Source: a virus
IMG/VR virus record: IMGVR_UViG_3300033149_001257
Coordinates: 46,458-110,457 of that record
Direction: 5' to 3' (one strand)
Length of the DNA stretch: 64,000 nucleotides
Below are positions 1-64,000 of this stretch, one piece after another (the first letter of the stretch is position 1; each line of letters begins with the position of its first letter). The translations under genes and the position numbers were made by a program. A model generated the notes under the pieces. The model saw only the letters and a list, made by a program, of their open reading frames with translations. It was not told the origin of the DNA and made no database searches.

Positions 1-423
1 GCGAAAGTTTTTCCACATATGGATGTGATTTACAAGAAAAATGATGGCCTCTGGGTCGTTATCTGCAAGTTCTGAGAGCGCATATAAATCCTTGAGATGG
101 TATATCTCGTCAGCATCTATGAATAGGAGCAATTCCCCTTTCATCATTTCAAGGCATTTATCGCGCATTTGTATTTTGTCGTTCCAGAAACCGTCTTTCT
201 TGAATACGTGCACCTTGCTATGTTTTTTTTCAAGGTCAGTTATAATCTGAACCGTATTGTCTTTTGAGTGCCCACTACTGTTCGCCATATGAGAGGCGTT
301 CTTTACCGCGCCCTCAACTATATTAATGTCGGTTACGCATGAACACTTTAATGGAGCGTCCATCGCGTACTCTAAGTACTCTGCTTCATTCAGACAAATT
401 ACGCAGACGCTTATCGATGCCAT
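1..423 (-). CDS. Glycosyltransferase family 2 (GT-A fold), 3'-truncated by window edge
   Basis: Not in the ORF track. My translation from ATG at 423 gives MASISVCVICLNEAEYLEYAM...IVEG...SKDNT...LLFIDADE, which has the GT2 N-terminal motif and DxD. Open to position 1. Confidence 0.85.
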   Translation of the reverse strand, partial: MASISVCVICLNEAEYLEYAMDAPLKCSCVTDINIVEGAVKNASHMANSSGHSKDNTVQIITDLEKKHSKVHVFKKDGFWNDKIQMRDKCLEMMKGELLLFIDADEIYHLKDLYALSELADNDPEAIIFLVNHIHMWKNFR

Positions 424-1828
424 TCGGAATTACCCTTTCTATTATTTTTCTCAAATTATCACAGTATGCCTGGAATGTCATAATACCCTCAATGTATTCT
501 TTACCCTGCTTACCACGTTGCGTTCTATACGTTTTATTAGTCAGTACCTTATTTAATTTTACCCCGAGGTCGTCAGCGCCTTTCTTGAAATCGGCATACT
601 CTAAAAAGTCTTTATATTCCTCCCTGAAAAATGGAGTATCGTAGCATATACATGGTTTTTCACAATATAGGGCCTCTGCTGGAAACATTCCAAATCCTTC
701 CATTGTTGACGGAAAAATTGCAGCCTTGGATCTTTTTATAATCCTAAACTTTTCAAGGTCGTCTACGTTCATGTGGAATTCCATGGAAATGTTTGTGCCC
801 TTAGCGAGGTCCTGATACATCTTTTTTCTGTCCTCACCAATTGGATTACAAATAAAATTAATCTTTGGGGGATTAGGGATGTTCCTTAAACACGTGATTA
901 CATGTTCGGGGTGTTTATGAGCAACCAGTCTTGATACGAAAACTATTTCATGCTGTTCTGTTTGTTCCGGTACGAGGTCTGCCACTTTATCGTTAATGAA
1001 TGGATATAGCGCAGATATGTTTTCGGGTTTGTATGTATTACCAAGCCACCGTCCTGTATAATCTTTACATAGTTCATTCAGGCTCAGTACGTGTGTTGCT
1101 ATTGATAGTGCTTTTTTGTATTTATCCCAGTACTCGTCAGTCGAGTCTGTTCCTTCGCGGAATAGTCTGGTATAGTTGGGGGATTCAAATATGAGTAGGG
1201 CCGAGGGAACATTCATGTTCTTCCCACTCATGGCGGCCTTTACTCCCCCCTCTCTTGGTATGCCAACGAATAAATCAAACATATTTTCTGGCATATCAAA
1301 ATCAAGGTAGAGGTTATTCATTATTCTTATTCTGTCATGGTGTGGATAATTCTTAAAGTCCATGGCAAAAGTGGGCTTAATGTTGGTACATACGGTTACA
1401 TCAAATCCTATGTTAGCTAAGGCATATATCATTCCCCACGCATAATACCTGCCACCACTATAATGAGTAGCTATGTTCTCCATAAAGAACGCCACCTGTG
1501 GTCTTTTAGACATCGGGCCCTTTATGGCGAATGGTAGCATCTCTGCCGGTAAGTGGTGTTTTACTACCTCAAATATTCCAGGGGATACGTTTATTTTTTC
1601 ATATACCACGTTCCTGCCTATTTCTACCCCTATCACACTATCGTCTATCTTTTTAATCCTTCCATGCGCAACCCATGATTGTACGCTGGGATCACATAAG
1701 TCAATACCTTTAAGTATAAGTATTTCCCCCACCTCTGCGGCCTGACCTTTGAATAATAGTTGCTTTTTGTCAATGCCTACGTTCAGGTATTTACCCGATA
1801 CTAACGAGTGCCTTTTGTAGTGAGCCAT
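386..1828 (-). CDS. Glycosyltransferase family 4 (GT-B) with extra N-terminal domain
   Basis: VFVSRLVAHKH and FPSTMEGFGMFPAEAL motifs (EGFG...E GT4 signature). Confidence 0.85.
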   Translation of the reverse strand: MAHYKRHSLVSGKYLNVGIDKKQLLFKGQAAEVGEILILKGIDLCDPSVQSWVAHGRIKKIDDSVIGVEIGRNVVYEKINVSPGIFEVVKHHLPAEMLPFAIKGPMSKRPQVAFFMENIATHYSGGRYYAWGMIYALANIGFDVTVCTNIKPTFAMDFKNYPHHDRIRIMNNLYLDFDMPENMFDLFVGIPREGGVKAAMSGKNMNVPSALLIFESPNYTRLFREGTDSTDEYWDKYKKALSIATHVLSLNELCKDYTGRWLGNTYKPENISALYPFINDKVADLVPEQTEQHEIVFVSRLVAHKHPEHVITCLRNIPNPPKINFICNPIGEDRKKMYQDLAKGTNISMEFHMNVDDLEKFRIIKRSKAAIFPSTMEGFGMFPAEALYCEKPCICYDTPFFREEYKDFLEYADFKKGADDLGVKLNKVLTNKTYRTQRGKQGKEYIEGIMTFQAYCDNLRKIIERVIPNGIDKRLRNLSE

Positions 1829-2910
1829 ATTTTATCTAACCTCTCAAGGTATTTTTTACTTACCAATTCTATGTCAAACTTGTTTTTTATTGTAGTTCTT
1901 GCCCTCTTCCCTTTTCTTTCAAGCATTTCTCTATCAGATACTATGTTCTGCAGCGCATATATTAAGGAACCCATCTGCGGATTCTGGAATTTAAGTCCTT
2001 TATAGTGAGTGCTCATAGACCCATACTGTGGGTATTTCGTTGTGAGTTCTCCACATTCTATGATATATCCATTCTCTTTGTTACAGAAATCTGCCATGGC
2101 CGAACGCTCAGGAACTATGATGGGTTTCCCACACGACATACATTCAGCAGCCGGTAGATTAAATCCATCTCCAAGTGATGGGAATAGCCCTATATCACAG
2201 TCTGTATAAACCCCGGGGAGTGAGTTTTCCTCAAACCTTACGGTAGTGAATACGATATTAGGCAACTCTTTATCTCCGAGTTTATTTCTGGCCCCATTTA
2301 TCATATCAACGATATTCTTTTTATCGGTATAGTATGTCGCAAGCATAAGAGTAGCCTGGTGTTTATCAAACGCTCTCAGGAAAGCATTTATGGCTAAGTG
2401 GAACCCCTTGCGAGAGCACCAACGCCCAAGCATTAATATCCTAAGTCCTTCGGGATTCATAAAATTCATGGGTTTATGTGTGGGATTGAACGTCCCGGTA
2501 TCTATACCAAGTGGCATTACGTATATTTTGTCCTCGGGATATATGCGGCTAAACACTTCTTTGTTAATTTCGGAGGGTACCCATAGTTCATCAAAAGCAT
2601 TGAGTTTATCGGTGAAACTCTCCGGTAATTGCATGGCCTCAAACATAGTATATGCTATATTATATCTTGAATTGTCTGGTATTTCCAGTAGGAACGGTGG
2701 GCCTATGCCAATAAAAATAGGCCTCTCAACTGTATTCTTGAGAAGCCTATGTATCGTATCTCTTTTTTCTATTTTCTCGTCTGTATTCTCTGCATTTGTT
2801 GATACTATTTTCACATTAGCTTTAAGGCTATCAAGCCCTGTCGCTATGTTCCGTAGTGCCGTTGCGAAACCTGTAAACCCCCATGCTTGTCCGCGTATCT
2901 CAATATCCAT
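1801..2910 (-). CDS. Glycosyltransferase family 4 (GT-B)
   Basis: GRWCSRKG, FPSLGDGFNLPAAECMSCGKPII, DELWVPSE motifs. Confidence 0.85.
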   Translation of the reverse strand: MDIEIRGQAWGFTGFATALRNIATGLDSLKANVKIVSTNAENTDEKIEKRDTIHRLLKNTVERPIFIGIGPPFLLEIPDNSRYNIAYTMFEAMQLPESFTDKLNAFDELWVPSEINKEVFSRIYPEDKIYVMPLGIDTGTFNPTHKPMNFMNPEGLRILMLGRWCSRKGFHLAINAFLRAFDKHQATLMLATYYTDKKNIVDMINGARNKLGDKELPNIVFTTVRFEENSLPGVYTDCDIGLFPSLGDGFNLPAAECMSCGKPIIVPERSAMADFCNKENGYIIECGELTTKYPQYGSMSTHYKGLKFQNPQMGSLIYALQNIVSDREMLERKGKRARTTIKNKFDIELVSKKYLERLDKIWLTTKGTR

Positions 2911-2928
2911 GCCGAATGCCTTTCAGTC

Positions 2929-3207
2929 TTATTTTATGGTATTCTTTATTTGCTGAATACCATCTTTTATTGCATTATGCACAACTTCATATAGACCGGA
3001 TGCTATTGCCGCTGACCATAATCCAAGAATTATGGCTGAGTACACATTGTCTACCATGCCCTGTAGGTGGAAAAATAATCCAACTCCCACTCCCGAACCA
3101 AAAGATACTATAATCTTCCATGTCTTATTAAGTCCCGGAACTATACCCTTTATCATTTCTACGATAAGGTTGATACTTGCTACCATTTTAATTATAGTTG
3201 CTTCCAT
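2929..3207 (-). CDS. Putative holin
   Basis: 92 aa with 2-3 hydrophobic segments, a ...GLWSAAIASGLYE motif and a charged C-terminus; lies in the lysis region. Confidence 0.6.
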   Translation of the reverse strand: MEATIIKMVASINLIVEMIKGIVPGLNKTWKIIVSFGSGVGVGLFFHLQGMVDNVYSAIILGLWSAAIASGLYEVVHNAIKDGIQQIKNTIK

Positions 3208-3255
3208 GTTAATCCTCCTTACAAACTTTTACCTTCTGAGTCTATTTTCATTATT

Positions 3256-3627
3256 TTATATGTCAAGTAAAACGCCTATGGAAATTCCCGCGCGCCATAC
3301 TTTTCCAATAAAATCACGCGCACAAAATACGCCCATTTTAACCTTGTCGTCCATGGCCCACTTCCAGTTAAGTTTGTTTGAAAGTTCTCTGAGGTCTAAA
3401 TTTATTGAAATGAGATAGGAGATTGAAGACATTTCGGTTATTAGTCCGGCATCTAAAGATACAACCTTATTGAAGTTTACTACCGATATGGTACCGCCCA
3501 CCAAAAGCGTATCCGTGCACGCATCATAAAATGTTGATGCAGTCAAATCTCCACTTTCCGCAAATGCTATTCCTCCCCATCCACCCAAAACCAAAACCAG
3601 CGCCATTACCAAAAACAATTTCTTCAT
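3256..3627 (-). CDS. Secreted / outer-membrane beta-strand protein
   Basis: Start moved to MKKLFLVMALVLVLGGWGGIAFA (Sec signal ending AFA). The mature part has alternating amphipathic strands. Confidence 0.5.
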   Translation of the reverse strand: MKKLFLVMALVLVLGGWGGIAFAESGDLTASTFYDACTDTLLVGGTISVVNFNKVVSLDAGLITEMSSISYLISINLDLRELSNKLNWKWAMDDKVKMGVFCARDFIGKVWRAGISIGVLLDI

Positions 3628-3736
3628 CTTCACCCTTGCCTCCTTTACCTTCTTTTTGTACTTCTTTTTCATCTTTCTAATTGTAACACATAAGCCGATA
3701 GAAATCAAGCATTTCCTGATATTTGTTGGGATTTTT

Positions 3737-3994
3737 TTACTTCCCCAGTGCAGAGATATTAATTCTATCAACGCTTTTCTGGACTTCTTTAATCCTTTTT
3801 TGGTTGTCTTTTTCCACATAAAATGCCGCTTCCATATAGCCCATCGTCCCTCGATGATATGAGTTAGATAGTTCTATTTTAATTTCGTTACAGAATATCC
3901 TGTGCTCAAATTTATTTAGATTCGTGGATATTAAAAGCCATGCTATTATAGCTACCAATATCACGATGAGATAATCTTTTATTTTACTTGGCAA
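3737..3994 (-). CDS. Membrane-anchored hypothetical protein (possible spanin-like)
   Basis: Single N-terminal TM helix; follows the endolysin. Confidence 0.4.
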   Translation of the reverse strand: MPSKIKDYLIVILVAIIAWLLISTNLNKFEHRIFCNEIKIELSNSYHRGTMGYMEAAFYVEKDNQKRIKEVQKSVDRINISALGK

Positions 3995-4391
3995 TTAAAC
4001 CCTCCCACTGAAAATGAGATGGGTCACGCTTGTATAGTCTATCTCCCCAGGATAGCCACTCTCCGCCCCAGCCTATCTTATACCCATACCACATCTTTGC
4101 AACAAATGGTATCATGTACCCTAATACATAGGCCTCTTTCTCGTATTTTTTGTATTTCCAGGACCAATCCGGAACTCTCAATACAAAATCTATGGCCTCG
4201 CCTTTAAGGTGCTTACTTTTTAACGTCCTGCCGTATCCAAGCATTACGATTTCTTTCTGTCGCTCTAATGTCCGGCGCGTTTCAAATATACCAAAAGGTA
4301 GGCCATATGCTTTTATTACCACATTGCCTATCCTCGCCACGTTCTGCATCTCCGGCGTTAAACTACTTGTGCTGTTGATTCTTTTTGACAT
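3984..4391 (-). CDS. Endolysin, peptidase M15 (L-Ala-D-Glu peptidase-like)
   Basis: R-T-L-E-R-Q, SKHLKGEAIDF and WGG.W...DPSHFQ zinc-peptidase motifs. Confidence 0.85.
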   Translation of the reverse strand: MSKRINSTSSLTPEMQNVARIGNVVIKAYGLPFGIFETRRTLERQKEIVMLGYGRTLKSKHLKGEAIDFVLRVPDWSWKYKKYEKEAYVLGYMIPFVAKMWYGYKIGWGGEWLSWGDRLYKRDPSHFQWEGLIAK

Positions 4392-4605
4392 CTCGCCACG
4401 TCCTTTTCAGTTTATTTAGTTGGTCCCGGGATGCGTCAACAAACATCTCCAGGTTCTCTTGCGTTATTTCCAAGTCCTTCAAAAAGTGGTTCATCGCTTT
4501 AATCTGTTCTCTCGTCATCGGCATCCACCTCTTTTTTTCTAATCCTCACCTTTTTTAGAATTGCCAATACCGCGGTTATTAAAAACTTAATTAAAGTCTT
4601 ACTCA

Positions 4606-4911
4606 TTACTGTATAAACAGTTGAAAATTAACTGCCACCTCGTTTGACCTTATGTATACCTTCGTTACGTCATCACAGGGGTCAGAGAAATCCTGTCCAC
4701 CATATAGCCTGCCCGCTACTGTAGTGCCTGCGTTAATTGACCATTCAAGCCAGAGAGCGGAATCTGATTCGGCATTCACAAATACCAGCGATTTGGCATC
4801 AAAGTCAATGTTTATTTCTATCCACGTTGTTCCATCTCCCACTGTTCTATGCGCCGTGTTTCTTTGGTCCGTATACATTCTGTTTTTCGTTCCTTTGGTC
4901 ACGTGCTCCAT
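4606..4911 (-). CDS. Small beta-rich virion-associated protein
   Basis: AGGAG RBS; composition and position in the tail region. Confidence 0.5.
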   Translation of the reverse strand: MEHVTKGTKNRMYTDQRNTAHRTVGDGTTWIEINIDFDAKSLVFVNAESDSALWLEWSINAGTTVAGRLYGGQDFSDPCDDVTKVYIRSNEVAVNFQLFIQ

Positions 4912-4973
4912 TTTTACTTCCTCCTTTTTATAGAATTACTCTAAAAACTATCCGTCTTTAGCCACCATCAGTG

Positions 4974-6581
4974 TTAAGGTTTTGTGGCCGTTATCACCCC
5001 ACCGATTACTTCTATTTTCCATGGTTGCGTGGGATGGGTTACGTCATAAACAATTACTGATTTACTGTCATTGTAATCCCCCACGGTAAGGTCAACAAAT
5101 ATCTTCTTACCATTCGGCGTTCCTGTTGACACCTTTGTTCCCCCCGCATATTCTCTTGTTGTATCCTCATCTGCGGTATACTCTGTTTCAAAATATGTAT
5201 CATTATCATCGTCTGATATTCTACTTCCACCACCACCACCACTACCTCCACCTCCGGCGGCGGATGGTAAAACACCTCTGAGATTTTGATATTCAGCTAC
5301 TGGATTTGTTGTATGTTCAAAATCCTGTTTAACCAATGCGCCAGCAACTACCTTATAAATCACCCTGCATATTAATACCGAACCCGATTTTAAGTCGGAC
5401 GGAATAGTATACACCGCCTGATTCTTCTCGTCATTTTCTGCATCTGATAAACTTATGTATTTTGTTTCTCCTGTCGGTGCGTTCATGTACAATATAGACT
5501 TACTCTCATTGGCAAGAGCGGCGAATATTACTATGTTAATATACTTGTTATTAGAAAATGCGTCGCCATTGGCATATTTGGCTATGTCTATTGAGTAATG
5601 GTTGCTGTATGGTGTGTCAGGGTCGTTTACCCATGTTATTGTGCTACCTGCCACCACCGCGTCCGTGGTGAAATCACTTTTACCAATATATCCTTTTACT
5701 ACTGATACGGCAACCAATCTTTCGCCTGTACCTGAAAACGTCGGACTTCCACCACTTGAATATTGACCGCCTGTAATATAAAGCCTTTGTGTCAATCCAT
5801 GTATTGATTCATAGGTAGCTGTTATCCCACTCCACACCTGGGATACTGTTGCCGAAGTAGTAAATACTTCGTATATCTGTGCCTCACCAACTTCTGCGTG
5901 TTCTATACCTGCGTCGTCAGGGTCGGTTTCGGAAGCAACTACCACCGCATTGGAAGTAGCATATACATAATATCTTTTAGGTACTGTCGCTGTACCACCC
6001 GTGAGAGTTACGGTTCCGCTTGATATTGTTACAAAAGATTGGTTTATGTTGGCATTGAATGAACCGCAATCGTCATCAGCACAATAATGAAAACTCGCTA
6101 CTCCGCCCGTGACGGCAATCCATACAGAAGTCTTTTCAAGCAGTACATCATCTGTGATGTTGGCCATGTGTCCAATCAGGGCATTGTTTACATGGGTTTG
6201 ATTTGAAATGTTAGGATTTACCGGGTTCGTGTATGCAACATCTCCCGTATCCAGATTATCCAATCTTCCTTTTAGTGTTGCCGATGATTCTTCCAATACG
6301 GCAATATTCCCAGCATTGGTAGCTGTAGAAACCTCCAGTATTGCTATTTTGGCAGCATTCGTTGTAGCCGACGATGCCGTTGCATCAAAACTAGAATAAT
6401 CTTCCTTGGATATAAAACCGTCCTGCGTTGCAGAAGCCTCCGGTATGCTTATCTGGGTACCACTTATATCTACAGGAGCTACCCCCTTATAAGACCTACC
6501 AAACTTTCCACCACCCACTCCCTCTGATAATGATACCGAAAACACCATTATCCCCAAAACACAAATTAATACTCTTTTCAT
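4974..6581 (-). CDS. Tail-fibre-like protein with N-terminal signal peptide
   Basis: ASATQDGFISKEDY fibre motif, coiled-coil heptads, poly-Gly linker, ISDDDNDT module; N-terminus MKRVLICVLGIMVFSVSLS. Confidence 0.55.
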   Translation of the reverse strand: MKRVLICVLGIMVFSVSLSEGVGGGKFGRSYKGVAPVDISGTQISIPEASATQDGFISKEDYSSFDATASSATTNAAKIAILEVSTATNAGNIAVLEESSATLKGRLDNLDTGDVAYTNPVNPNISNQTHVNNALIGHMANITDDVLLEKTSVWIAVTGGVASFHYCADDDCGSFNANINQSFVTISSGTVTLTGGTATVPKRYYVYATSNAVVVASETDPDDAGIEHAEVGEAQIYEVFTTSATVSQVWSGITATYESIHGLTQRLYITGGQYSSGGSPTFSGTGERLVAVSVVKGYIGKSDFTTDAVVAGSTITWVNDPDTPYSNHYSIDIAKYANGDAFSNNKYINIVIFAALANESKSILYMNAPTGETKYISLSDAENDEKNQAVYTIPSDLKSGSVLICRVIYKVVAGALVKQDFEHTTNPVAEYQNLRGVLPSAAGGGGSGGGGGSRISDDDNDTYFETEYTADEDTTREYAGGTKVSTGTPNGKKIFVDLTVGDYNDSKSVIVYDVTHPTQPWKIEVIGGVITATKP

Positions 6582-6611
6582 CTTTACTCCTCCTTTTTTA
6601 ATTTTATCTCC

Positions 6612-7277
6612 TCATTCGTGTAATATCTTTATTGGCGGTCCGTCTACCCATGTTGGGTTTCCACCGAATGTTCCGTGATGTTCATTTCCAGAATAATCCG
6701 TTACGTCAACTCCACCCGGCGCAAGATTGTCTGCACCATTATCCATTCTTGAATAATTCAAAACATTTGCATCTGGTATTAAACTTCGGTGCATCATATT
6801 ATATACTTCACCTTGAGCTAGTTCTTTATCCCATAAAGAAAACTCTGCCATTTTGCCATAATAATTATTTCCTGCAAATCCTCTGATTCTGCCAATAGTT
6901 AAATAATCATTACTTGCGTTATTGAATGTTATTGCACCAGAAACAGCAGATACCCCATTCACATATATTATCGTATTCCCCGTTCCGTTGTTATGTGTCC
7001 AAACTACCCAATGCCAAGTGCTAAAATCATAAATATATCCCGTGTTTAGTGAGCCGGGATTCCCCAATATAGCAAATCTTATGTTTGCTCCATTGTCTCC
7101 CGTTATAACCACTGGTCTATAATTTGCCGCTCCCGTAGTAGAGCCGATATGAACGGGATATTCTTCCCCTGATCCACTATCATCTTGCCACATCCAACAA
7201 GCAATAGAAAAGTCGGTGAAAGAAAACGCATTTGTATATGATATATAATCTCCTGAACCGTCAAAAGATACTGCCAT
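6612..7277 (-). CDS. LamG / concanavalin A-like lectin domain virion protein
   Basis: SFDGSGDY, FSIACW, WHWVVWT, IYVNG, IG...YYGKMAEFSLWDKEL, DYSGNEHHGT. Confidence 0.85.
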   Translation of the reverse strand: MAVSFDGSGDYISYTNAFSFTDFSIACWMWQDDSGSGEEYPVHIGSTTGAANYRPVVITGDNGANIRFAILGNPGSLNTGYIYDFSTWHWVVWTHNNGTGNTIIYVNGVSAVSGAITFNNASNDYLTIGRIRGFAGNNYYGKMAEFSLWDKELAQGEVYNMMHRSLIPDANVLNYSRMDNGADNLAPGGVDVTDYSGNEHHGTFGGNPTWVDGPPIKILHE

Positions 7278-7304
7278 TATTTTACTCCTTCTTTATCAAT
7301 TTAT

Positions 7305-7535
7305 TTATTTTACCGATTCCAACTCTGTATTAAGTGTCACTATGCCAGCTTCTATTTGTGATATTTTCGCATCGTGTTGTTGATTAATAATGATTACTGC
7401 ATCATCATAATCTTTTTGTGCCTGTTGCATAGCACTTGCCTTTTTAACCAATAAATCATTTCGCTGATTCTCTGTAAACTTTAATTCTGCCATCTTGTCT
7501 TTGATTGTTTCCTTCTGAATACTCGTGATTTCCAT
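7305..7535 (-). CDS. Coiled-coil hypothetical protein (possible fibre chaperone)
   Basis: 76 aa helical protein; GAGGAG RBS; directly follows the fibre gene. Confidence 0.5.
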   Translation of the reverse strand: MEITSIQKETIKDKMAELKFTENQRNDLLVKKASAMQQAQKDYDDAVIIINQQHDAKISQIEAGIVTLNTELESVK

Positions 7536-10451
7536 TTAATCCTCCTCTATTTTTATATATAAAACTTCGCAAAACTTATCACCAACATCGTAATCCGAAT
7601 CGCTTATATCAACCCATGCGTAAAACTTCATCATTTCTCCTGCTGTTGGTAAATTTGAAGTCCATGCTATCGTATCTACCAATAAATCTCTTGCTGCTGC
7701 TGTGGGATTTATGTCTACCGCGCCTATGGACGTATACCCCCCACCCGGGTCCCATGGCTCATCATGCGCTATTGAAATTCTTTCTATGTGAAAATCTGCC
7801 TTATGCGCAGCATTGGTATCCTCACTTAGGGAATATATCGTTATGGTTAAATTACCCCCACTGTAAAATGCAGGCATAGCAACCTGCCAATATGCTTTAT
7901 AATCTGTACCCACCCCACCGTCTGCAAGAAACTTTGTCACATAATCGGGTCCACAGTTTGTTCTTGAAACTTTTTCTATAAGCGCGAAATCGCTATTCGG
8001 TAATACTGCTGCCCCTGGATTCATAAATAAGGCAACTTTCCCACCACCCATGTTATCGTCCACATATTTCTTAATGCTTTGCTGGGTAGCTAAAGCGGTG
8101 GGGCTATCTGAACCCATGGCATCTTCATCGAGAACTGTTGTTACTCTCGCATTAGCGCTTCCCATTTGAATACCCGAAGCGTTTATGTTTAACCTGTCGT
8201 TTCCGTTTTCTCCGATGGTTATTAATTCAGCAGCATTTGTGGTGTCTATTTTAATGAAATTCCCATCACCAGTTTTTATCTCTAAAGCACTGGCGACATT
8301 ATCAGTCATGTCTATGTCCATGGTGGTTCCGTCAGCGCTTATGGAATCAAGCGCAACATCTCCTACGTTTGTAATGTTGTTGTCGCCAAAACTTTGATTC
8401 CCACCAAATGCCCGGGTACCGTCAGCCTTAATATACACGGTATGTAAATCAGATGCTATGTCAGGATGATTATGAACATGGTCTTTACGGCAAAACTCCG
8501 TCGCACTTCCTTCCGCATTGGCTTCCGCTATATTTGAGGGTACTCCAACGTCTATGCCGTGCGCATGGTCGGCACGCGCAAGATAATCAGATGTTCCCTC
8601 TGACGCTACCACGTCAACCGAGGTTATGTCAAGAGGCGATGCGCATATAATCGGGTCGCCACCTGTCTGCGGTGCGTGGGCTGTGGCATGGTCTTTTGGT
8701 GGTTGGTCGTCTGCTAATTCACCGCTAAGACCAGCAACGCTAATTTCATCTCCACCCCCATTTTCGTGAGATGCTGCATGGGCCGCCGGTGCTGCTCCAT
8801 CCACATAGGCCTTGACGGCCTTTTCTGTCGGCAATGCTGTATCGGAATTACCTGCTAATGTTCCGTCAATAGAAAACTCGTCTATCCTCGCGTTAGCTCC
8901 ACTGACCTGGATTCCGGAAGCATTAATATTCAACTCATCACTTCCATTAACCCCTATGGTTACTTTTTCGGAAGCGTTGGTGCTGTCTATTTTCAGGAAG
9001 TTACCATCAGATGTTTTTATTTCTAAAGCGTTGGCCCTGTTATCGTTGACATTAAAATCAACATCTATGGCCGCTCCATTTGGGCTAACGGATACGAGTT
9101 CTATATCGTTTACCTTGGTAATATTATTATCATCATGTGATATTGTCCCATTGAATTCCGTGCTTCCATTCCGTAGCATTACTAATCCGGAATATGGATG
9201 CACGTGGTCATCCCTTGATGCCTTTACCCCAACACCTGGTGAAGCCGCCGCTGCATCGGAAACAGGGTTGTTATCACTTACCTCTGCTCCTGACCCAGAT
9301 AGTGCCGTCCATGCACCATCTGTATAGCATACATATATTCTATTAGTGTCCGTGGTTAAAACAATCATGCTTTCTGTGGGAGTAATTACTAGCCGTTCAG
9401 CGTTTGTCATTTTCCTTAAATTACCAATCCCATTAGAAACATAGGAAGAATTTAAGCAATCCACCTTAAAGTGGTTATTGTAAACAAAATAGTTCTGTTT
9501 ATTGGTTTCTGTGGAATTCGTCATTATGTGTGTTTTACCCTCATAATACCTACTTCCAGTATTAGGTAGGGTCACATACACATATCCGTTATAATAGCAC
9601 CACGCATAGTCTTTATTGGCCAATTCTGTCCTACCGAGGCTCAACAGGTTAATTACGGTGTTTGAGGGCATTATATACCAACAGGAGGCCTCTTTACCTG
9701 ATATGGGCCTTGTTAGTGTGGTTATCTTAATATAATAATAATCCGCATCATATCCGGCATTATCACCAACTCCACTTTTTGCCCAATCAGAAGGAGATGT
9801 GAATGTTATTTGACCATTCGACTTGAAATTCAGGGTGTTGTCTGCAAGGTCATCGGCCGTGGCGGTTAATTGTGTCCATGCGCTACCATTCCAGTACTCA
9901 ACCTTCAGCGTATAAGCAGACCCGAATCCACTGAAATTGAAGTCTACCCCATTAAATGTCGTGCCTAGCCCAACATATAAAGCATCTCCCGTGGCTAGCA
10001 TTAAATCAAATGCCGTACCACCCTGAGTGCCGGCCTCTATGGTATCGTCTATATAAGCAGCGCCATCCCATAAAAGTACAGAACTGAAAGAACCGTATGT
10101 TTCCCCGGATGCCTGACCTTTCTTTTCAAGGTCTTTCTCGTTCATATATAATTCGTTGATAGTATCATAAGCATAATGGAGCGATGTTACCGGATATTTC
10201 CAGATACTATAATTTGTTAGAGTTTGCAGGACCTGCCATAACCCATAATTCGTTGTGGCGTGTCCTATATCAATATCTCTAAGCCATTTCTCGGGTAATC
10301 CGGAATCGCTTATGATGGCATCGCATTGGTTCTTATTAAACTTCGCATTTACCCTGGTTCCACGCAATGTTTCAAAGTTATCGTTCACCCCCGTGGTAAA
10401 CTCTGCGTCGGGTATCTGGTCGTTTAATCTTTTCAGTTTTATGTCCGACAT
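7536..10451 (-). CDS. Tail fibre / receptor-binding protein with internal duplication
   Basis: HAASHENGGGDEI, ASRDDHVH and ARADHAH His-motifs; duplicated ~110-aa module. Confidence 0.75.
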   Translation of the reverse strand: MSDIKLKRLNDQIPDAEFTTGVNDNFETLRGTRVNAKFNKNQCDAIISDSGLPEKWLRDIDIGHATTNYGLWQVLQTLTNYSIWKYPVTSLHYAYDTINELYMNEKDLEKKGQASGETYGSFSSVLLWDGAAYIDDTIEAGTQGGTAFDLMLATGDALYVGLGTTFNGVDFNFSGFGSAYTLKVEYWNGSAWTQLTATADDLADNTLNFKSNGQITFTSPSDWAKSGVGDNAGYDADYYYIKITTLTRPISGKEASCWYIMPSNTVINLLSLGRTELANKDYAWCYYNGYVYVTLPNTGSRYYEGKTHIMTNSTETNKQNYFVYNNHFKVDCLNSSYVSNGIGNLRKMTNAERLVITPTESMIVLTTDTNRIYVCYTDGAWTALSGSGAEVSDNNPVSDAAAASPGVGVKASRDDHVHPYSGLVMLRNGSTEFNGTISHDDNNITKVNDIELVSVSPNGAAIDVDFNVNDNRANALEIKTSDGNFLKIDSTNASEKVTIGVNGSDELNINASGIQVSGANARIDEFSIDGTLAGNSDTALPTEKAVKAYVDGAAPAAHAASHENGGGDEISVAGLSGELADDQPPKDHATAHAPQTGGDPIICASPLDITSVDVVASEGTSDYLARADHAHGIDVGVPSNIAEANAEGSATEFCRKDHVHNHPDIASDLHTVYIKADGTRAFGGNQSFGDNNITNVGDVALDSISADGTTMDIDMTDNVASALEIKTGDGNFIKIDTTNAAELITIGENGNDRLNINASGIQMGSANARVTTVLDEDAMGSDSPTALATQQSIKKYVDDNMGGGKVALFMNPGAAVLPNSDFALIEKVSRTNCGPDYVTKFLADGGVGTDYKAYWQVAMPAFYSGGNLTITIYSLSEDTNAAHKADFHIERISIAHDEPWDPGGGYTSIGAVDINPTAAARDLLVDTIAWTSNLPTAGEMMKFYAWVDISDSDYDVGDKFCEVLYIKIEED

Positions 10452-10461
10452 TTAAGCCCTC

Positions 10462-10815
10462 CTATCCTCCGAATATTGTTTTTGCTATACCTGTCCTTAC
10501 AAGAATTACCGCCGTTCCTACCATGAGAGTTATCGCCAAAATTACCAATCGTCTATTTATTCCTATGTCTTTATCGTGTCCCACGGACTTGGCAACGAGC
10601 CCGCCATCTGGATTGCCATTACCGTCCAGTGTTTTTTTGTTACTTAATACTGTTCTCCAATACTTGTCTGCAACTTTATCATGGTTGACCTTGAACTCAT
10701 CAAAAGAGTTTTGCTGTTGTATTTTATATTCCTCAAAAGCCTTGTTCTGATGTTTATTTTCTCTCAGAATCAAATCCTTTAGTTCGGTAAAGGAATCTCT
10801 TATGTCCTGTTCCAT
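10462..10815 (-). CDS. Coiled-coil protein with C-terminal TM helix
   Basis: LDGNGNPDGGLV followed by a hydrophobic C-terminus, as in phage holin/XhlA-like proteins. Confidence 0.45.
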   Translation of the reverse strand: MEQDIRDSFTELKDLILRENKHQNKAFEEYKIQQQNSFDEFKVNHDKVADKYWRTVLSNKKTLDGNGNPDGGLVAKSVGHDKDIGINRRLVILAITLMVGTAVILVRTGIAKTIFGG

Positions 10816-10827
10816 GTGATATCCTTT

Positions 10828-11061
10828 CTATATTGGCTTTTTCGGTTCTTCTTTTTTGGGCGCATCTTTCTTTTCTTCTTTCTTTTCTTTTAGTACTATC
10901 ACGACATTTTCTTTATCTCCGTCTTTGTGTACCTTAATCTCTACTCCGCCTTCAATACCCTTCTTTGCAAATGCCGTGAACTCATACGACTCAATCGGTA
11001 ATTCCGGCTGGAACATTACAAATGCTACTCCGTTTGCATCTTTGCTAAATGTCGTTTTCAT
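10828..11061 (-). CDS. Hypothetical protein
   Basis: AAGGAG RBS; packed in the operon. Confidence 0.5.
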   Translation of the reverse strand: MKTTFSKDANGVAFVMFQPELPIESYEFTAFAKKGIEGGVEIKVHKDGDKENVVIVLKEKKEEKKDAPKKEEPKKPI

Positions 11062-11087
11062 TGCCGTTTTCTCCTTTTCCTTTTATT

Positions 11088-13505
11088 TTAACTTCCTGTC
11101 GTGTATGCGTAAATATAATACGTAGTTCCTCCAATGTCCACGGCAATTTGTTTTGAAAGGGTGCCTGCCGATGATACCGCATCGTCTACCGCCTTTATTA
11201 ATGGCTCGTCTACCGAGAAACTGCTCATGTCTATTCCCCCGGGATTGCCTGCTCCGTCATTGATTGAGGTTATTTCTATAGCATAAACATCATCCGCATG
11301 TCTACTTCGTTGGTTTATTTCCAATATCATCACATTGTTCGTCATCGTGCCAGCCACCTGTGCTCCCGCTGATGTTATTTTCAACACAGAGCCACTTGAA
11401 TTGAGTGTCCCCCCTGCCCCGGTCTGTGATTCTGACCTTGTTATTTCAACCAGGTCGTAATTGAATGTTGTGGTTCCTGAAGTTCTTGTCTCAAGAGATA
11501 GCGTTCGAAATACATTTTTACTGCCCACCGTGTCCCCCAATGAAGAACCAAGCCTGGTTATCTGGGAGTTAAATACCTTTCCGCTTGTTATACTGGTAGA
11601 CTGACACAACATATTCATGATTGTCCCATCCACTAAACCATCCGCTGATATATCAATTACCTTACCAGACGTAACCGCACCTGCATTTATGTCAACAACT
11701 ATCCCCGATGTTGTTGCAGCATCAATATTTATTACGTCAGCAGTTGTGGCATCCGAATCTATGTTTAATGATATAGCATCCGTATCCTGGTCAATAGTTA
11801 CCGTACTATCAAAAAATGAAAGTCCATCGACTTCAAGTTTACCGGAAACCATTAAATCATCTTCTGCGGCAAGTCCGTGTCCGGTGGTGCCGGCATCGCC
11901 TATCCTTAAATATGCGCCCACCCCGAATATTGAAGGTATGTTTGCTGCGGTTTCAAACTTGAAATAATCATCTGCATCACTGTTCGGGAGTAAATGAATT
12001 GCTCCATTGCTTGTTATGTGATTACCACCAAGTGCAATGTTACCTACCATGGTAGATGTGCCGTCAAGTTTTAGAAATGCTCCACCAGCCACCGCGCCAT
12101 CAATATATGTTTTTACGGCTTTTTCTGTAGGCAACGCAGTATCGCTATTTCCACCCAATGTTCCGTCGATTGAGAACTCGTCTATTGTCGCACCCAGATT
12201 AAGCGTGATACTCGGGGATGCTGAAATGGTTTTGTTGGTCAATGTCTGTGTTGGTGAAGTGCCCACCACATCTACCCACGTGGTACCATCGTTGGATAAT
12301 TGTAGCTTATCGGTACCCTCATTCCACCTTAATCCGGGGTCCTCGTCAGTTCCGGGACCGGTGGCGCTTGTTCCTGATATTTTCAGCATGGGATAATTGG
12401 GATTACCACCAGTGAATGGGGTAGCAAAGTAAAAATAGGTTCCTGATACATTGTGGGGTATTATGGGTATTGACCTTTGGGCTATGATACCATTTAATCC
12501 CCTGACACCACTCAGCCTGAGTAGGGCGTTCATCTGGTTGGTACCATCTATTTTCAAATAATCCTCTAAGTCGCCCACGTTGGCCACGAGTTCTCCCCGA
12601 ACAAGAAGATTATTAAACTCCGCATCTCCATTATCCTGTATCTGAAAACCCGACACCCCGGAAAGATAATTAAAGGATTCAAGTGTTGTGGGGGTTACTC
12701 TTATGTTGCCTATGCGCGCATCGTCCTCAGTAAACCTCGCCGTTTCTGTTCCATCCTCGTCAAAGAAGAATATTCCATGCTGATTAAACCTTGCTGCCAC
12801 TGCGCCCGTAACGTATTTAATAAGTATTTCTTTTGAATTCAACTCAAGTGATTCCTGCGATGATACTATTTTTAACTGTTCCGTGAGTGTTAATGTTCCC
12901 TGTAAATTATCAGCAAGCATATTCTCAACAATGTTACGAATAGCATTTATGGTGTCATCATCTACCACGTATCTATTATTGAAAAGTAAATCCCGAGAAT
13001 CTACGATATGCCCATTGAGTCCTTCGTGGTCCTGGTCCTGCTGAATAGCCACTGTATCATCCGAGGGAATAATTATCTTGGCAATGGTTACTTTATTAGA
13101 AAATATCGCATCGTCAAGCGTGATTAATCCATTGTATAGATTAATGAATATCTCGCCAGCCTTGCCTAATGGAACCTCTAATTTCCTTTCTTCTTCGTCT
13201 ATTTTATGTAGTATCCCATCGGCTATCCCAAGATGCTCGGTATCGAACTTTCTTCTTATATATATGTATTCGGAAGCCGGGTCGTCTGCCTCTACATAAA
13301 GACCGGAAAGGACTTTATTCCCCCCTATTTTAGCCACTAAATCAGATAGCCATTTCATGCCACGGTTATCACTGGACTGAGATACGGAACTGGCGCTAAC
13401 ACCTCTCGGCAAAGAAGAACTACCTTTAGTTTCGGCGCTCTTATCCGTACCCTGTAATCGGGTAATTTGCTGATGTAATGTTTCAAATGTCTTTTTTCCT
13501 ACCAT
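11088..13505 (-). CDS. Tail tip / fibre protein
   Basis: NYLSGVSGFQIQDNGDAEFNNLLVRG (lambda gpJ-like C-terminal module), beta-helix-like repeats; shares a module with 7536-10451. Confidence 0.7.
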   Translation of the reverse strand: MVGKKTFETLHQQITRLQGTDKSAETKGSSSLPRGVSASSVSQSSDNRGMKWLSDLVAKIGGNKVLSGLYVEADDPASEYIYIRRKFDTEHLGIADGILHKIDEEERKLEVPLGKAGEIFINLYNGLITLDDAIFSNKVTIAKIIIPSDDTVAIQQDQDHEGLNGHIVDSRDLLFNNRYVVDDDTINAIRNIVENMLADNLQGTLTLTEQLKIVSSQESLELNSKEILIKYVTGAVAARFNQHGIFFFDEDGTETARFTEDDARIGNIRVTPTTLESFNYLSGVSGFQIQDNGDAEFNNLLVRGELVANVGDLEDYLKIDGTNQMNALLRLSGVRGLNGIIAQRSIPIIPHNVSGTYFYFATPFTGGNPNYPMLKISGTSATGPGTDEDPGLRWNEGTDKLQLSNDGTTWVDVVGTSPTQTLTNKTISASPSITLNLGATIDEFSIDGTLGGNSDTALPTEKAVKTYIDGAVAGGAFLKLDGTSTMVGNIALGGNHITSNGAIHLLPNSDADDYFKFETAANIPSIFGVGAYLRIGDAGTTGHGLAAEDDLMVSGKLEVDGLSFFDSTVTIDQDTDAISLNIDSDATTADVINIDAATTSGIVVDINAGAVTSGKVIDISADGLVDGTIMNMLCQSTSITSGKVFNSQITRLGSSLGDTVGSKNVFRTLSLETRTSGTTTFNYDLVEITRSESQTGAGGTLNSSGSVLKITSAGAQVAGTMTNNVMILEINQRSRHADDVYAIEITSINDGAGNPGGIDMSSFSVDEPLIKAVDDAVSSAGTLSKQIAVDIGGTTYYIYAYTTGS

Positions 13506-16500
13506 TATCCTGGATACCTCGCTAACATAAATGTTGGCTGACTTTTCTTCGCAGACATTTTCTCAAGAAAATAGTTCTGGTTAATATTGTTTACTGTATC
13601 AATTACTCTTAGCGTCATGCCCATTATTATATGCGGCGCAAGCATAGACGTTATTCTCACCTTACTCTTGTTTTTCTGGAACTCATAGAGCATTAATTTA
13701 CCACGCCTGTCAATTATCGGTTGAGTAGATAATTCTATATGTACGTCCCTGTCCTTATAAACCTTATCTCCATATATGGGTAATAGTCCGGCATCGTCAA
13801 ATAAAGAACTGGCTGTTTCAAGCTCCTGCGATACCCTGACATCTATGGCATGATTATTGTCGGCGGTGTCGGTAGTACTTACAAACGTAGTGGGAGTTTT
13901 GCTCGTATACACAAACGCCTCAGCACCATCAATATATATCGTTCCGGTATCAGAAAATGCCGAGGTATCATCTACATTTATCGTTGAATCGCCTGCTGTT
14001 ACTCCCACCGAAACCTGCGTTGTCGGTATCAGTGTAGCATCGGTTTCGAGTACCGTGTTGCCATATATCGCAAGCTCTGCCAGGCAAACAGCATAGAATG
14101 TTTCTCCTGCATGTTCAATCGCTCCCAACTCTTCAAGAATTATCTTTACATATCTCGCTTGAAAAAACTCGCCTAAAATATCTTCTTCAAATGATACTTT
14201 CTCCCCACCCTTCATAATAAAATCTCTCGCATCCGAAGATATGGAACTGTAGCTCGTGCCATCTATGGAATATTCCAAACTGTATCTATTCTCTATGTCA
14301 AGCTTGTTTTTAATATCATTGGTATACGGATAATAAAAACCTTGAAGTAAATCAATGGCTCTTATATCCCGAAGTGAGCCCAGGTCTATAATTAAAAACT
14401 GTGTACCCGATAATGTCTTGTTCTTAAACTTTACCTGTAATTGTGTGTTGCTTAATCCATCTATCATTAGTGGCGCGCTTGTTGAGGGCTTAATTATATT
14501 GTTTGATGCGTAAGATAAATCCATTGACACTAATCCATTTCTGGTATTCTCAAATATACGAACTTCTTTATAATAAGCGTTTCCTGTATACCAATAAACA
14601 CTAAGACCTACAGGGTGCCTATTGATTGCTTTTATTCTTGACAATATCCTTATTTTTTTTATATATTTAGGAGCACCACTTTCATTAGGATACCATGTGG
14701 TGGTATACAAATCTGTTTCCCCTGCGGGAAATTCTATGTGGGATGCTACCCAGTGGGTACCTGTCCACCAACTGCCCATATAATTCCACGTATCGTCAAC
14801 GTCTTGATACATAACCGCATAATCTCCCCCATATAATCTTATGTCATCATTCATAATGGCACCCACGTCTAATTCAACTTTTGAAATATACCGTGTTCCG
14901 CCTAAGTCAAAGTTAATATTCTTTGAATATAGCACATCTTTTACTCTTAATCTTTCCGAAGCATATACTCCTATGTGGGTGAAATATGTACTGGTATTCC
15001 CATCTATCATGTGGCCGGTAATTCCGGATGACCTACCACCTGGGGCTCCTATTGTTATGGTGGTATCCTCTGCTATGTTCGGAGTGGTAAACGCAGCATC
15101 TGGATCGCTTGGGAAATGAGTCGAATCTTTTTCTATCCTTACCGTGGCATTCGCACAATCTATAAGCACGTCATCTGCACTTATTGATTTATAAAAATCG
15201 GCATATGATGTTTGATTTAGTTTTGTATAATTCGTAGAAGAAGGCGCATACCAGATACCATTAGAATAATCCACGTTAGCGTTACCGGCAGCTATTGTGA
15301 AAAGACGTTCTCCGTCTGTTGTGTATATAATAATAGGATACTCTCTGGATATTTTATATCCAAACCTTACCTCATAATGAGATTGCGATAAATATGATGG
15401 TATTTCCGATGGGTCGGAATTAGAAAAATCATCCACGCTTGTCACTCCCGGAGCAAATAATGTTAGAGCTCCATTTCCCGTGGGTGAAATCACTTGAGAT
15501 TGAAATTGTACATCATTGTCGGATATTGGTACACCATTAAATCTCACGTTTGGTATTGTAGGATAAGATAGTATTGCGGGTGAAAAATAAACCCCATTGG
15601 CATCCGCAAGATAAAGTTTATAGTTGGCGTATGTTATATCATCGCCTGTCCATTGGAGTGGCTGATTCTCTGCCGTGGCGCTATATGTTCCTATGTCAAC
15701 AAAAGATACCACTCTGTTTCCATCCTCATCAACCGCCTGCATATAATTTGTGGGATTCTCGTTCTGTCCATACATTTTTACCCTTGTGTATATCTCCCCA
15801 TCTGATATATAGTCCAAGGAAATCTGTCCCGGTACGGTATAATCAGCATTTACTTTCTGGGTAAGATAAGACCCCCAGACCTTCTGCGAACCAGCCGTAC
15901 GAAAAATATAATTAGGCGCAAGCAGACTCCTGATTTCATTTATAGCATCAAACCGGTTATTAATCTTACTCGCAGAAAACTCTATCACCGGTATTTGTAT
16001 TCCGGTGGCCTGTATGGTGCAAAATGTGTAATCCACATCACAGGTTACGGTAGCCCCTGTGCCCCCCGTGGGGGGAGTGGTCAATATAATCTTACCATAC
16101 CTTTTATCAAACCTGTTAAACTGCGCCGCAAGTATACCCGGGATAGTAAAATTGCCATGCACAAGGTCGGTACTCACGTTGTTATAAGTTAAATACCATA
16201 CCTGCCCAACTGGATATGCTTGATATACGGTAGCTTTATCATTATGGGCCGCCGCAATAGAAGATAATTCTCCACGTGTACATCCAGTAAGCGTGGTGGC
16301 TGTTTTCCCGGTATATTCAATAAACTCATTATCTATTTTAATATACCCCGTATCGTCAAAATCAGCAGTATCTTCCTTCGTGGTTATGGTGTCAATAGCA
16401 TCCGTCACTGAACCCTTGAGATGTACTTTCACGTCAATTGTTTCGGGATTAAAATTCGGTACCATGGTATCAATAATAACCCCATCTTCCGTGTTCTTCG

Positions 16501-17314
16501 TGGTGGTTAAGTTACCAGCCACGGTATATGGGATATTTCCATAATGGTCCTCTTTTGTCATTATTTCCTGTATCACATCCTCAGCATAATTAATAGTAGA
16601 TGTGGGATAATACCAATATGGTTCTACAACTAAATCAAAATCTTCCCGTACATTTATGGGCGCATTTAATATTATCTGACCATATTCATAATCAATCGTA
16701 ATATCCTGTATTTTCTCGCCAGCCACAGCACTTCCCCTGAAAATTACTTTTATATTCAACGGCGGTTTCTGCGCTATATTTGTGTGTGGTAAATTAAATA
16801 TTACTGCCAATTTATGGTCAGCATTTTCTGTATCATCTGACATGTAATGCGGCGTAATGTACTCAACCCCAGTAAGCGCGGTATTCGTTGTAGCATATGT
16901 TACCTCGGTTTTGGGTGATTCATATTTCTTGTCAATATCAACCCACTGCAACTTAATCATGGCATCTGATACGTTCAATACAAGCGTTGCCGCACCCTGA
17001 TTAATCACCGGATTTATTTCCTGTATCGTTCCATAGAACTTATTAAATAATTCGGGGGTCCCATAAACGTCTATCCCCTCAAATATCTCAACCAATTCCC
17101 CTTTGGATATAGGATTAGTTCCACCTGCCGAATATTTACCATCGGTGTTTTTTATTATTACCCTTAATGTCGCGGTACCATACTTATCATCAAAAGAGTA
17201 ATCCCAATCGATAGCATCGGTATTTGTAGCGCTGGCTATATCGCAACGGAACTCTCTTGGAGCCTCGCCGCGGGTTAATATAGCTTGCGCATCTGATGAT
17301 AATTGTTTAGGCAT
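13505..17314 (-). CDS. Large tail tip / baseplate hub protein with inserted discoidin-like domains
   Basis: Position after Dit; INFDLG..RYISKV and IIDLGSLRDI...YSIDG..ARYVKI carbohydrate-binding-like motifs. Confidence 0.7.
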   Translation of the reverse strand: MPKQLSSDAQAILTRGEAPREFRCDIASATNTDAIDWDYSFDDKYGTATLRVIIKNTDGKYSAGGTNPISKGELVEIFEGIDVYGTPELFNKFYGTIQEINPVINQGAATLVLNVSDAMIKLQWVDIDKKYESPKTEVTYATTNTALTGVEYITPHYMSDDTENADHKLAVIFNLPHTNIAQKPPLNIKVIFRGSAVAGEKIQDITIDYEYGQIILNAPINVREDFDLVVEPYWYYPTSTINYAEDVIQEIMTKEDHYGNIPYTVAGNLTTTKNTEDGVIIDTMVPNFNPETIDVKVHLKGSVTDAIDTITTKEDTADFDDTGYIKIDNEFIEYTGKTATTLTGCTRGELSSIAAAHNDKATVYQAYPVGQVWYLTYNNVSTDLVHGNFTIPGILAAQFNRFDKRYGKIILTTPPTGGTGATVTCDVDYTFCTIQATGIQIPVIEFSASKINNRFDAINEIRSLLAPNYIFRTAGSQKVWGSYLTQKVNADYTVPGQISLDYISDGEIYTRVKMYGQNENPTNYMQAVDEDGNRVVSFVDIGTYSATAENQPLQWTGDDITYANYKLYLADANGVYFSPAILSYPTIPNVRFNGVPISDNDVQFQSQVISPTGNGALTLFAPGVTSVDDFSNSDPSEIPSYLSQSHYEVRFGYKISREYPIIIYTTDGERLFTIAAGNANVDYSNGIWYAPSSTNYTKLNQTSYADFYKSISADDVLIDCANATVRIEKDSTHFPSDPDAAFTTPNIAEDTTITIGAPGGRSSGITGHMIDGNTSTYFTHIGVYASERLRVKDVLYSKNINFDLGGTRYISKVELDVGAIMNDDIRLYGGDYAVMYQDVDDTWNYMGSWWTGTHWVASHIEFPAGETDLYTTTWYPNESGAPKYIKKIRILSRIKAINRHPVGLSVYWYTGNAYYKEVRIFENTRNGLVSMDLSYASNNIIKPSTSAPLMIDGLSNTQLQVKFKNKTLSGTQFLIIDLGSLRDIRAIDLLQGFYYPYTNDIKNKLDIENRYSLEYSIDGTSYSSISSDARDFIMKGGEKVSFEEDILGEFFQARYVKIILEELGAIEHAGETFYAVCLAELAIYGNTVLETDATLIPTTQVSVGVTAGDSTINVDDTSAFSDTGTIYIDGAEAFVYTSKTPTTFVSTTDTADNNHAIDVRVSQELETASSLFDDAGLLPIYGDKVYKDRDVHIELSTQPIIDRRGKLMLYEFQKNKSKVRITSMLAPHIIMGMTLRVIDTVNNINQNYFLEKMSAKKSQPTFMLARYPG

Positions 17315-17316
17315 TG

Positions 17317-17712
17317 TTAAATATCCTTTAGTACCTTCAGACTCATTTTTATCTGGTACTTCTGTGTTGAACCAGATAATTTATCTAACTTATTGAGGGA
17401 CCGTATTTCACCCTGGATTATCTCTCCGTTTGTCTTGGTTATTTCAAGCCTGGTGTTATTGTCGGCATATGTTTCCAATCTACTCCATAGGGTAAGAGTA
17501 GAATCTTTTGTGAGAAATACAAAATTTGTAATCTCGTGGATTTTCTTCTCCGGGGGCGAATCCTGTCCTTCCGATCCATCGTACAGCACCACATCTTTCG
17601 TCAATGAAACAATGTTTTCCTCTATGGGAACCACTCCGGGAGCCGGTATTGTGTGCTCGTTTACCCACACTCCACTTTCGTATTTTCTCACTGCCCACCT
17701 TATATCAGCCAT
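17317..17712 (-). CDS. Distal tail protein (Dit)-like
   Basis: Size and position immediately after the tape measure gene. Confidence 0.5.
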   Translation of the reverse strand: MADIRWAVRKYESGVWVNEHTIPAPGVVPIEENIVSLTKDVVLYDGSEGQDSPPEKKIHEITNFVFLTKDSTLTLWSRLETYADNNTRLEITKTNGEIIQGEIRSLNKLDKLSGSTQKYQIKMSLKVLKDI

Positions 17713-17721
17713 TTATATCTC

Positions 17722-20700
17722 CTATATCGGTTGAATACCTCTTAATGAATTCTCTGCAAAATAGTACGATTCTGGCATGGCATATGGATCCCCACTCTTT
17801 GCCATGGCGCTCGTATCCCTACTTATACTTTCAAGTAACTTATTGGTATAATCAATCTTCGGGGCTATTTCATGCCACCCCTTGGTTATCTCATCCTGTT
17901 TATTTTCTTTTTCGGGTGTCATTGCTATCCCGGCTATCATACCCAATACTCCGCCTATTGCTCCACCCGCAGGACCAAATACTCCACCCATCATAGAACC
18001 CACCCCGAAACCGGATGCTGCCTCTCTTGAAATCAATCCACCGGCTATTACTCCACCTACCCGGAAAGCATTGAGCATTTTATCCGCAGCTGATATTCCA
18101 CCAACCTCCATACTGGTCGTCATGGCATTCCCATCGGTTATTGACGATGATATACCAGCAGATGTCGCTATTCCGGCAGCTGAAATAGCCGTCATGCCAG
18201 GAGCTACCTTGGGAATAGATGTTTTTTTACCCATACCACCTGTCCTGCCAACCGTGCTAGCCCCCATTGAAGAAAATATCCCATAGTTGGCTTCCATCAT
18301 ATCAAGGAACCTATTTGTCATTCTCTTTAATACCACATCCCCCATGTTATTCATTAATCCCCTGATGTTATCCAGGGCATCTTCCCACGATTCCGTATGG
18401 TGAAGTATGGTCATCATGTAATCAGCCGCTATGCTCTTATACTGCTTACCAAGTTCGGCCGCCTGTTCCATCTGTTGTAATTGAACACCGTTTATAAGTC
18501 CATGTAATTTAAGTATGGTTTCAAGGTCACTTGTGACTTCAAGATACTTGTTTTCGCGATCATCCAACCCATCATTAAGGTCTACGGAAAAGTCTTTTTC
18601 AAATCCGAGCTTGGCAAGCATCTCGTCTTGACTTTTTAATGCTTTTTCTGATAAATTGCCACGATTGTCCTCAATGTTTTCAAGTATGGTCTGCGCTGCT
18701 ATTTGATTAGCAAGCCACGTGTCTGCCATTGATAATTTCGCTTTTTCAAGTTCAAAATCCTGTTGCTTGTCCCTGAGTTTTCTGCGTAAATTCTCGGTGA
18801 TCTCTGTTTCTATTGTTTCTTCCTCGTCTTTATCGTCAACTGTTTTTTTACCCACCCCTGCATTTTTCTTATTTATTTCCAACTGCTTTTCTTTTTCGGT
18901 GGTTATTTCTTTTTCTCCATTTAGATGTGCAAGCATATAATCATACGATTCTTGAAAATCTGCCCCCTCTTCTCTCCTTTTTTTCCAAGCATACCGCGTA
19001 GATAAGGTTTCCTTCATTGCGGTGGACATCACATCCCCTATGGCACCCCCCATAGATACTAAGACTTTTGCAGGCAATCCCATGGCCTTACTAAGCAATG
19101 AATACCTGTTCTGTGATTCTATTAGAGAATCTATAAGTTCTTTCATTGGTCCTTTTGTGTCTTCTAATGATTCTATGAAGTCTGTCTGTATGGCATTCCC
19201 GAGAATTTTAAATGATGCCGCCAATGTGTTCTCTACTTTATCGGCCGTATTCTCTGCAAAATCCTTAAATGTTTCATCGCTTGTTTTTACCGTGGCTTCC
19301 CATTTTTTGAAATCGTTAAGTATTGCCCCAACCGCTCTACCACCCCTTAATCCAAATATGTCCATAAGCCTACGCAAATCGTCTACGGAAAGAGCCGCCC
19401 CCTCAAATCTCCAGCTCAACTGTTCCATCATGTCATTAAGGTCCAACGGAGCTGCAGGGTCAAATATTAACCCAAACTCGGTTTTTAACTTACCAGATTT
19501 TTTGGCTATCATCAAAAATGTTGACATCAGCGACGTACCTGCTCGAGTGTTCCCGCACCATACCGGCTTGCCGTTTCTTCTGACGTAAAGCAATTCGTTT
19601 GGCACGGAAACGCAATGTTGTCTACCATTATAATCTATTTCTTTATGTTGATGGGATAATAACATTGGTTCGTTTTTGAATGTATTTATTCCTATGTTAT
19701 ACATATCTTTATTATCATTATTGTGTTTTAAAATGTATTTTTTGCAATCTCCACTCAACCCAATTTTTAATAATAATTCTATAAAATCATCTTTAAGTTT
19801 TTTTGAACTTGTGTGATATCTGAATCCACACTCAATCCTTTTGTCTTTACTGCCATCCCCCATCATTAATGAATTATATATAATTTTTAATTGACGTGAC
19901 GATAGTTGTAATATTTCTCTGGGTATAAATTTATCTCTTGCATGTCCAAATTGTTTCAAGTAAGACCACAATTGCTTAGAAGTTATGACTATCTTTTTAT
20001 GTTTTGGATATGCTTGTACATTGAATGGTAGTTTTGACATAATGGTTGTCATTTTATTAAATGTTTTACCATACTTTTGTGTAACTACAACATCATAATT
20101 ACCATTATATCCTTTGGTTGCGTGTCCTTCTGCAATCCATATGCCTAAAAATGCTAACCAATGATCCATCTTGATTTTTATATTATTTACTGTTCGTGTT
20201 TTATTTTCTACGGATGGTAAATGAAAATATTTAGTTTCCCTACCGTTCCATTTTGAATTTTTCTTAAGTATTCTATTTTTTTGATACATATTTTCAGCAA
20301 TTTCTATTTGATAATCTTTTTTTATTCTCTTGTCGGATTTAACATACATTCTATGGTTAGGGGTAACCAATAAATTGACTTTCTTATTAGAAAATAATAT
20401 CATTTTCCCTTTGTAGGGTGCATCAACATATTCATAGGGTTTCTGGTATTCAAGTTCTTTTGTTTCTGGATTTAGAGTGGCTACCTTTTCAGTCTTATTT
20501 AGGTCCTTGAAATATTTCCATCCCTGGTTTGTTAGTATTTCTGTTTCATCATCATAGCATCCCTTAAGCAATCCAGAATTTAGGAATCCTATGGTTCCTA
20601 TGAGTGTTTTAATGTCAACATTCATTATTGCACCAGCGGAACCAACTAACCTCATGGCTGATTCTATTTCGGAGAGCTCCACCTGTTGATTACTATACGT

Positions 20701-21465
20701 AAATGTTAGGAGGTCGGCTATGTATTGAAACTTTTCTTGAGCCGTGTTTGCATTCTCAATATTCTTTCCGAAAACATTATACATCCCGGCCACGAGTTTA
20801 CCGGTTTCGTTTATGTCGCCGTATGTACCTACCGTCATGTCCATTACATGCTTATGTCCAGCCATTATCTCCGTCGTGGAAAGGCCAGCCGTGCCAAGAA
20901 AATAAAGTGCTTTTGCTGAATCCATAAGCGATGCGCGAGATGTCTTGCCATAATCAAGCACCTGCCCTTTAAGCATTTTCATGGTGCCACTAAAATCATC
21001 TCCAAACCCCCTGGCTACAGTACTTACGCGCCCCATTATATCGTCAAGTTCTACGAATCCCTTTACGAGATTTGTAATCATCCTTACTGTCCCAAACATT
21101 ACTCCACCAATTAATGCCCATGATGCAAATTTAGATACCACGTCTCCCAAAGACTGACTTATACCAAGAAACCCCCATTTTATCTTTTTCTGGGAACTTA
21201 TGAGTTTACCTGTGGAGTTATTATATTTTCTAATGGTTCCATCGTGCTTTCGGTATGATTTTGTAAGTATACCCTGCGCGTTTGTTTCTTCTTTTATGAG
21301 CTTACCACGTCTTCCCATTACCCTTTCTTGGGCCCGCGTGGATTGCGTTACCTTCTTTGTGGCAGTATCCAGCTTATTAAGTTTGTTAGATGCCTGCATT
21401 ATCTTATCAAACTTTTTAGTGTCTATGGTAACTTCAATATTAATTCTGTCAGTGAATAGAGCCAT
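17722..21465 (-). CDS. Tape measure protein (TP901-type) containing an intein
   Basis: A.ALYFLGTAG, ADLL, KG/TRAGTSL and FG.RG..A motifs; Gly/Ala-rich C-terminus; intein at codon 303. Confidence 0.9.
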   Translation of the reverse strand: MALFTDRINIEVTIDTKKFDKIMQASNKLNKLDTATKKVTQSTRAQERVMGRRGKLIKEETNAQGILTKSYRKHDGTIRKYNNSTGKLISSQKKIKWGFLGISQSLGDVVSKFASWALIGGVMFGTVRMITNLVKGFVELDDIMGRVSTVARGFGDDFSGTMKMLKGQVLDYGKTSRASLMDSAKALYFLGTAGLSTTEIMAGHKHVMDMTVGTYGDINETGKLVAGMYNVFGKNIENANTAQEKFQYIADLLTFTYSNQQVELSEIESAMRLVGSAGAIMNVDIKTLIGTIGFLNSGLLKGCYDDETEILTNQGWKYFKDLNKTEKVATLNPETKELEYQKPYEYVDAPYKGKMILFSNKKVNLLVTPNHRMYVKSDKRIKKDYQIEIAENMYQKNRILKKNSKWNGRETKYFHLPSVENKTRTVNNIKIKMDHWLAFLGIWIAEGHATKGYNGNYDVVVTQKYGKTFNKMTTIMSKLPFNVQAYPKHKKIVITSKQLWSYLKQFGHARDKFIPREILQLSSRQLKIIYNSLMMGDGSKDKRIECGFRYHTSSKKLKDDFIELLLKIGLSGDCKKYILKHNNDNKDMYNIGINTFKNEPMLLSHQHKEIDYNGRQHCVSVPNELLYVRRNGKPVWCGNTRAGTSLMSTFLMIAKKSGKLKTEFGLIFDPAAPLDLNDMMEQLSWRFEGAALSVDDLRRLMDIFGLRGGRAVGAILNDFKKWEATVKTSDETFKDFAENTADKVENTLAASFKILGNAIQTDFIESLEDTKGPMKELIDSLIESQNRYSLLSKAMGLPAKVLVSMGGAIGDVMSTAMKETLSTRYAWKKRREEGADFQESYDYMLAHLNGEKEITTEKEKQLEINKKNAGVGKKTVDDKDEEETIETEITENLRRKLRDKQQDFELEKAKLSMADTWLANQIAAQTILENIEDNRGNLSEKALKSQDEMLAKLGFEKDFSVDLNDGLDDRENKYLEVTSDLETILKLHGLINGVQLQQMEQAAELGKQYKSIAADYMMTILHHTESWEDALDNIRGLMNNMGDVVLKRMTNRFLDMMEANYGIFSSMGASTVGRTGGMGKKTSIPKVAPGMTAISAAGIATSAGISSSITDGNAMTTSMEVGGISAADKMLNAFRVGGVIAGGLISREAASGFGVGSMMGGVFGPAGGAIGGVLGMIAGIAMTPEKENKQDEITKGWHEIAPKIDYTNKLLESISRDTSAMAKSGDPYAMPESYYFAENSLRGIQPI
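19549..20559 (-). mobile_element. Intein with LAGLIDADG homing endonuclease (337 aa)
   Basis: Starts CYDDETEILT.QGW, has block B VTPNHRMYV and LAGLIDADG helices FLGIWIAEG and YNSLMMGDGS, ends HCVSVPN...VWCGN followed by +1 Thr; more AT-rich than its flanks. Confidence 0.92.
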
Positions 21466-21467
21466 TT

Positions 21468-21947
21468 TTAGACCTCGGTATAGTGATTATACTCTAAAGT
21501 TATTGTATGTAAATTCTGGAAAAAACTATCATCTCCTGGCATTATTTCTACTCCTGCGGATATATCAAACTTCTTTATTCCGTCTGTTCCAAATGCGGAC
21601 CTGTATGTATTGGCAAACTTATTTAATTCCAATGAAATCAAATCTCTCTTCTTTTCTCCACCAGAACCTCTTGTCGTTGTTACTATTATGTTATAGCTCA
21701 GAGTGTATCGTATACCCTTCTGTTCGTTACCTGCCCCATTCTTACCCTGTGTCCTCTGTCCACCAATAGCATCGGGTAATTGGTCAATCACAAAGAATCT
21801 TATCACCGGTTTCGTGAGAGTCGTGGGTATTTTCTTTCTGCGATAGATTATATTACAATCAATCGACCCTGTAAAATATACCCTCATGCGCGCGGCAATG
21901 TTGGTCTTTATGCTATTATAGAAATTGTCATTATTAACTACTGACAT
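21468..21947 (-). CDS. Tail terminator / completion protein
   Basis: Size, position and P-I-hydrophobic pattern. Confidence 0.5.
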   Translation of the reverse strand: MSVVNNDNFYNSIKTNIAARMRVYFTGSIDCNIIYRRKKIPTTLTKPVIRFFVIDQLPDAIGGQRTQGKNGAGNEQKGIRYTLSYNIIVTTTRGSGGEKKRDLISLELNKFANTYRSAFGTDGIKKFDISAGVEIMPGDDSFFQNLHTITLEYNHYTEV

Positions 21948-22426
21948 TATCCTCTCCTCATTGTTCGTCTTATTGCTGATTTTACTGTGTTATTATATTC
22001 TGATGGAATCACGCTTCCAAAATATATCTTCCATAATGGCAACCAGTTTCGTGCGCCCACTATTTGCCCTACCGAACCTGTTCCTGCAAGAACATCTTTA
22101 CTGTACGTATTATGAACATCATAATAGCGACTATCCCCGGAACCTCTTTGCCCTGGTGTCATTGATGGGTCGCAGAATATTATCATGTTTGTGTTCCCCA
22201 CATGCACGGCCGTTGCCTTGGCACTGTTCAGGAGTTTATATGTCCTGGTATACGCATATGGTTTATATGTATCATAAACAACCTGCTTAACTATTTCTTT
22301 GGCCTTCGTGGTGAATCTCTTTTCATTTGCCTTAAAATACACCTTACCGCCTGTCCTTACAGATGCAGGTAGGTTCTTTAGGTTGCGCTTTATTCGTTTT
22401 AATCCATGTACCTTAATCTTAATCAT
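21947..22426 (-). CDS. HK97 gp10-like neck protein
   Basis: IKVHGLKRI N-terminus, VY..Y.P..Y.RT..L..S and ARNW motifs. Confidence 0.65.
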   Translation of the reverse strand: MIKIKVHGLKRIKRNLKNLPASVRTGGKVYFKANEKRFTTKAKEIVKQVVYDTYKPYAYTRTYKLLNSAKATAVHVGNTNMIIFCDPSMTPGQRGSGDSRYYDVHNTYSKDVLAGTGSVGQIVGARNWLPLWKIYFGSVIPSEYNNTVKSAIRRTMRRG

Positions 22427-22427
22427 A

Positions 22428-22934
22428 TCACCACGTTATCCCATCTTCGGTACCATCTGCTCCGGTATCGCTTACCGGTTCAGCAACCGCTTTTTCTTTT
22501 CTCTTGCAGGGAATAGCCTGGCTCATCTGGCTTATCCCCAGTGGAACAGTCGTTTGTTCTGCAATGGCCGGATCGGTATTTATCGGGTACCATTTAATAT
22601 CTCTGTATGTGAAATACCATCTTTTTTCATGGGCATCCAAAAGCGCTCCTATATCAGTACTCCTATTAATAAAGAATATGCAATCACCTACCGTTACCGC
22701 ACCTGTATTGATGAGAAGTTTATCATACATGGTCACTATTTTAAGAATAGCTTTTAATGATGCGCTACCCCATGTTCCAACCCCACCATCATAAGCCCCT
22801 TCATCGGGCTCCCATGTGCCCGTATGGCTTGCCAGATAATGCAGCGTTATTTCCGTTGCTTCAGGAGAATCCAGAAGAACAGCAAAATCTGTTTTCATCC
22901 TGGCTATCCCGCGATTGTTTATGAAACCTTTCAT
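22428..22934 (-). CDS. Head closure / head-tail joining protein
   Basis: G..T.GD.IFF motif; size and position. Confidence 0.5.
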   Translation of the reverse strand: MKGFINNRGIARMKTDFAVLLDSPEATEITLHYLASHTGTWEPDEGAYDGGVGTWGSASLKAILKIVTMYDKLLINTGAVTVGDCIFFINRSTDIGALLDAHEKRWYFTYRDIKWYPINTDPAIAEQTTVPLGISQMSQAIPCKRKEKAVAEPVSDTGADGTEDGITW

Positions 22935-22943
22935 TCGTCCTCC

Positions 22944-23872
22944 TCAATGCTTGGGGTACTTACTTTTCTTCTTTCCTTTGCCATCGACCTGTTTCCTTGC
23001 GCTCGCTATCTTATCATCAGATTTCGCAAGATAATATCTCTCTATCGCAGACTTTACTTCAAGAAACGCCACCATTTCAGCCTTATCTTCCCTACTTAAT
23101 CTATCAAACTCCGATGGGGTCTTTCCCCATTCCATTGCGGTGTTGAGTTCCTGATAGCGAAAGTTGATTTTTATTCCGTCTTTATCTTCCTTAACATTTA
23201 ATAAGAAATCTTTTAATTTCTTATCCGCTATCAGGTTGTTACGAAAGGGTTTACTAGCCCCCCGTATCCTGTTAATTCAAAGATAATGTAATTGTAAAGC
23301 CTTTCAACATCGCCCGCCGGTATCTTTTTGCCTAAATTGGTCCATCTCTCTTGCCAGTCCTTACCTGGTATCTTTATCTGCGGCATACTCTTTTCAAGCA
23401 CGAGCAATTTTTCTTTTCTGGTCATTAATGTCTTTTTCTTGATATATTCAGGGTCGTTAATATCATCCTCATATTGAACGAGACCCCTACCGTCAACCAA
23501 AACCTTGTTGGTTATGGGGTTTCTCTTCTCTTTTTTAGGAACCTTTACGTCACACTGCCTATTTATATCCTCTGTCATTTCGTGCGATAGTGGTCTGCAT
23601 TCAAATACCACCCCACCACCACCCGACCTCAAGAATGTGGTTTTGTATACTTCCTCTTTATTCCAATCATCAAAGCTGTTTATTGTCCTTAATTCTTTCT
23701 TGCCGCTGGTCTTCCCTTCTGGAATACCAAGTTCAGCCTTAATCTCCGCAGTGAGTTCTTCTTTGAACTCATCTTTTACCATTTCAACCACTTCTCCAAC
23801 AACCTGTTTTGCGGTTTCTTCTTTTACTCCGGAATCCGTAAGCAGTTTTTCTACAACTTCTCTTTTTGCCAT
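22944..23872 (-). CDS. Tail assembly chaperone, -1 frameshift-extended form (gpGT-like)
   Basis: Slippery CCCTTTC at 23249-23243. The -1 frame is open without stops into MEWGKTPSEFDRLSREDKAEMVAF. Confidence 0.8.
23150..23249 (-). promoter_or_regulatory. Programmed -1 frameshift signal (slippery heptamer plus stimulatory stem)
   Basis: C CCT TTC heptamer, 7-nt spacer, then a perfect 10-bp stem CCTGATAGCG/CGCTATCAGG (23235-23226 with 23159-23150). Confidence 0.8.
23231..23872 (-). CDS. Tail assembly chaperone (gpG-like)
   Basis: Follows tail tube genes; ends at the frameshift site. Confidence 0.75.
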   Translation of the reverse strand: MAKREVVEKLLTDSGVKEETAKQVVGEVVEMVKDEFKEELTAEIKAELGIPEGKTSGKKELRTINSFDDWNKEEVYKTTFLRSGGGGVVFECRPLSHEMTEDINRQCDVKVPKKEKRNPITNKVLVDGRGLVQYEDDINDPEYIKKKTLMTRKEKLLVLEKSMPQIKIPGKDWQERWTNLGKKIPAGDVERLYNYIIFELTGYGGLVNPFVTT

Positions 23873-23887
23873 TTTTTACTTCCTCCT

Positions 23888-24310
23888 TTAGCTAATTTTG
23901 CCCGGCTTGAATCTTGCTGTTACTCTGACCGTATCGTTATCTCTGAATAATACCTGCCACATCGTGTTCTTGCAATCCTCAAGGGTATATATATCTTCCT
24001 GCGCGGTTGTTAAATTCTCAAATGTTACCACTATCTCATACTTCTTTGTTCTATCGGTAGCATTAAATTCCAGGTCCTTGCTATAATAGAAATTCCCCAT
24101 ACTGAAATCGTAGGATTGCGTTTCGTCTTGAATGTCTATGTCATCTGTGCCGTACTGGTATTCTTCTGTGGTGGTAAGTGATTTGAGTAGTGATACGTCC
24201 TGGGTGTACTTACATGTGAAGAGTAGGGTAGTAGAGGATCCATAATCGCCCACTACTACCTCATATATAGAAACACTGGCTTCATTGGCTGTGAAGACTT
24301 CTTCTGTCAT
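23888..24310 (-). CDS. Tail-tube-like protein
   Basis: Acidic beta-rich 140 aa protein between the tail tube and chaperone genes. Confidence 0.5.
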   Translation of the reverse strand: MTEEVFTANEASVSIYEVVVGDYGSSTTLLFTCKYTQDVSLLKSLTTTEEYQYGTDDIDIQDETQSYDFSMGNFYYSKDLEFNATDRTKKYEIVVTFENLTTAQEDIYTLEDCKNTMWQVLFRDNDTVRVTARFKPGKIS

Positions 24311-24383
24311 GATATGCCTCCGCTATGGATTTTTTATGCGCCGTGCCTAACCGTATGCCGTATGCCGTTTCCGAAAGCCTAGT

Positions 24384-25130
24384 TTACGCTATACACATCA
24401 GCGTGTTGTACATCCCTGTACCTGATACTGCTCCATCGGAGTTATCAGAGAAATCTACAGGAGCTGATTGTATACGTGTTTTATTGAAATAATATGTTTC
24501 TGTGGCAGTTGACCCGCCATCGTCTTTAATCTCAACCTTTAAGAGTATGTTTCTATCCCTTACCCACGTGAGTCCTGCAGTAAAGGCCTGGTACAGTTTA
24601 TTGATATTAATTGAGGTTTCACCACGTGCCCTTTTCCAATGATCCGCAACTTCATACTTGTTGGCTATTGCCCTGGATGTGGTTCCTTCATCATATGTAA
24701 ATCCAGTATCATATCCTATGGTTCCACCAAGCGCATTGTCCCAGTATGAAGCAGGTGGAATAGAAATAAGTTCTACCTTCTCTCCGGCCGCTCCACCAGT
24801 GAATGTCACGGAAGTTACATCAGTATATGTTTCAATGGCAGCATATGAATCGGTAATCACAACACCTGACCCTTCCTGGCTTCTCGCATCCAGTGTGACT
24901 GTTCCTGACGTTCCTGTTCCGGTTACTGTTAATACCACGGCCGCAGAACCTACTGCGTTTTCTTTCACCCTGGCATATATCGGAGTTCCACCAGCAAATA
25001 TAGCAGTATCTGCCGTATATGTTCCAGCTCCTGAACCGGTGATTACTAACTCGCCCACCACAATCCAGTCCGTAAAGCTATACGACAGCTCCACTTCCAA
25101 TTGGTTTTTTACTGTTAATGTTCTTGCCAT
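24384..25130 (-). CDS. Major tail (tube) protein
   Basis: T/G/S-rich beta protein; position. Confidence 0.6.
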   Translation of the reverse strand: MARTLTVKNQLEVELSYSFTDWIVVGELVITGSGAGTYTADTAIFAGGTPIYARVKENAVGSAAVVLTVTGTGTSGTVTLDARSQEGSGVVITDSYAAIETYTDVTSVTFTGGAAGEKVELISIPPASYWDNALGGTIGYDTGFTYDEGTTSRAIANKYEVADHWKRARGETSININKLYQAFTAGLTWVRDRNILLKVEIKDDGGSTATETYYFNKTRIQSAPVDFSDNSDGAVSGTGMYNTLMCIA

Positions 25131-25416
25131 CGTTACCCTCCCTCTTGAATTTTTTAATCAAATCCTTGCGGATTATTATATCTCCATCGTCTATGGCGTT
25201 CATAATTTTAGTATAATTTCCTACCGCTTGCCGGCTGGGGCCTATAATCCTTTTATTCTTTATTTCCTTCTGGCCCTTGGCAAGACTATCGTCACCTAAA
25301 ACCATATCTATCATATCCATCCCATCGCATACTTTACGTAGACAATATAAGAAATATGCTTTCAGTTCCTTGGTTTCAACCTCATCAGCTTGTATAAAAT
25401 CTTTAGGCGTTCGCAT
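25078..25416 (-). CDS. Hypothetical protein
   Basis: Overlapping operon arrangement. Confidence 0.5.
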   Translation of the reverse strand: MRTPKDFIQADEVETKELKAYFLYCLRKVCDGMDMIDMVLGDDSLAKGQKEIKNKRIIGPSRQAVGNYTKIMNAIDDGDIIIRKDLIKKFKREGNDGKNINSKKPIGSGAVV

Positions 25417-25855
25417 CGATTATCTCCTCAACTCTATCGGCCATAGTTAAGTACTGGTCAACCGAACCGTCAGATGTTATGGGAACATTTCCACCGGCGG
25501 CAAGTTTCTGCAGAGCATCCTCTATGGCTGTAAGTAAATCTTCCTTAGTGGTATCTCCGCTCCGGTCAATACTTAGCACCACCGTTCTGTAGCTAAATGT
25601 CGGCTCAGGAGCCAATATCATCTTGGCTGCTTTTAATGATAATTCTTTCGTCTTATCATTATCCGCCGTAATGTCCGGCGTTATCTCGGTCACACCGGAC
25701 ACTTTACTGTATCCTGAAACACTATCAAAGAGCAATACTTGCGTTATCGAGGCATCCAATATGTTGTTAGAATAATCATATACACCGTCCGTGCCCCAAT
25801 CTCCTAACCATGTGCGTATGTAGTCATACACTGTGCTGTAAGCAATATCCGCCAT
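25403..25855 (-). CDS. Head-tail adaptor-like protein
   Basis: IR..LGD......Y....L motif typical of gp6/gp15-like connectors. Confidence 0.55.
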   Translation of the reverse strand: MADIAYSTVYDYIRTWLGDWGTDGVYDYSNNILDASITQVLLFDSVSGYSKVSGVTEITPDITADNDKTKELSLKAAKMILAPEPTFSYRTVVLSIDRSGDTTKEDLLTAIEDALQKLAAGGNVPITSDGSVDQYLTMADRVEEIIDANA

Positions 25856-25867
25856 GGCTCTATCTCC

Positions 25868-26113
25868 TTACATTATTTTAATGCTACCGGTTTCAATGGT
25901 GGCTTTCTTGAAAATCTTTATCGCTCCTTTTGAAACCAGGTGGTCTACTTCTTTTTTGTACTTACTGGCAACCTCTACCACACCGTCCTCTATTGAGATA
26001 ATCTTGCTGCCTATTGAAACGATGTGGCCATCATCTGCCTTCGCCTTTTTTTTAACCTGAATGAAAAATGTCTCATCCACGTTTGTAGCGTTCTTCTCGG
26101 TTTCCGGTGCCAT
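25868..26113 (-). CDS. Hypothetical protein after major capsid
   Basis: AAGGAGG RBS. Confidence 0.55.
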   Translation of the reverse strand: MAPETEKNATNVDETFFIQVKKKAKADDGHIVSIGSKIISIEDGVVEVASKYKKEVDHLVSKGAIKIFKKATIETGSIKIM

Positions 26114-26162
26114 TTGCTTATCCTCCTTTTATTTTACCAACATCAACATCTACGAGTTAGTA

Positions 26163-26240
26163 TTGGCACTCTCCATGTGGGGATTCTCAGGACTAAGCCT
26201 GAAGGCTCTGCCCGAGCCCTGTGTGCTTATTGCCACATTA
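26163..26240 (-). ncRNA. Stand-alone TnpB omegaRNA scaffold copy 3 (putative guide from 26162 downward: UACUAACUCGUAGAUGUUGA)
   Basis: Homologous to the tnpB 3' end/right end; 21-nt identity with copy 2; ends GAGAGTGCCAA; begins at the capsid stop codon. Confidence 0.75.
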
Positions 26241-27305
26241 CGAATTAGTGATAACCCGTATTGTGTTTTTCCTATAAGGGGCCGGTATCAGAAGATGTAA
26301 ACATTTCGTTATCTGCACGGCTTCCTTGTGGTCAGAACCATCAAATACCTTCATCATTATCTCGTTGAAGTGCATTGTTTTATCCTGACTCGGTTTCTTC
26401 GAATATTTACCAACCGGCTGATCTGAGAAACAATACATCCTGTTTACTTCCAGGGTATTGTCAACTATCCAGGTCACGTTGTATCCAAAGAGGTTGTTTA
26501 CAACACCATTCTGCATAATAAGCTGCTGCGTTGCTAAAGGAACCTCGCTGTTGTATCCACCCGGTGAACCGGCGGCATTATATACAGGCACCCAATCCCA
26601 TATCTCAGGAAGTGTCGTAGGTGACAGATATATTTTGTTGATCTTTATACCAAGCCTCAATGAAAGCGCAAACAGAGACTTCATGGTATTTATGGTTATC
26701 CCACCCTGCGCAGAAGCGTCAATCGAGTTGGTTGTCGGGAAAGAAACCACGTCGGAATCCGTATTGAATGTTCCTGTCGGGAACGTACCATATATGGACT
26801 TAATGAGTGTCCATATGTCCTGGTTTATCTTACTGGCAACATTCTTCGATGCCCTCTTGTTGACCCTATCGGAAACCTTGAGCCGACCAGTTACGGCACT
26901 CGCTGTAGGATAATCAATGAGGTCGGATGATACATAATATGGCTTATATGCCGTCACGCCATCTTCGTTAGTAAACGAATCTTTCGGCGCGCCACCGAGC
27001 TGAGATATTTCCTTAACCTCGTATTTCTGATTCTTCTCGGTATAGACTTCCGGCCACTGGTCATCCTTCAAAGTCTCCGTCTCAAATAACTGTGATGCCA
27101 GAATATCAGCATCGATGTCAACATTTATTCTCGTCTGCCTACCAGCAGCAAACTCTATGGCCGCTGCCGGACTTGAGGCTGATGCCATGAGCATCTTTTC
27201 CCTCTCACTGTCGGGCTTCCTTGCGGCATCCAGCGCCTTATCTTCGGCTTCGATTCTCGCCCTGTTGGCGGGTAACATTAAATCCAGTTTCTCTCTCGCA
27301 ATCAT
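26238..27305 (-). CDS. Major capsid protein (HK97 fold likely)
   Basis: 355 aa; follows scaffold and decoration genes; strong AAGGAGG RBS. Confidence 0.75.
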   Translation of the reverse strand: MIAREKLDLMLPANRARIEAEDKALDAARKPDSEREKMLMASASSPAAAIEFAAGRQTRINVDIDADILASQLFETETLKDDQWPEVYTEKNQKYEVKEISQLGGAPKDSFTNEDGVTAYKPYYVSSDLIDYPTASAVTGRLKVSDRVNKRASKNVASKINQDIWTLIKSIYGTFPTGTFNTDSDVVSFPTTNSIDASAQGGITINTMKSLFALSLRLGIKINKIYLSPTTLPEIWDWVPVYNAAGSPGGYNSEVPLATQQLIMQNGVVNNLFGYNVTWIVDNTLEVNRMYCFSDQPVGKYSKKPSQDKTMHFNEIMMKVFDGSDHKEAVQITKCLHLLIPAPYRKNTIRVITNS

Positions 27306-27380
27306 TTTACATTCCTCCTTCTTTCAAGATTTTTTTCTTTCTTTTTTTACGCAATTACTGTATATCTATTTCAACTTCGT

Positions 27381-27842
27381 TTACGAATACACTTCTATAT
27401 GATACTCTCCTGACGTACCATCCCACAATCCTACAAGCCTACCCTTGATGTCATATGTGCCCTGGGACACACGCCATAATCCATTATATACTTCAAGGTC
27501 AGCATCGTGCGCTGTGCTATCAGAAATCGCGCCTACTGCACCATACGCAGCAACCAGGCTGGTTACTATGTATCCACCACCACTGGCTACGGTTACGGGG
27601 CTACCTATCACAACGTCCGTATTGGGAACATTGTTCAGCATCTCAATATGGGAAATCCCTGTAGCTGTTACGTTCTGAATCAGGGGCCCAATAAACTTAC
27701 TCGTTGCAAGTTCAAGCGTGCCAGGCGCACTCGCGCTGACCTGTGTGCCTGAAGCAACATCAACGAAATATCCCCTTGTCATTGCTACGCTAGTAAGAAA
27801 CCATCCCGTCTTTTCTCTGAAACCTTTCACGATTTTGAACAT
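27381..27842 (-). CDS. Capsid decoration / cement protein
   Basis: Beta-tulip-like G/V/T-rich 153 aa protein directly upstream of the MCP. Confidence 0.6.
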   Translation of the reverse strand: MFKIVKGFREKTGWFLTSVAMTRGYFVDVASGTQVSASAPGTLELATSKFIGPLIQNVTATGISHIEMLNNVPNTDVVIGSPVTVASGGGYIVTSLVAAYGAVGAISDSTAHDADLEVYNGLWRVSQGTYDIKGRLVGLWDGTSGEYHIEVYS

Positions 27843-27904
27843 TTTGAAATCCTCCTTTTAGAGATTTTTATTTTTACTTAATGTCCGTTCTTGTTCTTAA
27901 CTAC

Positions 27905-29974
27905 TTAAAACGCACCTTCTACATTAGAAACAATGCCTGTTGAAGCAACTGCCTGGACTGAGGGTTTGAGTGTTTCTTTGCCCTTAGTATCGGTCGTGCT
28001 TGCTGTTGCTTTGGTGGCCGTGGCTTTCAGATCCTCTTTCCATGCCACAAACTCTTTTTCGCCAACTTCGTCAAAACCAAACCTGCCCATCTGCTCTTTC
28101 TTATACTCAGAAAGCTCAATACCGGAATCCTTTATATCTTTATCACGAGCTGCTACTTTCGTGGCTATCTCAGCCTGTTCAGTCCTGTCAGTTTCAACCG
28201 CTGCCTTAATTCCCACCTTGACGGCTTCGGCAATCTCGGTCTTGACTGTTTCGGCATCTTTGTAATCTTTAAACTTATCAGTCATTTCAGTTTCTTTCTC
28301 AGAAACCGCGCTTCCAGCAACTTCCTGCATTGCCGATACTATCGCAGTGGCTGCCAGCGTTACCTGGTCCCCTGTCAAATCAAACGTCTTAAACAAACTT
28401 GCTACACTTTCCGGCATCTTCAGTGTCGTTAAGTCCATGTCATTTCCTCCTTTTACTAAATTTTTTATTTCATTTATGTGCGAAACCATTTGCCCCATCG
28501 TCATGCTACCCGTGTCTATGCTCATTTCGTTAAGCCTTATATCTTTCATGCTTTTCTTTGCCGATACTTCCAATGTCCTCGATGCTGTACTCCTGAGCTC
28601 TTTCTTGCTGATTGATTTAGTCTTTGGCTCTATGTGGTCAGCCATGATTAAAGCGCTCCTTAAATGAGCCAAATCAATATGCCCTGCCCCATCTTTATAG
28701 GGAAGGTGCCTGGAATCCTTATCCTTGGATGCTCCACTTATATAGTCAGGCTCTATCGCTGCAAACGAGCTATCCGGTAGAGCGTCAATAAACGTCTTTG
28801 TCCATTTTTCAACAGTGTCTGTTTTTACAAACTCACTCGCTAATGAAAAATATCTCGGTGATTCAAACCCACCATCCTTTTCCTCTATTACTGAATATGA
28901 CGAATATACCCTTATCCCATCATCGTCATTACTGTCCATGTATGCACAAAAATCAAAAGTGTCAAACTTTACTTCCTTATCATTTATTTCTATTCTCGTA
29001 CCACCGGCAGTTTTATCAGTCTCTATCAGTATTCTTGTTTTCTTCATAGTGTCTCCTCCTGTAGATTTTTGTCCAGGGCCCGGTCTGTCGGCCCTTCTCA
29101 TCTGTCCCCCACAACTGCTGCATGTCTGGTCTTTGCAGTGACTCGTAGATGTCGCCTTTTTCCCACATTCAATACATTCACATTCGTATTTGGTAGCTCC
29201 TGATTCTACTTTATCTTCAACCTTCTTGCCATCCTTGTTCGTAAGAGAACCGTCGCTGGCTACGGCGAGATTTAAGGGCTCAAAACCATTTGCGTTGCGA
29301 TCAGCTGGTGAGAGCGTCAATGCCGCCCCAACAAAGACTACGTTGCCATTCTCGCCACCAAGTGCAAATTCCATTGGTTTATCTTTGTATGGTAGGCACC
29401 GGTCCTCAGAAAGACATTCCTTCATGTCGTCGGTGGCATCTTCATAGTTGATAAAATTGCCACCGAGGAAGAAAGCCGAGTCAGAATAAGAAAAAAGGCA
29501 CTCCATCGATGATTTATACTCGGCCAGCCCTGCATCGTACAACTCAAGAATGTCCCTCACCTTCTTTATTCTCTTGTATAGTACGCCATACATGGTTACG
29601 GGGACCGCCTCTGCCGGAACAGCCACATCTCCCGCATCTCCCATGCTAACATCAATTATATGCCCAAGTATGTCATTGTCGTCTTTTTTGGGATTGTTGG
29701 CATTATCCTCAATCCTGTGCTCAAGATTTACCATGTTATGCGGCACCGTATTAATTGAGTTGGACAACACCTTATATGAAAAACATCTGTTTTTTGAATT
29801 TGAAATAGGAAGAGAGTTGCATAAGATGAGCTTGAAAAACTGTAAAGATGAATTCGGCGTGAGCTTAACTCCCGATGCCAACGAAATCGGTTCTTTTATA
29901 AATGATACTTTGGCATCTCCAAGCGCAAATCTTTTTTTGTTTTCCAATTTTTTTTCTCCATAAAAAAAAGACAT
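27905..29974 (-). CDS. Prohead protease / scaffold protein with zinc-ribbon insertion
   Basis: NSKNRCF, VNLEH, ILGHI, SSMEC and VFVGAAL..SPAD motifs; CECIECG..C....CSSCGG insert; coiled-coil C-terminal scaffold. Start at ATG 29974 with AAGGAG 7 nt upstream. Confidence 0.8.
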   Translation of the reverse strand: MSFFYGEKKLENKKRFALGDAKVSFIKEPISLASGVKLTPNSSLQFFKLILCNSLPISNSKNRCFSYKVLSNSINTVPHNMVNLEHRIEDNANNPKKDDNDILGHIIDVSMGDAGDVAVPAEAVPVTMYGVLYKRIKKVRDILELYDAGLAEYKSSMECLFSYSDSAFFLGGNFINYEDATDDMKECLSEDRCLPYKDKPMEFALGGENGNVVFVGAALTLSPADRNANGFEPLNLAVASDGSLTNKDGKKVEDKVESGATKYECECIECGKKATSTSHCKDQTCSSCGGQMRRADRPGPGQKSTGGDTMKKTRILIETDKTAGGTRIEINDKEVKFDTFDFCAYMDSNDDDGIRVYSSYSVIEEKDGGFESPRYFSLASEFVKTDTVEKWTKTFIDALPDSSFAAIEPDYISGASKDKDSRHLPYKDGAGHIDLAHLRSALIMADHIEPKTKSISKKELRSTASRTLEVSAKKSMKDIRLNEMSIDTGSMTMGQMVSHINEIKNLVKGGNDMDLTTLKMPESVASLFKTFDLTGDQVTLAATAIVSAMQEVAGSAVSEKETEMTDKFKDYKDAETVKTEIAEAVKVGIKAAVETDRTEQAEIATKVAARDKDIKDSGIELSEYKKEQMGRFGFDEVGEKEFVAWKEDLKATATKATASTTDTKGKETLKPSVQAVASTGIVSNVEGAF

Positions 29975-30067
29975 TGACACTCTCCTTTAAGGAGATTCTC
30001 AGGTTGAGGATACGGAATCCTGAAGGCTCTGCCCGAGCCTTAAAATGTTTATCGCCACATTATGGTC
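29974..30067 (-). ncRNA. Stand-alone TnpB omegaRNA scaffold copy 2, forming the 5' UTR of the protease gene
   Basis: Encodes a relic DHNVAINILRLGQSLQ (TnpB C-terminus); has GGCTC/GAGCC, TCAGG/CCTGA and TCTCCT/AGGAGA stems; ends GAGAGTGTCAA. Confidence 0.8.
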
Positions 30068-30096
30068 ACAACCTAATTCAAAACCATAAAGTCAAT

Positions 30097-30147
30097 AAAA
30101 AAATGGCAATACACATTATCAGTTAATTTTGATAATACATATTGCCA
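30097..30147 (-). terminator. Intrinsic terminator
   Basis: 18-bp stem (three G.U pairs that work only on the minus strand) followed by a U7 run. Confidence 0.8.
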
Positions 30148-30211
30148 CTTCAAGTACATTGATGAGGGGGTTGCCCTCGGGCTTTTTCTGGTACTTCGCT
30201 GTCTGAGGGTA

Positions 30212-30240
30212 ATTATATCAGATATTTATTGTTTTGTCAA
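30212..30240 (-). promoter_or_regulatory. Consensus sigma70 promoter
   Basis: TTGACA-17-TATAAT. Confidence 0.85.
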
Positions 30241-30390
30241 GCATTTTGGAGAATTAGGTGGAAGTTATTTTTCGGATATTTTTTGAATTTCGCTTATTCT
30301 CGTCGCTGTTTGCTGTTTATGTTTTTAGTATTTTCAATTATGATTTCACTTAATCATTGAATCTGGCTTGTTTGTTTTATTGAAAATCCG

Positions 30391-30441
30391 CCCATTCATC
30401 CCCGCGGTTAAAATCGGAGGTTTTCTGGGATGTTTCTATAA
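30391..30441 (-). mobile_element. IS200/IS605 left-end hairpin with TTAT target motif
   Basis: TTAT|AGAAACATCCCAGAAAACCTCCGATTTTAACCGCGGGGATGAATGGG resembles the right-end palindrome of the adjacent element. Confidence 0.65.
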
Positions 30442-30446
30442 TAGTT

Positions 30447-30695
30447 CTATTGTTTTTTCCTGAAACTTGTGGTAAGGTTTTTAGAAACATCCCGGACATC
30501 ATCATGGTTGGGGAAATTTTTATTTTTTATTTTTTTTAAAAACTCTGACGCTTTCATTACTTCCCGGGGTCCATTAAAATATCTTATGAGTAACGGAAAA
30601 TCTCCGCTTTCTTTCAATATCTTTTTAATACCCGTGACCCCGGTAAAAAAATCGCTGTCTAATGAATTTGATTTCTTTTTTCTATTATCTTTCAT
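30447..30695 (-). CDS. Hypothetical basic protein
   Basis: GAGGAG RBS; 82 aa. Confidence 0.5.
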   Translation of the reverse strand: MKDNRKKKSNSLDSDFFTGVTGIKKILKESGDFPLLIRYFNGPREVMKASEFLKKIKNKNFPNHDDVRDVSKNLTTSFRKKQ

Positions 30696-30949
30696 TTTTG
30701 GCTCCTCTCTGATTTTAATTACTCCGATTTCTAAATTTGGCCCTTAACTGCCCTGTGTTGAGCTTTGGGGGTTCCTGGCGTGTTCTCCAGTCCTCATTCT
30801 CCTTTCATTGAAGATTTGCCCGCGTTCTGCCCTGTCCTACCTGTTCTGTGTCGTTCCCTACGGGCGGTCTTGCCTTTGCCCTATGTATAATGAGTAGAAA
30901 CCCAGAACAGAGAGAGCAAGCAAGAACACTTAAACAGCTAAAACAATAT

Positions 30950-31051
30950 TTGACACTCTCCGTGGCTAAAGCCGGGAGATTCTCGGGACTTCTATGAAGC
31001 CTTCCGAATGGCCTGCCCAGCCATTAAAATATTCATTGCTGCGTTGTGGTC
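30950..31051 (-). ncRNA. TnpB omegaRNA (reRNA) scaffold / IS right end; putative guide from 30949 downward: AUAUUGUUUUAGCUGUUUAA
   Basis: Overlaps the tnpB 3' end; subterminal hairpin CTCCCGGCTTTAGCCACGGAG followed by GTGTCAA. Confidence 0.85.
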
Positions 31052-32083
31052 ACGACCTATCTCCAAACCACACCTACACTTATGCACACGAACTGACAAT
31101 TCTTTTTTGACTATCTTTCCACACTTTGAGCACATCTGGGATGTGTTTTTGGCAGGAACCTCAATGACTTCTTTTCCAACTTCTTCCGCTTTGAAACGAA
31201 GTATATTGAAGAAATTAAACCAAGCAACATCCCTCATAGACCGATTGAGCTTTCTGAATGTTTTCCAACTGTGAAGTTTTTCTATACAGATTATGTCGTT
31301 CTCTTTAACCAACTTATTAGCAACTTTAAAATGAAAATCTCGTCTTTGGTTGGCAATCTTTTCGTGAACCTTAGCGACAAGCAACTTTGCCTTTTTTCTT
31401 CTACTGGAACCTCTCTTTTTACGAGAAAGCGCTTGTTGGCGCTCAGTCAGAACACTATCGGCCTCATTAAGAAATCGGGGATTATCTATGGAATTACCAT
31501 TAGAGTCGGTCAGAAAAGATTCACAGCCCACGTCAATACCGATAGTCTTGCCAGTTTTGGACAACGGTTTACCAGGAACATCTTTACAGGAAAAACAAGC
31601 AAACCATTTCCCGGCTGGGGTTTTGCGGATAGTTACGGTTTTAATTGCGCCCTCGGTAGGCCGAGAAAGTTTCATCTTGAACTTACCAATTTTATTAATA
31701 GTAAAGCACCTTCCGTTAAGTTTCCATCCACATTGTTTAAGTGTGAAAGAATCGTATCTTCCCATCCCCTTGAATCTCGGGAACCCAGCCTTTTCCCCGG
31801 ACTTAACTCTACGGAAAAAAGATTGGTATGATTTATTGAGACGCTCAGTCACGTCCTGGAGTGATTCACTTGGCACTTTTTTAAATTCGGGAAAACCTTT
31901 TTTCAGGTCGGAAAGCTGATTCGCTTGGTCATACCCGGAAATAAATTTCCCGTGACATTTCCAAGCATTTATTCTCTGCTCAAGGCAGAGATTATAAAGT
32001 ATTCTGCAAAGATTAAGAACTTCTTCGGTTTTGGTGAGAGTTTCTCGATTGGCATATATTCTATATTTAAAAGTCTTTTTCAT
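30992..32083 (-). CDS. tnpB: RNA-guided endonuclease TnpB (IS200/IS605)
   Basis: KTFKYRIY HTH, GFPRFK, RuvC-I GIDVG, RuvC-II ICIEKL, TSQMCSKCG zinc finger, RuvC-III RDHNAAMNI; all three catalytic residues present. Confidence 0.95.
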   Translation of the reverse strand: MKKTFKYRIYANRETLTKTEEVLNLCRILYNLCLEQRINAWKCHGKFISGYDQANQLSDLKKGFPEFKKVPSESLQDVTERLNKSYQSFFRRVKSGEKAGFPRFKGMGRYDSFTLKQCGWKLNGRCFTINKIGKFKMKLSRPTEGAIKTVTIRKTPAGKWFACFSCKDVPGKPLSKTGKTIGIDVGCESFLTDSNGNSIDNPRFLNEADSVLTERQQALSRKKRGSSRRKKAKLLVAKVHEKIANQRRDFHFKVANKLVKENDIICIEKLHSWKTFRKLNRSMRDVAWFNFFNILRFKAEEVGKEVIEVPAKNTSQMCSKCGKIVKKELSVRVHKCRCGLEIGRDHNAAMNILMAGQAIRKAS

Positions 32084-32469
32084 TTTTTTGATTGCTCCTC
32101 TATATATTTTTTCACAACCTTACTTGATATATTTCCGGCAGTACATACAAAATATGAATGAGTCCATAGAGAGGGAATTTTTAGCAGGTGTGGAAATTCT
32201 CTACGAAGATAATTTGATGTTCTTCCCTTGAATGCTTTTATTATTTTATGGATAGATATTGTGGGGTATGCTGAAACAAAAACATGGAGATGATCTGGTT
32301 GAATCTCAAAAGCAATTATGTCTATACTTTTTTCTTTAGCAACTTCTCGCATGATTACGCGAAGTCTATTTTTTACTTTTCCTATCAGAACTTTTTTTCT
32401 TCTCTTCGGGCACCATATCAGGTGGTAGTTTATGAGATATATTTGATTGCGTGAATGTTTATATTTCAT
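32080..32469 (-). CDS. tnpA: Y1 HUH transposase TnpA (IS200/IS605)
   Basis: YHLIWCPKRRK, DHLH, KGRTS, LW..SYFV.T.G and YIEEQ motifs. Confidence 0.95.
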   Translation of the reverse strand: MKYKHSRNQIYLINYHLIWCPKRRKKVLIGKVKNRLRVIMREVAKEKSIDIIAFEIQPDHLHVFVSAYPTISIHKIIKAFKGRTSNYLRREFPHLLKIPSLWTHSYFVCTAGNISSKVVKKYIEEQSKK

Positions 32470-32478
32470 CTTGTTGAT

Positions 32479-32507
32479 AGTATAGCATATATCAACAATC
32501 TTGTCAA
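32479..32507 (-). promoter_or_regulatory. sigma70 promoter for tnpA-tnpB (near-leaderless), overlapped by an inverted repeat
   Basis: TTGACA-17-TATACT, ATG 9 nt after the -10; TTGTTGATA...TATCAACAA palindrome. Confidence 0.8.
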
Positions 32508-32515
32508 GGAAAAAA

Positions 32516-34315
32516 TTACTTTTTCTTTTTCGTCCACTTCTTTGTCTTGGGGTCCTGTTTGTAGGTTTCCTTTACTACCGACCACGCCTTCCTGGCAGCA
32601 ACAGCATCTTTGTCGCCTGCCTTCTTTCTTTCCTTATAGACCTTTTCCCATATAGAAACTCCCCCTTTGGGTAGCGATCCCAGGACTGCAACTTCGAGTG
32701 CAAACTCCTCTATGTCATCTGCATATGGGTCCAAATAAAGATGTACGGCATCCTTTGCTGTTGAGGGCCTTGGTTTATTGTCTAGGTCGCCATCTTTTGT
32801 TCTTGGCCTGCCATTCTCATCCATGTTATCGTTTTTCTTATCACCTGCAAGCATCGTGAGTGCCAAGAACGACTGCCCCTGGCTTTTCTCGAAGATGGGT
32901 GTGTAATCCATTGGGTTTTCCTGTTCTTTCTTTTTTCTGGCTAAAATATTAGATGAGTGCCTACCCGTCTCTTCCAGTACCGTGCCGGCATCCATTATGC
33001 CTTGTGAATATAAAACCTTGAGCTCTTCTATCAATACTCTTGGTTCTTTAAGCGCCTGCTCATCAAATCGTACCTTGGGTATGCTTGTTTCTTTTATGAA
33101 GGATTTCCCTGCCCTTCCGTCGGCAGCTATCACATAAACTTCTTCCCACATCCTTGATATTATCCTACGGAGTTTCTTTATGTATGCGATTAAATCCTTC
33201 ATTTTTATATACATCATGCTGTAATTTCCACCTGTTCCAGAAATAAGACTAGACCCTAAATGCGACCATGCCGTTATCCTTTCTAACAGCGCAGAATATT
33301 TCTCCGGTGCCCATACTTTGGGGTCCGGGAAAACATATTTCATTTCCCAGTAATGTTGGGTAAATATCCTTAAAGCCTTTGATACGTTACGGAAGTTGCT
33401 CTTCATTGCCTTTAAATCAGCATCGTTTACCATGTAGGCCTTACTGCCTGCTTTCTGGCCAGATTTAATGGACTCTCCTCCTTTTACATGCAAAACCACG
33501 TTTTTAGTGTAAAAGGCCACCTGTGAATCACCGTCTATGAGCATTTCCAGGATAGATATATCGTAGAATATAGACTGCATCCGCGGGGGGATAAGCCTGT
33601 CGTTTAGCCCCTTTTCGTTCTTCAGTATCACATATTCCCCATCAGCCTCGCTCATTAGCGCATACTGGCGTGTTTCGTCAGCCCCGTTGCCATTGGCTGC
33701 CTCGTAAAATTTCTTTGCTGTAGCATCCTCGCCTATAAGCGATTCTATTGCTGTTCTTGCGTTTTCATCGGAATTAGAAACAGTGAAAACCTTTGCCATC
33801 TCGGCATCTGGTTTCACATACACCAACTTCTTGCCCCACAATGGAACCACCTTACACAACTCGGGGTCAAGCATTACGATGTAATCTATTTTCTTTGTTT
33901 GCGTATCCTTTTTTACCAGGATAAGGGCATTTGACTTCGTTACCATGTTTTCCCATGTAGTGAGCATCCTACTGTCAATGTCGTGTTCTTTACCGAAATC
34001 ATCGAAAAACTTACCGGCAACCTTTTCGTCAGGAGTTGAGTTATGGTATCCTGCCATTCCAAAGTTTACCGTGGTATCAACTATCGCCTGGATATAAGCA
34101 TTTTCATCCCGATACTTTTGAGCCCTACTGAATTTATCTGTAAGGTCCACAGGGATAGCGTTCTGCCTCATATTCTTTAATACCCCAGTATTGGCATAGT
34201 TATCAAGTGACATTGCCACCAATTCCCCATTGCCGTCCATGGTCCATCCTACCATTGGGGCCATCTCCTTTTTACCTGTAGATTTATTTGTTTTACCTGG
34301 TTTTCTTTTGGCCAT
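32516..34315 (-). CDS. Portal protein with C-terminal ChaB-like domain
   Basis: Position after TerL, size and GRP tail motif; C-terminal LPKGGVSIWEKVY...AARKAWSVVKETYKQ...W. Confidence 0.75.
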   Translation of the reverse strand: MAKRKPGKTNKSTGKKEMAPMVGWTMDGNGELVAMSLDNYANTGVLKNMRQNAIPVDLTDKFSRAQKYRDENAYIQAIVDTTVNFGMAGYHNSTPDEKVAGKFFDDFGKEHDIDSRMLTTWENMVTKSNALILVKKDTQTKKIDYIVMLDPELCKVVPLWGKKLVYVKPDAEMAKVFTVSNSDENARTAIESLIGEDATAKKFYEAANGNGADETRQYALMSEADGEYVILKNEKGLNDRLIPPRMQSIFYDISILEMLIDGDSQVAFYTKNVVLHVKGGESIKSGQKAGSKAYMVNDADLKAMKSNFRNVSKALRIFTQHYWEMKYVFPDPKVWAPEKYSALLERITAWSHLGSSLISGTGGNYSMMYIKMKDLIAYIKKLRRIISRMWEEVYVIAADGRAGKSFIKETSIPKVRFDEQALKEPRVLIEELKVLYSQGIMDAGTVLEETGRHSSNILARKKKEQENPMDYTPIFEKSQGQSFLALTMLAGDKKNDNMDENGRPRTKDGDLDNKPRPSTAKDAVHLYLDPYADDIEEFALEVAVLGSLPKGGVSIWEKVYKERKKAGDKDAVAARKAWSVVKETYKQDPKTKKWTKKKK

Positions 34316-34369
34316 TGGTTCCTCCTTTTTAGATTAATCCTATGTGTTTTTTAATATGAACTGCCACGT

Positions 34370-34612
34370 TTAATCTTTGCCCATCTTGAGGATTTGTATT
34401 ATTATATCACTCAACCCTGCGCCTATCCACGCAAGAACCTCGTCAGTTTCGTCGGCAACGTAGTATCTTATGTCACCCACTATTTTTTCAGAAACTTCTT
34501 GCCCTTTTTCTTCCGCCTCTTTTTGAAAATCATTAATCAGTTTTTTAATCTTGTCAGATTCTTCTTTTGTGAACATTAAATCCTCCTTAAAATATAGTAT
34601 CTGCGATTCCAC
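34370..34612 (-). CDS. Hypothetical protein
   Basis: AGGAGG RBS before an internal ATG (MFTKEE). Confidence 0.5.
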   Translation of the reverse strand: MESQILYFKEDLMFTKEESDKIKKLINDFQKEAEEKGQEVSEKIVGDIRYYVADETDEVLAWIGAGLSDIIIQILKMGKD

Positions 34613-36410
34613 CGCTCATTACATCATCACCATCATCAGCGCCACCGTCGTCTGTTACCATGCAGGTCTTTTTAATTTCGCTGTCTACTTCGTCTTTAGC
34701 CAACAAGGTTTCATATACATCTATGGCAAATAAAGCATAAACAAAGCTCATGAAAGCATCGGTCTTGCCGTGTTGTTTAATATACTTGAATACCCCATTT
34801 TTAGTCTTCATTGGTAATCCACTTGCGTCCTTGGCTCTGCCTATATTGCCGGACTCCGCCTTTATGTCTTTAATCACGGACATTACCGCGGACTTGCCTG
34901 TTATGTCATATGCTCGTAAAGGAACAGACTGTCCATTCACTATTGTGAATTCTTCGTATTCTGATGGCAGCTTTATTCTCTCTTTTTCCATTCTTGCCTT
35001 GGCTATTGTGTGGATTTTGTCTACCAGGACATCATCCCCGAGCATTTTACCATAGGCCCTTTTTACTGTTTCGTTCCGGCTAACCCACAATAAGCAGTGG
35101 TGCCCCTCTTTATCCTCGTCATCCACTCTCAGCATGGGCGTTACTTCCTTTTCTATACCATTTACTGTTATTTTCTCAAGTTCAAGGCGCTCTGCTACCC
35201 AGTGTCCACCGCCCCCTGGGTCCATGGCGAGATATATGAAATTAAATGCCTTATCTGCCGTATGTATAATATCTGCCATTTCGTCCTCAGATATACCCCT
35301 CACCTTTATGGCATGTACCACGCAATCCTCTTTTGAGTTGGTTTTGTGGTATTTTATGACTGTTAATGTGAAGAAATCGCCTTTATTGTCATATCCTTTT
35401 GCTACATCGCATCCCCCGAAATACCTGTCTTTTTTGCTGCCTTTCAGCTCTATCTTTAAATATGGTACAAATAGTGGGAAAAACAGGGTTGATGGATATA
35501 CCTCGCTACCGCCCTCTACCCATTTGCCAAGCCATTCCATATCAAAAGAATCTTTGTCCATTATCTCTTTATCCATGGCTAATTGCGTTTGGTCTATTGT
35601 CCATAGGAATTCTTTTGAAACATGAGTATAATTTCTATTAAAATGGACTACAGACAACTCTCCCTTTTTTTCTTCCCTGTCAAACCATTCCACGCGCTTA
35701 TATGCGGCATTTAACTTGTAATTTGCCGAGGATTCATATATAATCTGGTTATCATAGACCATGTCCCCTGTTTTCTCAAACATAGGGCTCTTAACCTCTG
35801 TTACTATAGGGCCTATTACGTCCGTGAGTATCTTCTGGTCCGGGAAGAATGTCCATTCGTTCACTATGGCACCATTCCATCTCTGACTACGGAGCCGGAG
35901 GCCCTTCCCCCGGAGAATATATGGGGGTATCACGACGAATTCAGAGTTATTTGTGTACTTAATTGAGTGAATATCCGGACCATGGAACGGTTTAGCCTCA
36001 CTATTTGACGTTTTTCCCCTTATTTCTGCCTGATATACGGGGCATTTCTCAAACCACCTATCAACATATTTTACGAATATATCCTTAGCGCCACCGAATG
36101 TGTGTGAAATAAAGCCCCATTTCTGATTATCTATCAATATACACTTCATGTGTGCAATTAAGTAGTAAATAAAGGTTTTTGCGTTATCTCTACCGGAATC
36201 GTCCAGGACAAAGTGGGTTTTCCATGCGGCCTCAAATCGTTCTTTCTGATGCGGAGCGAATCCCTTCCCATACAGGGGGTCAAATATCGTCTGTGCGGCA
36301 TATATTGGGTCCTGTAGCATTTGCAGCTTAACCTCTGCCGTTAATATTGGCTTTGTGTTATTTCCACGAATCATATTTATTGTCCTTTTTGTATTTATTT
36401 GATATGTCAT
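34587..36410 (-). CDS. terL: Terminase large subunit
   Basis: PHQ (Q motif), SGRDNAKT Walker A, LRSQRW...IVNEW Walker B, YESSA, F.MEW.G.W, GCDVA nuclease, MDPGGGG, KTDAF; true start may be MIRGNN (36374). Confidence 0.9.
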   Translation of the reverse strand: MTYQINTKRTINMIRGNNTKPILTAEVKLQMLQDPIYAAQTIFDPLYGKGFAPHQKERFEAAWKTHFVLDDSGRDNAKTFIYYLIAHMKCILIDNQKWGFISHTFGGAKDIFVKYVDRWFEKCPVYQAEIRGKTSNSEAKPFHGPDIHSIKYTNNSEFVVIPPYILRGKGLRLRSQRWNGAIVNEWTFFPDQKILTDVIGPIVTEVKSPMFEKTGDMVYDNQIIYESSANYKLNAAYKRVEWFDREEKKGELSVVHFNRNYTHVSKEFLWTIDQTQLAMDKEIMDKDSFDMEWLGKWVEGGSEVYPSTLFFPLFVPYLKIELKGSKKDRYFGGCDVAKGYDNKGDFFTLTVIKYHKTNSKEDCVVHAIKVRGISEDEMADIIHTADKAFNFIYLAMDPGGGGHWVAERLELEKITVNGIEKEVTPMLRVDDEDKEGHHCLLWVSRNETVKRAYGKMLGDDVLVDKIHTIAKARMEKERIKLPSEYEEFTIVNGQSVPLRAYDITGKSAVMSVIKDIKAESGNIGRAKDASGLPMKTKNGVFKYIKQHGKTDAFMSFVYALFAIDVYETLLAKDEVDSEIKKTCMVTDDGGADDGDDVMSGGIADTIF

Positions 36411-37077
36411 CGAGTTGCTTTTTGCGTGCCGCCTCTTCTCTATCCCTCAGAGACCCCTCACCCCCTAATTTTCCACCCTTCTTACCTATCAATCCCATGT
36501 CAATTTTTATCTGCCGTCTCTCTCTTTCGGCCTCCTTGATTAGAGAATTCCACCCCTTCGCCTGTTCCACATTGGACGCATTGTTCATCTTTCGGGTCAT
36601 TCTCCACACTATCAAATCCTTGTCTATTATTGACCGAATTGCCTCTCTGTGAAGAAAATTGCCCATGTCAACCCCCGGCATTTTACTATAATCTGATATT
36701 TTTTCCAGAACTATTGCCATTTCGTGGGGATTATATTCATAACCACTAAATAATTCAGAACGAACCGGCTTCATGCACGCATCCATCTGCGCCTTAAATG
36801 TTTCAGCATCCTCACTTACTTTTATATTGGACCTGATTAATATGACATTGTTGATAAATGCCAACGGCCCCTTGGATACTTGCATACCATACTGCCATTC
36901 ATCGTCCCCTGTCCATGTTCCGGCAGCCTTCCCCTCCTCTTTCTTTTTTATCCACTTCTCACGATTGTTAATCATGTATTCTTTGGCTCGTTTCACATCC
37001 TCGTCGGTACATGGTATCATACAGATGTCATGCTCATATAAGCGCTTACGTTTGGATATTTCTTTTTCCTCATCCAT
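36358..37077 (-). CDS. Probable terminase small subunit
   Basis: Directly upstream of terL; helical, with a DMGL motif near the C-terminus. Confidence 0.5.
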   Translation of the reverse strand: MDEEKEISKRKRLYEHDICMIPCTDEDVKRAKEYMINNREKWIKKKEEGKAAGTWTGDDEWQYGMQVSKGPLAFINNVILIRSNIKVSEDAETFKAQMDACMKPVRSELFSGYEYNPHEMAIVLEKISDYSKMPGVDMGNFLHREAIRSIIDKDLIVWRMTRKMNNASNVEQAKGWNSLIKEAERERRQIKIDMGLIGKKGGKLGGEGSLRDREEAARKKQLDDISNKYKKDNKYDSWK

Positions 37078-37258
37078 TTGCCTTCTCCTTGAAAATGATT
37101 TCTCCCGCGAACTTAATTGATTTGATTTTGCCCTTGGCTATTTGAGTTGTAATCACTATATATGGGAACAATTCCCTAATGAGATTTTCTACCTTTTTCT
37201 TCTCATCTTCGGTTTTTCCCATGGTATCTTCCAGTATTTCAGGTTTAATCGCTTCCAT
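37070..37258 (-). CDS. Hypothetical protein (first gene of late arm)
   Basis: Downstream of the leftward promoter. Confidence 0.5.
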   Translation of the reverse strand: MEAIKPEILEDTMGKTEDEKKKVENLIRELFPYIVITTQIAKGKIKSIKFAGEIIFKEKANG

Positions 37259-37301
37259 TTATATCACGCTTACCTTTTTTTAACTAATATTTACACCTCA
37301 T

Positions 37302-37330
37302 ATTTTACCATAACCTCAAACAAAAGTCAA
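37302..37330 (-). promoter_or_regulatory. Leftward promoter (virion arm)
   Basis: TTGACT-17-TAAAAT with extended -10 TG. Confidence 0.75.
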
Positions 37331-37422
37331 CAATTTTGGAATATTTCTCCCCTCTTTTTTTTCAGGCCAATTTAATATTATTTGCCAAATATTAAAATAC
37401 CGACGAGGATTGAATTATTTAC

Positions 37423-37451
37423 TTGACAAGATATTATGGATATGGTATACT
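37423..37451 (+). promoter_or_regulatory. Rightward promoter (early arm)
   Basis: TTGACA-17-TATACT with extended -10 TG. Confidence 0.85.
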
Positions 37452-37525
37452 CCTTTTGAAACGAAAGGAATGTGTGAAATGGGAATAAGGCATCGGAGAA
37501 ATCATTTAATTAATTTTTGTTTTAT

Positions 37526-37600
37526 GTGGGGTGTGGACACTTCCCTCGGTACTAAGGCTTTGCCTGAACCCGGCTCCGATGAGTCTGCACCCCGCTTTTT
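37526..37600 (+). terminator. Leader hairpin / possible attenuator whose loop is antisense to the omegaRNA scaffold
   Basis: 13-bp stem GTGGGGTGTGGAC/GTCTGCACCCCGC (G.U pairs favour the plus strand) followed by T5. Confidence 0.55.
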
Positions 37601-37627
37601 ATGGGGTAAGAAAGAGAGGATTGTATA

Positions 37628-37903
37628 ATGAGAATTGAGTGGTCACTGAATGGGGAATCCTATGTTTCCGAGGGAACCATGGATGAGTGTATGAAAATGA
37701 TTAGTCGGTTCACTTTGAAGATTTGTGAAGAGTGTGATGCATCTTCTGCCATAGATGATTTGAATGAAATTAAGGTAAACTTCAAAGCCTTCTGTCGTGG
37801 TGATATTGATGGCATTGAATTTGCAGATGCAATTTCAGATATATTTGAAAGAATTGAAAGGTGCACCAAGTGTAAGCATACGACGAAGGGAGGGATTGTA
37901 TAA
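37628..37903 (+). CDS. Hypothetical protein, paralog family A
   Basis: MRIEW...EGTMDEC, shared with 37903 and 45622. Confidence 0.65.
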   Translation: MRIEWSLNGESYVSEGTMDECMKMISRFTLKICEECDASSAIDDLNEIKVNFKAFCRGDIDGIEFADAISDIFERIERCTKCKHTTKGGIV

Positions 37904-38166
37904 TGAAAATTGAATTATCCCGGGATGGAATATTGTTCGCTATTGAGGGAAATAAAGCAGAGTGTATGGAAATGCTCAATGTCGCCATGGAGGATATATT
38001 CAAGGATAAAGGTGTCCTATCTTCCAAGGCGGATAAGTTTAATAAAATAAAAAGGGCTGCTATACTTCACCACTTTGGATTAACCTCACGGTCCAAACTT
38101 ATGGATGTTGTTGAGGGGGTGATGTTCCCATCGGACTCTGTGTGGGTTGGTGGTGAGGAACATTAG
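37903..38166 (+). CDS. Hypothetical protein, paralog family A
   Basis: MKIEL...EGNKAEC; same upstream GGATTGTATAATG as the previous gene. Confidence 0.65.
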   Translation: MKIELSRDGILFAIEGNKAECMEMLNVAMEDIFKDKGVLSSKADKFNKIKRAAILHHFGLTSRSKLMDVVEGVMFPSDSVWVGGEEH

Positions 38167-38282
38167 GCATGTGGCACAAGAGGGGCGGTAGAGTTAATCG
38201 TGTTTCTCCGGACGGCTCGCTAATTAGTATATCCAGCGCTCTAACGAAGAAACTCCTGCCCTAAAAAAAGGAGAATGGCAAT

Positions 38283-38657
38283 ATGAAAAAGAAAAGAAAG
38301 CTGAATCGTAAAACTTATTATTTCTATGATGAACCTATCGGGGTCGCACTATGTTTCGGGGCTTTTAAGTATATCTTGACATGGTTTCTTTCCCGACATC
38401 CAAAGAAGTTGGTGAAGTGCGTGGACATTCCAATGAGTTTTATTTTTGCTTGGTTAGAAAGAACCCATGATGATGCTGTCGCTAAAGACTTGAATGGGAA
38501 ATGTGAGGGCTTGAAAGGGTGTAACCCCTCGCGTGAGGCAAGAAGGCTCTTGGAGCATTATATAAATAAGTTGGACTTATTAGAAAAGCTGAAAATGGAG
38601 CATGAGAAACTGGTGTACTCACAGCAAAGGTTGTGTAATATGGAAAAATTTGATTAG
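38283..38657 (+). CDS. Hypothetical protein
   Basis: AGGAG RBS. Confidence 0.55.
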   Translation: MKKKRKLNRKTYYFYDEPIGVALCFGAFKYILTWFLSRHPKKLVKCVDIPMSFIFAWLERTHDDAVAKDLNGKCEGLKGCNPSREARRLLEHYINKLDLLEKLKMEHEKLVYSQQRLCNMEKFD

Positions 38658-38797
38658 GCAAGTAATTAAAAGGAGGATACGGCAATGGCAGACAAAGTTA
38701 AGGTTCCAGAAAACTGGGATAAAATATGGAGAGATACTTACCTCTCTCAGGTTGCAGATAAAAAGAGGTTGGCTATAGCAAGTAATAAATAGGGGAT

Positions 38798-39118
38798 ATG
38801 GAAATGACAAAAAAACAATGCACTAAATGTAAGGAGTGGAAAGAAGTAAATACCGATAATTTTTATAAGGATAAGTCCATGAAGGATGGATTTCGAGGGC
38901 AGTGTAAGAAGTGTAATATGGCATATGCGATGGTCTACCGTAAAGAAAATAAAGAGAAGATTGCGGCGGCATGTAAGAAATGGCAAGAAAAAAATAAAGA
39001 TAGGTGTATTGAGTGTGGAAAACTCATCAGTCCAACAGCTATGAGATGTAAACCCCGCCTTGGTATACTCACTAGCGACAAATGTAAAGAAAAGAAAGAT
39101 GCGCGTTGGTATGAATAG
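38798..39118 (+). CDS. Zinc-finger protein resembling the N-terminus of phage HNH / endoVII nucleases, no nuclease domain
   Basis: KQCTKCKEWK...FYKDK..KDG.RGQCKKC. Confidence 0.6.
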   Translation: MEMTKKQCTKCKEWKEVNTDNFYKDKSMKDGFRGQCKKCNMAYAMVYRKENKEKIAAACKKWQEKNKDRCIECGKLISPTAMRCKPRLGILTSDKCKEKKDARWYE

Positions 39119-39189
39119 AATAAAAGATGGTGAGGTGGCTAGAAAAAAAGAAGGAATTAACAAAAATATAAAATAAAAAGGAGATAAAA

Positions 39190-40293
39190 ATGAATCTGAA
39201 AATTGACAAACAGTTGTATGATTTGGTCCCACTTTTGACCGATGAGGAATATGCTGGTTTGGAGCAGAACTGTATCAAGAATGGCATAAGAGATTCTATT
39301 GTTATTTGGAAAGAAACAAAAGAGCCTGTTTATACGGTTATTGATGGCCATAATCGATATAAAATTGCTCAAAAGAATAAGTTGAAGTATGATACGGTTA
39401 TGGTTAATTTTGAATCAAAAGATGAGGCCAAGATATGGATTATTAATAATTGCTTAGATAGGCGCAATTTGAATGATGCTCAAAGAATTATGTTGGCTTT
39501 GAAAATGGATGATATTATAAAAGCAAAAGCAAAAACACAGCAAATTAGAAAACCCAAATCTGTTCCGACAATGTTGTCGGAACAAAAGCCAATAGAAACA
39601 AGGAGGGAAGTTGCAAAGATTGCTGGCACTGGACGGCTTGCGGTTGATAAAATGAGAACTATTTTGGATAAGGGTACTCCGGAGCAGAAAGAAAAAGTAT
39701 TGAGTGGGAAAAGCACAATTAGCGCAGTATCTCGCGACATAAAGAGGGTTGAAAAAAAAGAAGAAATTAAGCGTATCCCGCCATCAAAGCTCGAGGGTAA
39801 GTATAATGTTCTACTGGCAGATCCACCATGGCAATATGATATTACAAATACTGCCATTAGGGGTAATGCTGATGACCAATACCCCACAATGGATATAGAA
39901 AAAATAAAAGAGTTGCCTATTGAAAACATTACCCTTGATAATGCTGTCTTGTTTTTATGGACGACGTCCTCAATGATAAGAAAAGCATTTGATGTAATTG
40001 AGGCGTGGGGATTTGAGTTTAAGACTTCCATGGTGTGGGTTAAGGACCGTATAGGAACAGGTTTTTATGTGCGAAGTAAGCATGAGATATTATTAATAGG
40101 TGTTAAGGGAAGTTTTACCCCAATGACCACAAAGTTACCAGATAGCGCAATAATGGCAAAAAAGGAAAAGCATAGTAAAAAACCCGAAATATTTTATGAT
40201 ATAATAGAAAAAATGTATGCTGGACAAAAATACATAGAGTTGTTTGCCAGGAATGAGAGAGATGGTTGGGATTCGTGGGGAGAGGAAATATAA
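39190..40293 (+). CDS. ParB-like + MT-A70 family adenine methyltransferase
   Basis: VIDGHNRY and RRNL (ParB/Srx-like); LADPPW, LFLWTT, WVK..IG.G.YVRSKHE, HSKKP, IELFAR..RDGWDSWG. Confidence 0.9.
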   Translation: MNLKIDKQLYDLVPLLTDEEYAGLEQNCIKNGIRDSIVIWKETKEPVYTVIDGHNRYKIAQKNKLKYDTVMVNFESKDEAKIWIINNCLDRRNLNDAQRIMLALKMDDIIKAKAKTQQIRKPKSVPTMLSEQKPIETRREVAKIAGTGRLAVDKMRTILDKGTPEQKEKVLSGKSTISAVSRDIKRVEKKEEIKRIPPSKLEGKYNVLLADPPWQYDITNTAIRGNADDQYPTMDIEKIKELPIENITLDNAVLFLWTTSSMIRKAFDVIEAWGFEFKTSMVWVKDRIGTGFYVRSKHEILLIGVKGSFTPMTTKLPDSAIMAKKEKHSKKPEIFYDIIEKMYAGQKYIELFARNERDGWDSWGEEI

Positions 40294-40800
40294 ATGTCAT
40301 TTAGTGAAGATTTAGATTTGGAATATAAATTTTATGATAAATATTTCAGAAAATACCTGAGCGATAAGGGGTATGGTGAAATATATATCTGGTGGGATGA
40401 TAAAAATATAATTCATCAAGAATTGCAGAAAAAAAAAGATATTGATGTTGTGATAGAAAATAGAGCTGAGAAAAAAAATATTTCATTGTCATTGAAAGTT
40501 GTGCGACATATTTATGAACAAATATTCTTTGAGACGGTAAGTAATATCGGCAAGAAAACCCCGGGGTGGGGATATTATTCACAAGCAGATTGGATTGTTT
40601 ATGCCATGGGTGATTATAGAAATGGATTTCCTTCGCATTTTAAAATTCATAAATTCAAAAAAGACGATGTTTTGAAATTGAATATTAATAATTATCCAAT
40701 TGGTTATGGTAAAACTTATGATAGTGCCGGTAATTTGCTTTATAGAACCGAGGGTAGACTTATACCGCTAAGTGATTTTGATAATGAATTGATAAAATAA
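40294..40800 (+). CDS. Restriction-endonuclease-fold protein
   Basis: Q.KDIDV...SLK, IFFET.SN...PGW..YSQADW.VY; the expected D/E-x-K reads S-L-K. Confidence 0.55.
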   Translation: MSFSEDLDLEYKFYDKYFRKYLSDKGYGEIYIWWDDKNIIHQELQKKKDIDVVIENRAEKKNISLSLKVVRHIYEQIFFETVSNIGKKTPGWGYYSQADWIVYAMGDYRNGFPSHFKIHKFKKDDVLKLNINNYPIGYGKTYDSAGNLLYRTEGRLIPLSDFDNELIK

Positions 40801-40813
40801 AAGGAGAATTATA

Positions 40814-41236
40814 ATGTGGAGATACATTAAAATATTGCTTGAACTGGAACTTGCGCGTCTTACCGGCGTGGTTTATGGAAAAGAGGAAAAGGAGAGGATT
40901 GTCGGTATGTTAAAGGGTGCTATAAAAGAGTGTATCGCCAAAGATGATGAACTGGGAACATTATTGGATAGGGTTGATAAAATTGATTGTGGGGAATGTG
41001 ATAATAAAATAATAACCGGGGACTGTGGGCATATGGTATATGCCAATACGAAACCCGTTTCTATTGCAGATTATGATGAGCCTGGTAATCGTTGCGTTTC
41101 ACGTAAGATGCTGTGTCCCGATTGTTGTTTGGTAGAGGATAGGGCAGGTATGGTGTTGGAAGGTAAGGTAGCAGAAACCAATTGGATTAAATTTGGTGTT
41201 CCTTGTGGTATGCCTGATGACGAACCTGACCTTTGA
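40814..41236 (+). CDS. Cys-rich hypothetical protein
   Basis: CxxC motifs; RBS. Confidence 0.55.
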   Translation: MWRYIKILLELELARLTGVVYGKEEKERIVGMLKGAIKECIAKDDELGTLLDRVDKIDCGECDNKIITGDCGHMVYANTKPVSIADYDEPGNRCVSRKMLCPDCCLVEDRAGMVLEGKVAETNWIKFGVPCGMPDDEPDL

Positions 41237-41413
41237 CGAATGGTATGAAATATTAGAAAAGAGGGGTATGTGAAAAAGAAAAATAAAGAAAAGAAGAGTG
41301 TTAAGAAAAAAGCCGGTAAGGGATATTATTCAGAAACATATTCCATAGGAGTACCTGTGTTGAGAAAATACCCTCGTGGTATATCAAACAAAACTAAAAA
41401 AGGGAGGAGTTGA

Positions 41414-41872
41414 ATGTTAAAATTAACGAGTAATAAGCAGGTGAAGAGGTTGGTTGAGAATGGAGGTGGAGTGTTGAGGGTTGATGGTGATATTATGATT
41501 TGCGTTGATGACCTTATTGTTCCGGGTGATATTGAATGTGTGAATATTTACAGTTGGGAATCTAGGAAAAGTATCAGCGCAGAAAATATTACAGCGCGGG
41601 AGATTGTGGTGGGTAATATTACAGCAGGCGACATTGATGCCACGGACATTGTGGCGCTGAGTATTCTTGCGAGAAGTATTGACGCGATAGGGATTATCGC
41701 AACCGATATTAGATCGGGTGATATTCGTTATAGGGGTGGATGTTTTGTCACTGGTAATATTAAATGTGGGTCAATTACTGGTCGCACAAAAAAATGTAGA
41801 CATTTCTGTGTGAAAGGTAAAGTTAAAATAACCAGAAATTGGTATGTGTTGGGAATGGGAGGAACTAAATGA
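41414..41872 (+). CDS. Pentapeptide-repeat (IxAxx) beta-helix protein
   Basis: ISAEN ITARE IVVGN ITAGD IDATD IVALS ILARS IDAIG IIATD. Confidence 0.65.
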   Translation: MLKLTSNKQVKRLVENGGGVLRVDGDIMICVDDLIVPGDIECVNIYSWESRKSISAENITAREIVVGNITAGDIDATDIVALSILARSIDAIGIIATDIRSGDIRYRGGCFVTGNIKCGSITGRTKKCRHFCVKGKVKITRNWYVLGMGGTK

Positions 41873-42156
41873 GTTATGAGGGATACTCACAATACTGGTG
41901 CAAGAATGGTCATTATTGGGAGCACGACTGCATGGAAAGAGATGATGTGTGTAATCACTGTGGAGAAAAAGCAGTATTTGAGAATTCAGTAGACCAAACG
42001 AATGGTTCCTGCGACGAGAATGGCAAAAGAATTGATGGGCATATAGACCCGGTATTAGACAAGGAAGTCGCAGAAGTTTGCGATAAGTGTGGGTACAAAA
42101 AAATACTGGAACGAAGGTATCTTATCCCGAGAAAAAGGAGAAATCTAAATGAGTAA
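41869..42156 (+). CDS. Zinc-ribbon protein, paralog family B
   Basis: WCKNGHYW..DC....C..CGE; paralog at 53958. Confidence 0.65.
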   Translation: MSYEGYSQYWCKNGHYWEHDCMERDDVCNHCGEKAVFENSVDQTNGSCDENGKRIDGHIDPVLDKEVAEVCDKCGYKKILERRYLIPRKRRNLNE

Positions 42157-42412
42157 TAAGTTAATCGCTGAGGGTTTTGGGATTATGAGGACGGTGTTAC
42201 GCGGTGGCCTTAAAAAAGAGAGGAAAATCCTGCTGTTGGCAAAGTTGGAAAAGGTAATAGATGAATTAGAGAACGAACCAGAAAACATTGAATTGGAGGT
42301 AAAATCTAAAGTGGATGCCGTAGGAAAGGTTGTTGTTGGTAGCAAGAGAATCGAGAAAAGAAACGGACGTATTATTTCTCACGATAAGGGCGGTTCAGAA
42401 ATCATTGGTTGA
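42149..42412 (+). CDS. Hypothetical protein
   Basis: Operon overlap; RBS. Confidence 0.5.
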   Translation: MSNKLIAEGFGIMRTVLRGGLKKERKILLLAKLEKVIDELENEPENIELEVKSKVDAVGKVVVGSKRIEKRNGRIISHDKGGSEIIG

Positions 42413-42431
42413 AAAATAAAAGGAGATTATT

Positions 42432-43460
42432 ATGCCAGATGCTAAAATATCGTTGGACCCTGGGATTTTTACTGAGGAAGTGTTTAGAGAGGCATCTTCT
42501 GAGAAGTTAGAGCCGTCGTGTGTTGTATGCTTCTATCTTTATTCTGCCGGGAATTCAGATTCAACAGGAGTCTTCGAACCTAAGATTTCCACCCTCACAT
42601 ATAACGCATTACCGGGTAAGGTATCTCAAGATGGTATGAAAATATATAAATATTTATTAGACAATAATAAGTATCTGGAGTTCATAGCATCAAATGGTAA
42701 AAGATATACCTACATCCCAGCATATCTTAAAATAAACACTCTTAATCACCCGAGGAAACCTATTTTACCATTCCCCCCTAAAGATTGGCTATTGGATGCC
42801 CATTACGCCATCGCAAAGAAGTGGGGAATCGACCTGGATAAAATGAAAACCAGAAAACCTCAGAAAGAACTGACAATTTTTGATGATGATAATATGGGGA
42901 ATGGCGCAGAAGGGAATGGGAAAAAAGATACTCCTGTTGCGGAAAAAGCTGTGGAAAATAAAGACACTGTTGTGCCTGAAAAAAAGGAAAGCGTGCCAGA
43001 AAAGCCTGATGAAAAGAAAGAAAGTCCGTCGGTAAAAGAAGAAAAGAATCCCATGGATAATACGAATGAAATAATTGATGCGATAGTGTCATTGTGGAAT
43101 AAAACAAATCTAAAACATGTCACTAAGATTACCGATACAAGAAAATCTAAAATAAAAACAAGGTTGAAAGAAAAAGAATTTATTGATGGGTGGGAAACTG
43201 CAATCTTGAAAATGTCGGAATCCAATCTGTGCCTCGAGGCCGGATGGGCCACAATGGACTTCCTTATTGATAATTCTAATAATTACATTAAGGTTTTGGA
43301 AGGTAAATACGATAATCCGGGGGTCCGTAAGGTTGAATTGAGTGCCAATAAAAGACCTGACATAAAAGACTATGGTAATTTATCTGACCCTCGTATGCGC
43401 GTTAAGGCGTATCAGGAGGATATGAAGAAGTGGGTTGAAAAGTATGGAGATAAAAAGTGA
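42432..43460 (+). CDS. Replication initiator / replisome organiser
   Basis: Low-complexity linker, then C-terminal WN...IT..RK..IK.RL...WATMDFLI....YIKVLEGKYD; upstream of iterons and dnaB. Confidence 0.75.
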   Translation: MPDAKISLDPGIFTEEVFREASSEKLEPSCVVCFYLYSAGNSDSTGVFEPKISTLTYNALPGKVSQDGMKIYKYLLDNNKYLEFIASNGKRYTYIPAYLKINTLNHPRKPILPFPPKDWLLDAHYAIAKKWGIDLDKMKTRKPQKELTIFDDDNMGNGAEGNGKKDTPVAEKAVENKDTVVPEKKESVPEKPDEKKESPSVKEEKNPMDNTNEIIDAIVSLWNKTNLKHVTKITDTRKSKIKTRLKEKEFIDGWETAILKMSESNLCLEAGWATMDFLIDNSNNYIKVLEGKYDNPGVRKVELSANKRPDIKDYGNLSDPRMRVKAYQEDMKKWVEKYGDKK

Positions 43461-43465
43461 TGAAT

Positions 43466-43632
43466 TACGGTAAGTCTACGGTTATACTACGTGAAGGCTA
43501 CCGTGGTGATACGGTAAACTACTCGCAGTCTACACGAAGGTCGCGTTGTAGTAAGTAGAATATCTAGAGTAGAATTATTATAATAGGCTGTTATAGATAG
43601 TATTAGTATTAGTATAAAAGAGTTATAGTATG
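43466..43632. repeat. Putative replication origin: 11-bp-period TAC iterons plus AT-rich tract
   Basis: TAC units at 43466, 43477, 43488, 43499, 43510, 43520 and 43531, then AT-rich (TAGTAT)n. Confidence 0.7.
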
Positions 43633-43660
43633 TCAAGAAAATCGCAGAAAGGACTTGGAA

Positions 43661-45004
43661 ATGGACGATTTCACAAAGGTACCCCCACAGAATGCTGAAG
43701 CCGAAAGGTCGTTGCTTGGTGCAATGATGATAGAAGGCGATGCGATATCTACTGCTTTGGACATTGTTACTAAAGACGATTTTTATGATAATAATAATGG
43801 CGTGATATTTACTGCTATTAAAAATCTTCATCTTAAAAATGCTCCGGTTGATATGGTTACAGTTTCTGACCTCTTAAAGAAAGAAGGTACATTCGATAGT
43901 GTAGGGGGTGCCACTTACCTTGTGGATACCATAGACACCGTATCTACTGCTGTGAATATAGATTACTACTGTAAAATAGTTAAAGAGAAGTCTATACTCA
44001 GGAACAATATAAAACTGGCGAGTAATATTATCCAGCAGTGTTATTCCGGGTTAGATCACCAAGAAATATTCAATGGCGTGCAAAAGGAATATGAATCAAT
44101 ATTTAGTATAGACGAAAAAACGGAACATAACTTAGTTATGGCTACGAGCGATGATTTTCTTCGTGAATACCAGGATGTTCTTGATAAACGACACGAGATG
44201 TTTAAAGACGGCCCTGAGTTTCCATCGGGATTCCGGGATTTAGATAAACTGTTGCAGGTTGGATTTCTTAGAGGCCAAATCGCCACTATTGGAGCGCGGC
44301 CGAGTGTTGGGAAGACGGCTTTGTGTATAAATCTCATATCTAATTTTCTGAAAAAAAAGAAAAGGACATTGATATTTACTACGGAGATGACCCGACATAA
44401 TGTTTTTGATAGGGTGCTTTCTATGAATTATGGAGTTAATGGGTACGACCTCCTTATGGGAAGGGTGGATAAAAAAGTATCAGATGCTATAAACTCTTTT
44501 AGGGAAGATTTTTTTGAGAGAGAGTTCTTTATCTGCGACATACCTGAACCCACGTCCAGGGACATTGAGGACATAATTGTTAAAGTTAAACCCGATGTGT
44601 TTATATTTGACTATTTCAATAGGGCCATTACTGCGAATATGGATAAACGCGCCATTGAATTGGAGATGATAATAAACAAAATGCAGACACTGGCGCTACG
44701 GTATAATTGTGCCGGCATAGTAGCCGCCCAGCTTAATAGAGAGTATGAGAAAAGTAAGTCGGCGGAACCTCTAATGTCACACCTTAAAGACACCGGTGGA
44801 TTAGAGCAGGTATCATCGCTGATTATATGTTTAGCCAGGCTTGCTCCTGAAACAAGTGACGAGGCAGATGAGATGTTTGCTAAGGGTACGGAAAAAATAA
44901 AACTATGGATACTTAAAAACAGGTTTGGTGAAATAGGAACGGTGGAGTTAAATTTCAATGGCAGTAGGTTAAGGTTTGAGGATTTACCAGAAAAACACTT
45001 TTAA
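43661..45004 (+). CDS. dnaB: Replicative DNA helicase DnaB-like
   Basis: PPQNAEAERSLLG, GARPSVGKT, EM, IFDY, AQLNR, LKDTG.LEQ, KNRFG. Confidence 0.95.
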   Translation: MDDFTKVPPQNAEAERSLLGAMMIEGDAISTALDIVTKDDFYDNNNGVIFTAIKNLHLKNAPVDMVTVSDLLKKEGTFDSVGGATYLVDTIDTVSTAVNIDYYCKIVKEKSILRNNIKLASNIIQQCYSGLDHQEIFNGVQKEYESIFSIDEKTEHNLVMATSDDFLREYQDVLDKRHEMFKDGPEFPSGFRDLDKLLQVGFLRGQIATIGARPSVGKTALCINLISNFLKKKKRTLIFTTEMTRHNVFDRVLSMNYGVNGYDLLMGRVDKKVSDAINSFREDFFEREFFICDIPEPTSRDIEDIIVKVKPDVFIFDYFNRAITANMDKRAIELEMIINKMQTLALRYNCAGIVAAQLNREYEKSKSAEPLMSHLKDTGGLEQVSSLIICLARLAPETSDEADEMFAKGTEKIKLWILKNRFGEIGTVELNFNGSRLRFEDLPEKHF

Positions 45005-45014
45005 GGGAGGATTT

Positions 45015-45587
45015 ATGAAAAAAGAGTATGGCTATGGCGAAAAGTATTTTGAGGGCAAGAGAAGGTACTACAGTGTCAGGAAGATGGGGTTGAGGATTAA
45101 GGTCATCCGCGTAAAGAAGTCAATTTATGAAATGCTCAAAATGGATAAATTGTATATCCAGATGAATTGGGCGGTGAATGAGTATTTCAATGTGACTCAC
45201 CTGGAACAGATAAGAAGGCAGAAATGTATGGACGTGGAAAAGATGAATGGGCCAGCGCAGTCGGGAGTTGAGGTTGTTGTGAAGGTGGGAATGTGGGAGA
45301 GAATTAAAAAGTTTTTCAAAAAAATCTTTAAAGGGGGAATTGAAATGAAAAATCAGAAAGGATTTTCATTAATTGAGCTTATGTTGGTGGTGGTCATTCT
45401 GGGGTCTATAGCGTTCCTTGCTATTGGGGCATGGACAGATAGAACATTGGAATTCTGGTTGTCTTTTTTTAAGGGGGAGGCCGTAAGTGTTCCATTTATT
45501 CTAAGTGGAATATTAAGTGTTGTTCTTAATGTCATCGCAGTTGTAATAAATATTATATCTGAAATAGCCAGAATATTTATTGCATAA
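45015..45587 (+). CDS. Basic N-terminal region in frame with a type IV pilin-like membrane protein (internal start 45345)
   Basis: GGGAGG RBS at 45015; second GGGGG RBS before MKNQKGFSLIELMLVVVILG. Confidence 0.65.
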   Translation: MKKEYGYGEKYFEGKRRYYSVRKMGLRIKVIRVKKSIYEMLKMDKLYIQMNWAVNEYFNVTHLEQIRRQKCMDVEKMNGPAQSGVEVVVKVGMWERIKKFFKKIFKGGIEMKNQKGFSLIELMLVVVILGSIAFLAIGAWTDRTLEFWLSFFKGEAVSVPFILSGILSVVLNVIAVVINIISEIARIFIA

Positions 45588-45621
45588 TATTGGAAATAAA
45601 ATAAATAAAAGGAGGATTTAA

Positions 45622-45864
45622 ATGAGAGTTGAATGGGCGTTTGACGATTCTTCTCATGCTGTTGAGGGAACCATGAATGAATGTGTGGAGATGGGTAATA
45701 TTATTATGCCGGGATATTTTGGTGGTGATAATAATGGGGATGCCATGGGTGAGATAGAAAAATCTTTCAATGAGTATGCGGATGGCAAGATTGGCGATAC
45801 TGATTTCATAAGTAAGGTTGTGGCGGTATTAAAAAATAAAAATAAAAAGGAGGTAGCGAAATGA
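45622..45864 (+). CDS. Hypothetical protein, paralog family A
   Basis: MRVEW...EGTMNEC. Confidence 0.65.
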   Translation: MRVEWAFDDSSHAVEGTMNECVEMGNIIMPGYFGGDNNGDAMGEIEKSFNEYADGKIGDTDFISKVVAVLKNKNKKEVAK

Positions 45865-46328
45865 GGTTAGACAATGGTACGTTTGGAGTTGATTTGATTT
45901 GTGTAAGAAAGTTGGACAAGCGGACAGGTAATGTAGTGAATTGTGTTTTGAACATGGCAAACATTTCGGACTATTCTGGGGTTCCAGACAATGACCGGCA
46001 GATGACGGTTGTTTATGGAGCAGGCCAGAGTTCGGTTACGATTACGTTAATGGAGAGTATCTACGAGTTTATCAAGTTGGTCTGTATGCCTGCCGATGAT
46101 AATGTGGATGTCGTAAAAGAGCCAGTAGAAGATGTGGTGGAAAAGAAGACGGATGTGCCCAAGAAAAGCAAGGCCGATTCTGGTGGTGGACCCTCCACCC
46201 CAGCGTCTGACGAAAAAAATATCAGTACTCAAACGCCAAAAAAAACAACACCCGGGAATGGTAGTGCCGGCACGGGTGGCCCTATTACCACATCACAAAA
46301 TTCCCCGGAGGGAGAAAAGAATGTTTAG
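45861..46328 (+). CDS. Hypothetical protein with disordered C-terminus
   Basis: AGGAGG RBS. Confidence 0.55.
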   Translation: MRLDNGTFGVDLICVRKLDKRTGNVVNCVLNMANISDYSGVPDNDRQMTVVYGAGQSSVTITLMESIYEFIKLVCMPADDNVDVVKEPVEDVVEKKTDVPKKSKADSGGGPSTPASDEKNISTQTPKKTTPGNGSAGTGGPITTSQNSPEGEKNV

Positions 46329-46515
46329 AGCTGACTATGTATATTCTACTAAGTGTGATGGTGATAAATGTAGGGTGGTTCTCAATAAAGTATTTTTTGA
46401 TATAGCCACAATGGTAGAGCATCTGAAAAAAAGAGGATGGTCAGTAAATACAATGGTGGGGAAATGCTTTTGCCCCGAATGTAGTAAAAAGGAGAATAAG
46501 AATGGAAAACGATAA
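46321..46515 (+). CDS. Small zinc-finger protein
   Basis: CDG..C...GW......FCPEC. Confidence 0.55.
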   Translation: MFRADYVYSTKCDGDKCRVVLNKVFFDIATMVEHLKKRGWSVNTMVGKCFCPECSKKENKNGKR

Positions 46516-46753
46516 TAAGATTATTAATATGGGAACGAATAGTGATGGTGAAAAGAAAAACGACAAAAAAAAGGAAACAGTTCCACCAATTTTTTGTCCA
46601 GAGTTATCAACCACAATGCTTGTTCCTGCCGGAGCGTCATTATCACCCAATGCTCCGGAGGTTGCTGTTAAAACATTTTACATAAAATGTATTAAAGAAA
46701 AATGTAAGCACTATAAGAAAGAAACTGACGGTTGTAAATTGGAACACTCTTGA
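46502..46753 (+). CDS. Cys-rich hypothetical protein
   Basis: FCP...CIKEKC..Y.....C motif. Confidence 0.55.
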   Translation: MENDNKIINMGTNSDGEKKNDKKKETVPPIFCPELSTTMLVPAGASLSPNAPEVAVKTFYIKCIKEKCKHYKKETDGCKLEHS

Positions 46754-46879
46754 AAAAGAAAGGACCCTACTTCGCAAGAATAATAATAAGGGGAGGCGCG
46801 AAGTAGGGCTTATATGAAGAACTACGTTGGTCGGGAATACCAACAAGACGAGTATACCATACGAGGTATAGTTTGTCAA
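46752..46879 (-). ncRNA. Antisense small-RNA unit (promoter + ~95-nt RNA + terminator)
   Basis: TTGACA(46879)-17-TATACT; 5' hairpin GTTGGT/ACCAAC; perfect 11-bp stem followed by a U-rich tail. Confidence 0.65.
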
Positions 46880-46907
46880 GGAATATTTTTTCAAGAAAGG
46901 ATTTGGA

Positions 46908-47120
46908 ATGAAAAAGAAACCAGAGGAAAAGAAAGCAGAGATGTTGGTGTTCCACATTGAAGATTATGGGTTGACGATTACCTACGACCCCGTGGCATGG
47001 TTGGAGTATGACTTGAAAAGATTTATTCTCAAGAAACTTGAGGAAGGTTTATCTCCCGAGAAGTGTTTTGAACCCGAGATTAAAAAGGGTATGTTGAAAA
47101 TCAAAAGGAGGAAAGCATAA
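46908..47120 (+). CDS. Hypothetical protein
   Basis: RBS; operon. Confidence 0.5.
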   Translation: MKKKPEEKKAEMLVFHIEDYGLTITYDPVAWLEYDLKRFILKKLEEGLSPEKCFEPEIKKGMLKIKRRKA

Positions 47121-48202
47121 TGTCAATACCTGCAAAATTATGGACCAGAGATGATGTCATAAAATTAAAGGAACTTAGGGCGAAGAATATGCCATGGAGG
47201 GATATTGCTTCTATCATGTGTAGGTCAGAGAAATCTGTAACATGGAGATGGTATAAACTCATTAGGAACGGTGATGCAAAAGAAACGGAGCCGGAAGAAG
47301 TTTCAGTTCCTGATAATTATGGAGTCCCCGAGAGTAAACTAAAGGGGTTGCAGGATATTGAAGAAATTAAAAAGTGGTACAAGGAAAGAGTGGACAGTAT
47401 AAGGAAGAAGTGTAAGTTTGAATCTGATTTTGAGTTTAATCTTTCCAAGACACATCCATATATCATAGTGAAAATTCCAGACATGGATTTCAATAAAATA
47501 AAAATAGTTCCTATCGGTGATTTTCATTATGGGGTTGCCCAATGTAGCGTAGACAAACTTAAAGAATGGATTGATTGGATAAGAAGAACCCCCAACGCTT
47601 TTGTTGTGCTCATGGGTGATACTACTGAAAATTCTACCAGATATTCTATAGGGAGTGGTGTCTACGAACAGATACTAAGACCCCGGCAACAGAAGGTTGA
47701 TATGATGGAAATACTTGCTCCCATAAGACATAAGATTATTGCTATGGTTGAGGGGAATCATGGGAGAAGGAGTGTGAAAGAGGTAGATTATTCACCGGAA
47801 CAAGAAATTGCCAATACCCTGGAAATACCATTTTTCAGATATACGGCATACATTGATATTGTTTGGGGTGGACACCTGTTTGAAATATTCGCTACCCATG
47901 GAGTTACCGGTGCTGTTACCGAGGGTGGTAAAATAAACGCGATAGCAAAGCCAACTATGTTTACTCGCGCAGATATATTTCTACAGGGACATACTCACGA
48001 CAAGTTTGCAAAATCTAAACTTGAGCTTATTCGTGACAGGAAAAGTTTGGAGATTAAAAGACGTAAGTATTATCTTGTAAACACTGGTTCGTTTATGAAC
48101 TACTGGGATTCATACGCAGAAGGAAAACTGTATGCTCCAGTACCAATAGGCACGGTGAATGTAGAACTGTATAAAGACGGCGATTATCATTGTACATCTT
48201 AA
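47120..48202 (+). CDS. Myb/HTH domain + calcineurin-like metallophosphoesterase
   Basis: WT..D...L.....W..IA; GDFH, MGD, GNHG, THG and GHTH motifs. Confidence 0.85.
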   Translation: MSIPAKLWTRDDVIKLKELRAKNMPWRDIASIMCRSEKSVTWRWYKLIRNGDAKETEPEEVSVPDNYGVPESKLKGLQDIEEIKKWYKERVDSIRKKCKFESDFEFNLSKTHPYIIVKIPDMDFNKIKIVPIGDFHYGVAQCSVDKLKEWIDWIRRTPNAFVVLMGDTTENSTRYSIGSGVYEQILRPRQQKVDMMEILAPIRHKIIAMVEGNHGRRSVKEVDYSPEQEIANTLEIPFFRYTAYIDIVWGGHLFEIFATHGVTGAVTEGGKINAIAKPTMFTRADIFLQGHTHDKFAKSKLELIRDRKSLEIKRRKYYLVNTGSFMNYWDSYAEGKLYAPVPIGTVNVELYKDGDYHCTS

Positions 48203-48220
48203 AAAAGAAAGGAGTATCTG

Positions 48221-49318
48221 ATGCCGAAAGCAAAAGAGTTAATTTTTGACGGAGAACTTTTAAGAGAAATAGCCCCAATCCCAGGTATTAGTGGAGACGA
48301 GGGGCCCATAAGAGAAAGGGTTATGAAAGAATTTAAGAAGTGTGAAAATGTGGACAATGTTAAAGTGGATGGTATGGGCAACGTCATGGCATACATCAAT
48401 GTGGGAAAAGATAAGGACACTATTCTCATAAGCGCGCACATGGATACCCCGGGCATGAGGGTAACTAAGATACACGATGGTACTATTGATGGATCTCAGG
48501 AAGGGTCGCTTATATTTCAAGATATAGGGCTCGCCCGGGACCAACTGGGCAGCACTAGGGTAAGAATACATACGGCAAAAGGGGATGTCCCTGGTATTAT
48601 ATGTACCCATGGAGTTCACATAAGAGAGGAGGATGAGGAAGAATATAATTTATATAAAATGGTAATAGACCCTGGCACAGATAGCTATAATGAAGTTAGG
48701 AGAATGGGAGTTGATATAGGCGATGGAGTATCATATGATAGCGCGATAGAACCCATTGGGGCAAGTAGATTATCTGGAGCATTTCTTGACAATAGAATAG
48801 GAGTTACCAATATAATAACTCTTGCTCAAAAATTAAATAAAAAGAAATTGAATGTTAATGTGGTTCTTGCTTGTACCGTACACGAAGAGAGTGATTTAAG
48901 CGGAATAAAATGTTTAGTAAACAATGTTAATCCCGCGGCCGTCATTGTTATGGATACGACTACGGCAATGCAGCACGACGTTGATACTGATATGTCGCTT
49001 GCTAAACTCAACGGCGGAACCACGCTGGAGATGGGAACTTATGTTAATAAAAAATTGCTTGCATTATCAATAGCAACGGCTAAAAAGTATGGCATAAAAC
49101 ACCAGAGAGAGGTTTTTGTAGACATCTATGAAACTGGCTGTACTGAATCATATGCTGCTAGGTGGTATGGTTCTGGAGTACCGGCTATCACCCTATCTTA
49201 TCCGGTAAGGTATCTGCATAGTTCAGTTGAAACCGTAGATATGAGAGATGTTTCTGATACGCTGACATTGGTTAAGTACATGCTCTATAATATCAAATCA
49301 GGGGAGAAATATATCTAA
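48221..49318 (+). CDS. M42 family metallo-aminopeptidase
   Basis: G.SG.E, DGMGN, AHMD, LDNR.G, VHEE, MDTT, P.RYLHS..E. Confidence 0.9.
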   Translation: MPKAKELIFDGELLREIAPIPGISGDEGPIRERVMKEFKKCENVDNVKVDGMGNVMAYINVGKDKDTILISAHMDTPGMRVTKIHDGTIDGSQEGSLIFQDIGLARDQLGSTRVRIHTAKGDVPGIICTHGVHIREEDEEEYNLYKMVIDPGTDSYNEVRRMGVDIGDGVSYDSAIEPIGASRLSGAFLDNRIGVTNIITLAQKLNKKKLNVNVVLACTVHEESDLSGIKCLVNNVNPAAVIVMDTTTAMQHDVDTDMSLAKLNGGTTLEMGTYVNKKLLALSIATAKKYGIKHQREVFVDIYETGCTESYAARWYGSGVPAITLSYPVRYLHSSVETVDMRDVSDTLTLVKYMLYNIKSGEKYI

Positions 49319-50061
49319 TGGCTGATATTGTTGGTTGGATAGCAAATATATTTTTTGTTGTAGGGGTTATATTGATAGCCAGAAAGAAAGCGATGGGATT
49401 TCATTTTAATATAATTGGAAACATTGGCTATCTTTCGCAAGGGGTAATACTAAAAACAAATAGCCTGACAATACTTTCTTTTGTATTGATATTGACCAAC
49501 ATCTATGGAATATGGAAATGGAGGAAATGCGATGAAAAAACAGAGTTTAAAGTCGGCGACCCGGTTGTTCTTCTAAAAACTCAGGGACAATTTAGCGAGG
49601 GTGAGCATGGTGTAGTTAAAAAGGTTTGTACGCATACGTGTGGTGTTAGTTTTGGAAAGGGTGATAGCAATTTCGCATATATTCTTATTGGAGCTTTGAA
49701 ATTATATTCATCGCCAAAAGAACCAACAAAGACAATGGAAAAATTAAACGATAAAAAAATTAAGCACTTTGATAATGGCAAGCCACGCGTTGATTTAATC
49801 CCAGGGAATGTTTTAATATCAGTGGGGAAGGTTATGGGGTTCGGTGCAAAGAGATATGGTGATAATAATTGGAAAAAGGGAACCACGTGGAAAACTTACT
49901 ATGCCAGCACCCTCAGACACCTATACGCGTGGGAAGGTGGCGAGGATATTGACCCTGATAGCAATTTGCCACATTTATCTCATGCGATTTGTGATATAAT
50001 TTACATGTTATGGTATTTCTTAAAAGGTGTGGGCGCGGACAATAGGGGAGACGTTGATTAG
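49318..50061 (+). CDS. PnuC-like membrane domain fused to a dATP/dGTP diphosphohydrolase-like domain
   Basis: 3 TM helices ending NIYGIWKW; K.D.GKPR.DLIP...GA.RYG..NW.KG...RHL.AW.GGED.DPDS.LPHL.HA. Confidence 0.8.
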   Translation: MADIVGWIANIFFVVGVILIARKKAMGFHFNIIGNIGYLSQGVILKTNSLTILSFVLILTNIYGIWKWRKCDEKTEFKVGDPVVLLKTQGQFSEGEHGVVKKVCTHTCGVSFGKGDSNFAYILIGALKLYSSPKEPTKTMEKLNDKKIKHFDNGKPRVDLIPGNVLISVGKVMGFGAKRYGDNNWKKGTTWKTYYASTLRHLYAWEGGEDIDPDSNLPHLSHAICDIIYMLWYFLKGVGADNRGDVD

Positions 50062-50090
50062 CCATGTTAACTTAAAATGGGAGGTTAACT

Positions 50091-50702
50091 ATGAGATTTG
50101 GATTTGATGTTGATGGTATATTTGGAAATTTTCGCACTCCATTTATAAAACTTGTTAATGATTATTTCAACAAAAACTATCCGCCGGGAGAGGGTACTCA
50201 CTGGAACCTCTACGAGCAATACGAGGACTTCACTCCGGGAATGCAGGCAGAGATATTTGAGTGCATTAAAGGACTTAAAAACTTCTGGGTAGACACGGTT
50301 GAGCCATTTAATATGGAAGATTTGAAATTGGTTAAAAAGTTATTATGGAATGGCGACAATGTTTATTTCATTACCAACCGGTATCCCAACCCAGATGAGG
50401 ATAGCACGCTTTCTCAGTGTAGAAACTGGTTGTTAAAATACAACATATTCCCCACCGGAATAATACTCACGAAGAATAAGGCCGAGGCATGTAATCTTCT
50501 GCAGATAGACTACTTCATAGATGACCATATTCAGAATGTCAAAGACATTACCAATAATTGCCCAACCACTGTCTGTTATATAATAGACAAAAAACATAAT
50601 CAGGATTACAAAACAATATATCGCGCAAAGACTATAAAAGAATTCATAGAAAGAGCCAAGAGTGGATATTTCAACGGAGAGGAGGGGTTTAGTGGAGATT
50701 AA
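50091..50702 (+). CDS. HAD 5'(3')-deoxyribonucleotidase
   Basis: DVDG, FIT.R, K..., FIDD motifs. Confidence 0.85.
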   Translation: MRFGFDVDGIFGNFRTPFIKLVNDYFNKNYPPGEGTHWNLYEQYEDFTPGMQAEIFECIKGLKNFWVDTVEPFNMEDLKLVKKLLWNGDNVYFITNRYPNPDEDSTLSQCRNWLLKYNIFPTGIILTKNKAEACNLLQIDYFIDDHIQNVKDITNNCPTTVCYIIDKKHNQDYKTIYRAKTIKEFIERAKSGYFNGEEGFSGD

Positions 50703-50994
50703 AGAATTTATCAACACCTGTATTGAAAACGGGTATGCCTGGAAGAAAGAGAAATGTGAGGATGTGGATGGATTTATGATTGGTTCAGAGAAGTACGATA
50801 CCGTTGCTCATTTTATCCCGGAAGCTATTCAGAAAAACGAGTGGCCTGCACTCCATAAGCAGATTGTGCAGGGAAAGAATATTCATCACTTAACGAGGAT
50901 AGTGGGGTATTTTTCCAGGGTGGAGAATTGGAATAAGAGTAAGTTGGGGGAACTCAAAGACCGGCACAGGGGGGATTACAAGGTAGGTAAATAA
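50692..50994 (+). CDS. NrdD-like glycyl-radical C-terminal module protein
   Basis: TRIVGYFS.VENWNKSKLGELKDR; lacks the catalytic barrel. Confidence 0.7.
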   Translation: MEIKEFINTCIENGYAWKKEKCEDVDGFMIGSEKYDTVAHFIPEAIQKNEWPALHKQIVQGKNIHHLTRIVGYFSRVENWNKSKLGELKDRHRGDYKVGK

Positions 50995-51105
50995 GGAGGA
51001 TTATTACAATGGCAAAGAAATCGGGTCCTAAAAGTCAGTTGAGAAAAAGAAGAAAGAAGTGTAAGGGTAAGGCGAGGAACGTAAGAAAACATTAGGGAGG
51101 ATAGA

Positions 51106-51876
51106 ATGAGTGATGAGTTAAAAGAAAGACTTGTTAAGTATGTGGACTTTGTAAAACCAACGTATATAGAAAACTGGCCGATAGAATTATACAATATGTC
51201 TATAGCCCAGGTTGACATCCCAGTTCCAGACGACATTGTAGATTGTATATTGAGCGAGAAAATACCAGCCAGGTTAATCCCTGAAATACAAAAAGCCCTT
51301 GATGTGTTTCCAATGGGAGCATTTATTAGGCTCGGCAGCAGGAGCCCGAAAGACAGCTGGACAGTTCACGATAAGGGCATGAAAACATTAAGCGCAAAAG
51401 ATGCCGTAGAATCTCTCGGTTCAAGCATGAGAGTGTTTGATGATTTATTCCTGGCAAAAAACGCAGGATATAAACCGCACTTATTTGTTCGTAAGTGGAT
51501 TGATATACCAAAGTGGGCAGAGTTTAGATGTTTCATGCACAAAAGACAGCTCAGGGGAATATCTCAATATTATTGTATTGAGGGGGAATACTTTCCTGAA
51601 ATAGAAAATAATAAAGAATCTATACAATGGGCAATCACCAAGTTTTTTAAGAATAGCTTTAAAGAAGCATCGCATATGGATTCGGTTGTATTTGATGTTT
51701 TTATTAATGTAAAAAAGCATGGCAATGAATCTGAATGGGAAGTAAAACTGCTTGAAATAAATCCATTCTTTGCCGATACTTTCCCTGGGTTGTTTAAGTG
51801 GGAAGATGGTGGAGATTTTGATGGTTCGTTTAGGATGAATAAAAAAAAGAAGGAGGATGAAGACGATGGGAAATGA
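51106..51876 (+). CDS. Cdc123/D123-like ATP-grasp protein
   Basis: FIRL.SRSPKD, S.RV.DDL, EFRCF....L.GISQY, VVFDV, LLEINPF..T..GLF.W. Confidence 0.8.
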   Translation: MSDELKERLVKYVDFVKPTYIENWPIELYNMSIAQVDIPVPDDIVDCILSEKIPARLIPEIQKALDVFPMGAFIRLGSRSPKDSWTVHDKGMKTLSAKDAVESLGSSMRVFDDLFLAKNAGYKPHLFVRKWIDIPKWAEFRCFMHKRQLRGISQYYCIEGEYFPEIENNKESIQWAITKFFKNSFKEASHMDSVVFDVFINVKKHGNESEWEVKLLEINPFFADTFPGLFKWEDGGDFDGSFRMNKKKKEDEDDGK

Positions 51877-52198
51877 ATTGTATTGCGAGCATTTGACTGA
51901 ATATGGATGCTGTAGATTAAAGATAGAGGGTTCTTCCGAGGTATGTAGGGTATACAAAACACCGGAGCTCTGCGATATGTTAAAAGAAATCCCAATGGTT
52001 AAGGTTGTGTCCTCAAACATATCCGCAGTGGGATGGAAAAAGAATGCTTTACGTATAATGTTTAATAAGGGTACGAAGTATGAATATTTTGGGGTGCCCA
52101 GGGCATTGGCCATGAAACTCATAAAATCACCATCGATTGGAAGTTTCTTCTATAAAAACATTGCAAAGAAATTTGAGTTTAAGCAGAAGGAGGATTGA
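51857..52198 (+). CDS. KTSC-domain protein with Cys-rich N-terminus
   Basis: V.SSNI.AVG....L.I.F..G..YEY.GVP......L..SPSIGSFF..NI. Confidence 0.8.
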   Translation: MKTMGNELYCEHLTEYGCCRLKIEGSSEVCRVYKTPELCDMLKEIPMVKVVSSNISAVGWKKNALRIMFNKGTKYEYFGVPRALAMKLIKSPSIGSFFYKNIAKKFEFKQKED

Positions 52199-52368
52199 TA
52201 TGACTTTGTGCGGATGCGAGCCGGGGTCCGGAGATAGAATAGAGGCCGGGCAGAAAATGGAAACTAAAAACACTAAAAGTAAATGTTGTGGAGCGCCCAC
52301 CATAATTCATGGTGACGTAACCAAGTATTATGTTTGCACCATCTGTGACCTGCCATGTGATATTTTAC

Positions 52369-52397
52369 TTGACAAGAAGTAATGGAAATGCTATAAT
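52369..52397 (+). promoter_or_regulatory. Internal consensus sigma70 promoter
   Basis: TTGACA-17-TATAAT with TG extension; palindrome GTATGCACTTAT..ATAAGTGTATAC ~30 bp downstream. Confidence 0.85.
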
Positions 52398-52494
52398 AAG
52401 CGTGGGAATAAACAATGGAGTAAGGGTATGCACTTATCAATAAGTGTATACAAAAAGTACGCAAACGACTACAATCGGCATACGGAGAATCGGG

Positions 52495-52839
52495 ATGAAC
52501 GAAAAAAACATATGGGCTGAAAAACAAAATAAACCAACTCTTATAGTGAGGGATATTCTTAAAATTACTACTGATATATCCAAGAATCAGATATACGAAA
52601 TCCTGTTACGTCGGGGAGTGTTTAAATGGTTCTCTGTCCGGCGCGAACTAATAAGACTAAAGATGTCATGGAAGAAAGAAATCAGCGCATTGAACCACAG
52701 AAAGAGCGATTATGAAAAAGGGTATGCTAAAGCCATGGATAAATGTAGGGGAGAAGTTCGGGCGCTCTGTCATAGCGAAAGGTGGGTAGCCCCAGACAAT
52801 GACGAGAAAGCGATTGAATATTTAAGGGAGAAAAGATGA
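52495..52839 (+). CDS. Hypothetical protein
   Basis: GGAG RBS before ATG 52495. Confidence 0.55.
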   Translation: MNEKNIWAEKQNKPTLIVRDILKITTDISKNQIYEILLRRGVFKWFSVRRELIRLKMSWKKEISALNHRKSDYEKGYAKAMDKCRGEVRALCHSERWVAPDNDEKAIEYLREKR

Positions 52840-53087
52840 AAACAGAGTACGAGCATATCCACTTTGTAGAATCAGAGCAGAAACCAAAAACAAAAGTATG
52901 GGACATGATTAATAATTTGAAGGGGGAATATCTGGGGCGTATAGAGTGGAGTCCTGGCTGGCGACAATATGTGGCCGTCCCGGAATTTGAAATCATGCTG
53001 AGCGCAAGTTGTCTTTGGTCTATAGAAGATTTCCTTAAACAGGTAAATGACGAGCACAAAAAAAATAACTCACCGCAGTCCGGTTGA
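52836..53087 (+). CDS. Hypothetical phage protein
   Basis: KT.VW......LG.I.W...WRQY...CL..I..F pattern. Confidence 0.6.
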   Translation: MKTEYEHIHFVESEQKPKTKVWDMINNLKGEYLGRIEWSPGWRQYVAVPEFEIMLSASCLWSIEDFLKQVNDEHKKNNSPQSG

Positions 53088-53106
53088 GGGGAGAGAGGAT
53101 GGGAAA

Positions 53107-53316
53107 ATGAAGCCAATTAAGGTAAAGATTGACACTGAAATTAGATTACACAGGGTATGGGGGGCGGTACTATTTGCAATACTCATATCACTTAATGTGG
53201 CATGGGGGATATATTTAGAAACCGACATCGTATTTATTATAGCGGCAGGTGTTGTATGGTGTCTTATTTGGGGTTTCCTTCTGGGATATGCGACAGGATT
53301 AATAAGTGATAAGTAG
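53107..53316 (+). CDS. Small membrane protein
   Basis: Two TM helices. Confidence 0.55.
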   Translation: MKPIKVKIDTEIRLHRVWGAVLFAILISLNVAWGIYLETDIVFIIAAGVVWCLIWGFLLGYATGLISDK

Positions 53317-53342
53317 TGAGAGGATTCAAGAGGGGGGGGAGT

Positions 53343-53603
53343 ATGGCTTCAGATAAAGAATTAATTGTTTTATGCGCATTAAGATACGCACTGGGTAGAA
53401 GGACATATGTTGTAAGTACGGTAGCTGAGTATATCGCTAAAATAAAGAATCCAAGCGATTGGTTAATTGACCAAGTTATCACCGAAATAGACAGGCAGGA
53501 AAAAGATAAATTCGGAAATCTTAATCCATTGGGAGACGATTGCGATGTCGTGGTATGGAATAGTCTCCGGGATAAAATGAAAGAAAAGAAGGAGAAAGTA
53601 TGA
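53343..53603 (+). CDS. Hypothetical phage protein
   Basis: ALRYALGRRTYVV...LG.DCD...W pattern. Confidence 0.6.
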   Translation: MASDKELIVLCALRYALGRRTYVVSTVAEYIAKIKNPSDWLIDQVITEIDRQEKDKFGNLNPLGDDCDVVVWNSLRDKMKEKKEKV

Positions 53604-53788
53604 AAACAGATATATGCCCGGTATGTAATGGCACCGGTCAGGTACCGTTCGGTTTCTATATGCCAGAAGGGTTCCACTTTACAGGCGGTTGGCCAGAAAC
53701 CTGCAAGAGCTGTGCTGGCAGGGGATATGTTTATGTTCCCGAAGAAGATGAATATGGGGTGTTTGGGTTGCTTGGTGCTGATTCATAA
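53600..53788 (+). CDS. DnaJ-type zinc-finger small protein
   Basis: CPVCNGTG...CKSCAGRG. Confidence 0.6.
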   Translation: MKTDICPVCNGTGQVPFGFYMPEGFHFTGGWPETCKSCAGRGYVYVPEEDEYGVFGLLGADS

Positions 53789-53957
53789 TAAAGCCTGAAA
53801 AAAGGGAGAGAGTATGATTTTCTTATGGGCCTGGTTCTTATTTTGTAGTTTTACGTTCACCGCGCTAATCATAGAAGTCACGGATAATATATTAAACCAC
53901 TTGGATGAATTAGCCAAGCACGAAAGAGATGTGAGTGAGGTATAGTAAGGAGTTAAG

Positions 53958-54251
53958 GTGGGCGATTATGATAATATACAGCACTGGTGTAAAAATGGTC
54001 ATTACTGGGAATGCGACTGCGCGGGAGAAGCCGGAGTGTGCCAGTTCTGTGGAGAAGAACCAGTATTCAGTAATTCTATAAACCTGAAAAATGAGCGCAT
54101 AAAAGAAGTATTGGTTAGAAAGGTGGAGAAGGTCTGTAATAAGTGTGGGCATAAGAAACCAGTTGGGCATATATACGTTATCCCCAAAAGAAAAGGGGAA
54201 GAATCCCATAGAGAGGCCCACTCTAAAAAAGAACAGTTAGACCTATTGTAA
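53958..54251 (+). CDS. Zinc-ribbon protein, paralog family B, C-terminal QLDLL
   Basis: WCKNGHYW; similar to 41869-42156. Confidence 0.65.
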   Translation: MGDYDNIQHWCKNGHYWECDCAGEAGVCQFCGEEPVFSNSINLKNERIKEVLVRKVEKVCNKCGHKKPVGHIYVIPKRKGEESHREAHSKKEQLDLL

Positions 54252-54261
54252 AGGAGTTATT

Positions 54262-55686
54262 GTGGAAAAATATATTAATAAAATAAATCTGGGAGATAGT
54301 CTGGAGTTACTGCCAAGCCTGCCGGAGAATTCCGTAGATGCTATTATCACGGACCCCCCTTACGAATTAGGATTTATGGGGCGCGCATGGGACAAGACCG
54401 GAATAGCCAATAATGTGGATTTATGGAAAGAAGTATTGAGGGTATTGAAACCAGGGGGGCATCTTTTGTCTTTTGGGGGCGATAGAACATCTCATAGGAT
54501 GGTTTGTGCAATAGAAGATGCTGGATTCCAAATTCGTACTTCTGTCGCATGGCTATTTGGATCTGGATTTCCTAAAAATCTTAATGTTGGTAAAAAAGTT
54601 GATGAAATCCAAGGAAATAAAAGAGATGTTGTTGGAAAAAAAGAATTATGGGGTCACAATGCTGGTTCAGGTGCAGGTAGTTTTTCTAAGAATAAATATG
54701 AGGGACAGACGGGCATAAGAAGAAGTGAGCCCATGACTGTGGGTAATTCTAAATGGGAGGGGTGGGGCACGGCATTGAAACCTGGATTTGAAATAATCTG
54801 TCTTGCCAGAAAACCCCTGAGCGAAAAAACAGTGGCTACCAATGTCTTGAAGTGGGGTACCGGGGCCCTTAATATAGACAAGTCTAGGATAAAAGGTCCG
54901 GAGCCACACCACAATTATGGTAGAACCAGTGGCGAAAAATCATTTGTTGGTAAAGGAGATGTGAGTGTTACACCAGAGGAAGGGCGCTGGCCTTCTAATG
55001 TAATTATGGAGTGTACTTGTAAGCATCCTATTCCGGGAGGCAAATCAGAAGTAATCCCCCCTGAAGAATCCAAAGGCGGTATATTCTCACCATCCCAGGG
55101 TAAACCTGCGGGCCCTACATATAAAGATAAACCTATGGTTCATACGGACCCAAATTGCCCCTGTTATCAGCTGGATAAGCAGTCCGGTACCCTAAAAAGC
55201 GGCGATGGATGTATCCGGCAGCGGGAAGGATATTTCGGTGAGCATGGAGGACTGGGTAAAAAGGGTGATGTCCAAACTACATATGGTGATGAGGGCGGCG
55301 CATCTCGGTTTTTCTATTGTGCTAAAACTTCAAAATGGGAACGTAATGTTGGATGTGAGGATATAAATCCTGTCAAGCGCGACGAAAGTAGAAAGGAAGG
55401 TAATCCGGGGGGAGATAATCCACGTAATAGGGGAGTTCATAAAGTTAATAACCACCATCCGACAGTAAAACCTATAGCTCTCATGGAGTACCTTGTGAAT
55501 TTAATCACGCCGCTAGGTGGTATTGTGTTGGATCCATTCGCTGGCTCCGGGACCACGCTTATAGCCTGCGAAAGAAACGCGTTCCAATATATAGGGATTG
55601 AAAAAGAGGAGGAGTACCATAAGATTGCAACAGCTCGTTTAGAATATTGGCGACAGTTCAAGAATAAACAATTGGATTTATTGTAA
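54262..55686 (+). CDS. N4/N6 DNA methyltransferase (beta class)
   Basis: ITDPPY, VLKPGG, HPTVKP..LM.YL, LDPFAGSGTT. Confidence 0.92.
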   Translation: MEKYINKINLGDSLELLPSLPENSVDAIITDPPYELGFMGRAWDKTGIANNVDLWKEVLRVLKPGGHLLSFGGDRTSHRMVCAIEDAGFQIRTSVAWLFGSGFPKNLNVGKKVDEIQGNKRDVVGKKELWGHNAGSGAGSFSKNKYEGQTGIRRSEPMTVGNSKWEGWGTALKPGFEIICLARKPLSEKTVATNVLKWGTGALNIDKSRIKGPEPHHNYGRTSGEKSFVGKGDVSVTPEEGRWPSNVIMECTCKHPIPGGKSEVIPPEESKGGIFSPSQGKPAGPTYKDKPMVHTDPNCPCYQLDKQSGTLKSGDGCIRQREGYFGEHGGLGKKGDVQTTYGDEGGASRFFYCAKTSKWERNVGCEDINPVKRDESRKEGNPGGDNPRNRGVHKVNNHHPTVKPIALMEYLVNLITPLGGIVLDPFAGSGTTLIACERNAFQYIGIEKEEEYHKIATARLEYWRQFKNKQLDLL

Positions 55687-55698
55687 GGGAGGTATGAA

Positions 55699-56427
55699 AT
55701 GAAATTAGATCAGAACCCGAAACTTTTTGGCTCAAAAATTATTGATGCGATCCCGCAGACAGGACATTGCCCCAATCGCTGTACCGGGTGTTTCTATAAT
55801 AACGGATTTTACCGAACCCTTGATAAACCACAGGTCCCTACGGTAGAAGAAGTGGGCGATAGATTAGTCAGGGTAAACAGTGGGCACGATAGTAATATAC
55901 AGAAAGGGTTGGTATTGGAAACTACCGAGAAGTACAAGAAGAAGTTTTATAATACGTCTATTGCGAATTATGATTTTCCTGCGCCAGTTGTTTACACAGC
56001 CAACGGTAGACGTGACGATGAATGGATTGAAAGTAGAAAGTGGAATAAGGTGGAAGCCGTAGAATTCTTAAAAAATGTCATGGCGGTAAGGTTTAGGGTT
56101 AATACTTGGAATCTTAAAGAATGTGATGGGTGCGTAGATTATTATAATCAAATGGATATTCCGGTGCTCCTGACGTTTATGAGGTATCCCCTATACGAAC
56201 AGGTTAGGGAAATTGAAAATTACGAATTCCATAAACATATCATAAACTCATACTACTGCATTAAAGAAGAAGCGTTTAGTAAGATAGTTGCCCGGTATGC
56301 AGATAATAAGCTAGTCCAGGTATGTGGAAAGACGTACGGAAATAGTTACTGTAAGAATTGCATGAACTGCGTGGAGAATTATGAGCGCGCAATGGCCAAA
56401 AAAAAAGAGGGGGGCGAAAATGTGTAA
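55699..56427 (+). CDS. Radical-SAM-like Fe-S protein
   Basis: CPNRCTGCFY (CxxxCxxC) plus C-terminal C......C..C..C. Confidence 0.65.
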   Translation: MKLDQNPKLFGSKIIDAIPQTGHCPNRCTGCFYNNGFYRTLDKPQVPTVEEVGDRLVRVNSGHDSNIQKGLVLETTEKYKKKFYNTSIANYDFPAPVVYTANGRRDDEWIESRKWNKVEAVEFLKNVMAVRFRVNTWNLKECDGCVDYYNQMDIPVLLTFMRYPLYEQVREIENYEFHKHIINSYYCIKEEAFSKIVARYADNKLVQVCGKTYGNSYCKNCMNCVENYERAMAKKKEGGENV

Positions 56428-56695
56428 ATGGGGAAACACGGTAATAGTACAAAGTGATATTCTTAAAAGCAAAAAAAGGCCAGATGGGAAAATAGCAGTT
56501 GATAGTTGTATTGCTCCACTCGTACAATGCTTAAACGATACTGGAATAAGAACGATAGCGAGTTGTTGCGGACATGGACATCAACCGAGTAGTATAATAC
56601 TTGACGAAGATAGAGAAATAAGAATAATGACTTTTAGCCAAGCAAGGAAGGTTGATAAACTCTTTCCTGGCATAGATGGAATAAAAAGAAATTAA
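56420..56695 (+). CDS. Hypothetical phage protein
   Basis: VDSCIAPLVQ.LN..GI.T.ASCCGHG pattern. Confidence 0.6.
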   Translation: MCKWGNTVIVQSDILKSKKRPDGKIAVDSCIAPLVQCLNDTGIRTIASCCGHGHQPSSIILDEDREIRIMTFSQARKVDKLFPGIDGIKRN

Positions 56696-56746
56696 AAATA
56701 AGTAGAGGGTATAAAAATGAATAAGAATAAGAGAAGGGGAGCTTAA

Positions 56747-56950
56747 ATGAAAAAAATAACCCTAGAAAGAGCATGTAATGTAATTGAGGGTATATGTTTA
56801 ATTAACGAGGGGAATAAAGACCTGGATAAAATATACAGGATAGTTCACTTGGTAAGCAATTGCAAGAATAAGCATCCCGAATGGCGGAAAGATTTTTTAA
56901 AGATGGAGAAGTTTTTAATAAAAGAAAAAATAGTGGGAGAAATAAAATGA
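56747..56950 (+). CDS. Hypothetical protein
   Basis: RBS; operon. Confidence 0.5.
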   Translation: MKKITLERACNVIEGICLINEGNKDLDKIYRIVHLVSNCKNKHPEWRKDFLKMEKFLIKEKIVGEIK

Positions 56951-57129
56951 AACTTGTAGATAGGTTAATGAAGTTAAAAAAGAGAGAGCTCTGTGAATTA
57001 TATGCCAAGTTGTTGAGGGAGGGCAGTACGGTCTGTCTGGGTAATTACCATGGATTTGATGTTGTACTGAAAAAGATATGCAGGTCAAAGTGCCATGTGT
57101 ATGGGTTGTGTAGGAAAATAAAGAAATAG
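56947..57129 (+). CDS. Hypothetical protein
   Basis: ATGA overlap with the previous stop. Confidence 0.5.
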   Translation: MKLVDRLMKLKKRELCELYAKLLREGSTVCLGNYHGFDVVLKKICRSKCHVYGLCRKIKK

Positions 57130-57140
57130 GAGGATGGGGA

Positions 57141-57518
57141 ATGAAATTATTAAAAGTGGTTGAGTTATACAAGGATGGGGATGCGGACCAGCCGGTTGAT
57201 TGTGTTTGTTTCCACCCCTGCGCAATAAAGAGATTGAAGAATGGTGAGGATGTGGATCCCCTATACTGCGCAGTAGAATTTGAGGATAAGGAGCAGGAGC
57301 TTATAGACATATGCGAGAAAATGAAATGCGACGTTTCTATAAGTAGATTCCAACTTGTTCAATTAGATGATGGAAAAGAAATACCTGCTGGGTATGAGTG
57401 GGCTATTGAGATAAAGAATTACGACGAAAAAAATAGTATTAATATTTACTGTAATGGCAAAATTAAACCCGAGGTAATAGAAGAAGCCATGTCTAAATTA
57501 GAGAAGGAGGGGAAATGA
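57141..57518 (+). CDS. Hypothetical protein
   Basis: AGGAGG RBS. Confidence 0.55.
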   Translation: MKLLKVVELYKDGDADQPVDCVCFHPCAIKRLKNGEDVDPLYCAVEFEDKEQELIDICEKMKCDVSISRFQLVQLDDGKEIPAGYEWAIEIKNYDEKNSINIYCNGKIKPEVIEEAMSKLEKEGK

Positions 57519-57778
57519 GAATTAAGCCAGAAAGAATATTAGACGTAAAGTGCGACAGATGTGGCAAGATGTTAAGTGGTGAGGATTGGAAAAAGACATG
57601 GTTAAACTATTTCGTGTCATTTGGTTTTAATGCGTTAATTAAAAAAGAAGCATATTATACTGACCTGTGCCTTGAGTGTGGTAAGGAACTTGAGAAGCGA
57701 GTGAAAAAACTCGTAGAATCAATTATGGAGTTTGCTCCCAGCGATGATTCTGGTAATGTTCATAAGGAGGCGGAATGA
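57515..57778 (+). CDS. Zinc-ribbon protein
   Basis: CDRCGK...DLCLEC. Confidence 0.6.
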   Translation: MRIKPERILDVKCDRCGKMLSGEDWKKTWLNYFVSFGFNALIKKEAYYTDLCLECGKELEKRVKKLVESIMEFAPSDDSGNVHKEAE

Positions 57779-58053
57779 AAAAATCAGAGAGTGGTAAATT
57801 AGACCAGCTCGCATCAAGCCTCAGGGGTATAATAGCGTTTGCCTCTGTACCGGTTGCAAGGTGTTTATGTGGCAACTATAATATGGGGCAGGCTGGAACA
57901 GATAGAGACAAGATGAGGAAAAACCTAGTATTGAATTTGGCCGCCATGGGCTGGGAAGTAAAACCAGGTGGTGAAATGTTTAGGGTGAGATGTCCGGAGT
58001 GTATGGAAAAAGGGATAAATAAAATAGTTGTTATGAAAATGAAGGAAAGGTGA
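57775..58053 (+). CDS. Zinc-finger hypothetical protein
   Basis: CLCG...GW....RCPEC. Confidence 0.55.
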   Translation: MKKSESGKLDQLASSLRGIIAFASVPVARCLCGNYNMGQAGTDRDKMRKNLVLNLAAMGWEVKPGGEMFRVRCPECMEKGINKIVVMKMKER

Positions 58054-58054
58054 A

Positions 58055-58681
58055 ATGAAAATAGTGAAAGAAGTTGATATGGATATTATAGCAAAGGGCT
58101 ACCTACGACACGAAATGGATTGTATTATTGTCCGTAGCGAAGTACCTAGATTTGCATATAATGACCACATGGATTATATGGGATTAACGAAATCCGGAAG
58201 CGTAATTGCCCTTGAGTGCAAAGTTAAACCCGACAGTAAATTAATAGAGCAGGTGGCAAGAAACAATGGTTTGTCAAATAGAAGTATCGGGCTTGTGCCA
58301 TGTAGTATGACAGAAAAATATAAAGAAAAAGCCGAGGCCGCAGGGGTCGATATTGTGGGTATCGGACAAAATGAATTTGATTATGCTTCGGGTGGCTCGG
58401 GTGGTATTTATAATTATCATGCGTTGTTTTATATTCTTGCACTGAAATATGCCAAATGGGAGAATTATACCACAGTAGGAGGCATACAGAATGGGAAAAG
58501 AATATCATATTATGAAATGTTTGACCAAACAATAGATGGGATATGTAAGGAAATAGGGTTTCTCCCCGAAAGCATATCAATGCTGTTATCTGCTATGTCA
58601 AGATATAGTAATCTGAATGCTATGAAAAAAATAAAATCAGTGTTATCTAAATACAAGATGTTAAAAAAGAAAGGGGAGTGA
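58055..58681 (+). CDS. PD-(D/E)xK nuclease-fold protein
   Basis: SEV...DYMG....IALECK....LIEQ. Confidence 0.65.
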   Translation: MKIVKEVDMDIIAKGYLRHEMDCIIVRSEVPRFAYNDHMDYMGLTKSGSVIALECKVKPDSKLIEQVARNNGLSNRSIGLVPCSMTEKYKEKAEAAGVDIVGIGQNEFDYASGGSGGIYNYHALFYILALKYAKWENYTTVGGIQNGKRISYYEMFDQTIDGICKEIGFLPESISMLLSAMSRYSNLNAMKKIKSVLSKYKMLKKKGE

Positions 58682-58844
58682 GATGAATGAACTAATAGTA
58701 TATATTAAGAATAAACTCAACTGTAGAAAGTTTGCTAAGTTCCTAAGATTAATAGATAGTCTTAGCCATGAAGAAGCGGTAGAGTATAGAGACGTTATGA
58801 CTTCATATATTGAAATGGAAGAAAAACAAAGGGAGGAGTGCTAA

Positions 58845-59618
58845 ATGGAAGATGGGAAAAAAACAACGTATGTGTTGGGGGTGGATTTTGAAACCACGGG
58901 TCTAATTGAAACCGAGGATGTGGTTACTGAGATTGGCGCGGTACTATGGGATTGGGAAGCCGAGATGCCAGTGTTGATAATGAGTGAACTTCTTAAACTA
59001 CCGGAGGGTAAAAAAATCAGTCCGGAAGTGGTTGAGCTTACCGGTATCACAGAGAAGTTGACTGCTGAATTCGGGAGTGACCCCACGGCCGCTTTTGAGA
59101 GGCTCAATAAGATGGGTGAAAAAGCTGACCATGTAATGGCCCATAATGCAGAGTTTGATAAAAAGTTTTACGATGCCTCAGTAGAAAAACTGGGAATAAA
59201 AGCCGTACTCTCTGGAAATATTTGGCTTGATAGTCTGGCAGATGTGGAATACCCAAAGAATATATCAACCAGAAAACTCACACACCTGGCATCTGAACAT
59301 GGCTTTCTGAATCCGTTTGCGCATAGAGCGGTCTTTGATGTGCTCACGATGTTTAATGTTGTAAAGAATTACGATATTAAAGATATTGTCACCTGCGCTT
59401 GCGAAGAAAAGTATGAATTAAAAGCAAGTGTATCATTTGACGATAAGCAGAAAGCAAAAGATAAGGGATTCCATTGGGTCCCCGTAGATAGGATATGGGT
59501 AAAGACTGTAGGCGAATCAAAAATAAAGGAAGAAGTCGCCGGTTGTGATTTTCAGGTTTATAGTAGGAAGAAGGGGAAAGAAAAGGATTGGAGATGGGAG
59601 AAAAACGATGAACGATAA
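58845..59618 (+). CDS. DEDDh 3'-5' exonuclease (DnaQ-like)
   Basis: DFETTG, EIG, LTGIT, AHNAEFD, AHRA.FD. Confidence 0.9.
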   Translation: MEDGKKTTYVLGVDFETTGLIETEDVVTEIGAVLWDWEAEMPVLIMSELLKLPEGKKISPEVVELTGITEKLTAEFGSDPTAAFERLNKMGEKADHVMAHNAEFDKKFYDASVEKLGIKAVLSGNIWLDSLADVEYPKNISTRKLTHLASEHGFLNPFAHRAVFDVLTMFNVVKNYDIKDIVTCACEEKYELKASVSFDDKQKAKDKGFHWVPVDRIWVKTVGESKIKEEVAGCDFQVYSRKKGKEKDWRWEKNDER

Positions 59619-60012
59619 AGAAAAGAAATGGATAATGGGTGGGAATACCGGTATATCCTCAAAAGTTATATTCAGTGTGATGACCGGAGCCCCCGTGGAA
59701 TTGGTGCTCCAGGGATGGACTCCGGATGTACCACATGACCCAAGCGACTTCGGCAGATGCTATAGGCTCCTGAAAGAATTCCCCGAATGGAGAAAGCGCC
59801 TTCGTGAGGTTTCAGATAAATACACGCCATGGACAGCATTCGTTATGAACTGGGGTAGGCTATCAGATATGTATGTAGAACTTTTTAATACCATCGGCGA
59901 AAACACGGGAACCGAGATGTACGATTTCATGCAGGACCTGGAAAGCGGTAAGTGGCTTAAAGATAATCCCGATAAATTGAGGGAGTGGGATAAAGCAAAT
60001 GATAATAAATAG
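59608..60012 (+). CDS. Hypothetical phage protein
   Basis: W...G.TG.SS......PHDPSDFGRC..LL..FPEW pattern. Confidence 0.6.
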   Translation: MNDKEKKWIMGGNTGISSKVIFSVMTGAPVELVLQGWTPDVPHDPSDFGRCYRLLKEFPEWRKRLREVSDKYTPWTAFVMNWGRLSDMYVELFNTIGENTGTEMYDFMQDLESGKWLKDNPDKLREWDKANDNK

Positions 60013-60567
60013 AGCATGGGCCATGCCCAATAAAAACACATTCAGTATAAAACCAATAAGAGATTTGATATTAAAATATACGCAGAAACCAGTGTTTTGG
60101 ATTGACCCATTCGCGGGGCACGGCGAGATGAAGAAACATTGTGTCAGCACAAACGATTTGAATGAGGATTGTGAAACAGATAATCATATGGAGGCATTGG
60201 AGTACCTGAAAACTTTTGAATCTGGTAGTGGGGGGGGGTGCTGTTTGACCCACCTTATTCAGCAAGGCAGATAAAAGAATGTTATGATTCAATAGGTAAG
60301 AAAGTTCACCAAGAAGATACTCAGAGTACTTTCTATACCAAAAAGAAGGAGGAAATATCAAGGATAGTTAAGCCGGGAGGTATTGTAATATCGTTTGGAT
60401 GGAACAGTATGGGTATGGGTAAAACGAGGGGTTTTGAAATTGTTGAAATATTACTGGTCCCGCATGGTGGAGTTCATTATGATACAATATGTGTTGTGGA
60501 TAAAAAAATAGAGGTAATGTCAATGGGGGATGGTGATATGGATATTCTAAAAGGAGTCGTGAAATGA
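59999..60567 (+). pseudogene. Adenine-specific DNA methyltransferase split by a frameshift in a G9 tract (possibly phase-variable)
   Basis: First part has IDPFAG (SAM binding); second part has VLFDPPYS and RIVKPGG; G run at 60230-60238 is the junction. Confidence 0.8.
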
Positions 60568-60733
60568 GAGAGATGATTGATGTGGTTATGATAATCCTGT
60601 GTTCGGCCGGTGCTGTACTTACTCCATTTCTTACAGCCATGAGATTATATTTTTATTCATGTATTTCAGCCGTTGTTATGGTTATATCATGTTTATACAT
60701 ATTGTCACAATATCCCATAGTGGGGTTCACTCA

Positions 60734-61219
60734 ATGAAGGTATATGAAGAAGATGTCAGGCAGAGCCTTATAGCATATCTGAAAAGCCAGGGCCATACAG
60801 AAATCGGTACAGAAATACTTCTTGAAGATGATTACCGGTTCGTTGATGTAGTATATGTAGATGAAAAGAGGAGGTTTATCTGCATTGAAGTTAAACTCAC
60901 AGACTGGCGTAAGGTCATAGAACAGGCCCAGCGTTGCATTAAGTATACTCCCTTGGCATATATTGCCATGCCTACCCCGGAAAGCCCTAAAATCAAAGAT
61001 ACAATATCAACCGCCACACATCGCGCCGGGCTGGGCCTGTACTGGTACAATCCTGATGGATCATGGACCCTACAATACAATCCCAAAGAAAACACAGGGG
61101 AACCCAAGAAGGACATTAAGTATTTCAATCAGCAATTAAAGCGCTCTTTCTATAGACACATGCAAATAACATTCATGTCCCTTGTAATAAACCACGGAAC
61201 GGAGGATATCCCAATATGA
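60734..61219 (+). CDS. PD-(D/E)xK nuclease-fold protein
   Basis: E..V...L......TEI...VDVV....ICIEVKL.DW..VIEQA....YIAMP. Confidence 0.7.
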   Translation: MKVYEEDVRQSLIAYLKSQGHTEIGTEILLEDDYRFVDVVYVDEKRRFICIEVKLTDWRKVIEQAQRCIKYTPLAYIAMPTPESPKIKDTISTATHRAGLGLYWYNPDGSWTLQYNPKENTGEPKKDIKYFNQQLKRSFYRHMQITFMSLVINHGTEDIPI

Positions 61220-61878
61220 AAATGAGAATATTAATAGCTTGTGAAGAAAGCCAGGCGGTATGTATAGAGTTTCGCAAGATGGGGCATGAGGCGTTTAGTT
61301 GTGATGTCCAGGATTGCAGTGGTGGGCACCCCGAATGGCATATAAAAGGTGATGTTCTTGATGTTATAGACAGACAGACAGGCAGATGGGGATTAATGAT
61401 TGCCTTCCCGCCATGTACTTATCTAACAGTCACGGGCAATAAATGGTTTAAGTCGGAGTTTAAGGATAGATTCCCAACAAGAGAGCAAGACAGAATAGAT
61501 GCTATAAACTTTTTCATGAAACTTGTCAATGCACCGATAAATAAAATATGCGTAGAAAATCCGGTTGGCATAATGAGTAGGGTATATAGAAAACCAGACC
61601 AGATAATACAGCCATACTATTTTGGTGATAAAGCACAAAAGACAACTTGCTTATGGCTTAAAAACTTACCCCTATTACAGCATTTATCGGAAGACGATTG
61701 GTTTGGTAAAAAAACTCATACAAAAAAGGGGGGAATGTATACATATAAGAATGGCAGAAAAGACCCCATGTGGCACGTGGAAACCATGAAACTGCCACCG
61801 CATGAAAGAACGAAAGCGAGAAGTAAGACATTTCCGGGGATAGCAAAAGCAATGGCCGAACAATGGAATAAAATATAG
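61216..61878 (+). CDS. DNA cytosine methyltransferase-like protein
   Basis: LIACEES, SCD, AFPPCT, VENPV, RSKTFPGIA.AMA.QW. Confidence 0.85.
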   Translation: MKMRILIACEESQAVCIEFRKMGHEAFSCDVQDCSGGHPEWHIKGDVLDVIDRQTGRWGLMIAFPPCTYLTVTGNKWFKSEFKDRFPTREQDRIDAINFFMKLVNAPINKICVENPVGIMSRVYRKPDQIIQPYYFGDKAQKTTCLWLKNLPLLQHLSEDDWFGKKTHTKKGGMYTYKNGRKDPMWHVETMKLPPHERTKARSKTFPGIAKAMAEQWNKI

Positions 61879-62376
61879 GAGAAAATATGAATCTGATATA
61901 CAGGATTATTAAATGGTATTACTGGACCCGGCACAGAAAGAGTTGCGCGTATTTCGGAGATTACGGCTGTATGCCATACCAATGCGGTGATGATTTCTGC
62001 CCAATGCTATGCAAGGCCTGTAAAAGAGCCACTCCAAAAAAGAAGAAACCGCGAAAATAAAACAGCAGCGCCTTTTCTAACTACCAATCAAATACTATTA
62101 TCTACTAATTCGGTATTAGTGTATACATAATGTCACTAAAAGTACATACCATTTGTGACACACATTCCGCTTTTTCCTCAACAATAATATAGCATTATCT
62201 CCATTTCATATCTCAGTAAACAACCCACCCCCACCACAGAATCAATTCCTTACTCAAAAAACCCCCTCACTCACGCATATTTCTCAACAAACAACCCGGG
62301 CCCCATACTCAGCAGTAGTACCCATAATGGGGACATCTGTTTCCCTACATAATCATATACAATTATATGTACTGGA

Positions 62377-62468
62377 TTATATCTTAAAGGGTATAATATC
62401 TCAACCATAAGACAAGATTATACCTTATGTGATATAATGGCAATCATTTTATATCCTTTGGGGTATAA
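62377..62468. repeat. Three phased 20-bp imperfect palindromes TTATA-N10-TATAA
   Basis: Copies start at 62377, 62418 and 62449. Confidence 0.6.
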
Positions 62469-63216
62469 TATAGGGCACATTCCCCAGAACCACCCTACAA
62501 ATAAGACCATATGCTATGCTTGCAGTACAAACCCAGTAGGTGCCAAAACGTCACCAACTGAAGCCAGCCACACACCGGCCCCATATAAGAATAAAGGCCA
62601 TTCCCATATACACGGCCCCTAAAATCCAAGGGGACCCCAGGTACAGCGCCACACATCCAATCTCAAAAAAGGGTACCCCCCCCATCATGGATATATACAA
62701 TTTGTACCCACCCTGCCACACATCCGGTTATCGGCAATTAAACGCCACATCCTCAAAATACGAAACCCTATCGTTCACCAATCCCCAATGTTCACCATTT
62801 AATGAACATTCCACACACATGAACACCTATCATGCCACGCGTGCAATCGGTTCATTCCATACCCAATATGTCAAGCCACAATGGACAATCCCGCTCCAGA
62901 ATAAACCGCCACACACTCGGCCAGCCTCACATCCAGGGAACCACATAGAAATGGACCTTCACCAACTTCTGCCACATATCGGCAAATGTCCACACACCCA
63001 AAAAAGAGCCACATCCTCGCAGGCCCCGGCTCTCCATCCAACCTCACACCACCCACTCAAAAATCAGGCAACCCCAGAACCAAAACCCTGACCAAAACAC
63101 GAAAGAGGTCTTACCCTACAGACCGCCCTTCCCCAGCAAATACCCACCACTCATTCGTGAAACCCCAACCCCAACCCAACTCCAAAACTACCACCCCAAA
63201 ACCAACCACCGAAACA

Positions 63217-63312
63217 TAACCGTAGGCTACGTGTGGGATACGTGAAGGCTACCGTAATGTCACCGTAGCTTACACGTAATCTACTCGTAGACCAACCGTA
63301 ACCATACCGTAC
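63217..63312. repeat. Second 11-bp-period iteron-like array
   Basis: TAC/AAC/CAC units every 10-12 bp; TACGTGAAGGCTACCGT is identical to 43488-43504. Confidence 0.7.
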
Positions 63313-64000
63313 CCCTCCACCAAGTCCTCTATCAAGTCCAAAACCTAGTCCATTTTTTTATATTGAGGTCCTGCTGTTGACGTTAGCATTTTTTGTGCCA
63401 TGATGTAAAGTCCACCCCTGCTTAATATGTATATTCTATATAGCATTTACGTTGATGGTTTACTGTTGCGAAAATATACATATTAGCAAGAGGTAATAAA
63501 GGCGGTCTGTATGGAACAGGTCTGGGCGTGATTTTTATAACAGGATTTTTATTTTTTAATAAAATTATGAGATTGTAAACTCAATTTTATAATTCAATAT
63601 TTTTGTTTTTATGGTATAAAGTCAATTATTTATATTGGATTGTCTGTATTAGTTACTGGATTATAATTATTTGGAGTTATAATTGTTTGGATTTTCCTTT
63701 ATTGGTTGCCGGATATTGACTGGATTATGGTTTAATTCGGTGATTTTACTATTAGAATGTCAATAATCCCTACTTGTTTTGTTTGTTCTGTTCTGTTATG
63801 TATAGTATGATTATAAGTTACTTACTCCTTACAGTTTTTATTATTGGATGATGGGCGATCCTCTTCCTCTTTTTGGTTGGTTGGGGTGGGCTTGCCTGTT
63901 CAGTATAATAATCTATATCATGTATTGGTTGCATGGTTCAGGGCTTTATTGTATGCTTGCCTTTAATATTCAGGGCTTGCGAGCTTGCCGGATTGTTTCC

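What the first reader, a model, noticed from the sequence alone, without database searches (positions are those of the whole stretch)
26140..32507. Possible phage-domesticated TnpB system: one intact TnpB plus dispersed stand-alone omegaRNA scaffolds bracketing the capsid genes
Seen: besides the native omegaRNA overlapping tnpB (30950-31051), two more scaffold copies lie in the sense strand of the late mRNA. One is at 29974-30067, in front of the protease, and one at 26163-26240, starting at the major capsid stop codon. They share an identical 21-mer and cover about the omegaRNA span, starting at or just after the DHN codons. They keep three stems with compensatory differences from the native copy, and each is followed by a different 3' guide sequence. 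Both have lost the GGCTTTAGCC loop of the subterminal hairpin. Established: TnpB loads an RNA from the IS right end whose guide is the flanking DNA, and TnpA recognises the subterminal hairpin. Inference: these copies are kept as RNAs rather than transposon ends. They may give TnpB extra guides (against host or rival phage DNA) or let it bind or process the head-gene mRNA.
Basis: partly seen in the sequence, partly recalled or inferred. Interest (0 to 1): 0.95.

Follow-up and report, generated by a model that had tools for sequence, protein, structure and literature searches.

The report
Phage IS605 relics: mini-transposon and orphan end
The two extra "guide-RNA scaffolds" around the phage capsid genes are real, but one is the right end of a small gene-less IS605-type transposon and the other a truncated transposon end, so they look like ordinary selfish-DNA remnants, not a proven new phage RNA-guided system.

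Summary
A covariance model built only from TnpB-linked omegaRNA 3' parts in other metagenomes finds exactly four copies in the 110-kb phage record. These are the native one, copy 2 (29974-30086, 93 bits), copy 3 (26163-26240, 42 bits), and a fourth outside the window.

- The genome has a second intact tnpB (TnpB-2, 79% identical to TnpB-1, no tnpA). Its own omegaRNA already has the short terminal hairpin, and copies 2 and 3 belong to that lineage.
- Copy 2 is not stand-alone. A family left end lies 464 nt upstream (30392-30437, the only one in the genome), directly after a TTAT target motif. Together they form a PATE-like non-autonomous IS605 element.
- Both tnpB-bearing elements lack a left-end hairpin.

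Copy 3 is a 5'-truncated, partly decayed right end. The guides are simply the flanking DNA, and I found no second target. I could not reach any related phage, so conservation is untested.

Use of omegaRNAs from gene-less elements by TnpB in trans is already described (Meers 2023). Verdict: new member of a known kind, moderate interest. Domestication is not excluded, but nothing I could test supports it.

The parts
32479..32507 (-). IS-1 promoter (TTGACA-17-TATACT) driving tnpA. It begins 9 nt after the portal stop codon (TAA 32516-32518), which leaves no room for a left-end hairpin.
   Evidence: Promoter scan 11/12. Alignment to family left ends shows that homology starts at the promoter and the hairpin is missing. 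The LE profile finds no hit here.
32080..32469 (-). tnpA, Y1 (IS200-like) transposase, 129 aa, intact ORF
   Evidence: Pfam Y1_Tnp E 1e-39, profile positions 2-121 of 121
30992..32083 (-). tnpB-1, 363 aa, intact
   Evidence: Pfam OrfB_IS605, Cas12f1-like_TNB and HTH_OrfB_IS605. Matches solved ISDra2 TnpB at E 5e-45. The alignment printed for the top hit (9yyg, an AI-designed nuclease, residues 4-369) shows the DxG, IE and RDxNAA motifs conserved.
30950..31068 (-). Native omegaRNA scaffold / right end of IS-1, with the full terminal hairpin and a TCAA end
   Evidence: R1 98.4 bits (this copy was in the training set)
30438..30441 (-). TTAT target-adjacent motif directly 5' of the left end, 6 nt after the stop of the 82-aa ORF (30447-30695)
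   Evidence: Sequence. Family left ends are preceded by TTTAT or TTTAC.
30392..30437 (-). Left end (LE) with subterminal hairpin and GATGAATGG motif. It is the only LE in the 110-kb genome.
   Evidence: nhmmer with a profile of 14 family LEs, E 9.2e-10; next best hit E 0.028. blastn 86% to the LEs of L005 and L107.
29974..30437 (-). PATE-like non-autonomous IS605-family element: LE, about 300 nt of unique interior, the last ~84 nt of a tnpB, and the right end. No protein gene.
   Evidence: Both ends best-match the same IS lineage (L005/L107). The interior has no match in the fetched loci or the genome. No ORF on the - strand.
30212..30240 (-). Consensus sigma-70-type promoter inside the mini-element (TTGACA-17-TATAAT, with TG)
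   Evidence: 12 of 12 matches
30102..30149 (-). Strong intrinsic terminator (20-pair stem with G-U pairs, then a T7 run) between that promoter and copy 2
   Evidence: Terminator scan. Fold -34.2 kcal/mol, z -4.86.
29974..30086 (-). Copy 2: omegaRNA scaffold and right end of the mini-element. GAAT, short hairpin CTCC-TTAA-AGGAG, and TCAA end. It keeps the open frame of a TnpB C-terminus.
   Evidence: R1 93.1 bits, E 3e-22, no non-standard pair. 83% identical to the omegaRNA of tnpB-2 over 113 nt.
29945..29973 (-). 'Guide' of copy 2, which is the 5' UTR of the next gene with its own GGAG (29956-29959) and TTG start (29945-29947)
   Evidence: Homologs P0005 and P0006 start at the residue aligned to this TTG
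27905..29947 (-). It runs on in frame into a 177-aa scaffold-like ORF (ATG 28438).
   Evidence: No Pfam, PHROG or PDB match. Homologs are 501-505 aa.
26238..27305 (-). Major capsid protein gene, 355 aa
   Evidence: ESM Atlas: feature score 0.97 and TM 0.63-0.83 to major-capsid clusters. The C-terminus ...RVITNS matches homolog ...RVITA.
26163..26240 (-). Copy 3: 5'-truncated right end / omegaRNA relic. It starts in the capsid stop codon, has no LE, has a reduced middle stem-loop and one broken pair, and ends in CCAA.
   Evidence: R1 42.5 bits, E 2e-9, three non-standard pairs. Pair counts. No LE hit nearby.
26143..26162 (-). 'Guide' of copy 3, which is intergenic DNA before the next gene (ATG 26113)
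   Evidence: Sequence. No TAM-adjacent second match. Two chance hits in IMG/VR.

Best explanation
The phage has been colonised several times by IS200/IS605 elements of one TnpB clade, and what remains are elements in different states of decay.

- IS-1 (tnpA, tnpB-1, omegaRNA) and IS-2 (tnpB-2, omegaRNA; outside the window) keep intact genes and consensus promoters, but both have lost the left-end hairpin.
- Copy 2 is the right end, and therefore the omegaRNA gene, of a 464-nt gene-less PATE-like element. This element inserted after a TTAT between the 82-aa ORF and the large head gene.
- Copy 3 is the last ~78 nt of another such element, left behind after its 5' part was deleted just downstream of the capsid gene.

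Shown: homology, structure, ends, target motif, and intact tnpA and tnpB genes.

Inferred: if the copies are transcribed, the scaffold of copy 2 (90% identical to TnpB-2's own core) can be loaded by TnpB-2 in trans. It would then do what omegaRNAs of gene-less IS605 elements are thought to do, namely direct cleavage of the empty site (TTAT plus flank) in a genome lacking the insertion, so that recombination copies the element back (homing, or drive). Copy 3 is probably inert.
For: - Four R1 matches in the genome, two of them tnpB-linked.
- A second intact tnpB, 79% identical to the first. Its omegaRNA is the closest relative of copy 2 and shares a 24-mer with copy 3.
- A single significant LE in the genome, 464 nt upstream of copy 2's end, on the same strand and directly after TTAT. 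Both ends best-match the same IS lineage.
- In the family, TTTAT goes with GAAAA and TTTAC with GAAAG in front of the LE hairpin, with exceptions (L106: CTTAT with GAAAC; L048: TTTAC with GAAGG). The phage LE has GAAAA with TTAT. This is the IS608 rule, from established knowledge.
- The right end keeps GAAT, a hairpin and TCAA.
- Copy 3 is shorter, scores lower and has broken pairs.
- About 8 of roughly 55 resolvable metagenome and genome loci with the same 21-mer are also tnpB-less copies. One of them (L066/L098) has an LE about 220 nt upstream.
- In 5 cellular genomes, 2 of 18 R1 hits are solo.
- Meers et al. state that PATEs often encode omegaRNAs that must be used in trans (PMC10055086).
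Against: - The terminal hairpin of copy 2 is cut down to 5 bp and lacks the distal stem that family members with tnpA keep, so TnpA may no longer recognise this end.
- The same shortening occurs in three separate copies (2, 3 and 4) of one phage. This is hard to explain by transposition alone if the hairpin is needed for it.
- Both tnpB-bearing elements are immobilised yet intact, which fits retention for function.
- There is only one copy of the mini-element, and no empty site was seen, so mobility is not shown.
- The genome record is 66% complete.
Confidence: 0.7

Rival explanations
1. Domesticated multi-guide system. The phage keeps immobilised TnpB nucleases and several omegaRNA genes as a weapon, with the extra scaffolds supplying additional guides against host or competing phage DNA.
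For: - Both tnpB genes are intact with consensus promoters although their elements lack an LE.
- Three scaffolds share a shortened TnpA-type hairpin.
- Two of four scaffolds are tnpB-less, against about 11-15% in cellular data.
- All pairs are kept in copy 2.
Against: - Copy 2 has a cognate LE and TAM, so an ordinary insertion explains it.
- The guides are only the local flanks. There is no second TAM-adjacent target in the genome and no non-chance match in IMG/VR.
- No compensatory change is private to copies 2 or 3, and copy 3 is decaying.
- A strong terminator sits just upstream of copy 2.
Confidence: 0.12
2. Cis-regulatory use. The scaffolds act on the late head mRNA, through TnpB binding or processing, masking of the ribosome-binding site of the large head gene, or stabilisation of the capsid message.
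For: Both copies lie in the sense strand in the only two sizeable intergenic gaps of the head module. Copy 2 ends 14 nt before the GGAG of the next gene.
Against: - The gene has its own GGAG and TTG start 27 nt past the element end, at the position where homologs start. The scaffold therefore supplies neither the ribosome-binding site nor the start codon.
- The folds are not unusually stable.
- No T-run follows copy 3.
- IS-2 lies antisense to its neighbours, so orientation follows the element, not the operon.
Confidence: 0.07
3. Portable homology. The two right-end copies are direct repeats flanking the head-protein cassette and serve as recombination points for exchanging that cassette between phages. 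Alternatively, together with the LE they form a 4.3-kb composite element.
For: The order LE (30437), copy 2 and copy 3 on one strand brackets the genes at 26238-29947.
Against: - The repeats share only 21-24 identical bases.
- Copy 3's end is degenerate (CCAA, broken hairpin).
- No related phage could be fetched to show a mosaic joint.
Confidence: 0.04
4. Chance similarity or low-complexity artefact.
For: None beyond the weak thermodynamic z-scores.
Against: R1 E-values of 3e-22 and 2e-9 from a model that did not include these copies. Copy 2 is 83% identical to copy 4 over 113 nt.
Confidence: 0.01

Closest known systems
PATE-like non-autonomous IS200/IS605 elements that carry an omegaRNA (Meers et al. 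2023, PMC10055086; term from Haloquadratum, PMC3119063)
   Same: Left and right ends of an IS605 family with no protein gene between them. The right end encodes an omegaRNA that needs a TnpB made elsewhere. Insertion is directly 3' of the family's TAM.
   Different: It sits in a phage late operon. The interior holds a consensus promoter and a strong terminator of unknown origin. The right-end hairpin is shortened. Only one copy was seen.
IS605-type tnpA-tnpB elements with TnpB/omegaRNA homing (IS608, ISDra2, ISGst)
   Same: Y1 TnpA. TnpB with RuvC motifs and zinc ribbon. The omegaRNA overlaps the tnpB 3' end. TTAY target motif, TCAA element end, and a GAAT guide before the right-end hairpin.
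   Different: In this phage both tnpB-bearing copies lack the left-end hairpin, so TnpA should not be able to excise them.
Phage-encoded TldR (nuclease-dead TnpB-derived repressors; PMC10705468, PMC13418256)
   Same: A TnpB relative immobilised in a phage, with a guide RNA.
   Different: TldR has lost RuvC residues and its guide is retargeted to a host promoter. Here the catalytic motifs are kept and the guides equal the flanking DNA.
TnpB next to CRISPR-like mini-arrays in Thermus Lalka phages (PMC11437467)
   Same: A phage TnpB-like gene with more than one potential guide.
   Different: Those phages have repeat-spacer arrays beside the gene. Here there are dispersed whole scaffolds that are transposon ends.
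TnpB gene drive of IS elements on multicopy plasmids (bioRxiv 10.1101/2025.02.20.638934) and homing endonucleases of T4-like phages
   Same: The likely benefit to the element is cutting the empty allele in a co-resident genome copy, so that repair spreads the insertion.
   Different: Not shown here. No empty allele or rival genome was available.

Membership tests
IS605-family TnpB omegaRNA (3' scaffold / right end) | Sequence and structure match to scaffolds attached to intact tnpB genes | tested here: met
   R1 gives 93.1 bits for copy 2 and 42.5 bits for copy 3. Neither copy was in the model.
IS605-family TnpB omegaRNA (3' scaffold / right end) | Overlaps the 3' end of a tnpB gene in cis | tested here: not met
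   Only 28 codons of a TnpB C-terminus remain before copy 2, and none before copy 3. Intact tnpB genes lie 0.9 kb and 60 kb away.
IS605-family TnpB omegaRNA (3' scaffold / right end) | Made as a discrete RNA and bound by TnpB | not testable with these tools
No RNA data.
PATE-like non-autonomous IS200/IS605 element (copy 2) | Family left end with subterminal hairpin, upstream on the same strand | tested here: met
   nhmmer E 9.2e-10 at 30392-30442, the only hit in 110 kb. 86% identical to the L005/L107 LEs.
PATE-like non-autonomous IS200/IS605 element (copy 2) | Target motif directly 5' of the LE that agrees with the LE's internal guide | tested here: met
   TTAT at 30438-30441 with GAAAA before the hairpin. 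In most family members TTTAT goes with GAAAA and TTTAC with GAAAG; two of the listed LEs do not follow this.
PATE-like non-autonomous IS200/IS605 element (copy 2) | Right end with GAAT, a subterminal hairpin and a TCAA cleavage site | tested here: inconclusive
   GAAT and TCAA are present. The hairpin is reduced to 5 bp and lacks the distal stem seen in 33 family members.
PATE-like non-autonomous IS200/IS605 element (copy 2) | No protein-coding gene between the ends | tested here: met
   No - strand ORF of 50 aa or more in 29974-30437.
PATE-like non-autonomous IS200/IS605 element (copy 2) | Evidence of mobility (several copies, or an empty site) | tested here: not met
   Single copy. The interior has no other match. 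No relative was available.
Domesticated RNA-guided system (TldR- or CRISPR-like) | Guide matches a target other than the element's own flank | tested here: not met
   No TAM-adjacent match with 4 or fewer mismatches for guides 3 and 4, and only 4-mismatch hits for guides 1 and 2. IMG/VR hits are at chance level, and 1 of 97 has TTAT. The host genome is unknown.
Domesticated RNA-guided system (TldR- or CRISPR-like) | Conserved at the same locus in related phages | not testable with these tools
   No relatives in IMG/VR or GenBank phages.

The most novel reading that the evidence does not exclude
The phage has fixed two TnpB nucleases by deleting their left ends and trimmed the TnpA-recognition hairpin from three omegaRNA genes. 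TnpB plus four guides then works as a TnpA-independent drive and exclusion system. In mixed infections it would cut relatives that lack the insertions at sites flanking the head genes, and gene conversion would carry this phage's head cassette into them.
Probability: 0.12. Interest if true: 0.8.

Novelty: new member of a known kind. Interest (0 to 1): 0.4.

Why it matters
What TnpB does for phages is an open question. This record holds, in one genome, every stage of IS605 decay: tnpA with tnpB, tnpB alone, a gene-less element with both ends, and a bare right end. Both nuclease genes are still intact although their elements can no longer be excised. If the gene-less scaffolds are loaded in trans, the phage would be a compact natural test bed for omegaRNA sharing between TnpB paralogs and for RNA-guided drive between co-infecting phages. 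If they are not loaded, this is a clean example of how orphan omegaRNA-like sequences arise and how they can be mistaken for a new system.

Tried and rejected
- Rfam: no family at gathering score in the window. In 25900-32600 there were only sub-threshold hits (RT-17 E 0.21, L10 leader E 0.83).
MCP and head-gene scans of IMG/VR found none. blastn of 25800-30200 against GenBank phages found no match. The 21-mer has no hit in IMG/VR. tblastn of the head proteins against the 109 fetched loci gave nothing. Relatives cannot be drawn for a virus record. The earlier-findings look-up found no look-alikes.
The contigs of P0002/P0006 and P0005 and any read data could therefore not be examined. The cluster look-up gave no accessions.
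- The AlphaFold model of the capsid protein was unusable (pLDDT 34).
- The large head gene has no match in the PDB.
- The weak R1 hit at 51374-51438 lies inside a 256-aa ORF and was rejected as chance.
- Rejected: an LE for IS-1 or IS-2 (no hit, and no room).
- Rejected: homology of copy 3 beyond 26240. Those bases encode the conserved capsid C-terminus.
- Rejected: the shared word CTCGTAGA in guides 3 and 4 as meaningful. About 3 copies are expected by chance in the genome (my estimate; the occurrences were not counted).
- The 254-nt spacer 30696-30949 shows no fold signal (z -0.06).


Full report
**Setting.** The window is bases 46458-110457 of a 110,457-bp IMG/VR virus record rated 66% complete. 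In 22-36 kb all genes run on the - strand. In order they are:
- large terminase (34587-36410; PHROG 2);
- a 599-aa portal-position protein with a C-terminal ChaB domain (32516-34315);
- an IS605-type unit;
- an 82-aa ORF;
- a 691-aa ORF;
- a 153-aa ORF;
- a 355-aa protein that the ESM Atlas places with major capsid proteins (feature score 0.97, TM 0.63-0.83).

Within the IS unit, tnpA (32080-32469) matches Y1_Tnp at E 1e-39. tnpB-1 (30992-32083) matches OrfB_IS605, the TNB domain and the HTH domain. tnpB-1 also matches solved ISDra2 TnpB at E 5e-45, and the alignment printed for the top hit (an AI-designed nuclease covering the same residues) shows the catalytic motifs in place.

**The observation.** The three copies align, and copies 2 and 3 share an exact 21-mer. 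To test them independently, I scanned public metagenome and genome collections for that 21-mer. In most loci with enough upstream sequence it lies at the 3' end of an intact ~360-aa tnpB.

From 33 such tnpB-linked sequences plus the two tnpB-linked phage copies I built covariance model R1. Copies 2 and 3 were left out.
- Unfiltered, R1 finds three matches in the window: native at 98.4 bits, copy 2 at 93.1 bits (E 3e-22, no non-standard pair) and copy 3 at 42.5 bits (E 2e-9, three non-standard pairs). Nothing else scores better than E 0.1.
- The rest of the genome adds one match.
- On the four phage copies, 97.5% of pair cells are standard, five pairs changed on both sides, and slid controls collapse to 26-48% paired.

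Every double change separates the two tnpB-linked copies from the others. None arose in copy 2 or 3, so there is no sign of selection acting after they became orphans. Single-sequence folding energies are unremarkable.

**First thing missed: a second tnpB.** Genome 16671-17771 (- strand, outside the window) encodes an intact 366-aa TnpB-2. It is 79% identical to TnpB-1, has the same motifs and has no tnpA.
- Its omegaRNA (copy 4) is 83% identical to copy 2 over 113 nt, and about 90% by my count of the alignment from the first hairpin to the end. It shares a 24-mer with copy 3.
- Copy 4 itself has a short terminal hairpin and a short middle region. The missing GGCTTTAGCC loop is therefore a trait of this lineage, carried by an omegaRNA still attached to an intact nuclease gene.
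- Copies 2 and 3 share AATGTGGC(A/G)ATAA where copy 4 has AATGCTGCATTAA. They therefore come from a third, closely related parent that is not in the available 110 kb.

**Second thing missed: copy 2 has a left end.**
- Upstream regions of tnpA in family members show a conserved left end. It reads TTTAT or TTTAC, then about 20 nt, a hairpin, GATGAATTGCC and a promoter.
- A profile of 14 such ends hits the phage genome once, at window 30392-30442 on the - strand (E 9.2e-10; next best E 0.028).
- The hit is preceded by TTAT (30438-30441), 6 nt after the stop of the 82-aa ORF.
- In the family the last base of the motif mostly co-varies with the base before the hairpin: TTTAT with GAAAA, TTTAC with GAAAG. 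Two of the listed ends, L106 and L048, do not fit. This is the rule established for IS608, and the phage end obeys it.
- The left end and copy 2 both find their best matches in the same IS lineage (L005/L107). The 300 nt between them match nothing.
- Copy 2 keeps GAAT, a hairpin and TCAA.

Bases 29974-30437 are therefore a 464-nt gene-less IS605-family element of the PATE kind, inserted in the normal way. Meers et al. already note that such elements often encode omegaRNAs that must be used in trans by a TnpB made elsewhere.

**Third thing missed: the two tnpB-bearing units lack left ends.** In IS-1 the portal stop codon is followed after 9 nt by the tnpA promoter (11 of 12), and homology to family members begins at that promoter. 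IS-2 likewise has only a consensus promoter before tnpB-2. The profile finds no left end near either unit. By the IS608 mechanism neither can be excised by TnpA, yet tnpA, tnpB-1 and tnpB-2 are all intact.

**Copy 3.**
- Homology starts at the TAA of the capsid gene. The bases before it encode ...RVITNS, which matches ...RVITA in the 70% identical homolog, so they are native capsid sequence.
- There is no left end.
- The middle stem-loop is reduced to a few bases, one terminal-hairpin pair is C-A, and the end reads CCAA. CCAA also occurs in the tnpB-linked L004 and L014.
- It looks like the stump of an insertion whose 5' part was deleted.

**Comparable stumps elsewhere.** About 8 of roughly 55 resolvable loci with the 21-mer lack a tnpB (L035, L037, L053, L059, L087, L088, L103, and L066/L098, which has an LE about 220 nt upstream). 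In five cellular genomes 16 of 18 R1 hits abut tnpB and 2 do not.

**Guides and regulation.**
- Each guide is simply the DNA after the element.
- None has a second match next to TTAY in the phage genome within 3 mismatches.
- Exact scans of IMG/VR gave 97, 3 and 2 hits, with match lengths and TTAT adjacency (1 of 97) as expected by chance.
- The large head gene does not depend on copy 2 for translation. Homologs P0005 (82%) and P0006 (67%) start at the residue aligned to the TTG at 29945-29947, which has its own GGAG 8 nt upstream.
- A 12-of-12 promoter (30212-30240) and a 20-pair terminator (30102-30149, z -4.9) lie inside the mini-element just upstream of copy 2. Their role is unknown.

**Reading.** The best-supported account is repeated colonisation by one IS605 clade followed by decay. 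Copy 2 is a PATE-like element's omegaRNA and right end, and copy 3 is a relic.

If expressed, copy 2 could be used by TnpB-2 in trans for the known homing function. That step is inferred.

Three features keep a domestication reading alive at about one in eight:
- both nuclease genes are intact but fixed in place;
- three scaffolds share a trimmed TnpA-type hairpin;
- half the scaffolds are orphans.

The test that would settle it is comparison with close relatives of this phage.

Noticed in passing
L113:16646-17830 (genome coordinates, outside the window): Second IS unit: a consensus promoter (TTGACA-17-TATAAT), intact tnpB-2 (366 aa) and its omegaRNA. It has no tnpA and no left end, and it lies antisense to its neighbouring genes.
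   Followed up: yes
window 32470-32518: IS-1 has no left-end hairpin. The portal stop codon is followed after 9 nt by the tnpA promoter, so the element should be non-excisable although tnpA is intact.
   Followed up: yes
window 30090-30240 (- strand): Perfect sigma-70-type promoter, a leader of about 100 nt and a very strong G-U-containing terminator with a T7 run, all inside the mini-element and just before the head genes. The layout recalls a promoter-proximal terminated RNA awaiting antitermination. There is a sub-threshold resemblance to the L10 leader (E 0.83).
   Followed up: partly
window 27905-29980 (- strand): The 691-aa ORF is two units in frame. Homologs end at 501-505 aa, near ...EIKNL. 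Here the frame runs on into a 177-aa ORF with its own GGAGG and ATG (28438). The true start is the TTG at 29947, not the GTG/ATG at the element border. No family, PHROG or PDB match, so 'protease' is unconfirmed.
   Followed up: partly
L037:333-700, L088:106-300, L035:3997-5140: In other metagenome contigs, tnpB-less scaffold copies sit directly in front of another IS605-family gene. In L088 the next tnpB reading frame opens inside the orphan scaffold. In L037 the scaffold starts at the stop codon of the upstream gene.
   Followed up: partly
L005, L016, L025, L030, L040, L044, L045, L050, L054, L075, L107 (left ends): The last base of the target motif mostly co-varies with the base before the left-end hairpin (TTTAT with GAAAA, TTTAC with GAAAG), as in IS608. 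L106 and L048 are exceptions.
   Followed up: partly
IMG/VR scan: The 21-mer of this omegaRNA clade has no exact hit in 2.9 million viral contigs, apart from the window's own record (which may be left out of the scan). It has 89 hits in metagenome contigs and 20 in genomes, several of them Ca. Aerophobetes MAGs. This clade is rare in known viruses.
   Followed up: no
By eye, only short words such as ACTAAGGC and TGCCTGAACCC resemble the scaffold complement. R1 (E up to 10) and blastn-short found nothing there. The stretch lies in the loop of a terminator-like hairpin.
   Followed up: partly
window 32516-34315: The portal-position protein carries a C-terminal ChaB domain (E 1.3e-6).
   Followed up: no

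Follow-up and report, generated by a model that had tools for sequence, protein, structure and literature searches.

A decayed IS608-like mini-element ahead of a phage prohead-protease gene, with a probably accidental AUG at its right junction and a likely ancestral TTG start downstream

Introduction

In the Salmonella element IS200, a hairpin in the leader of tnpA occludes the gene's own Shine–Dalgarno (SD) sequence. In the related element IS608, the target tetranucleotide TTAC is found 19 nt ahead of the left hairpin, and TCAA closes the right end (PMC3201880). TnpB processes the mRNA encoding it into scaffolds of approximately 106 nt, and extensions 3′ of the scaffold are tolerated (Nety et al. 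2023, PMC10278001). Phages also encode TldRs, which are nuclease-dead, TnpB-derived RNA-guided repressors (PMC10705468). Here we describe a remnant of such an element directly ahead of a phage head gene. The window analysed is a 64,000-nt stretch (positions 46,458 to 110,457) of the 110-kb IMG/VR virus record IMGVR_UViG_3300033149_001257; an earlier reading of the same DNA, made from its letters only, is referred to as the sequence-only reading.

Results

Anatomy of the mini-element

Left- and right-end motifs on the minus strand delimit a whole IS608-like element of 464 bp that is devoid of genes, the minus strand within it holding no open reading frame of 50 aa or more. From left to right its parts are as follows.

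29974..30437, minus strand: whole gene-less mini-element, left to right end
30438..30441, minus strand: target (TAM) tetranucleotide TTAT, adjoining the left end on its 5′ side
30392..30420, minus strand: left-end subterminal hairpin and conserved tail, degenerate (left-end motif at 30420)
30212..30240, minus strand: consensus sigma-70-type promoter (12/12 matches) with a TG extension, inside the mini-element
30095..30149, minus strand: terminator-like hairpin with 20 pairs and a T-run after it, just 5′ of the scaffold remnant
29974..30088, minus strand: truncated omegaRNA scaffold and right end (RE2), assigned by 83% identity to the tnpB-2 right end and a nine-copy alignment

Using a Hamming scan for left ends, we found that the left end of the mini-element is the sole copy in the 110-kb record. 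When it is compared with eight relatives, seven of the nine left ends have TTAC and two have TTAT, 16–19 nt ahead of the hairpin; in the mini-element, TTAT (30441–30438) is followed by 17 nt and then the hairpin at 30420. Both left ends with TTAT have AAAA as the four bases ahead of the hairpin; for the two closest relatives with TTAC the four are AAAG. The left hairpin of the mini-element contains one mismatch, and a C replaces the bulged T. At the other end, both the subterminal hairpin and TCAA are present, with a hairpin that is shorter than the family consensus and lacks the inner stem and loop. The promoter resembles the tnpA promoter of family members, including in a comparison with the viral contig L115, and viral contigs L114 and L115 likewise contain gene-less units in which a left end and promoter are combined with a short scaffold and a right end. 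Judging from its sequence, the mini-element is a non-autonomous IS608-type (IS200/IS605) derivative, and it looks immobile, given the degenerate left-end hairpin and the truncated right-end hairpin.

The same record carries further copies of the family, of which those nearest to the mini-element are listed here.

30950..32507, minus strand: neighbouring IS copy with promoter, tnpA, tnpB-1 and right end RE1, without a left-end hairpin
32080–32469, minus strand: tnpA of the neighbouring copy
30992–32083, minus strand: tnpB-1 of the neighbouring copy
26163..26240, minus strand: RE3, a third, shorter solo scaffold copy, downstream of a 355-aa ORF

In all, the 110-kb record holds four scaffolds, two tnpB genes (tnpB-1 and tnpB-2) in which the RuvC D/E/D residues are intact, and only one, degenerate, left end; scaffolds flank the head genes. 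In the alignment of copies RE3 is clearly eroded. For none of the four guides does the rest of the record contain a near-perfect target flanked by a TAM. That of RE2 has low complexity, and its matches elsewhere are at chance level only. A search of the GenBank phage collection at near and distant sensitivity left the region unmatched.

The scaffold remnant is closest to that of tnpB-2

RE2 comprises the final ~29 codons of a TnpB-2-like gene, a conserved stem, a variable hairpin, a short terminal hairpin and TCAA. Its nearest counterpart is the right end of tnpB-2, 60 kb away: over 113 nt, identity to the 3′ end plus right end of that gene is 83%, rising to ~90% with the tnpB-2 scaffold across the last 70 nt, and the remnant still reads as a TnpB-2-like C-terminus. 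The scaffold is a genuine repeat, with a composite right-end motif present at two places in the window, against none in 100 shuffles. For nine scaffold copies, RNAalifold predicted 15 pairs, seven of them with compensatory changes, and both helices are retained in RE2. A search of Rfam returned no family at the gathering threshold for the scaffold. The identification of this stretch as a TnpB guide-RNA scaffold and right end, first made in the sequence-only reading, is thus borne out by homology to tnpB-2 and by the covarying stems. It is not the scaffold of the adjacent tnpB-1, as that gene has its own right end at 30950. We also considered 37536–37571 as an antisense mimic of the scaffold and attribute the resemblance to chance, since its best local alignment scores 22, where the background averages 20.7 and has its 95th percentile at 28.

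The downstream gene is a predicted prohead protease

27905..29974, minus strand: prohead protease fusion gene, 689 aa from ATG or 680 aa from TTG

At the N-terminus of its product is a T4 gp21-like protease domain; a zinc ribbon and a long C-terminal region are also present. Its AF2 model has a pLDDT of 87, with residues 1–10 below 50. The top three Foldseek matches to the model are all 5jbl, and VIA-align gave a Z of 12.5 and an rmsd of 3.0 for 5jbl_A (146/165 residues aligned), with Z values of 7.4 and 6.2 for herpesvirus proteases. Across 47 homologues His86, Ser156 and Glu158 do not vary, and by sequence His86 and Ser156 would be the conserved catalytic His and Ser of a prohead serine protease. 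The earlier assignment of the gene as a head protease therefore holds on the strength of the fold matches and the invariant His, Ser and Glu, and the model indicates a T4 gp21-like prohead protease with the T4 gp21/herpesvirus assemblin fold. At the level of sequence families the protein had no Pfam or PHROG match, and its 46 aligned homologues gave no match to a Pfam protease family. In scans of viral and metagenome contigs for close relatives, matches were confined to distant proteins that have the zinc ribbon in common with it, and a protease match was absent both from the three metagenome-assembled genomes (MAGs) that carry related TnpBs and from 12 genomes of the class of one TnpB-bearing MAG.

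The right junction

29995–29998, minus strand: guide tetranucleotide-like GAAT, from the sequence
29981..29995, minus strand: terminal hairpin TCTCCT/TAA/AGGAGA, 6 bp with a 3-nt loop, from sequence and folding
29972..29974, minus strand: junction ATG, its A being the last base of the element and its TG the flank, in frame with the 27905–29974 ORF
29945..29959, minus strand: native-type initiation region with GGAG (29959–29956), eight A's and TTG (29947–29945), from the homologue alignment

The minus-strand string quoted in the sequence-only reading matches the DNA exactly, and several of the features that were read from it are confirmed. The scaffold ends at 29974 with TCAA (29977–29974). An SD-like AAGGAG occupies 29987–29982, in the loop and 3′ arm of the terminal hairpin and 7 nt 5′ of the junction ATG; the final A of the element completes that in-frame ATG (29974–29972), and the would-be guide is the beginning of the protease reading frame. 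Including its closing pairs, the terminal hairpin folds at −10.2 kcal/mol, and the in-frame TAA in its loop shuts the protease frame upstream. A GTG at 29980 was rejected as a start codon because it sits within the SD itself.

The hairpin had further been described as rebuilt, and this applies only in part. The shortened form is common to RE3 and RE4, and so is found also in the copy of an intact tnpB, whereas the two A's that make AAAGGAG are specific to RE2. That neither of the other two copies with a short hairpin has them hints at selection for the SD. The ATG itself is a different matter. Among 16 distinct right-end junctions of the IS608-like family, RE2 is the only one with a flank that starts TG, and none of the other 15 gives ATG; with one such junction in 16, the ATG is within chance expectation. 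Nor did the viral contigs searched contain a second right end that directly abuts TG. Since the right end of the family always finishes ...GGAGAGTGTCAA and the flank here begins with TG, the in-frame AUG would have arisen by accident.

Which start codon is used

The GGAG-N8-TTG region is intact 27 nt downstream of the junction ATG, and its TTG at 29947 aligns with Met1 of the two closest homologues, P0002 and P0003 (71% and 66% identical), the start sites of which are gene-caller choices. Deleting the element in silico leaves a stop codon, a 35-nt gap containing GGAG-N8, and then TTG. In crude energetics, pairing of the SD at the junction AUG is worth −9.1 kcal/mol and opening the footprint costs +14.4, compared with −6.4 kcal/mol and +4.8 for TTG. 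This crude folding model, which ignores ribosome standby, helicase activity and co-transcriptional folding, favours TTG over the hairpin-buried ATG. The proposal that the junction ATG and its SD serve as the start of the gene is hence unsupported, as the downstream region is the one that aligns with the homologue Met1 and is predicted to be far more accessible.

An alternative that we regard as unlikely is constitutive exaptation. Here the old start would have been displaced by the insertion, or be out-competed, and initiation would now take place mainly at the junction AUG with its SD in the hairpin; expression would be low and damped by the hairpin, and TnpB uninvolved. Several observations favour this and weigh against TTG as the main start. 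ATG is the start at 16 of the 17 other genes inspected in the cluster, most of them with a AAAGGAGG-type SD 5–8 nt upstream, so that the AAAGGAG, 7-nt spacer and ATG offered by RE2 look like the phage's own starts, and GGAG-TTG would be an outlier. The SD is moreover strengthened by the RE2-specific A's. Initiation at the junction would add nine residues (M-S-F-F-Y-G-E...) that resemble the N-terminal motif M-[PSA]-[FY]-x-[FYW]-x-D, present in about one third of the more distant protease homologues; on this view the ancestral start may be the junction codon itself, which would have read TTG prior to insertion. A damped site may also be tolerable for a protease that is presumably needed in low copy number. 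Set against this are the high predicted unfolding cost, the start of the closest homologues nine residues later, and a structured domain that begins only at about residue 11–13, the protease domain model aligning to T4 gp21 from residue 11.

The consequences of excision bear on the same question. As had been anticipated, precise excision would convert the junction codon to TTG, because the target motif derived here is TTAT. It does not follow that the start codon has locked the element in: excision would recreate the 35-nt intergenic region together with the native start, and the argument fails because the ancestral start is thereby restored.

Discussion

Taken together, we consider it probable that the protease gene is preceded by a decayed mini-element, that the junction AUG is accidental and that the ancestral TTG is most likely the main start. 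The element inserted 3′ of TTAT, where a short spacer separated an 82-aa gene from the prohead-protease gene of a large phage, and would subsequently have lost tnpA and nearly all of tnpB. What it retained is the left-end hairpin, the promoter, the terminator-like hairpin and, of the guide-RNA scaffold, the last ~113 nt. The ancestral GGAG, 8 nt and TTG would survive downstream as the principal initiation region, and the junction AUG, whose SD-like sequence is paired in the hairpin, may give part of the protein its 9-residue N-terminal extension. The analysis establishes the anatomy, the homology, where the element inserted and how the protease folds; we infer both the start usage and that any effect of TnpB on the leader would be a by-product of insertion, not an evolved switch.

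Why the scaffold persists is a separate question, to which homing offers an improbable answer. RE2 would be kept as a working guide RNA with which TnpB, acting in trans, cuts the empty site (TTAT or TTAC plus the protease leader) of co-infecting relatives; repair would then copy the element in, or rival phages would be disabled, and the overlap with the start codon would be irrelevant. This is compatible with a decayed element and an accidental AUG. TnpB homing and gene drive by insertion sequences have been described, the tnpB genes are intact, and gene-less mini-elements bearing scaffolds recur in phages. Four scaffolds against one degenerate left end in 110 kb also mean that transposition by TnpA cannot explain scaffold persistence. 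However, no empty-site relative was retrieved, the record holds no near-perfect TAM-flanked target elsewhere, RE3 is visibly eroded, and the terminator upstream of RE2 argues against efficient expression of a stand-alone scaffold.

The sequence-only reading had placed a TnpB-responsive switch at this site. In this model the element SD and AUG would be the working start, and TnpB, on the scaffold within the late mRNA, would control protease translation and capsid maturation; TnpB would hold the guide segment that contains both start regions. Published biochemistry makes binding of TnpB to the protease leader plausible. The SD lies in a hairpin, and at the guide position stand the AUG and some 20 nt from the beginning of the ORF. 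At 113 nt the remnant is about as long as a scaffold after processing (AmaTnpB, 106 nt), and TnpB trims the 5′ side only, tolerating 3′ extensions (PMC10278001). Two tnpB genes have an intact RuvC D/E/D, the stems covary, RE2 keeps its ~90% identity to the tnpB-2 scaffold across the last 70 nt, and a bound RNP would probably overlap the 30S footprint at both candidate starts. A TnpB-controlled translation switch is possible, but we rate it very unlikely: the junction ATG is within chance expectation, no second right end with a TG junction was found in viral contigs, the native start persists downstream, the scaffold has a terminator-like hairpin just upstream of it, and the element is generally decayed. 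Least credible to us is a combined scheme in which two active TnpBs and immobile scaffolds in head-gene mRNA would tie protease output and capsid maturation to the level of TnpB, loading of which would cut the late transcript 5′ of the scaffold and occupy both starts while the same RNP cuts element-free rival genomes.

If the plain reading of a decayed element with an accidental AUG is true, the locus is a well-resolved IS200/IS605 fossil in an essential phage operon, whose right-end hairpin, facing outward, bears an SD-like sequence by chance and completes a start codon. It would be a caution for start-site annotation beside IS200/IS605 elements and an example of such elements altering gene N-termini. 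Published biochemistry indicates that TnpB can bind and trim RNA extending 3′ of the scaffold (PMC10278001); in the literature searched, we found no report of an effect on an mRNA from such binding or trimming.

Comparison with known systems

Among the closest described systems is IS608 of Helicobacter pylori (IS200/IS605). IS608 and the mini-element share insertion 3′ of a TTAC-type tetranucleotide located ~19 nt before the left subterminal hairpin, a right end that finishes TCAA, no inverted repeats, left and right hairpins that are alike and each carry a bulged base, and a family with a Y1 tnpA plus tnpB. In contrast to IS608, the mini-element is gene-less, its left hairpin is mismatched with a C for the bulged T, and its right hairpin is cut to 6 bp, with TCAA 3 nt rather than 10 nt from the hairpin foot. 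In keeping both ends, losing the coding sequence and measuring a few hundred bp, it is also like the non-autonomous (PATE/MITE-like) derivatives of IS200/IS605 elements. It differs from these in having ~150 nt extra after the left end, a leader and a strong terminator-like hairpin between promoter and scaffold, and a location within a phage head operon.

With IS200 the likeness lies in a hairpin of the IS200/IS605 family that sequesters an SD and damps translation, which is putative for RE2. The IS200 hairpin sits in the left end, where it controls the transposase, whereas that of RE2 is at the right end and faces outward onto a phage gene. Much like a TnpB omegaRNA (PMC10278001), the scaffold overlaps the tnpB 3′ end, stops at the element end and takes the flank as its guide; here, however, what follows RE2 on the 3′ side is essential phage mRNA and not a neutral flank, and RE2 is without a tnpB in cis. 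Finally, TldRs are phage-borne relatives of TnpB whose guide RNAs act in gene regulation, a role that could be proposed for this locus by analogy. TldRs are without RuvC activity and repress transcription via DNA, whereas both TnpBs of this phage keep D/E/D and their proposed action would be on RNA.

The RE2 junction and the head-protease gene

The minus-strand sequence quoted in the sequence-only reading for the junction between RE2, one of the record's TnpB omegaRNA scaffold/right-end copies, and the downstream gene is present as described. Read directly from the sequence, its features are:

29995-29981, minus strand: RE2 terminal hairpin (6 bp, 3-nt loop)
29987-29982, minus strand: AAGGAG, Shine-Dalgarno (SD)-like
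29977-29974, minus strand: element-type terminus TCAA
29974-29972, minus strand: junction ATG, opening reading frame 27905-29974

A TAA codon within the hairpin loop, in the same frame, sets the upstream limit of the protease reading frame. The composite right-end motif occurs in two copies in the window and in none of 100 shuffles. Among 16 distinct right-end junctions of the RE2 element family (4 from this record, 4 bacterial and 8 distinct ones from viral contigs), TG follows only at RE2, which is about the base-composition expectation, and a scan of viral contigs gave no further instance of a right end followed by TG.

The downstream reading frame has no Pfam or PHROG family match. A full-library search with residues 1-245 returned 156 homologues, and His86, Ser156 and Glu158 are invariant across a 47-sequence alignment. 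The AlphaFold model (mean pLDDT 87) aligns with the T4 gp21 prohead protease (Z 12.5, rmsd 3.0, 146/165 residues) and with herpesvirus proteases (Z 7.4 and 6.2), and gp21 provides the top three Foldseek matches; these structural matches and the invariant residues support the earlier naming of the gene as the head protease. The protein database has a 599-aa form, P0001, which starts M-P-T-I and shows 100% identity from residue ~95 onward; in the window, that start is found in the +1 frame immediately 5′ of an A6 run (29690-29700, codons 94-97). Another assembly of this phage apparently carries a one-base difference in this homopolymer, through assembly error or real heterogeneity. Residues ~255-305 (28990-29210) comprise a four-cysteine zinc ribbon followed by a strongly conserved M-R-R-A-D-R-P-G-P-G-Q, a stretch found at 55-80% identity in numerous viral and metagenome proteins that are otherwise unrelated.

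Scaffold and tnpB copies in the record

The window makes up the final 64 kb of its virus record, which is 110,457 bp long and ~66% complete. The minus-strand gene order is large terminase, a 599-aa portal-position protein, tnpA (Y1 transposase, Pfam match over its full length) and tnpB-1 (363 aa). RE2 is not the scaffold of tnpB-1: it lies ~975 bp beyond that gene's own right end and is therefore a different copy. A whole-record search identified four scaffold/right-end copies, listed here with the second tnpB:

RE1, minus strand: after tnpB-1, right end TCAA at 30950
RE2, minus strand: scaffold and right end under study, ending at 29974
26163-26240, minus strand: RE3, solo ~78-nt scaffold copy
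RE4, outside the window: after tnpB-2
G000:C1:16646-17818, outside the window: tnpB-2, intact, 366 aa, 79% identical to tnpB-1

tnpB-2 has its own consensus promoter and the right end RE4, without tnpA, and its locus has no recognisable left-end hairpin. Both TnpB proteins keep the RuvC D/E/D residues. The copy nearest to RE2 is RE4 (83% identity over 113 nt), and the C-terminal ~29 codons of a TnpB-2-like protein are still readable in RE2.

RE3 starts at the stop codon of a 355-aa ORF, ends in CCAA rather than TCAA and no longer has the variable hairpin. Its flank and that of RE4 have the 8-mer CTCGTAGA in common at nearly the same offset; this 8-mer is present 7 times in the record, so the sharing may be chance. 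A candidate antisense mimic of the scaffold at 37536-37571 was rejected, as it scores against RE2 antisense about as random 250-nt windows of the genome usually do.

A gene-less mini-element ending in RE2

Family ends were derived from bacterial TnpB relatives (61-67% identical, from Clostridia, Bacteroidetes and Actinomycetota MAGs). The right end consists of a GAAT-type tetranucleotide, a hairpin and a TCAA terminus; the left end consists of TTAC (7/9) or TTAT (2/9), 16-19 nt, then a bulged-base hairpin and conserved tail. The whole 110-kb record holds a single left end, at 30437-30392; the TTAT before it (30441-30438) lies just past the stop codon that closes an 82-aa ORF. This left end and RE2 thus bound a 464-bp element without genes (30437-29974), which contains:

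30240-30212, minus strand: sigma-70-type promoter (12/12), resembling the family tnpA promoter
After the promoter, minus strand: leader of ~60 nt
30149-30095, minus strand: terminator-like hairpin (20 pairs and a T-run)
RE2, minus strand: scaffold of 113 nt

The stretch from the terminator-like hairpin to the protease gene yielded no promoter-like site, and transcripts of the head genes must therefore read through this hairpin. Two other viral contigs, L114 and L115, carry comparable gene-less units with a left end, promoter, short scaffold and right end. Their left end and tnpA promoter run straight into a scaffold of ~75 nt with its right end, which suggests that stand-alone guide-RNA mini-elements with a promoter of their own are a recurrent feature of phages.

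Judged by their sequences, the copies in this record look immobile. The mini-element's left hairpin has one mismatch and, in addition, C instead of the bulged T, and the inner stem and loop of the family right hairpin are missing from RE2, RE3 and RE4. tnpA looks intact by its full-length Y1 match yet has no left end in cis: the tnpA-tnpB-1 unit (30950-32518) is without a left hairpin, and the -35 box of the tnpA promoter comes just 8 nt after the stop codon of the portal-position gene.

Start-codon choice, TnpB binding and excision

The sequence-only reading held that precise excision would turn the junction codon into TTG, which is correct for removal at TTAT|TG, and that the element is thereby locked in, which is not borne out because excision would simply restore the ancestral spacer, native SD and start codon included. 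After in silico removal, a stop codon is followed by 35 nt that include GGAG and eight A's, and then by TTG at 29947. Several points favour this TTG. It lines up with Met1 of the two closest homologues (71% and 66% identical), whose conserved sequence begins 3-4 residues later, and order in the protease model begins only at about residue 11. A rough start-site model combined SD:anti-SD duplex energy with the cost of opening the -18 to +13 footprint. For the TTG these two terms were -6.4 and +4.8 kcal/mol, against -9.1 and +14.4 kcal/mol at the junction AUG and -8.3 to -11.7 and +2 to +7.5 in five neighbouring genes. In longer leaders, 66-94% of the junction-site SD is predicted to be paired. 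In favour of the junction ATG, almost all neighbouring genes start with ATG, most with an AAAGGAGG-type SD, and RE2 presents AAAGGAG, 7 nt and ATG; the two A's forming this SD are found in RE2 alone among short-hairpin copies. The extra N-terminal peptide from the junction ATG resembles an N-terminal motif in about a third of distant homologues. On balance we lean modestly towards the TTG as the main start, and both codons may be used.

The earlier proposal was a switch in which TnpB binding would clamp the ribosome-binding site of the protease gene. TnpB binds its own scaffold inside longer RNAs, trims on the 5′ side only, leaving 3′ extensions attached, and yields a ~106-nt scaffold as processing product (PMC10278001). 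Given this behaviour, the 113-nt RE2 remnant could be bound with the protease leader in the guide position, and TnpB so placed would cover part of the ribosome footprint whichever start is used. Counting against such binding, or selection for it, are the uniqueness of the arrangement (among the 16 junctions and the viral-contig scan), the decay of the mini-element and the terminator-like hairpin directly 5′ of the scaffold.

Comparison with IS608

The four bases 5′ of the left hairpin are AAAA in both TTAT cases; among the TTAC relatives they are AAAG in the closest two (L033, L034) and in 3/5 more distant ones. IS608 has TTAC 19 nt before its left hairpin, the guide AAAG and a TCAA right end (PMC3201880), and its pairing logic is matched in this family by AAAA with TTAT and AAAG with most TTAC cases.
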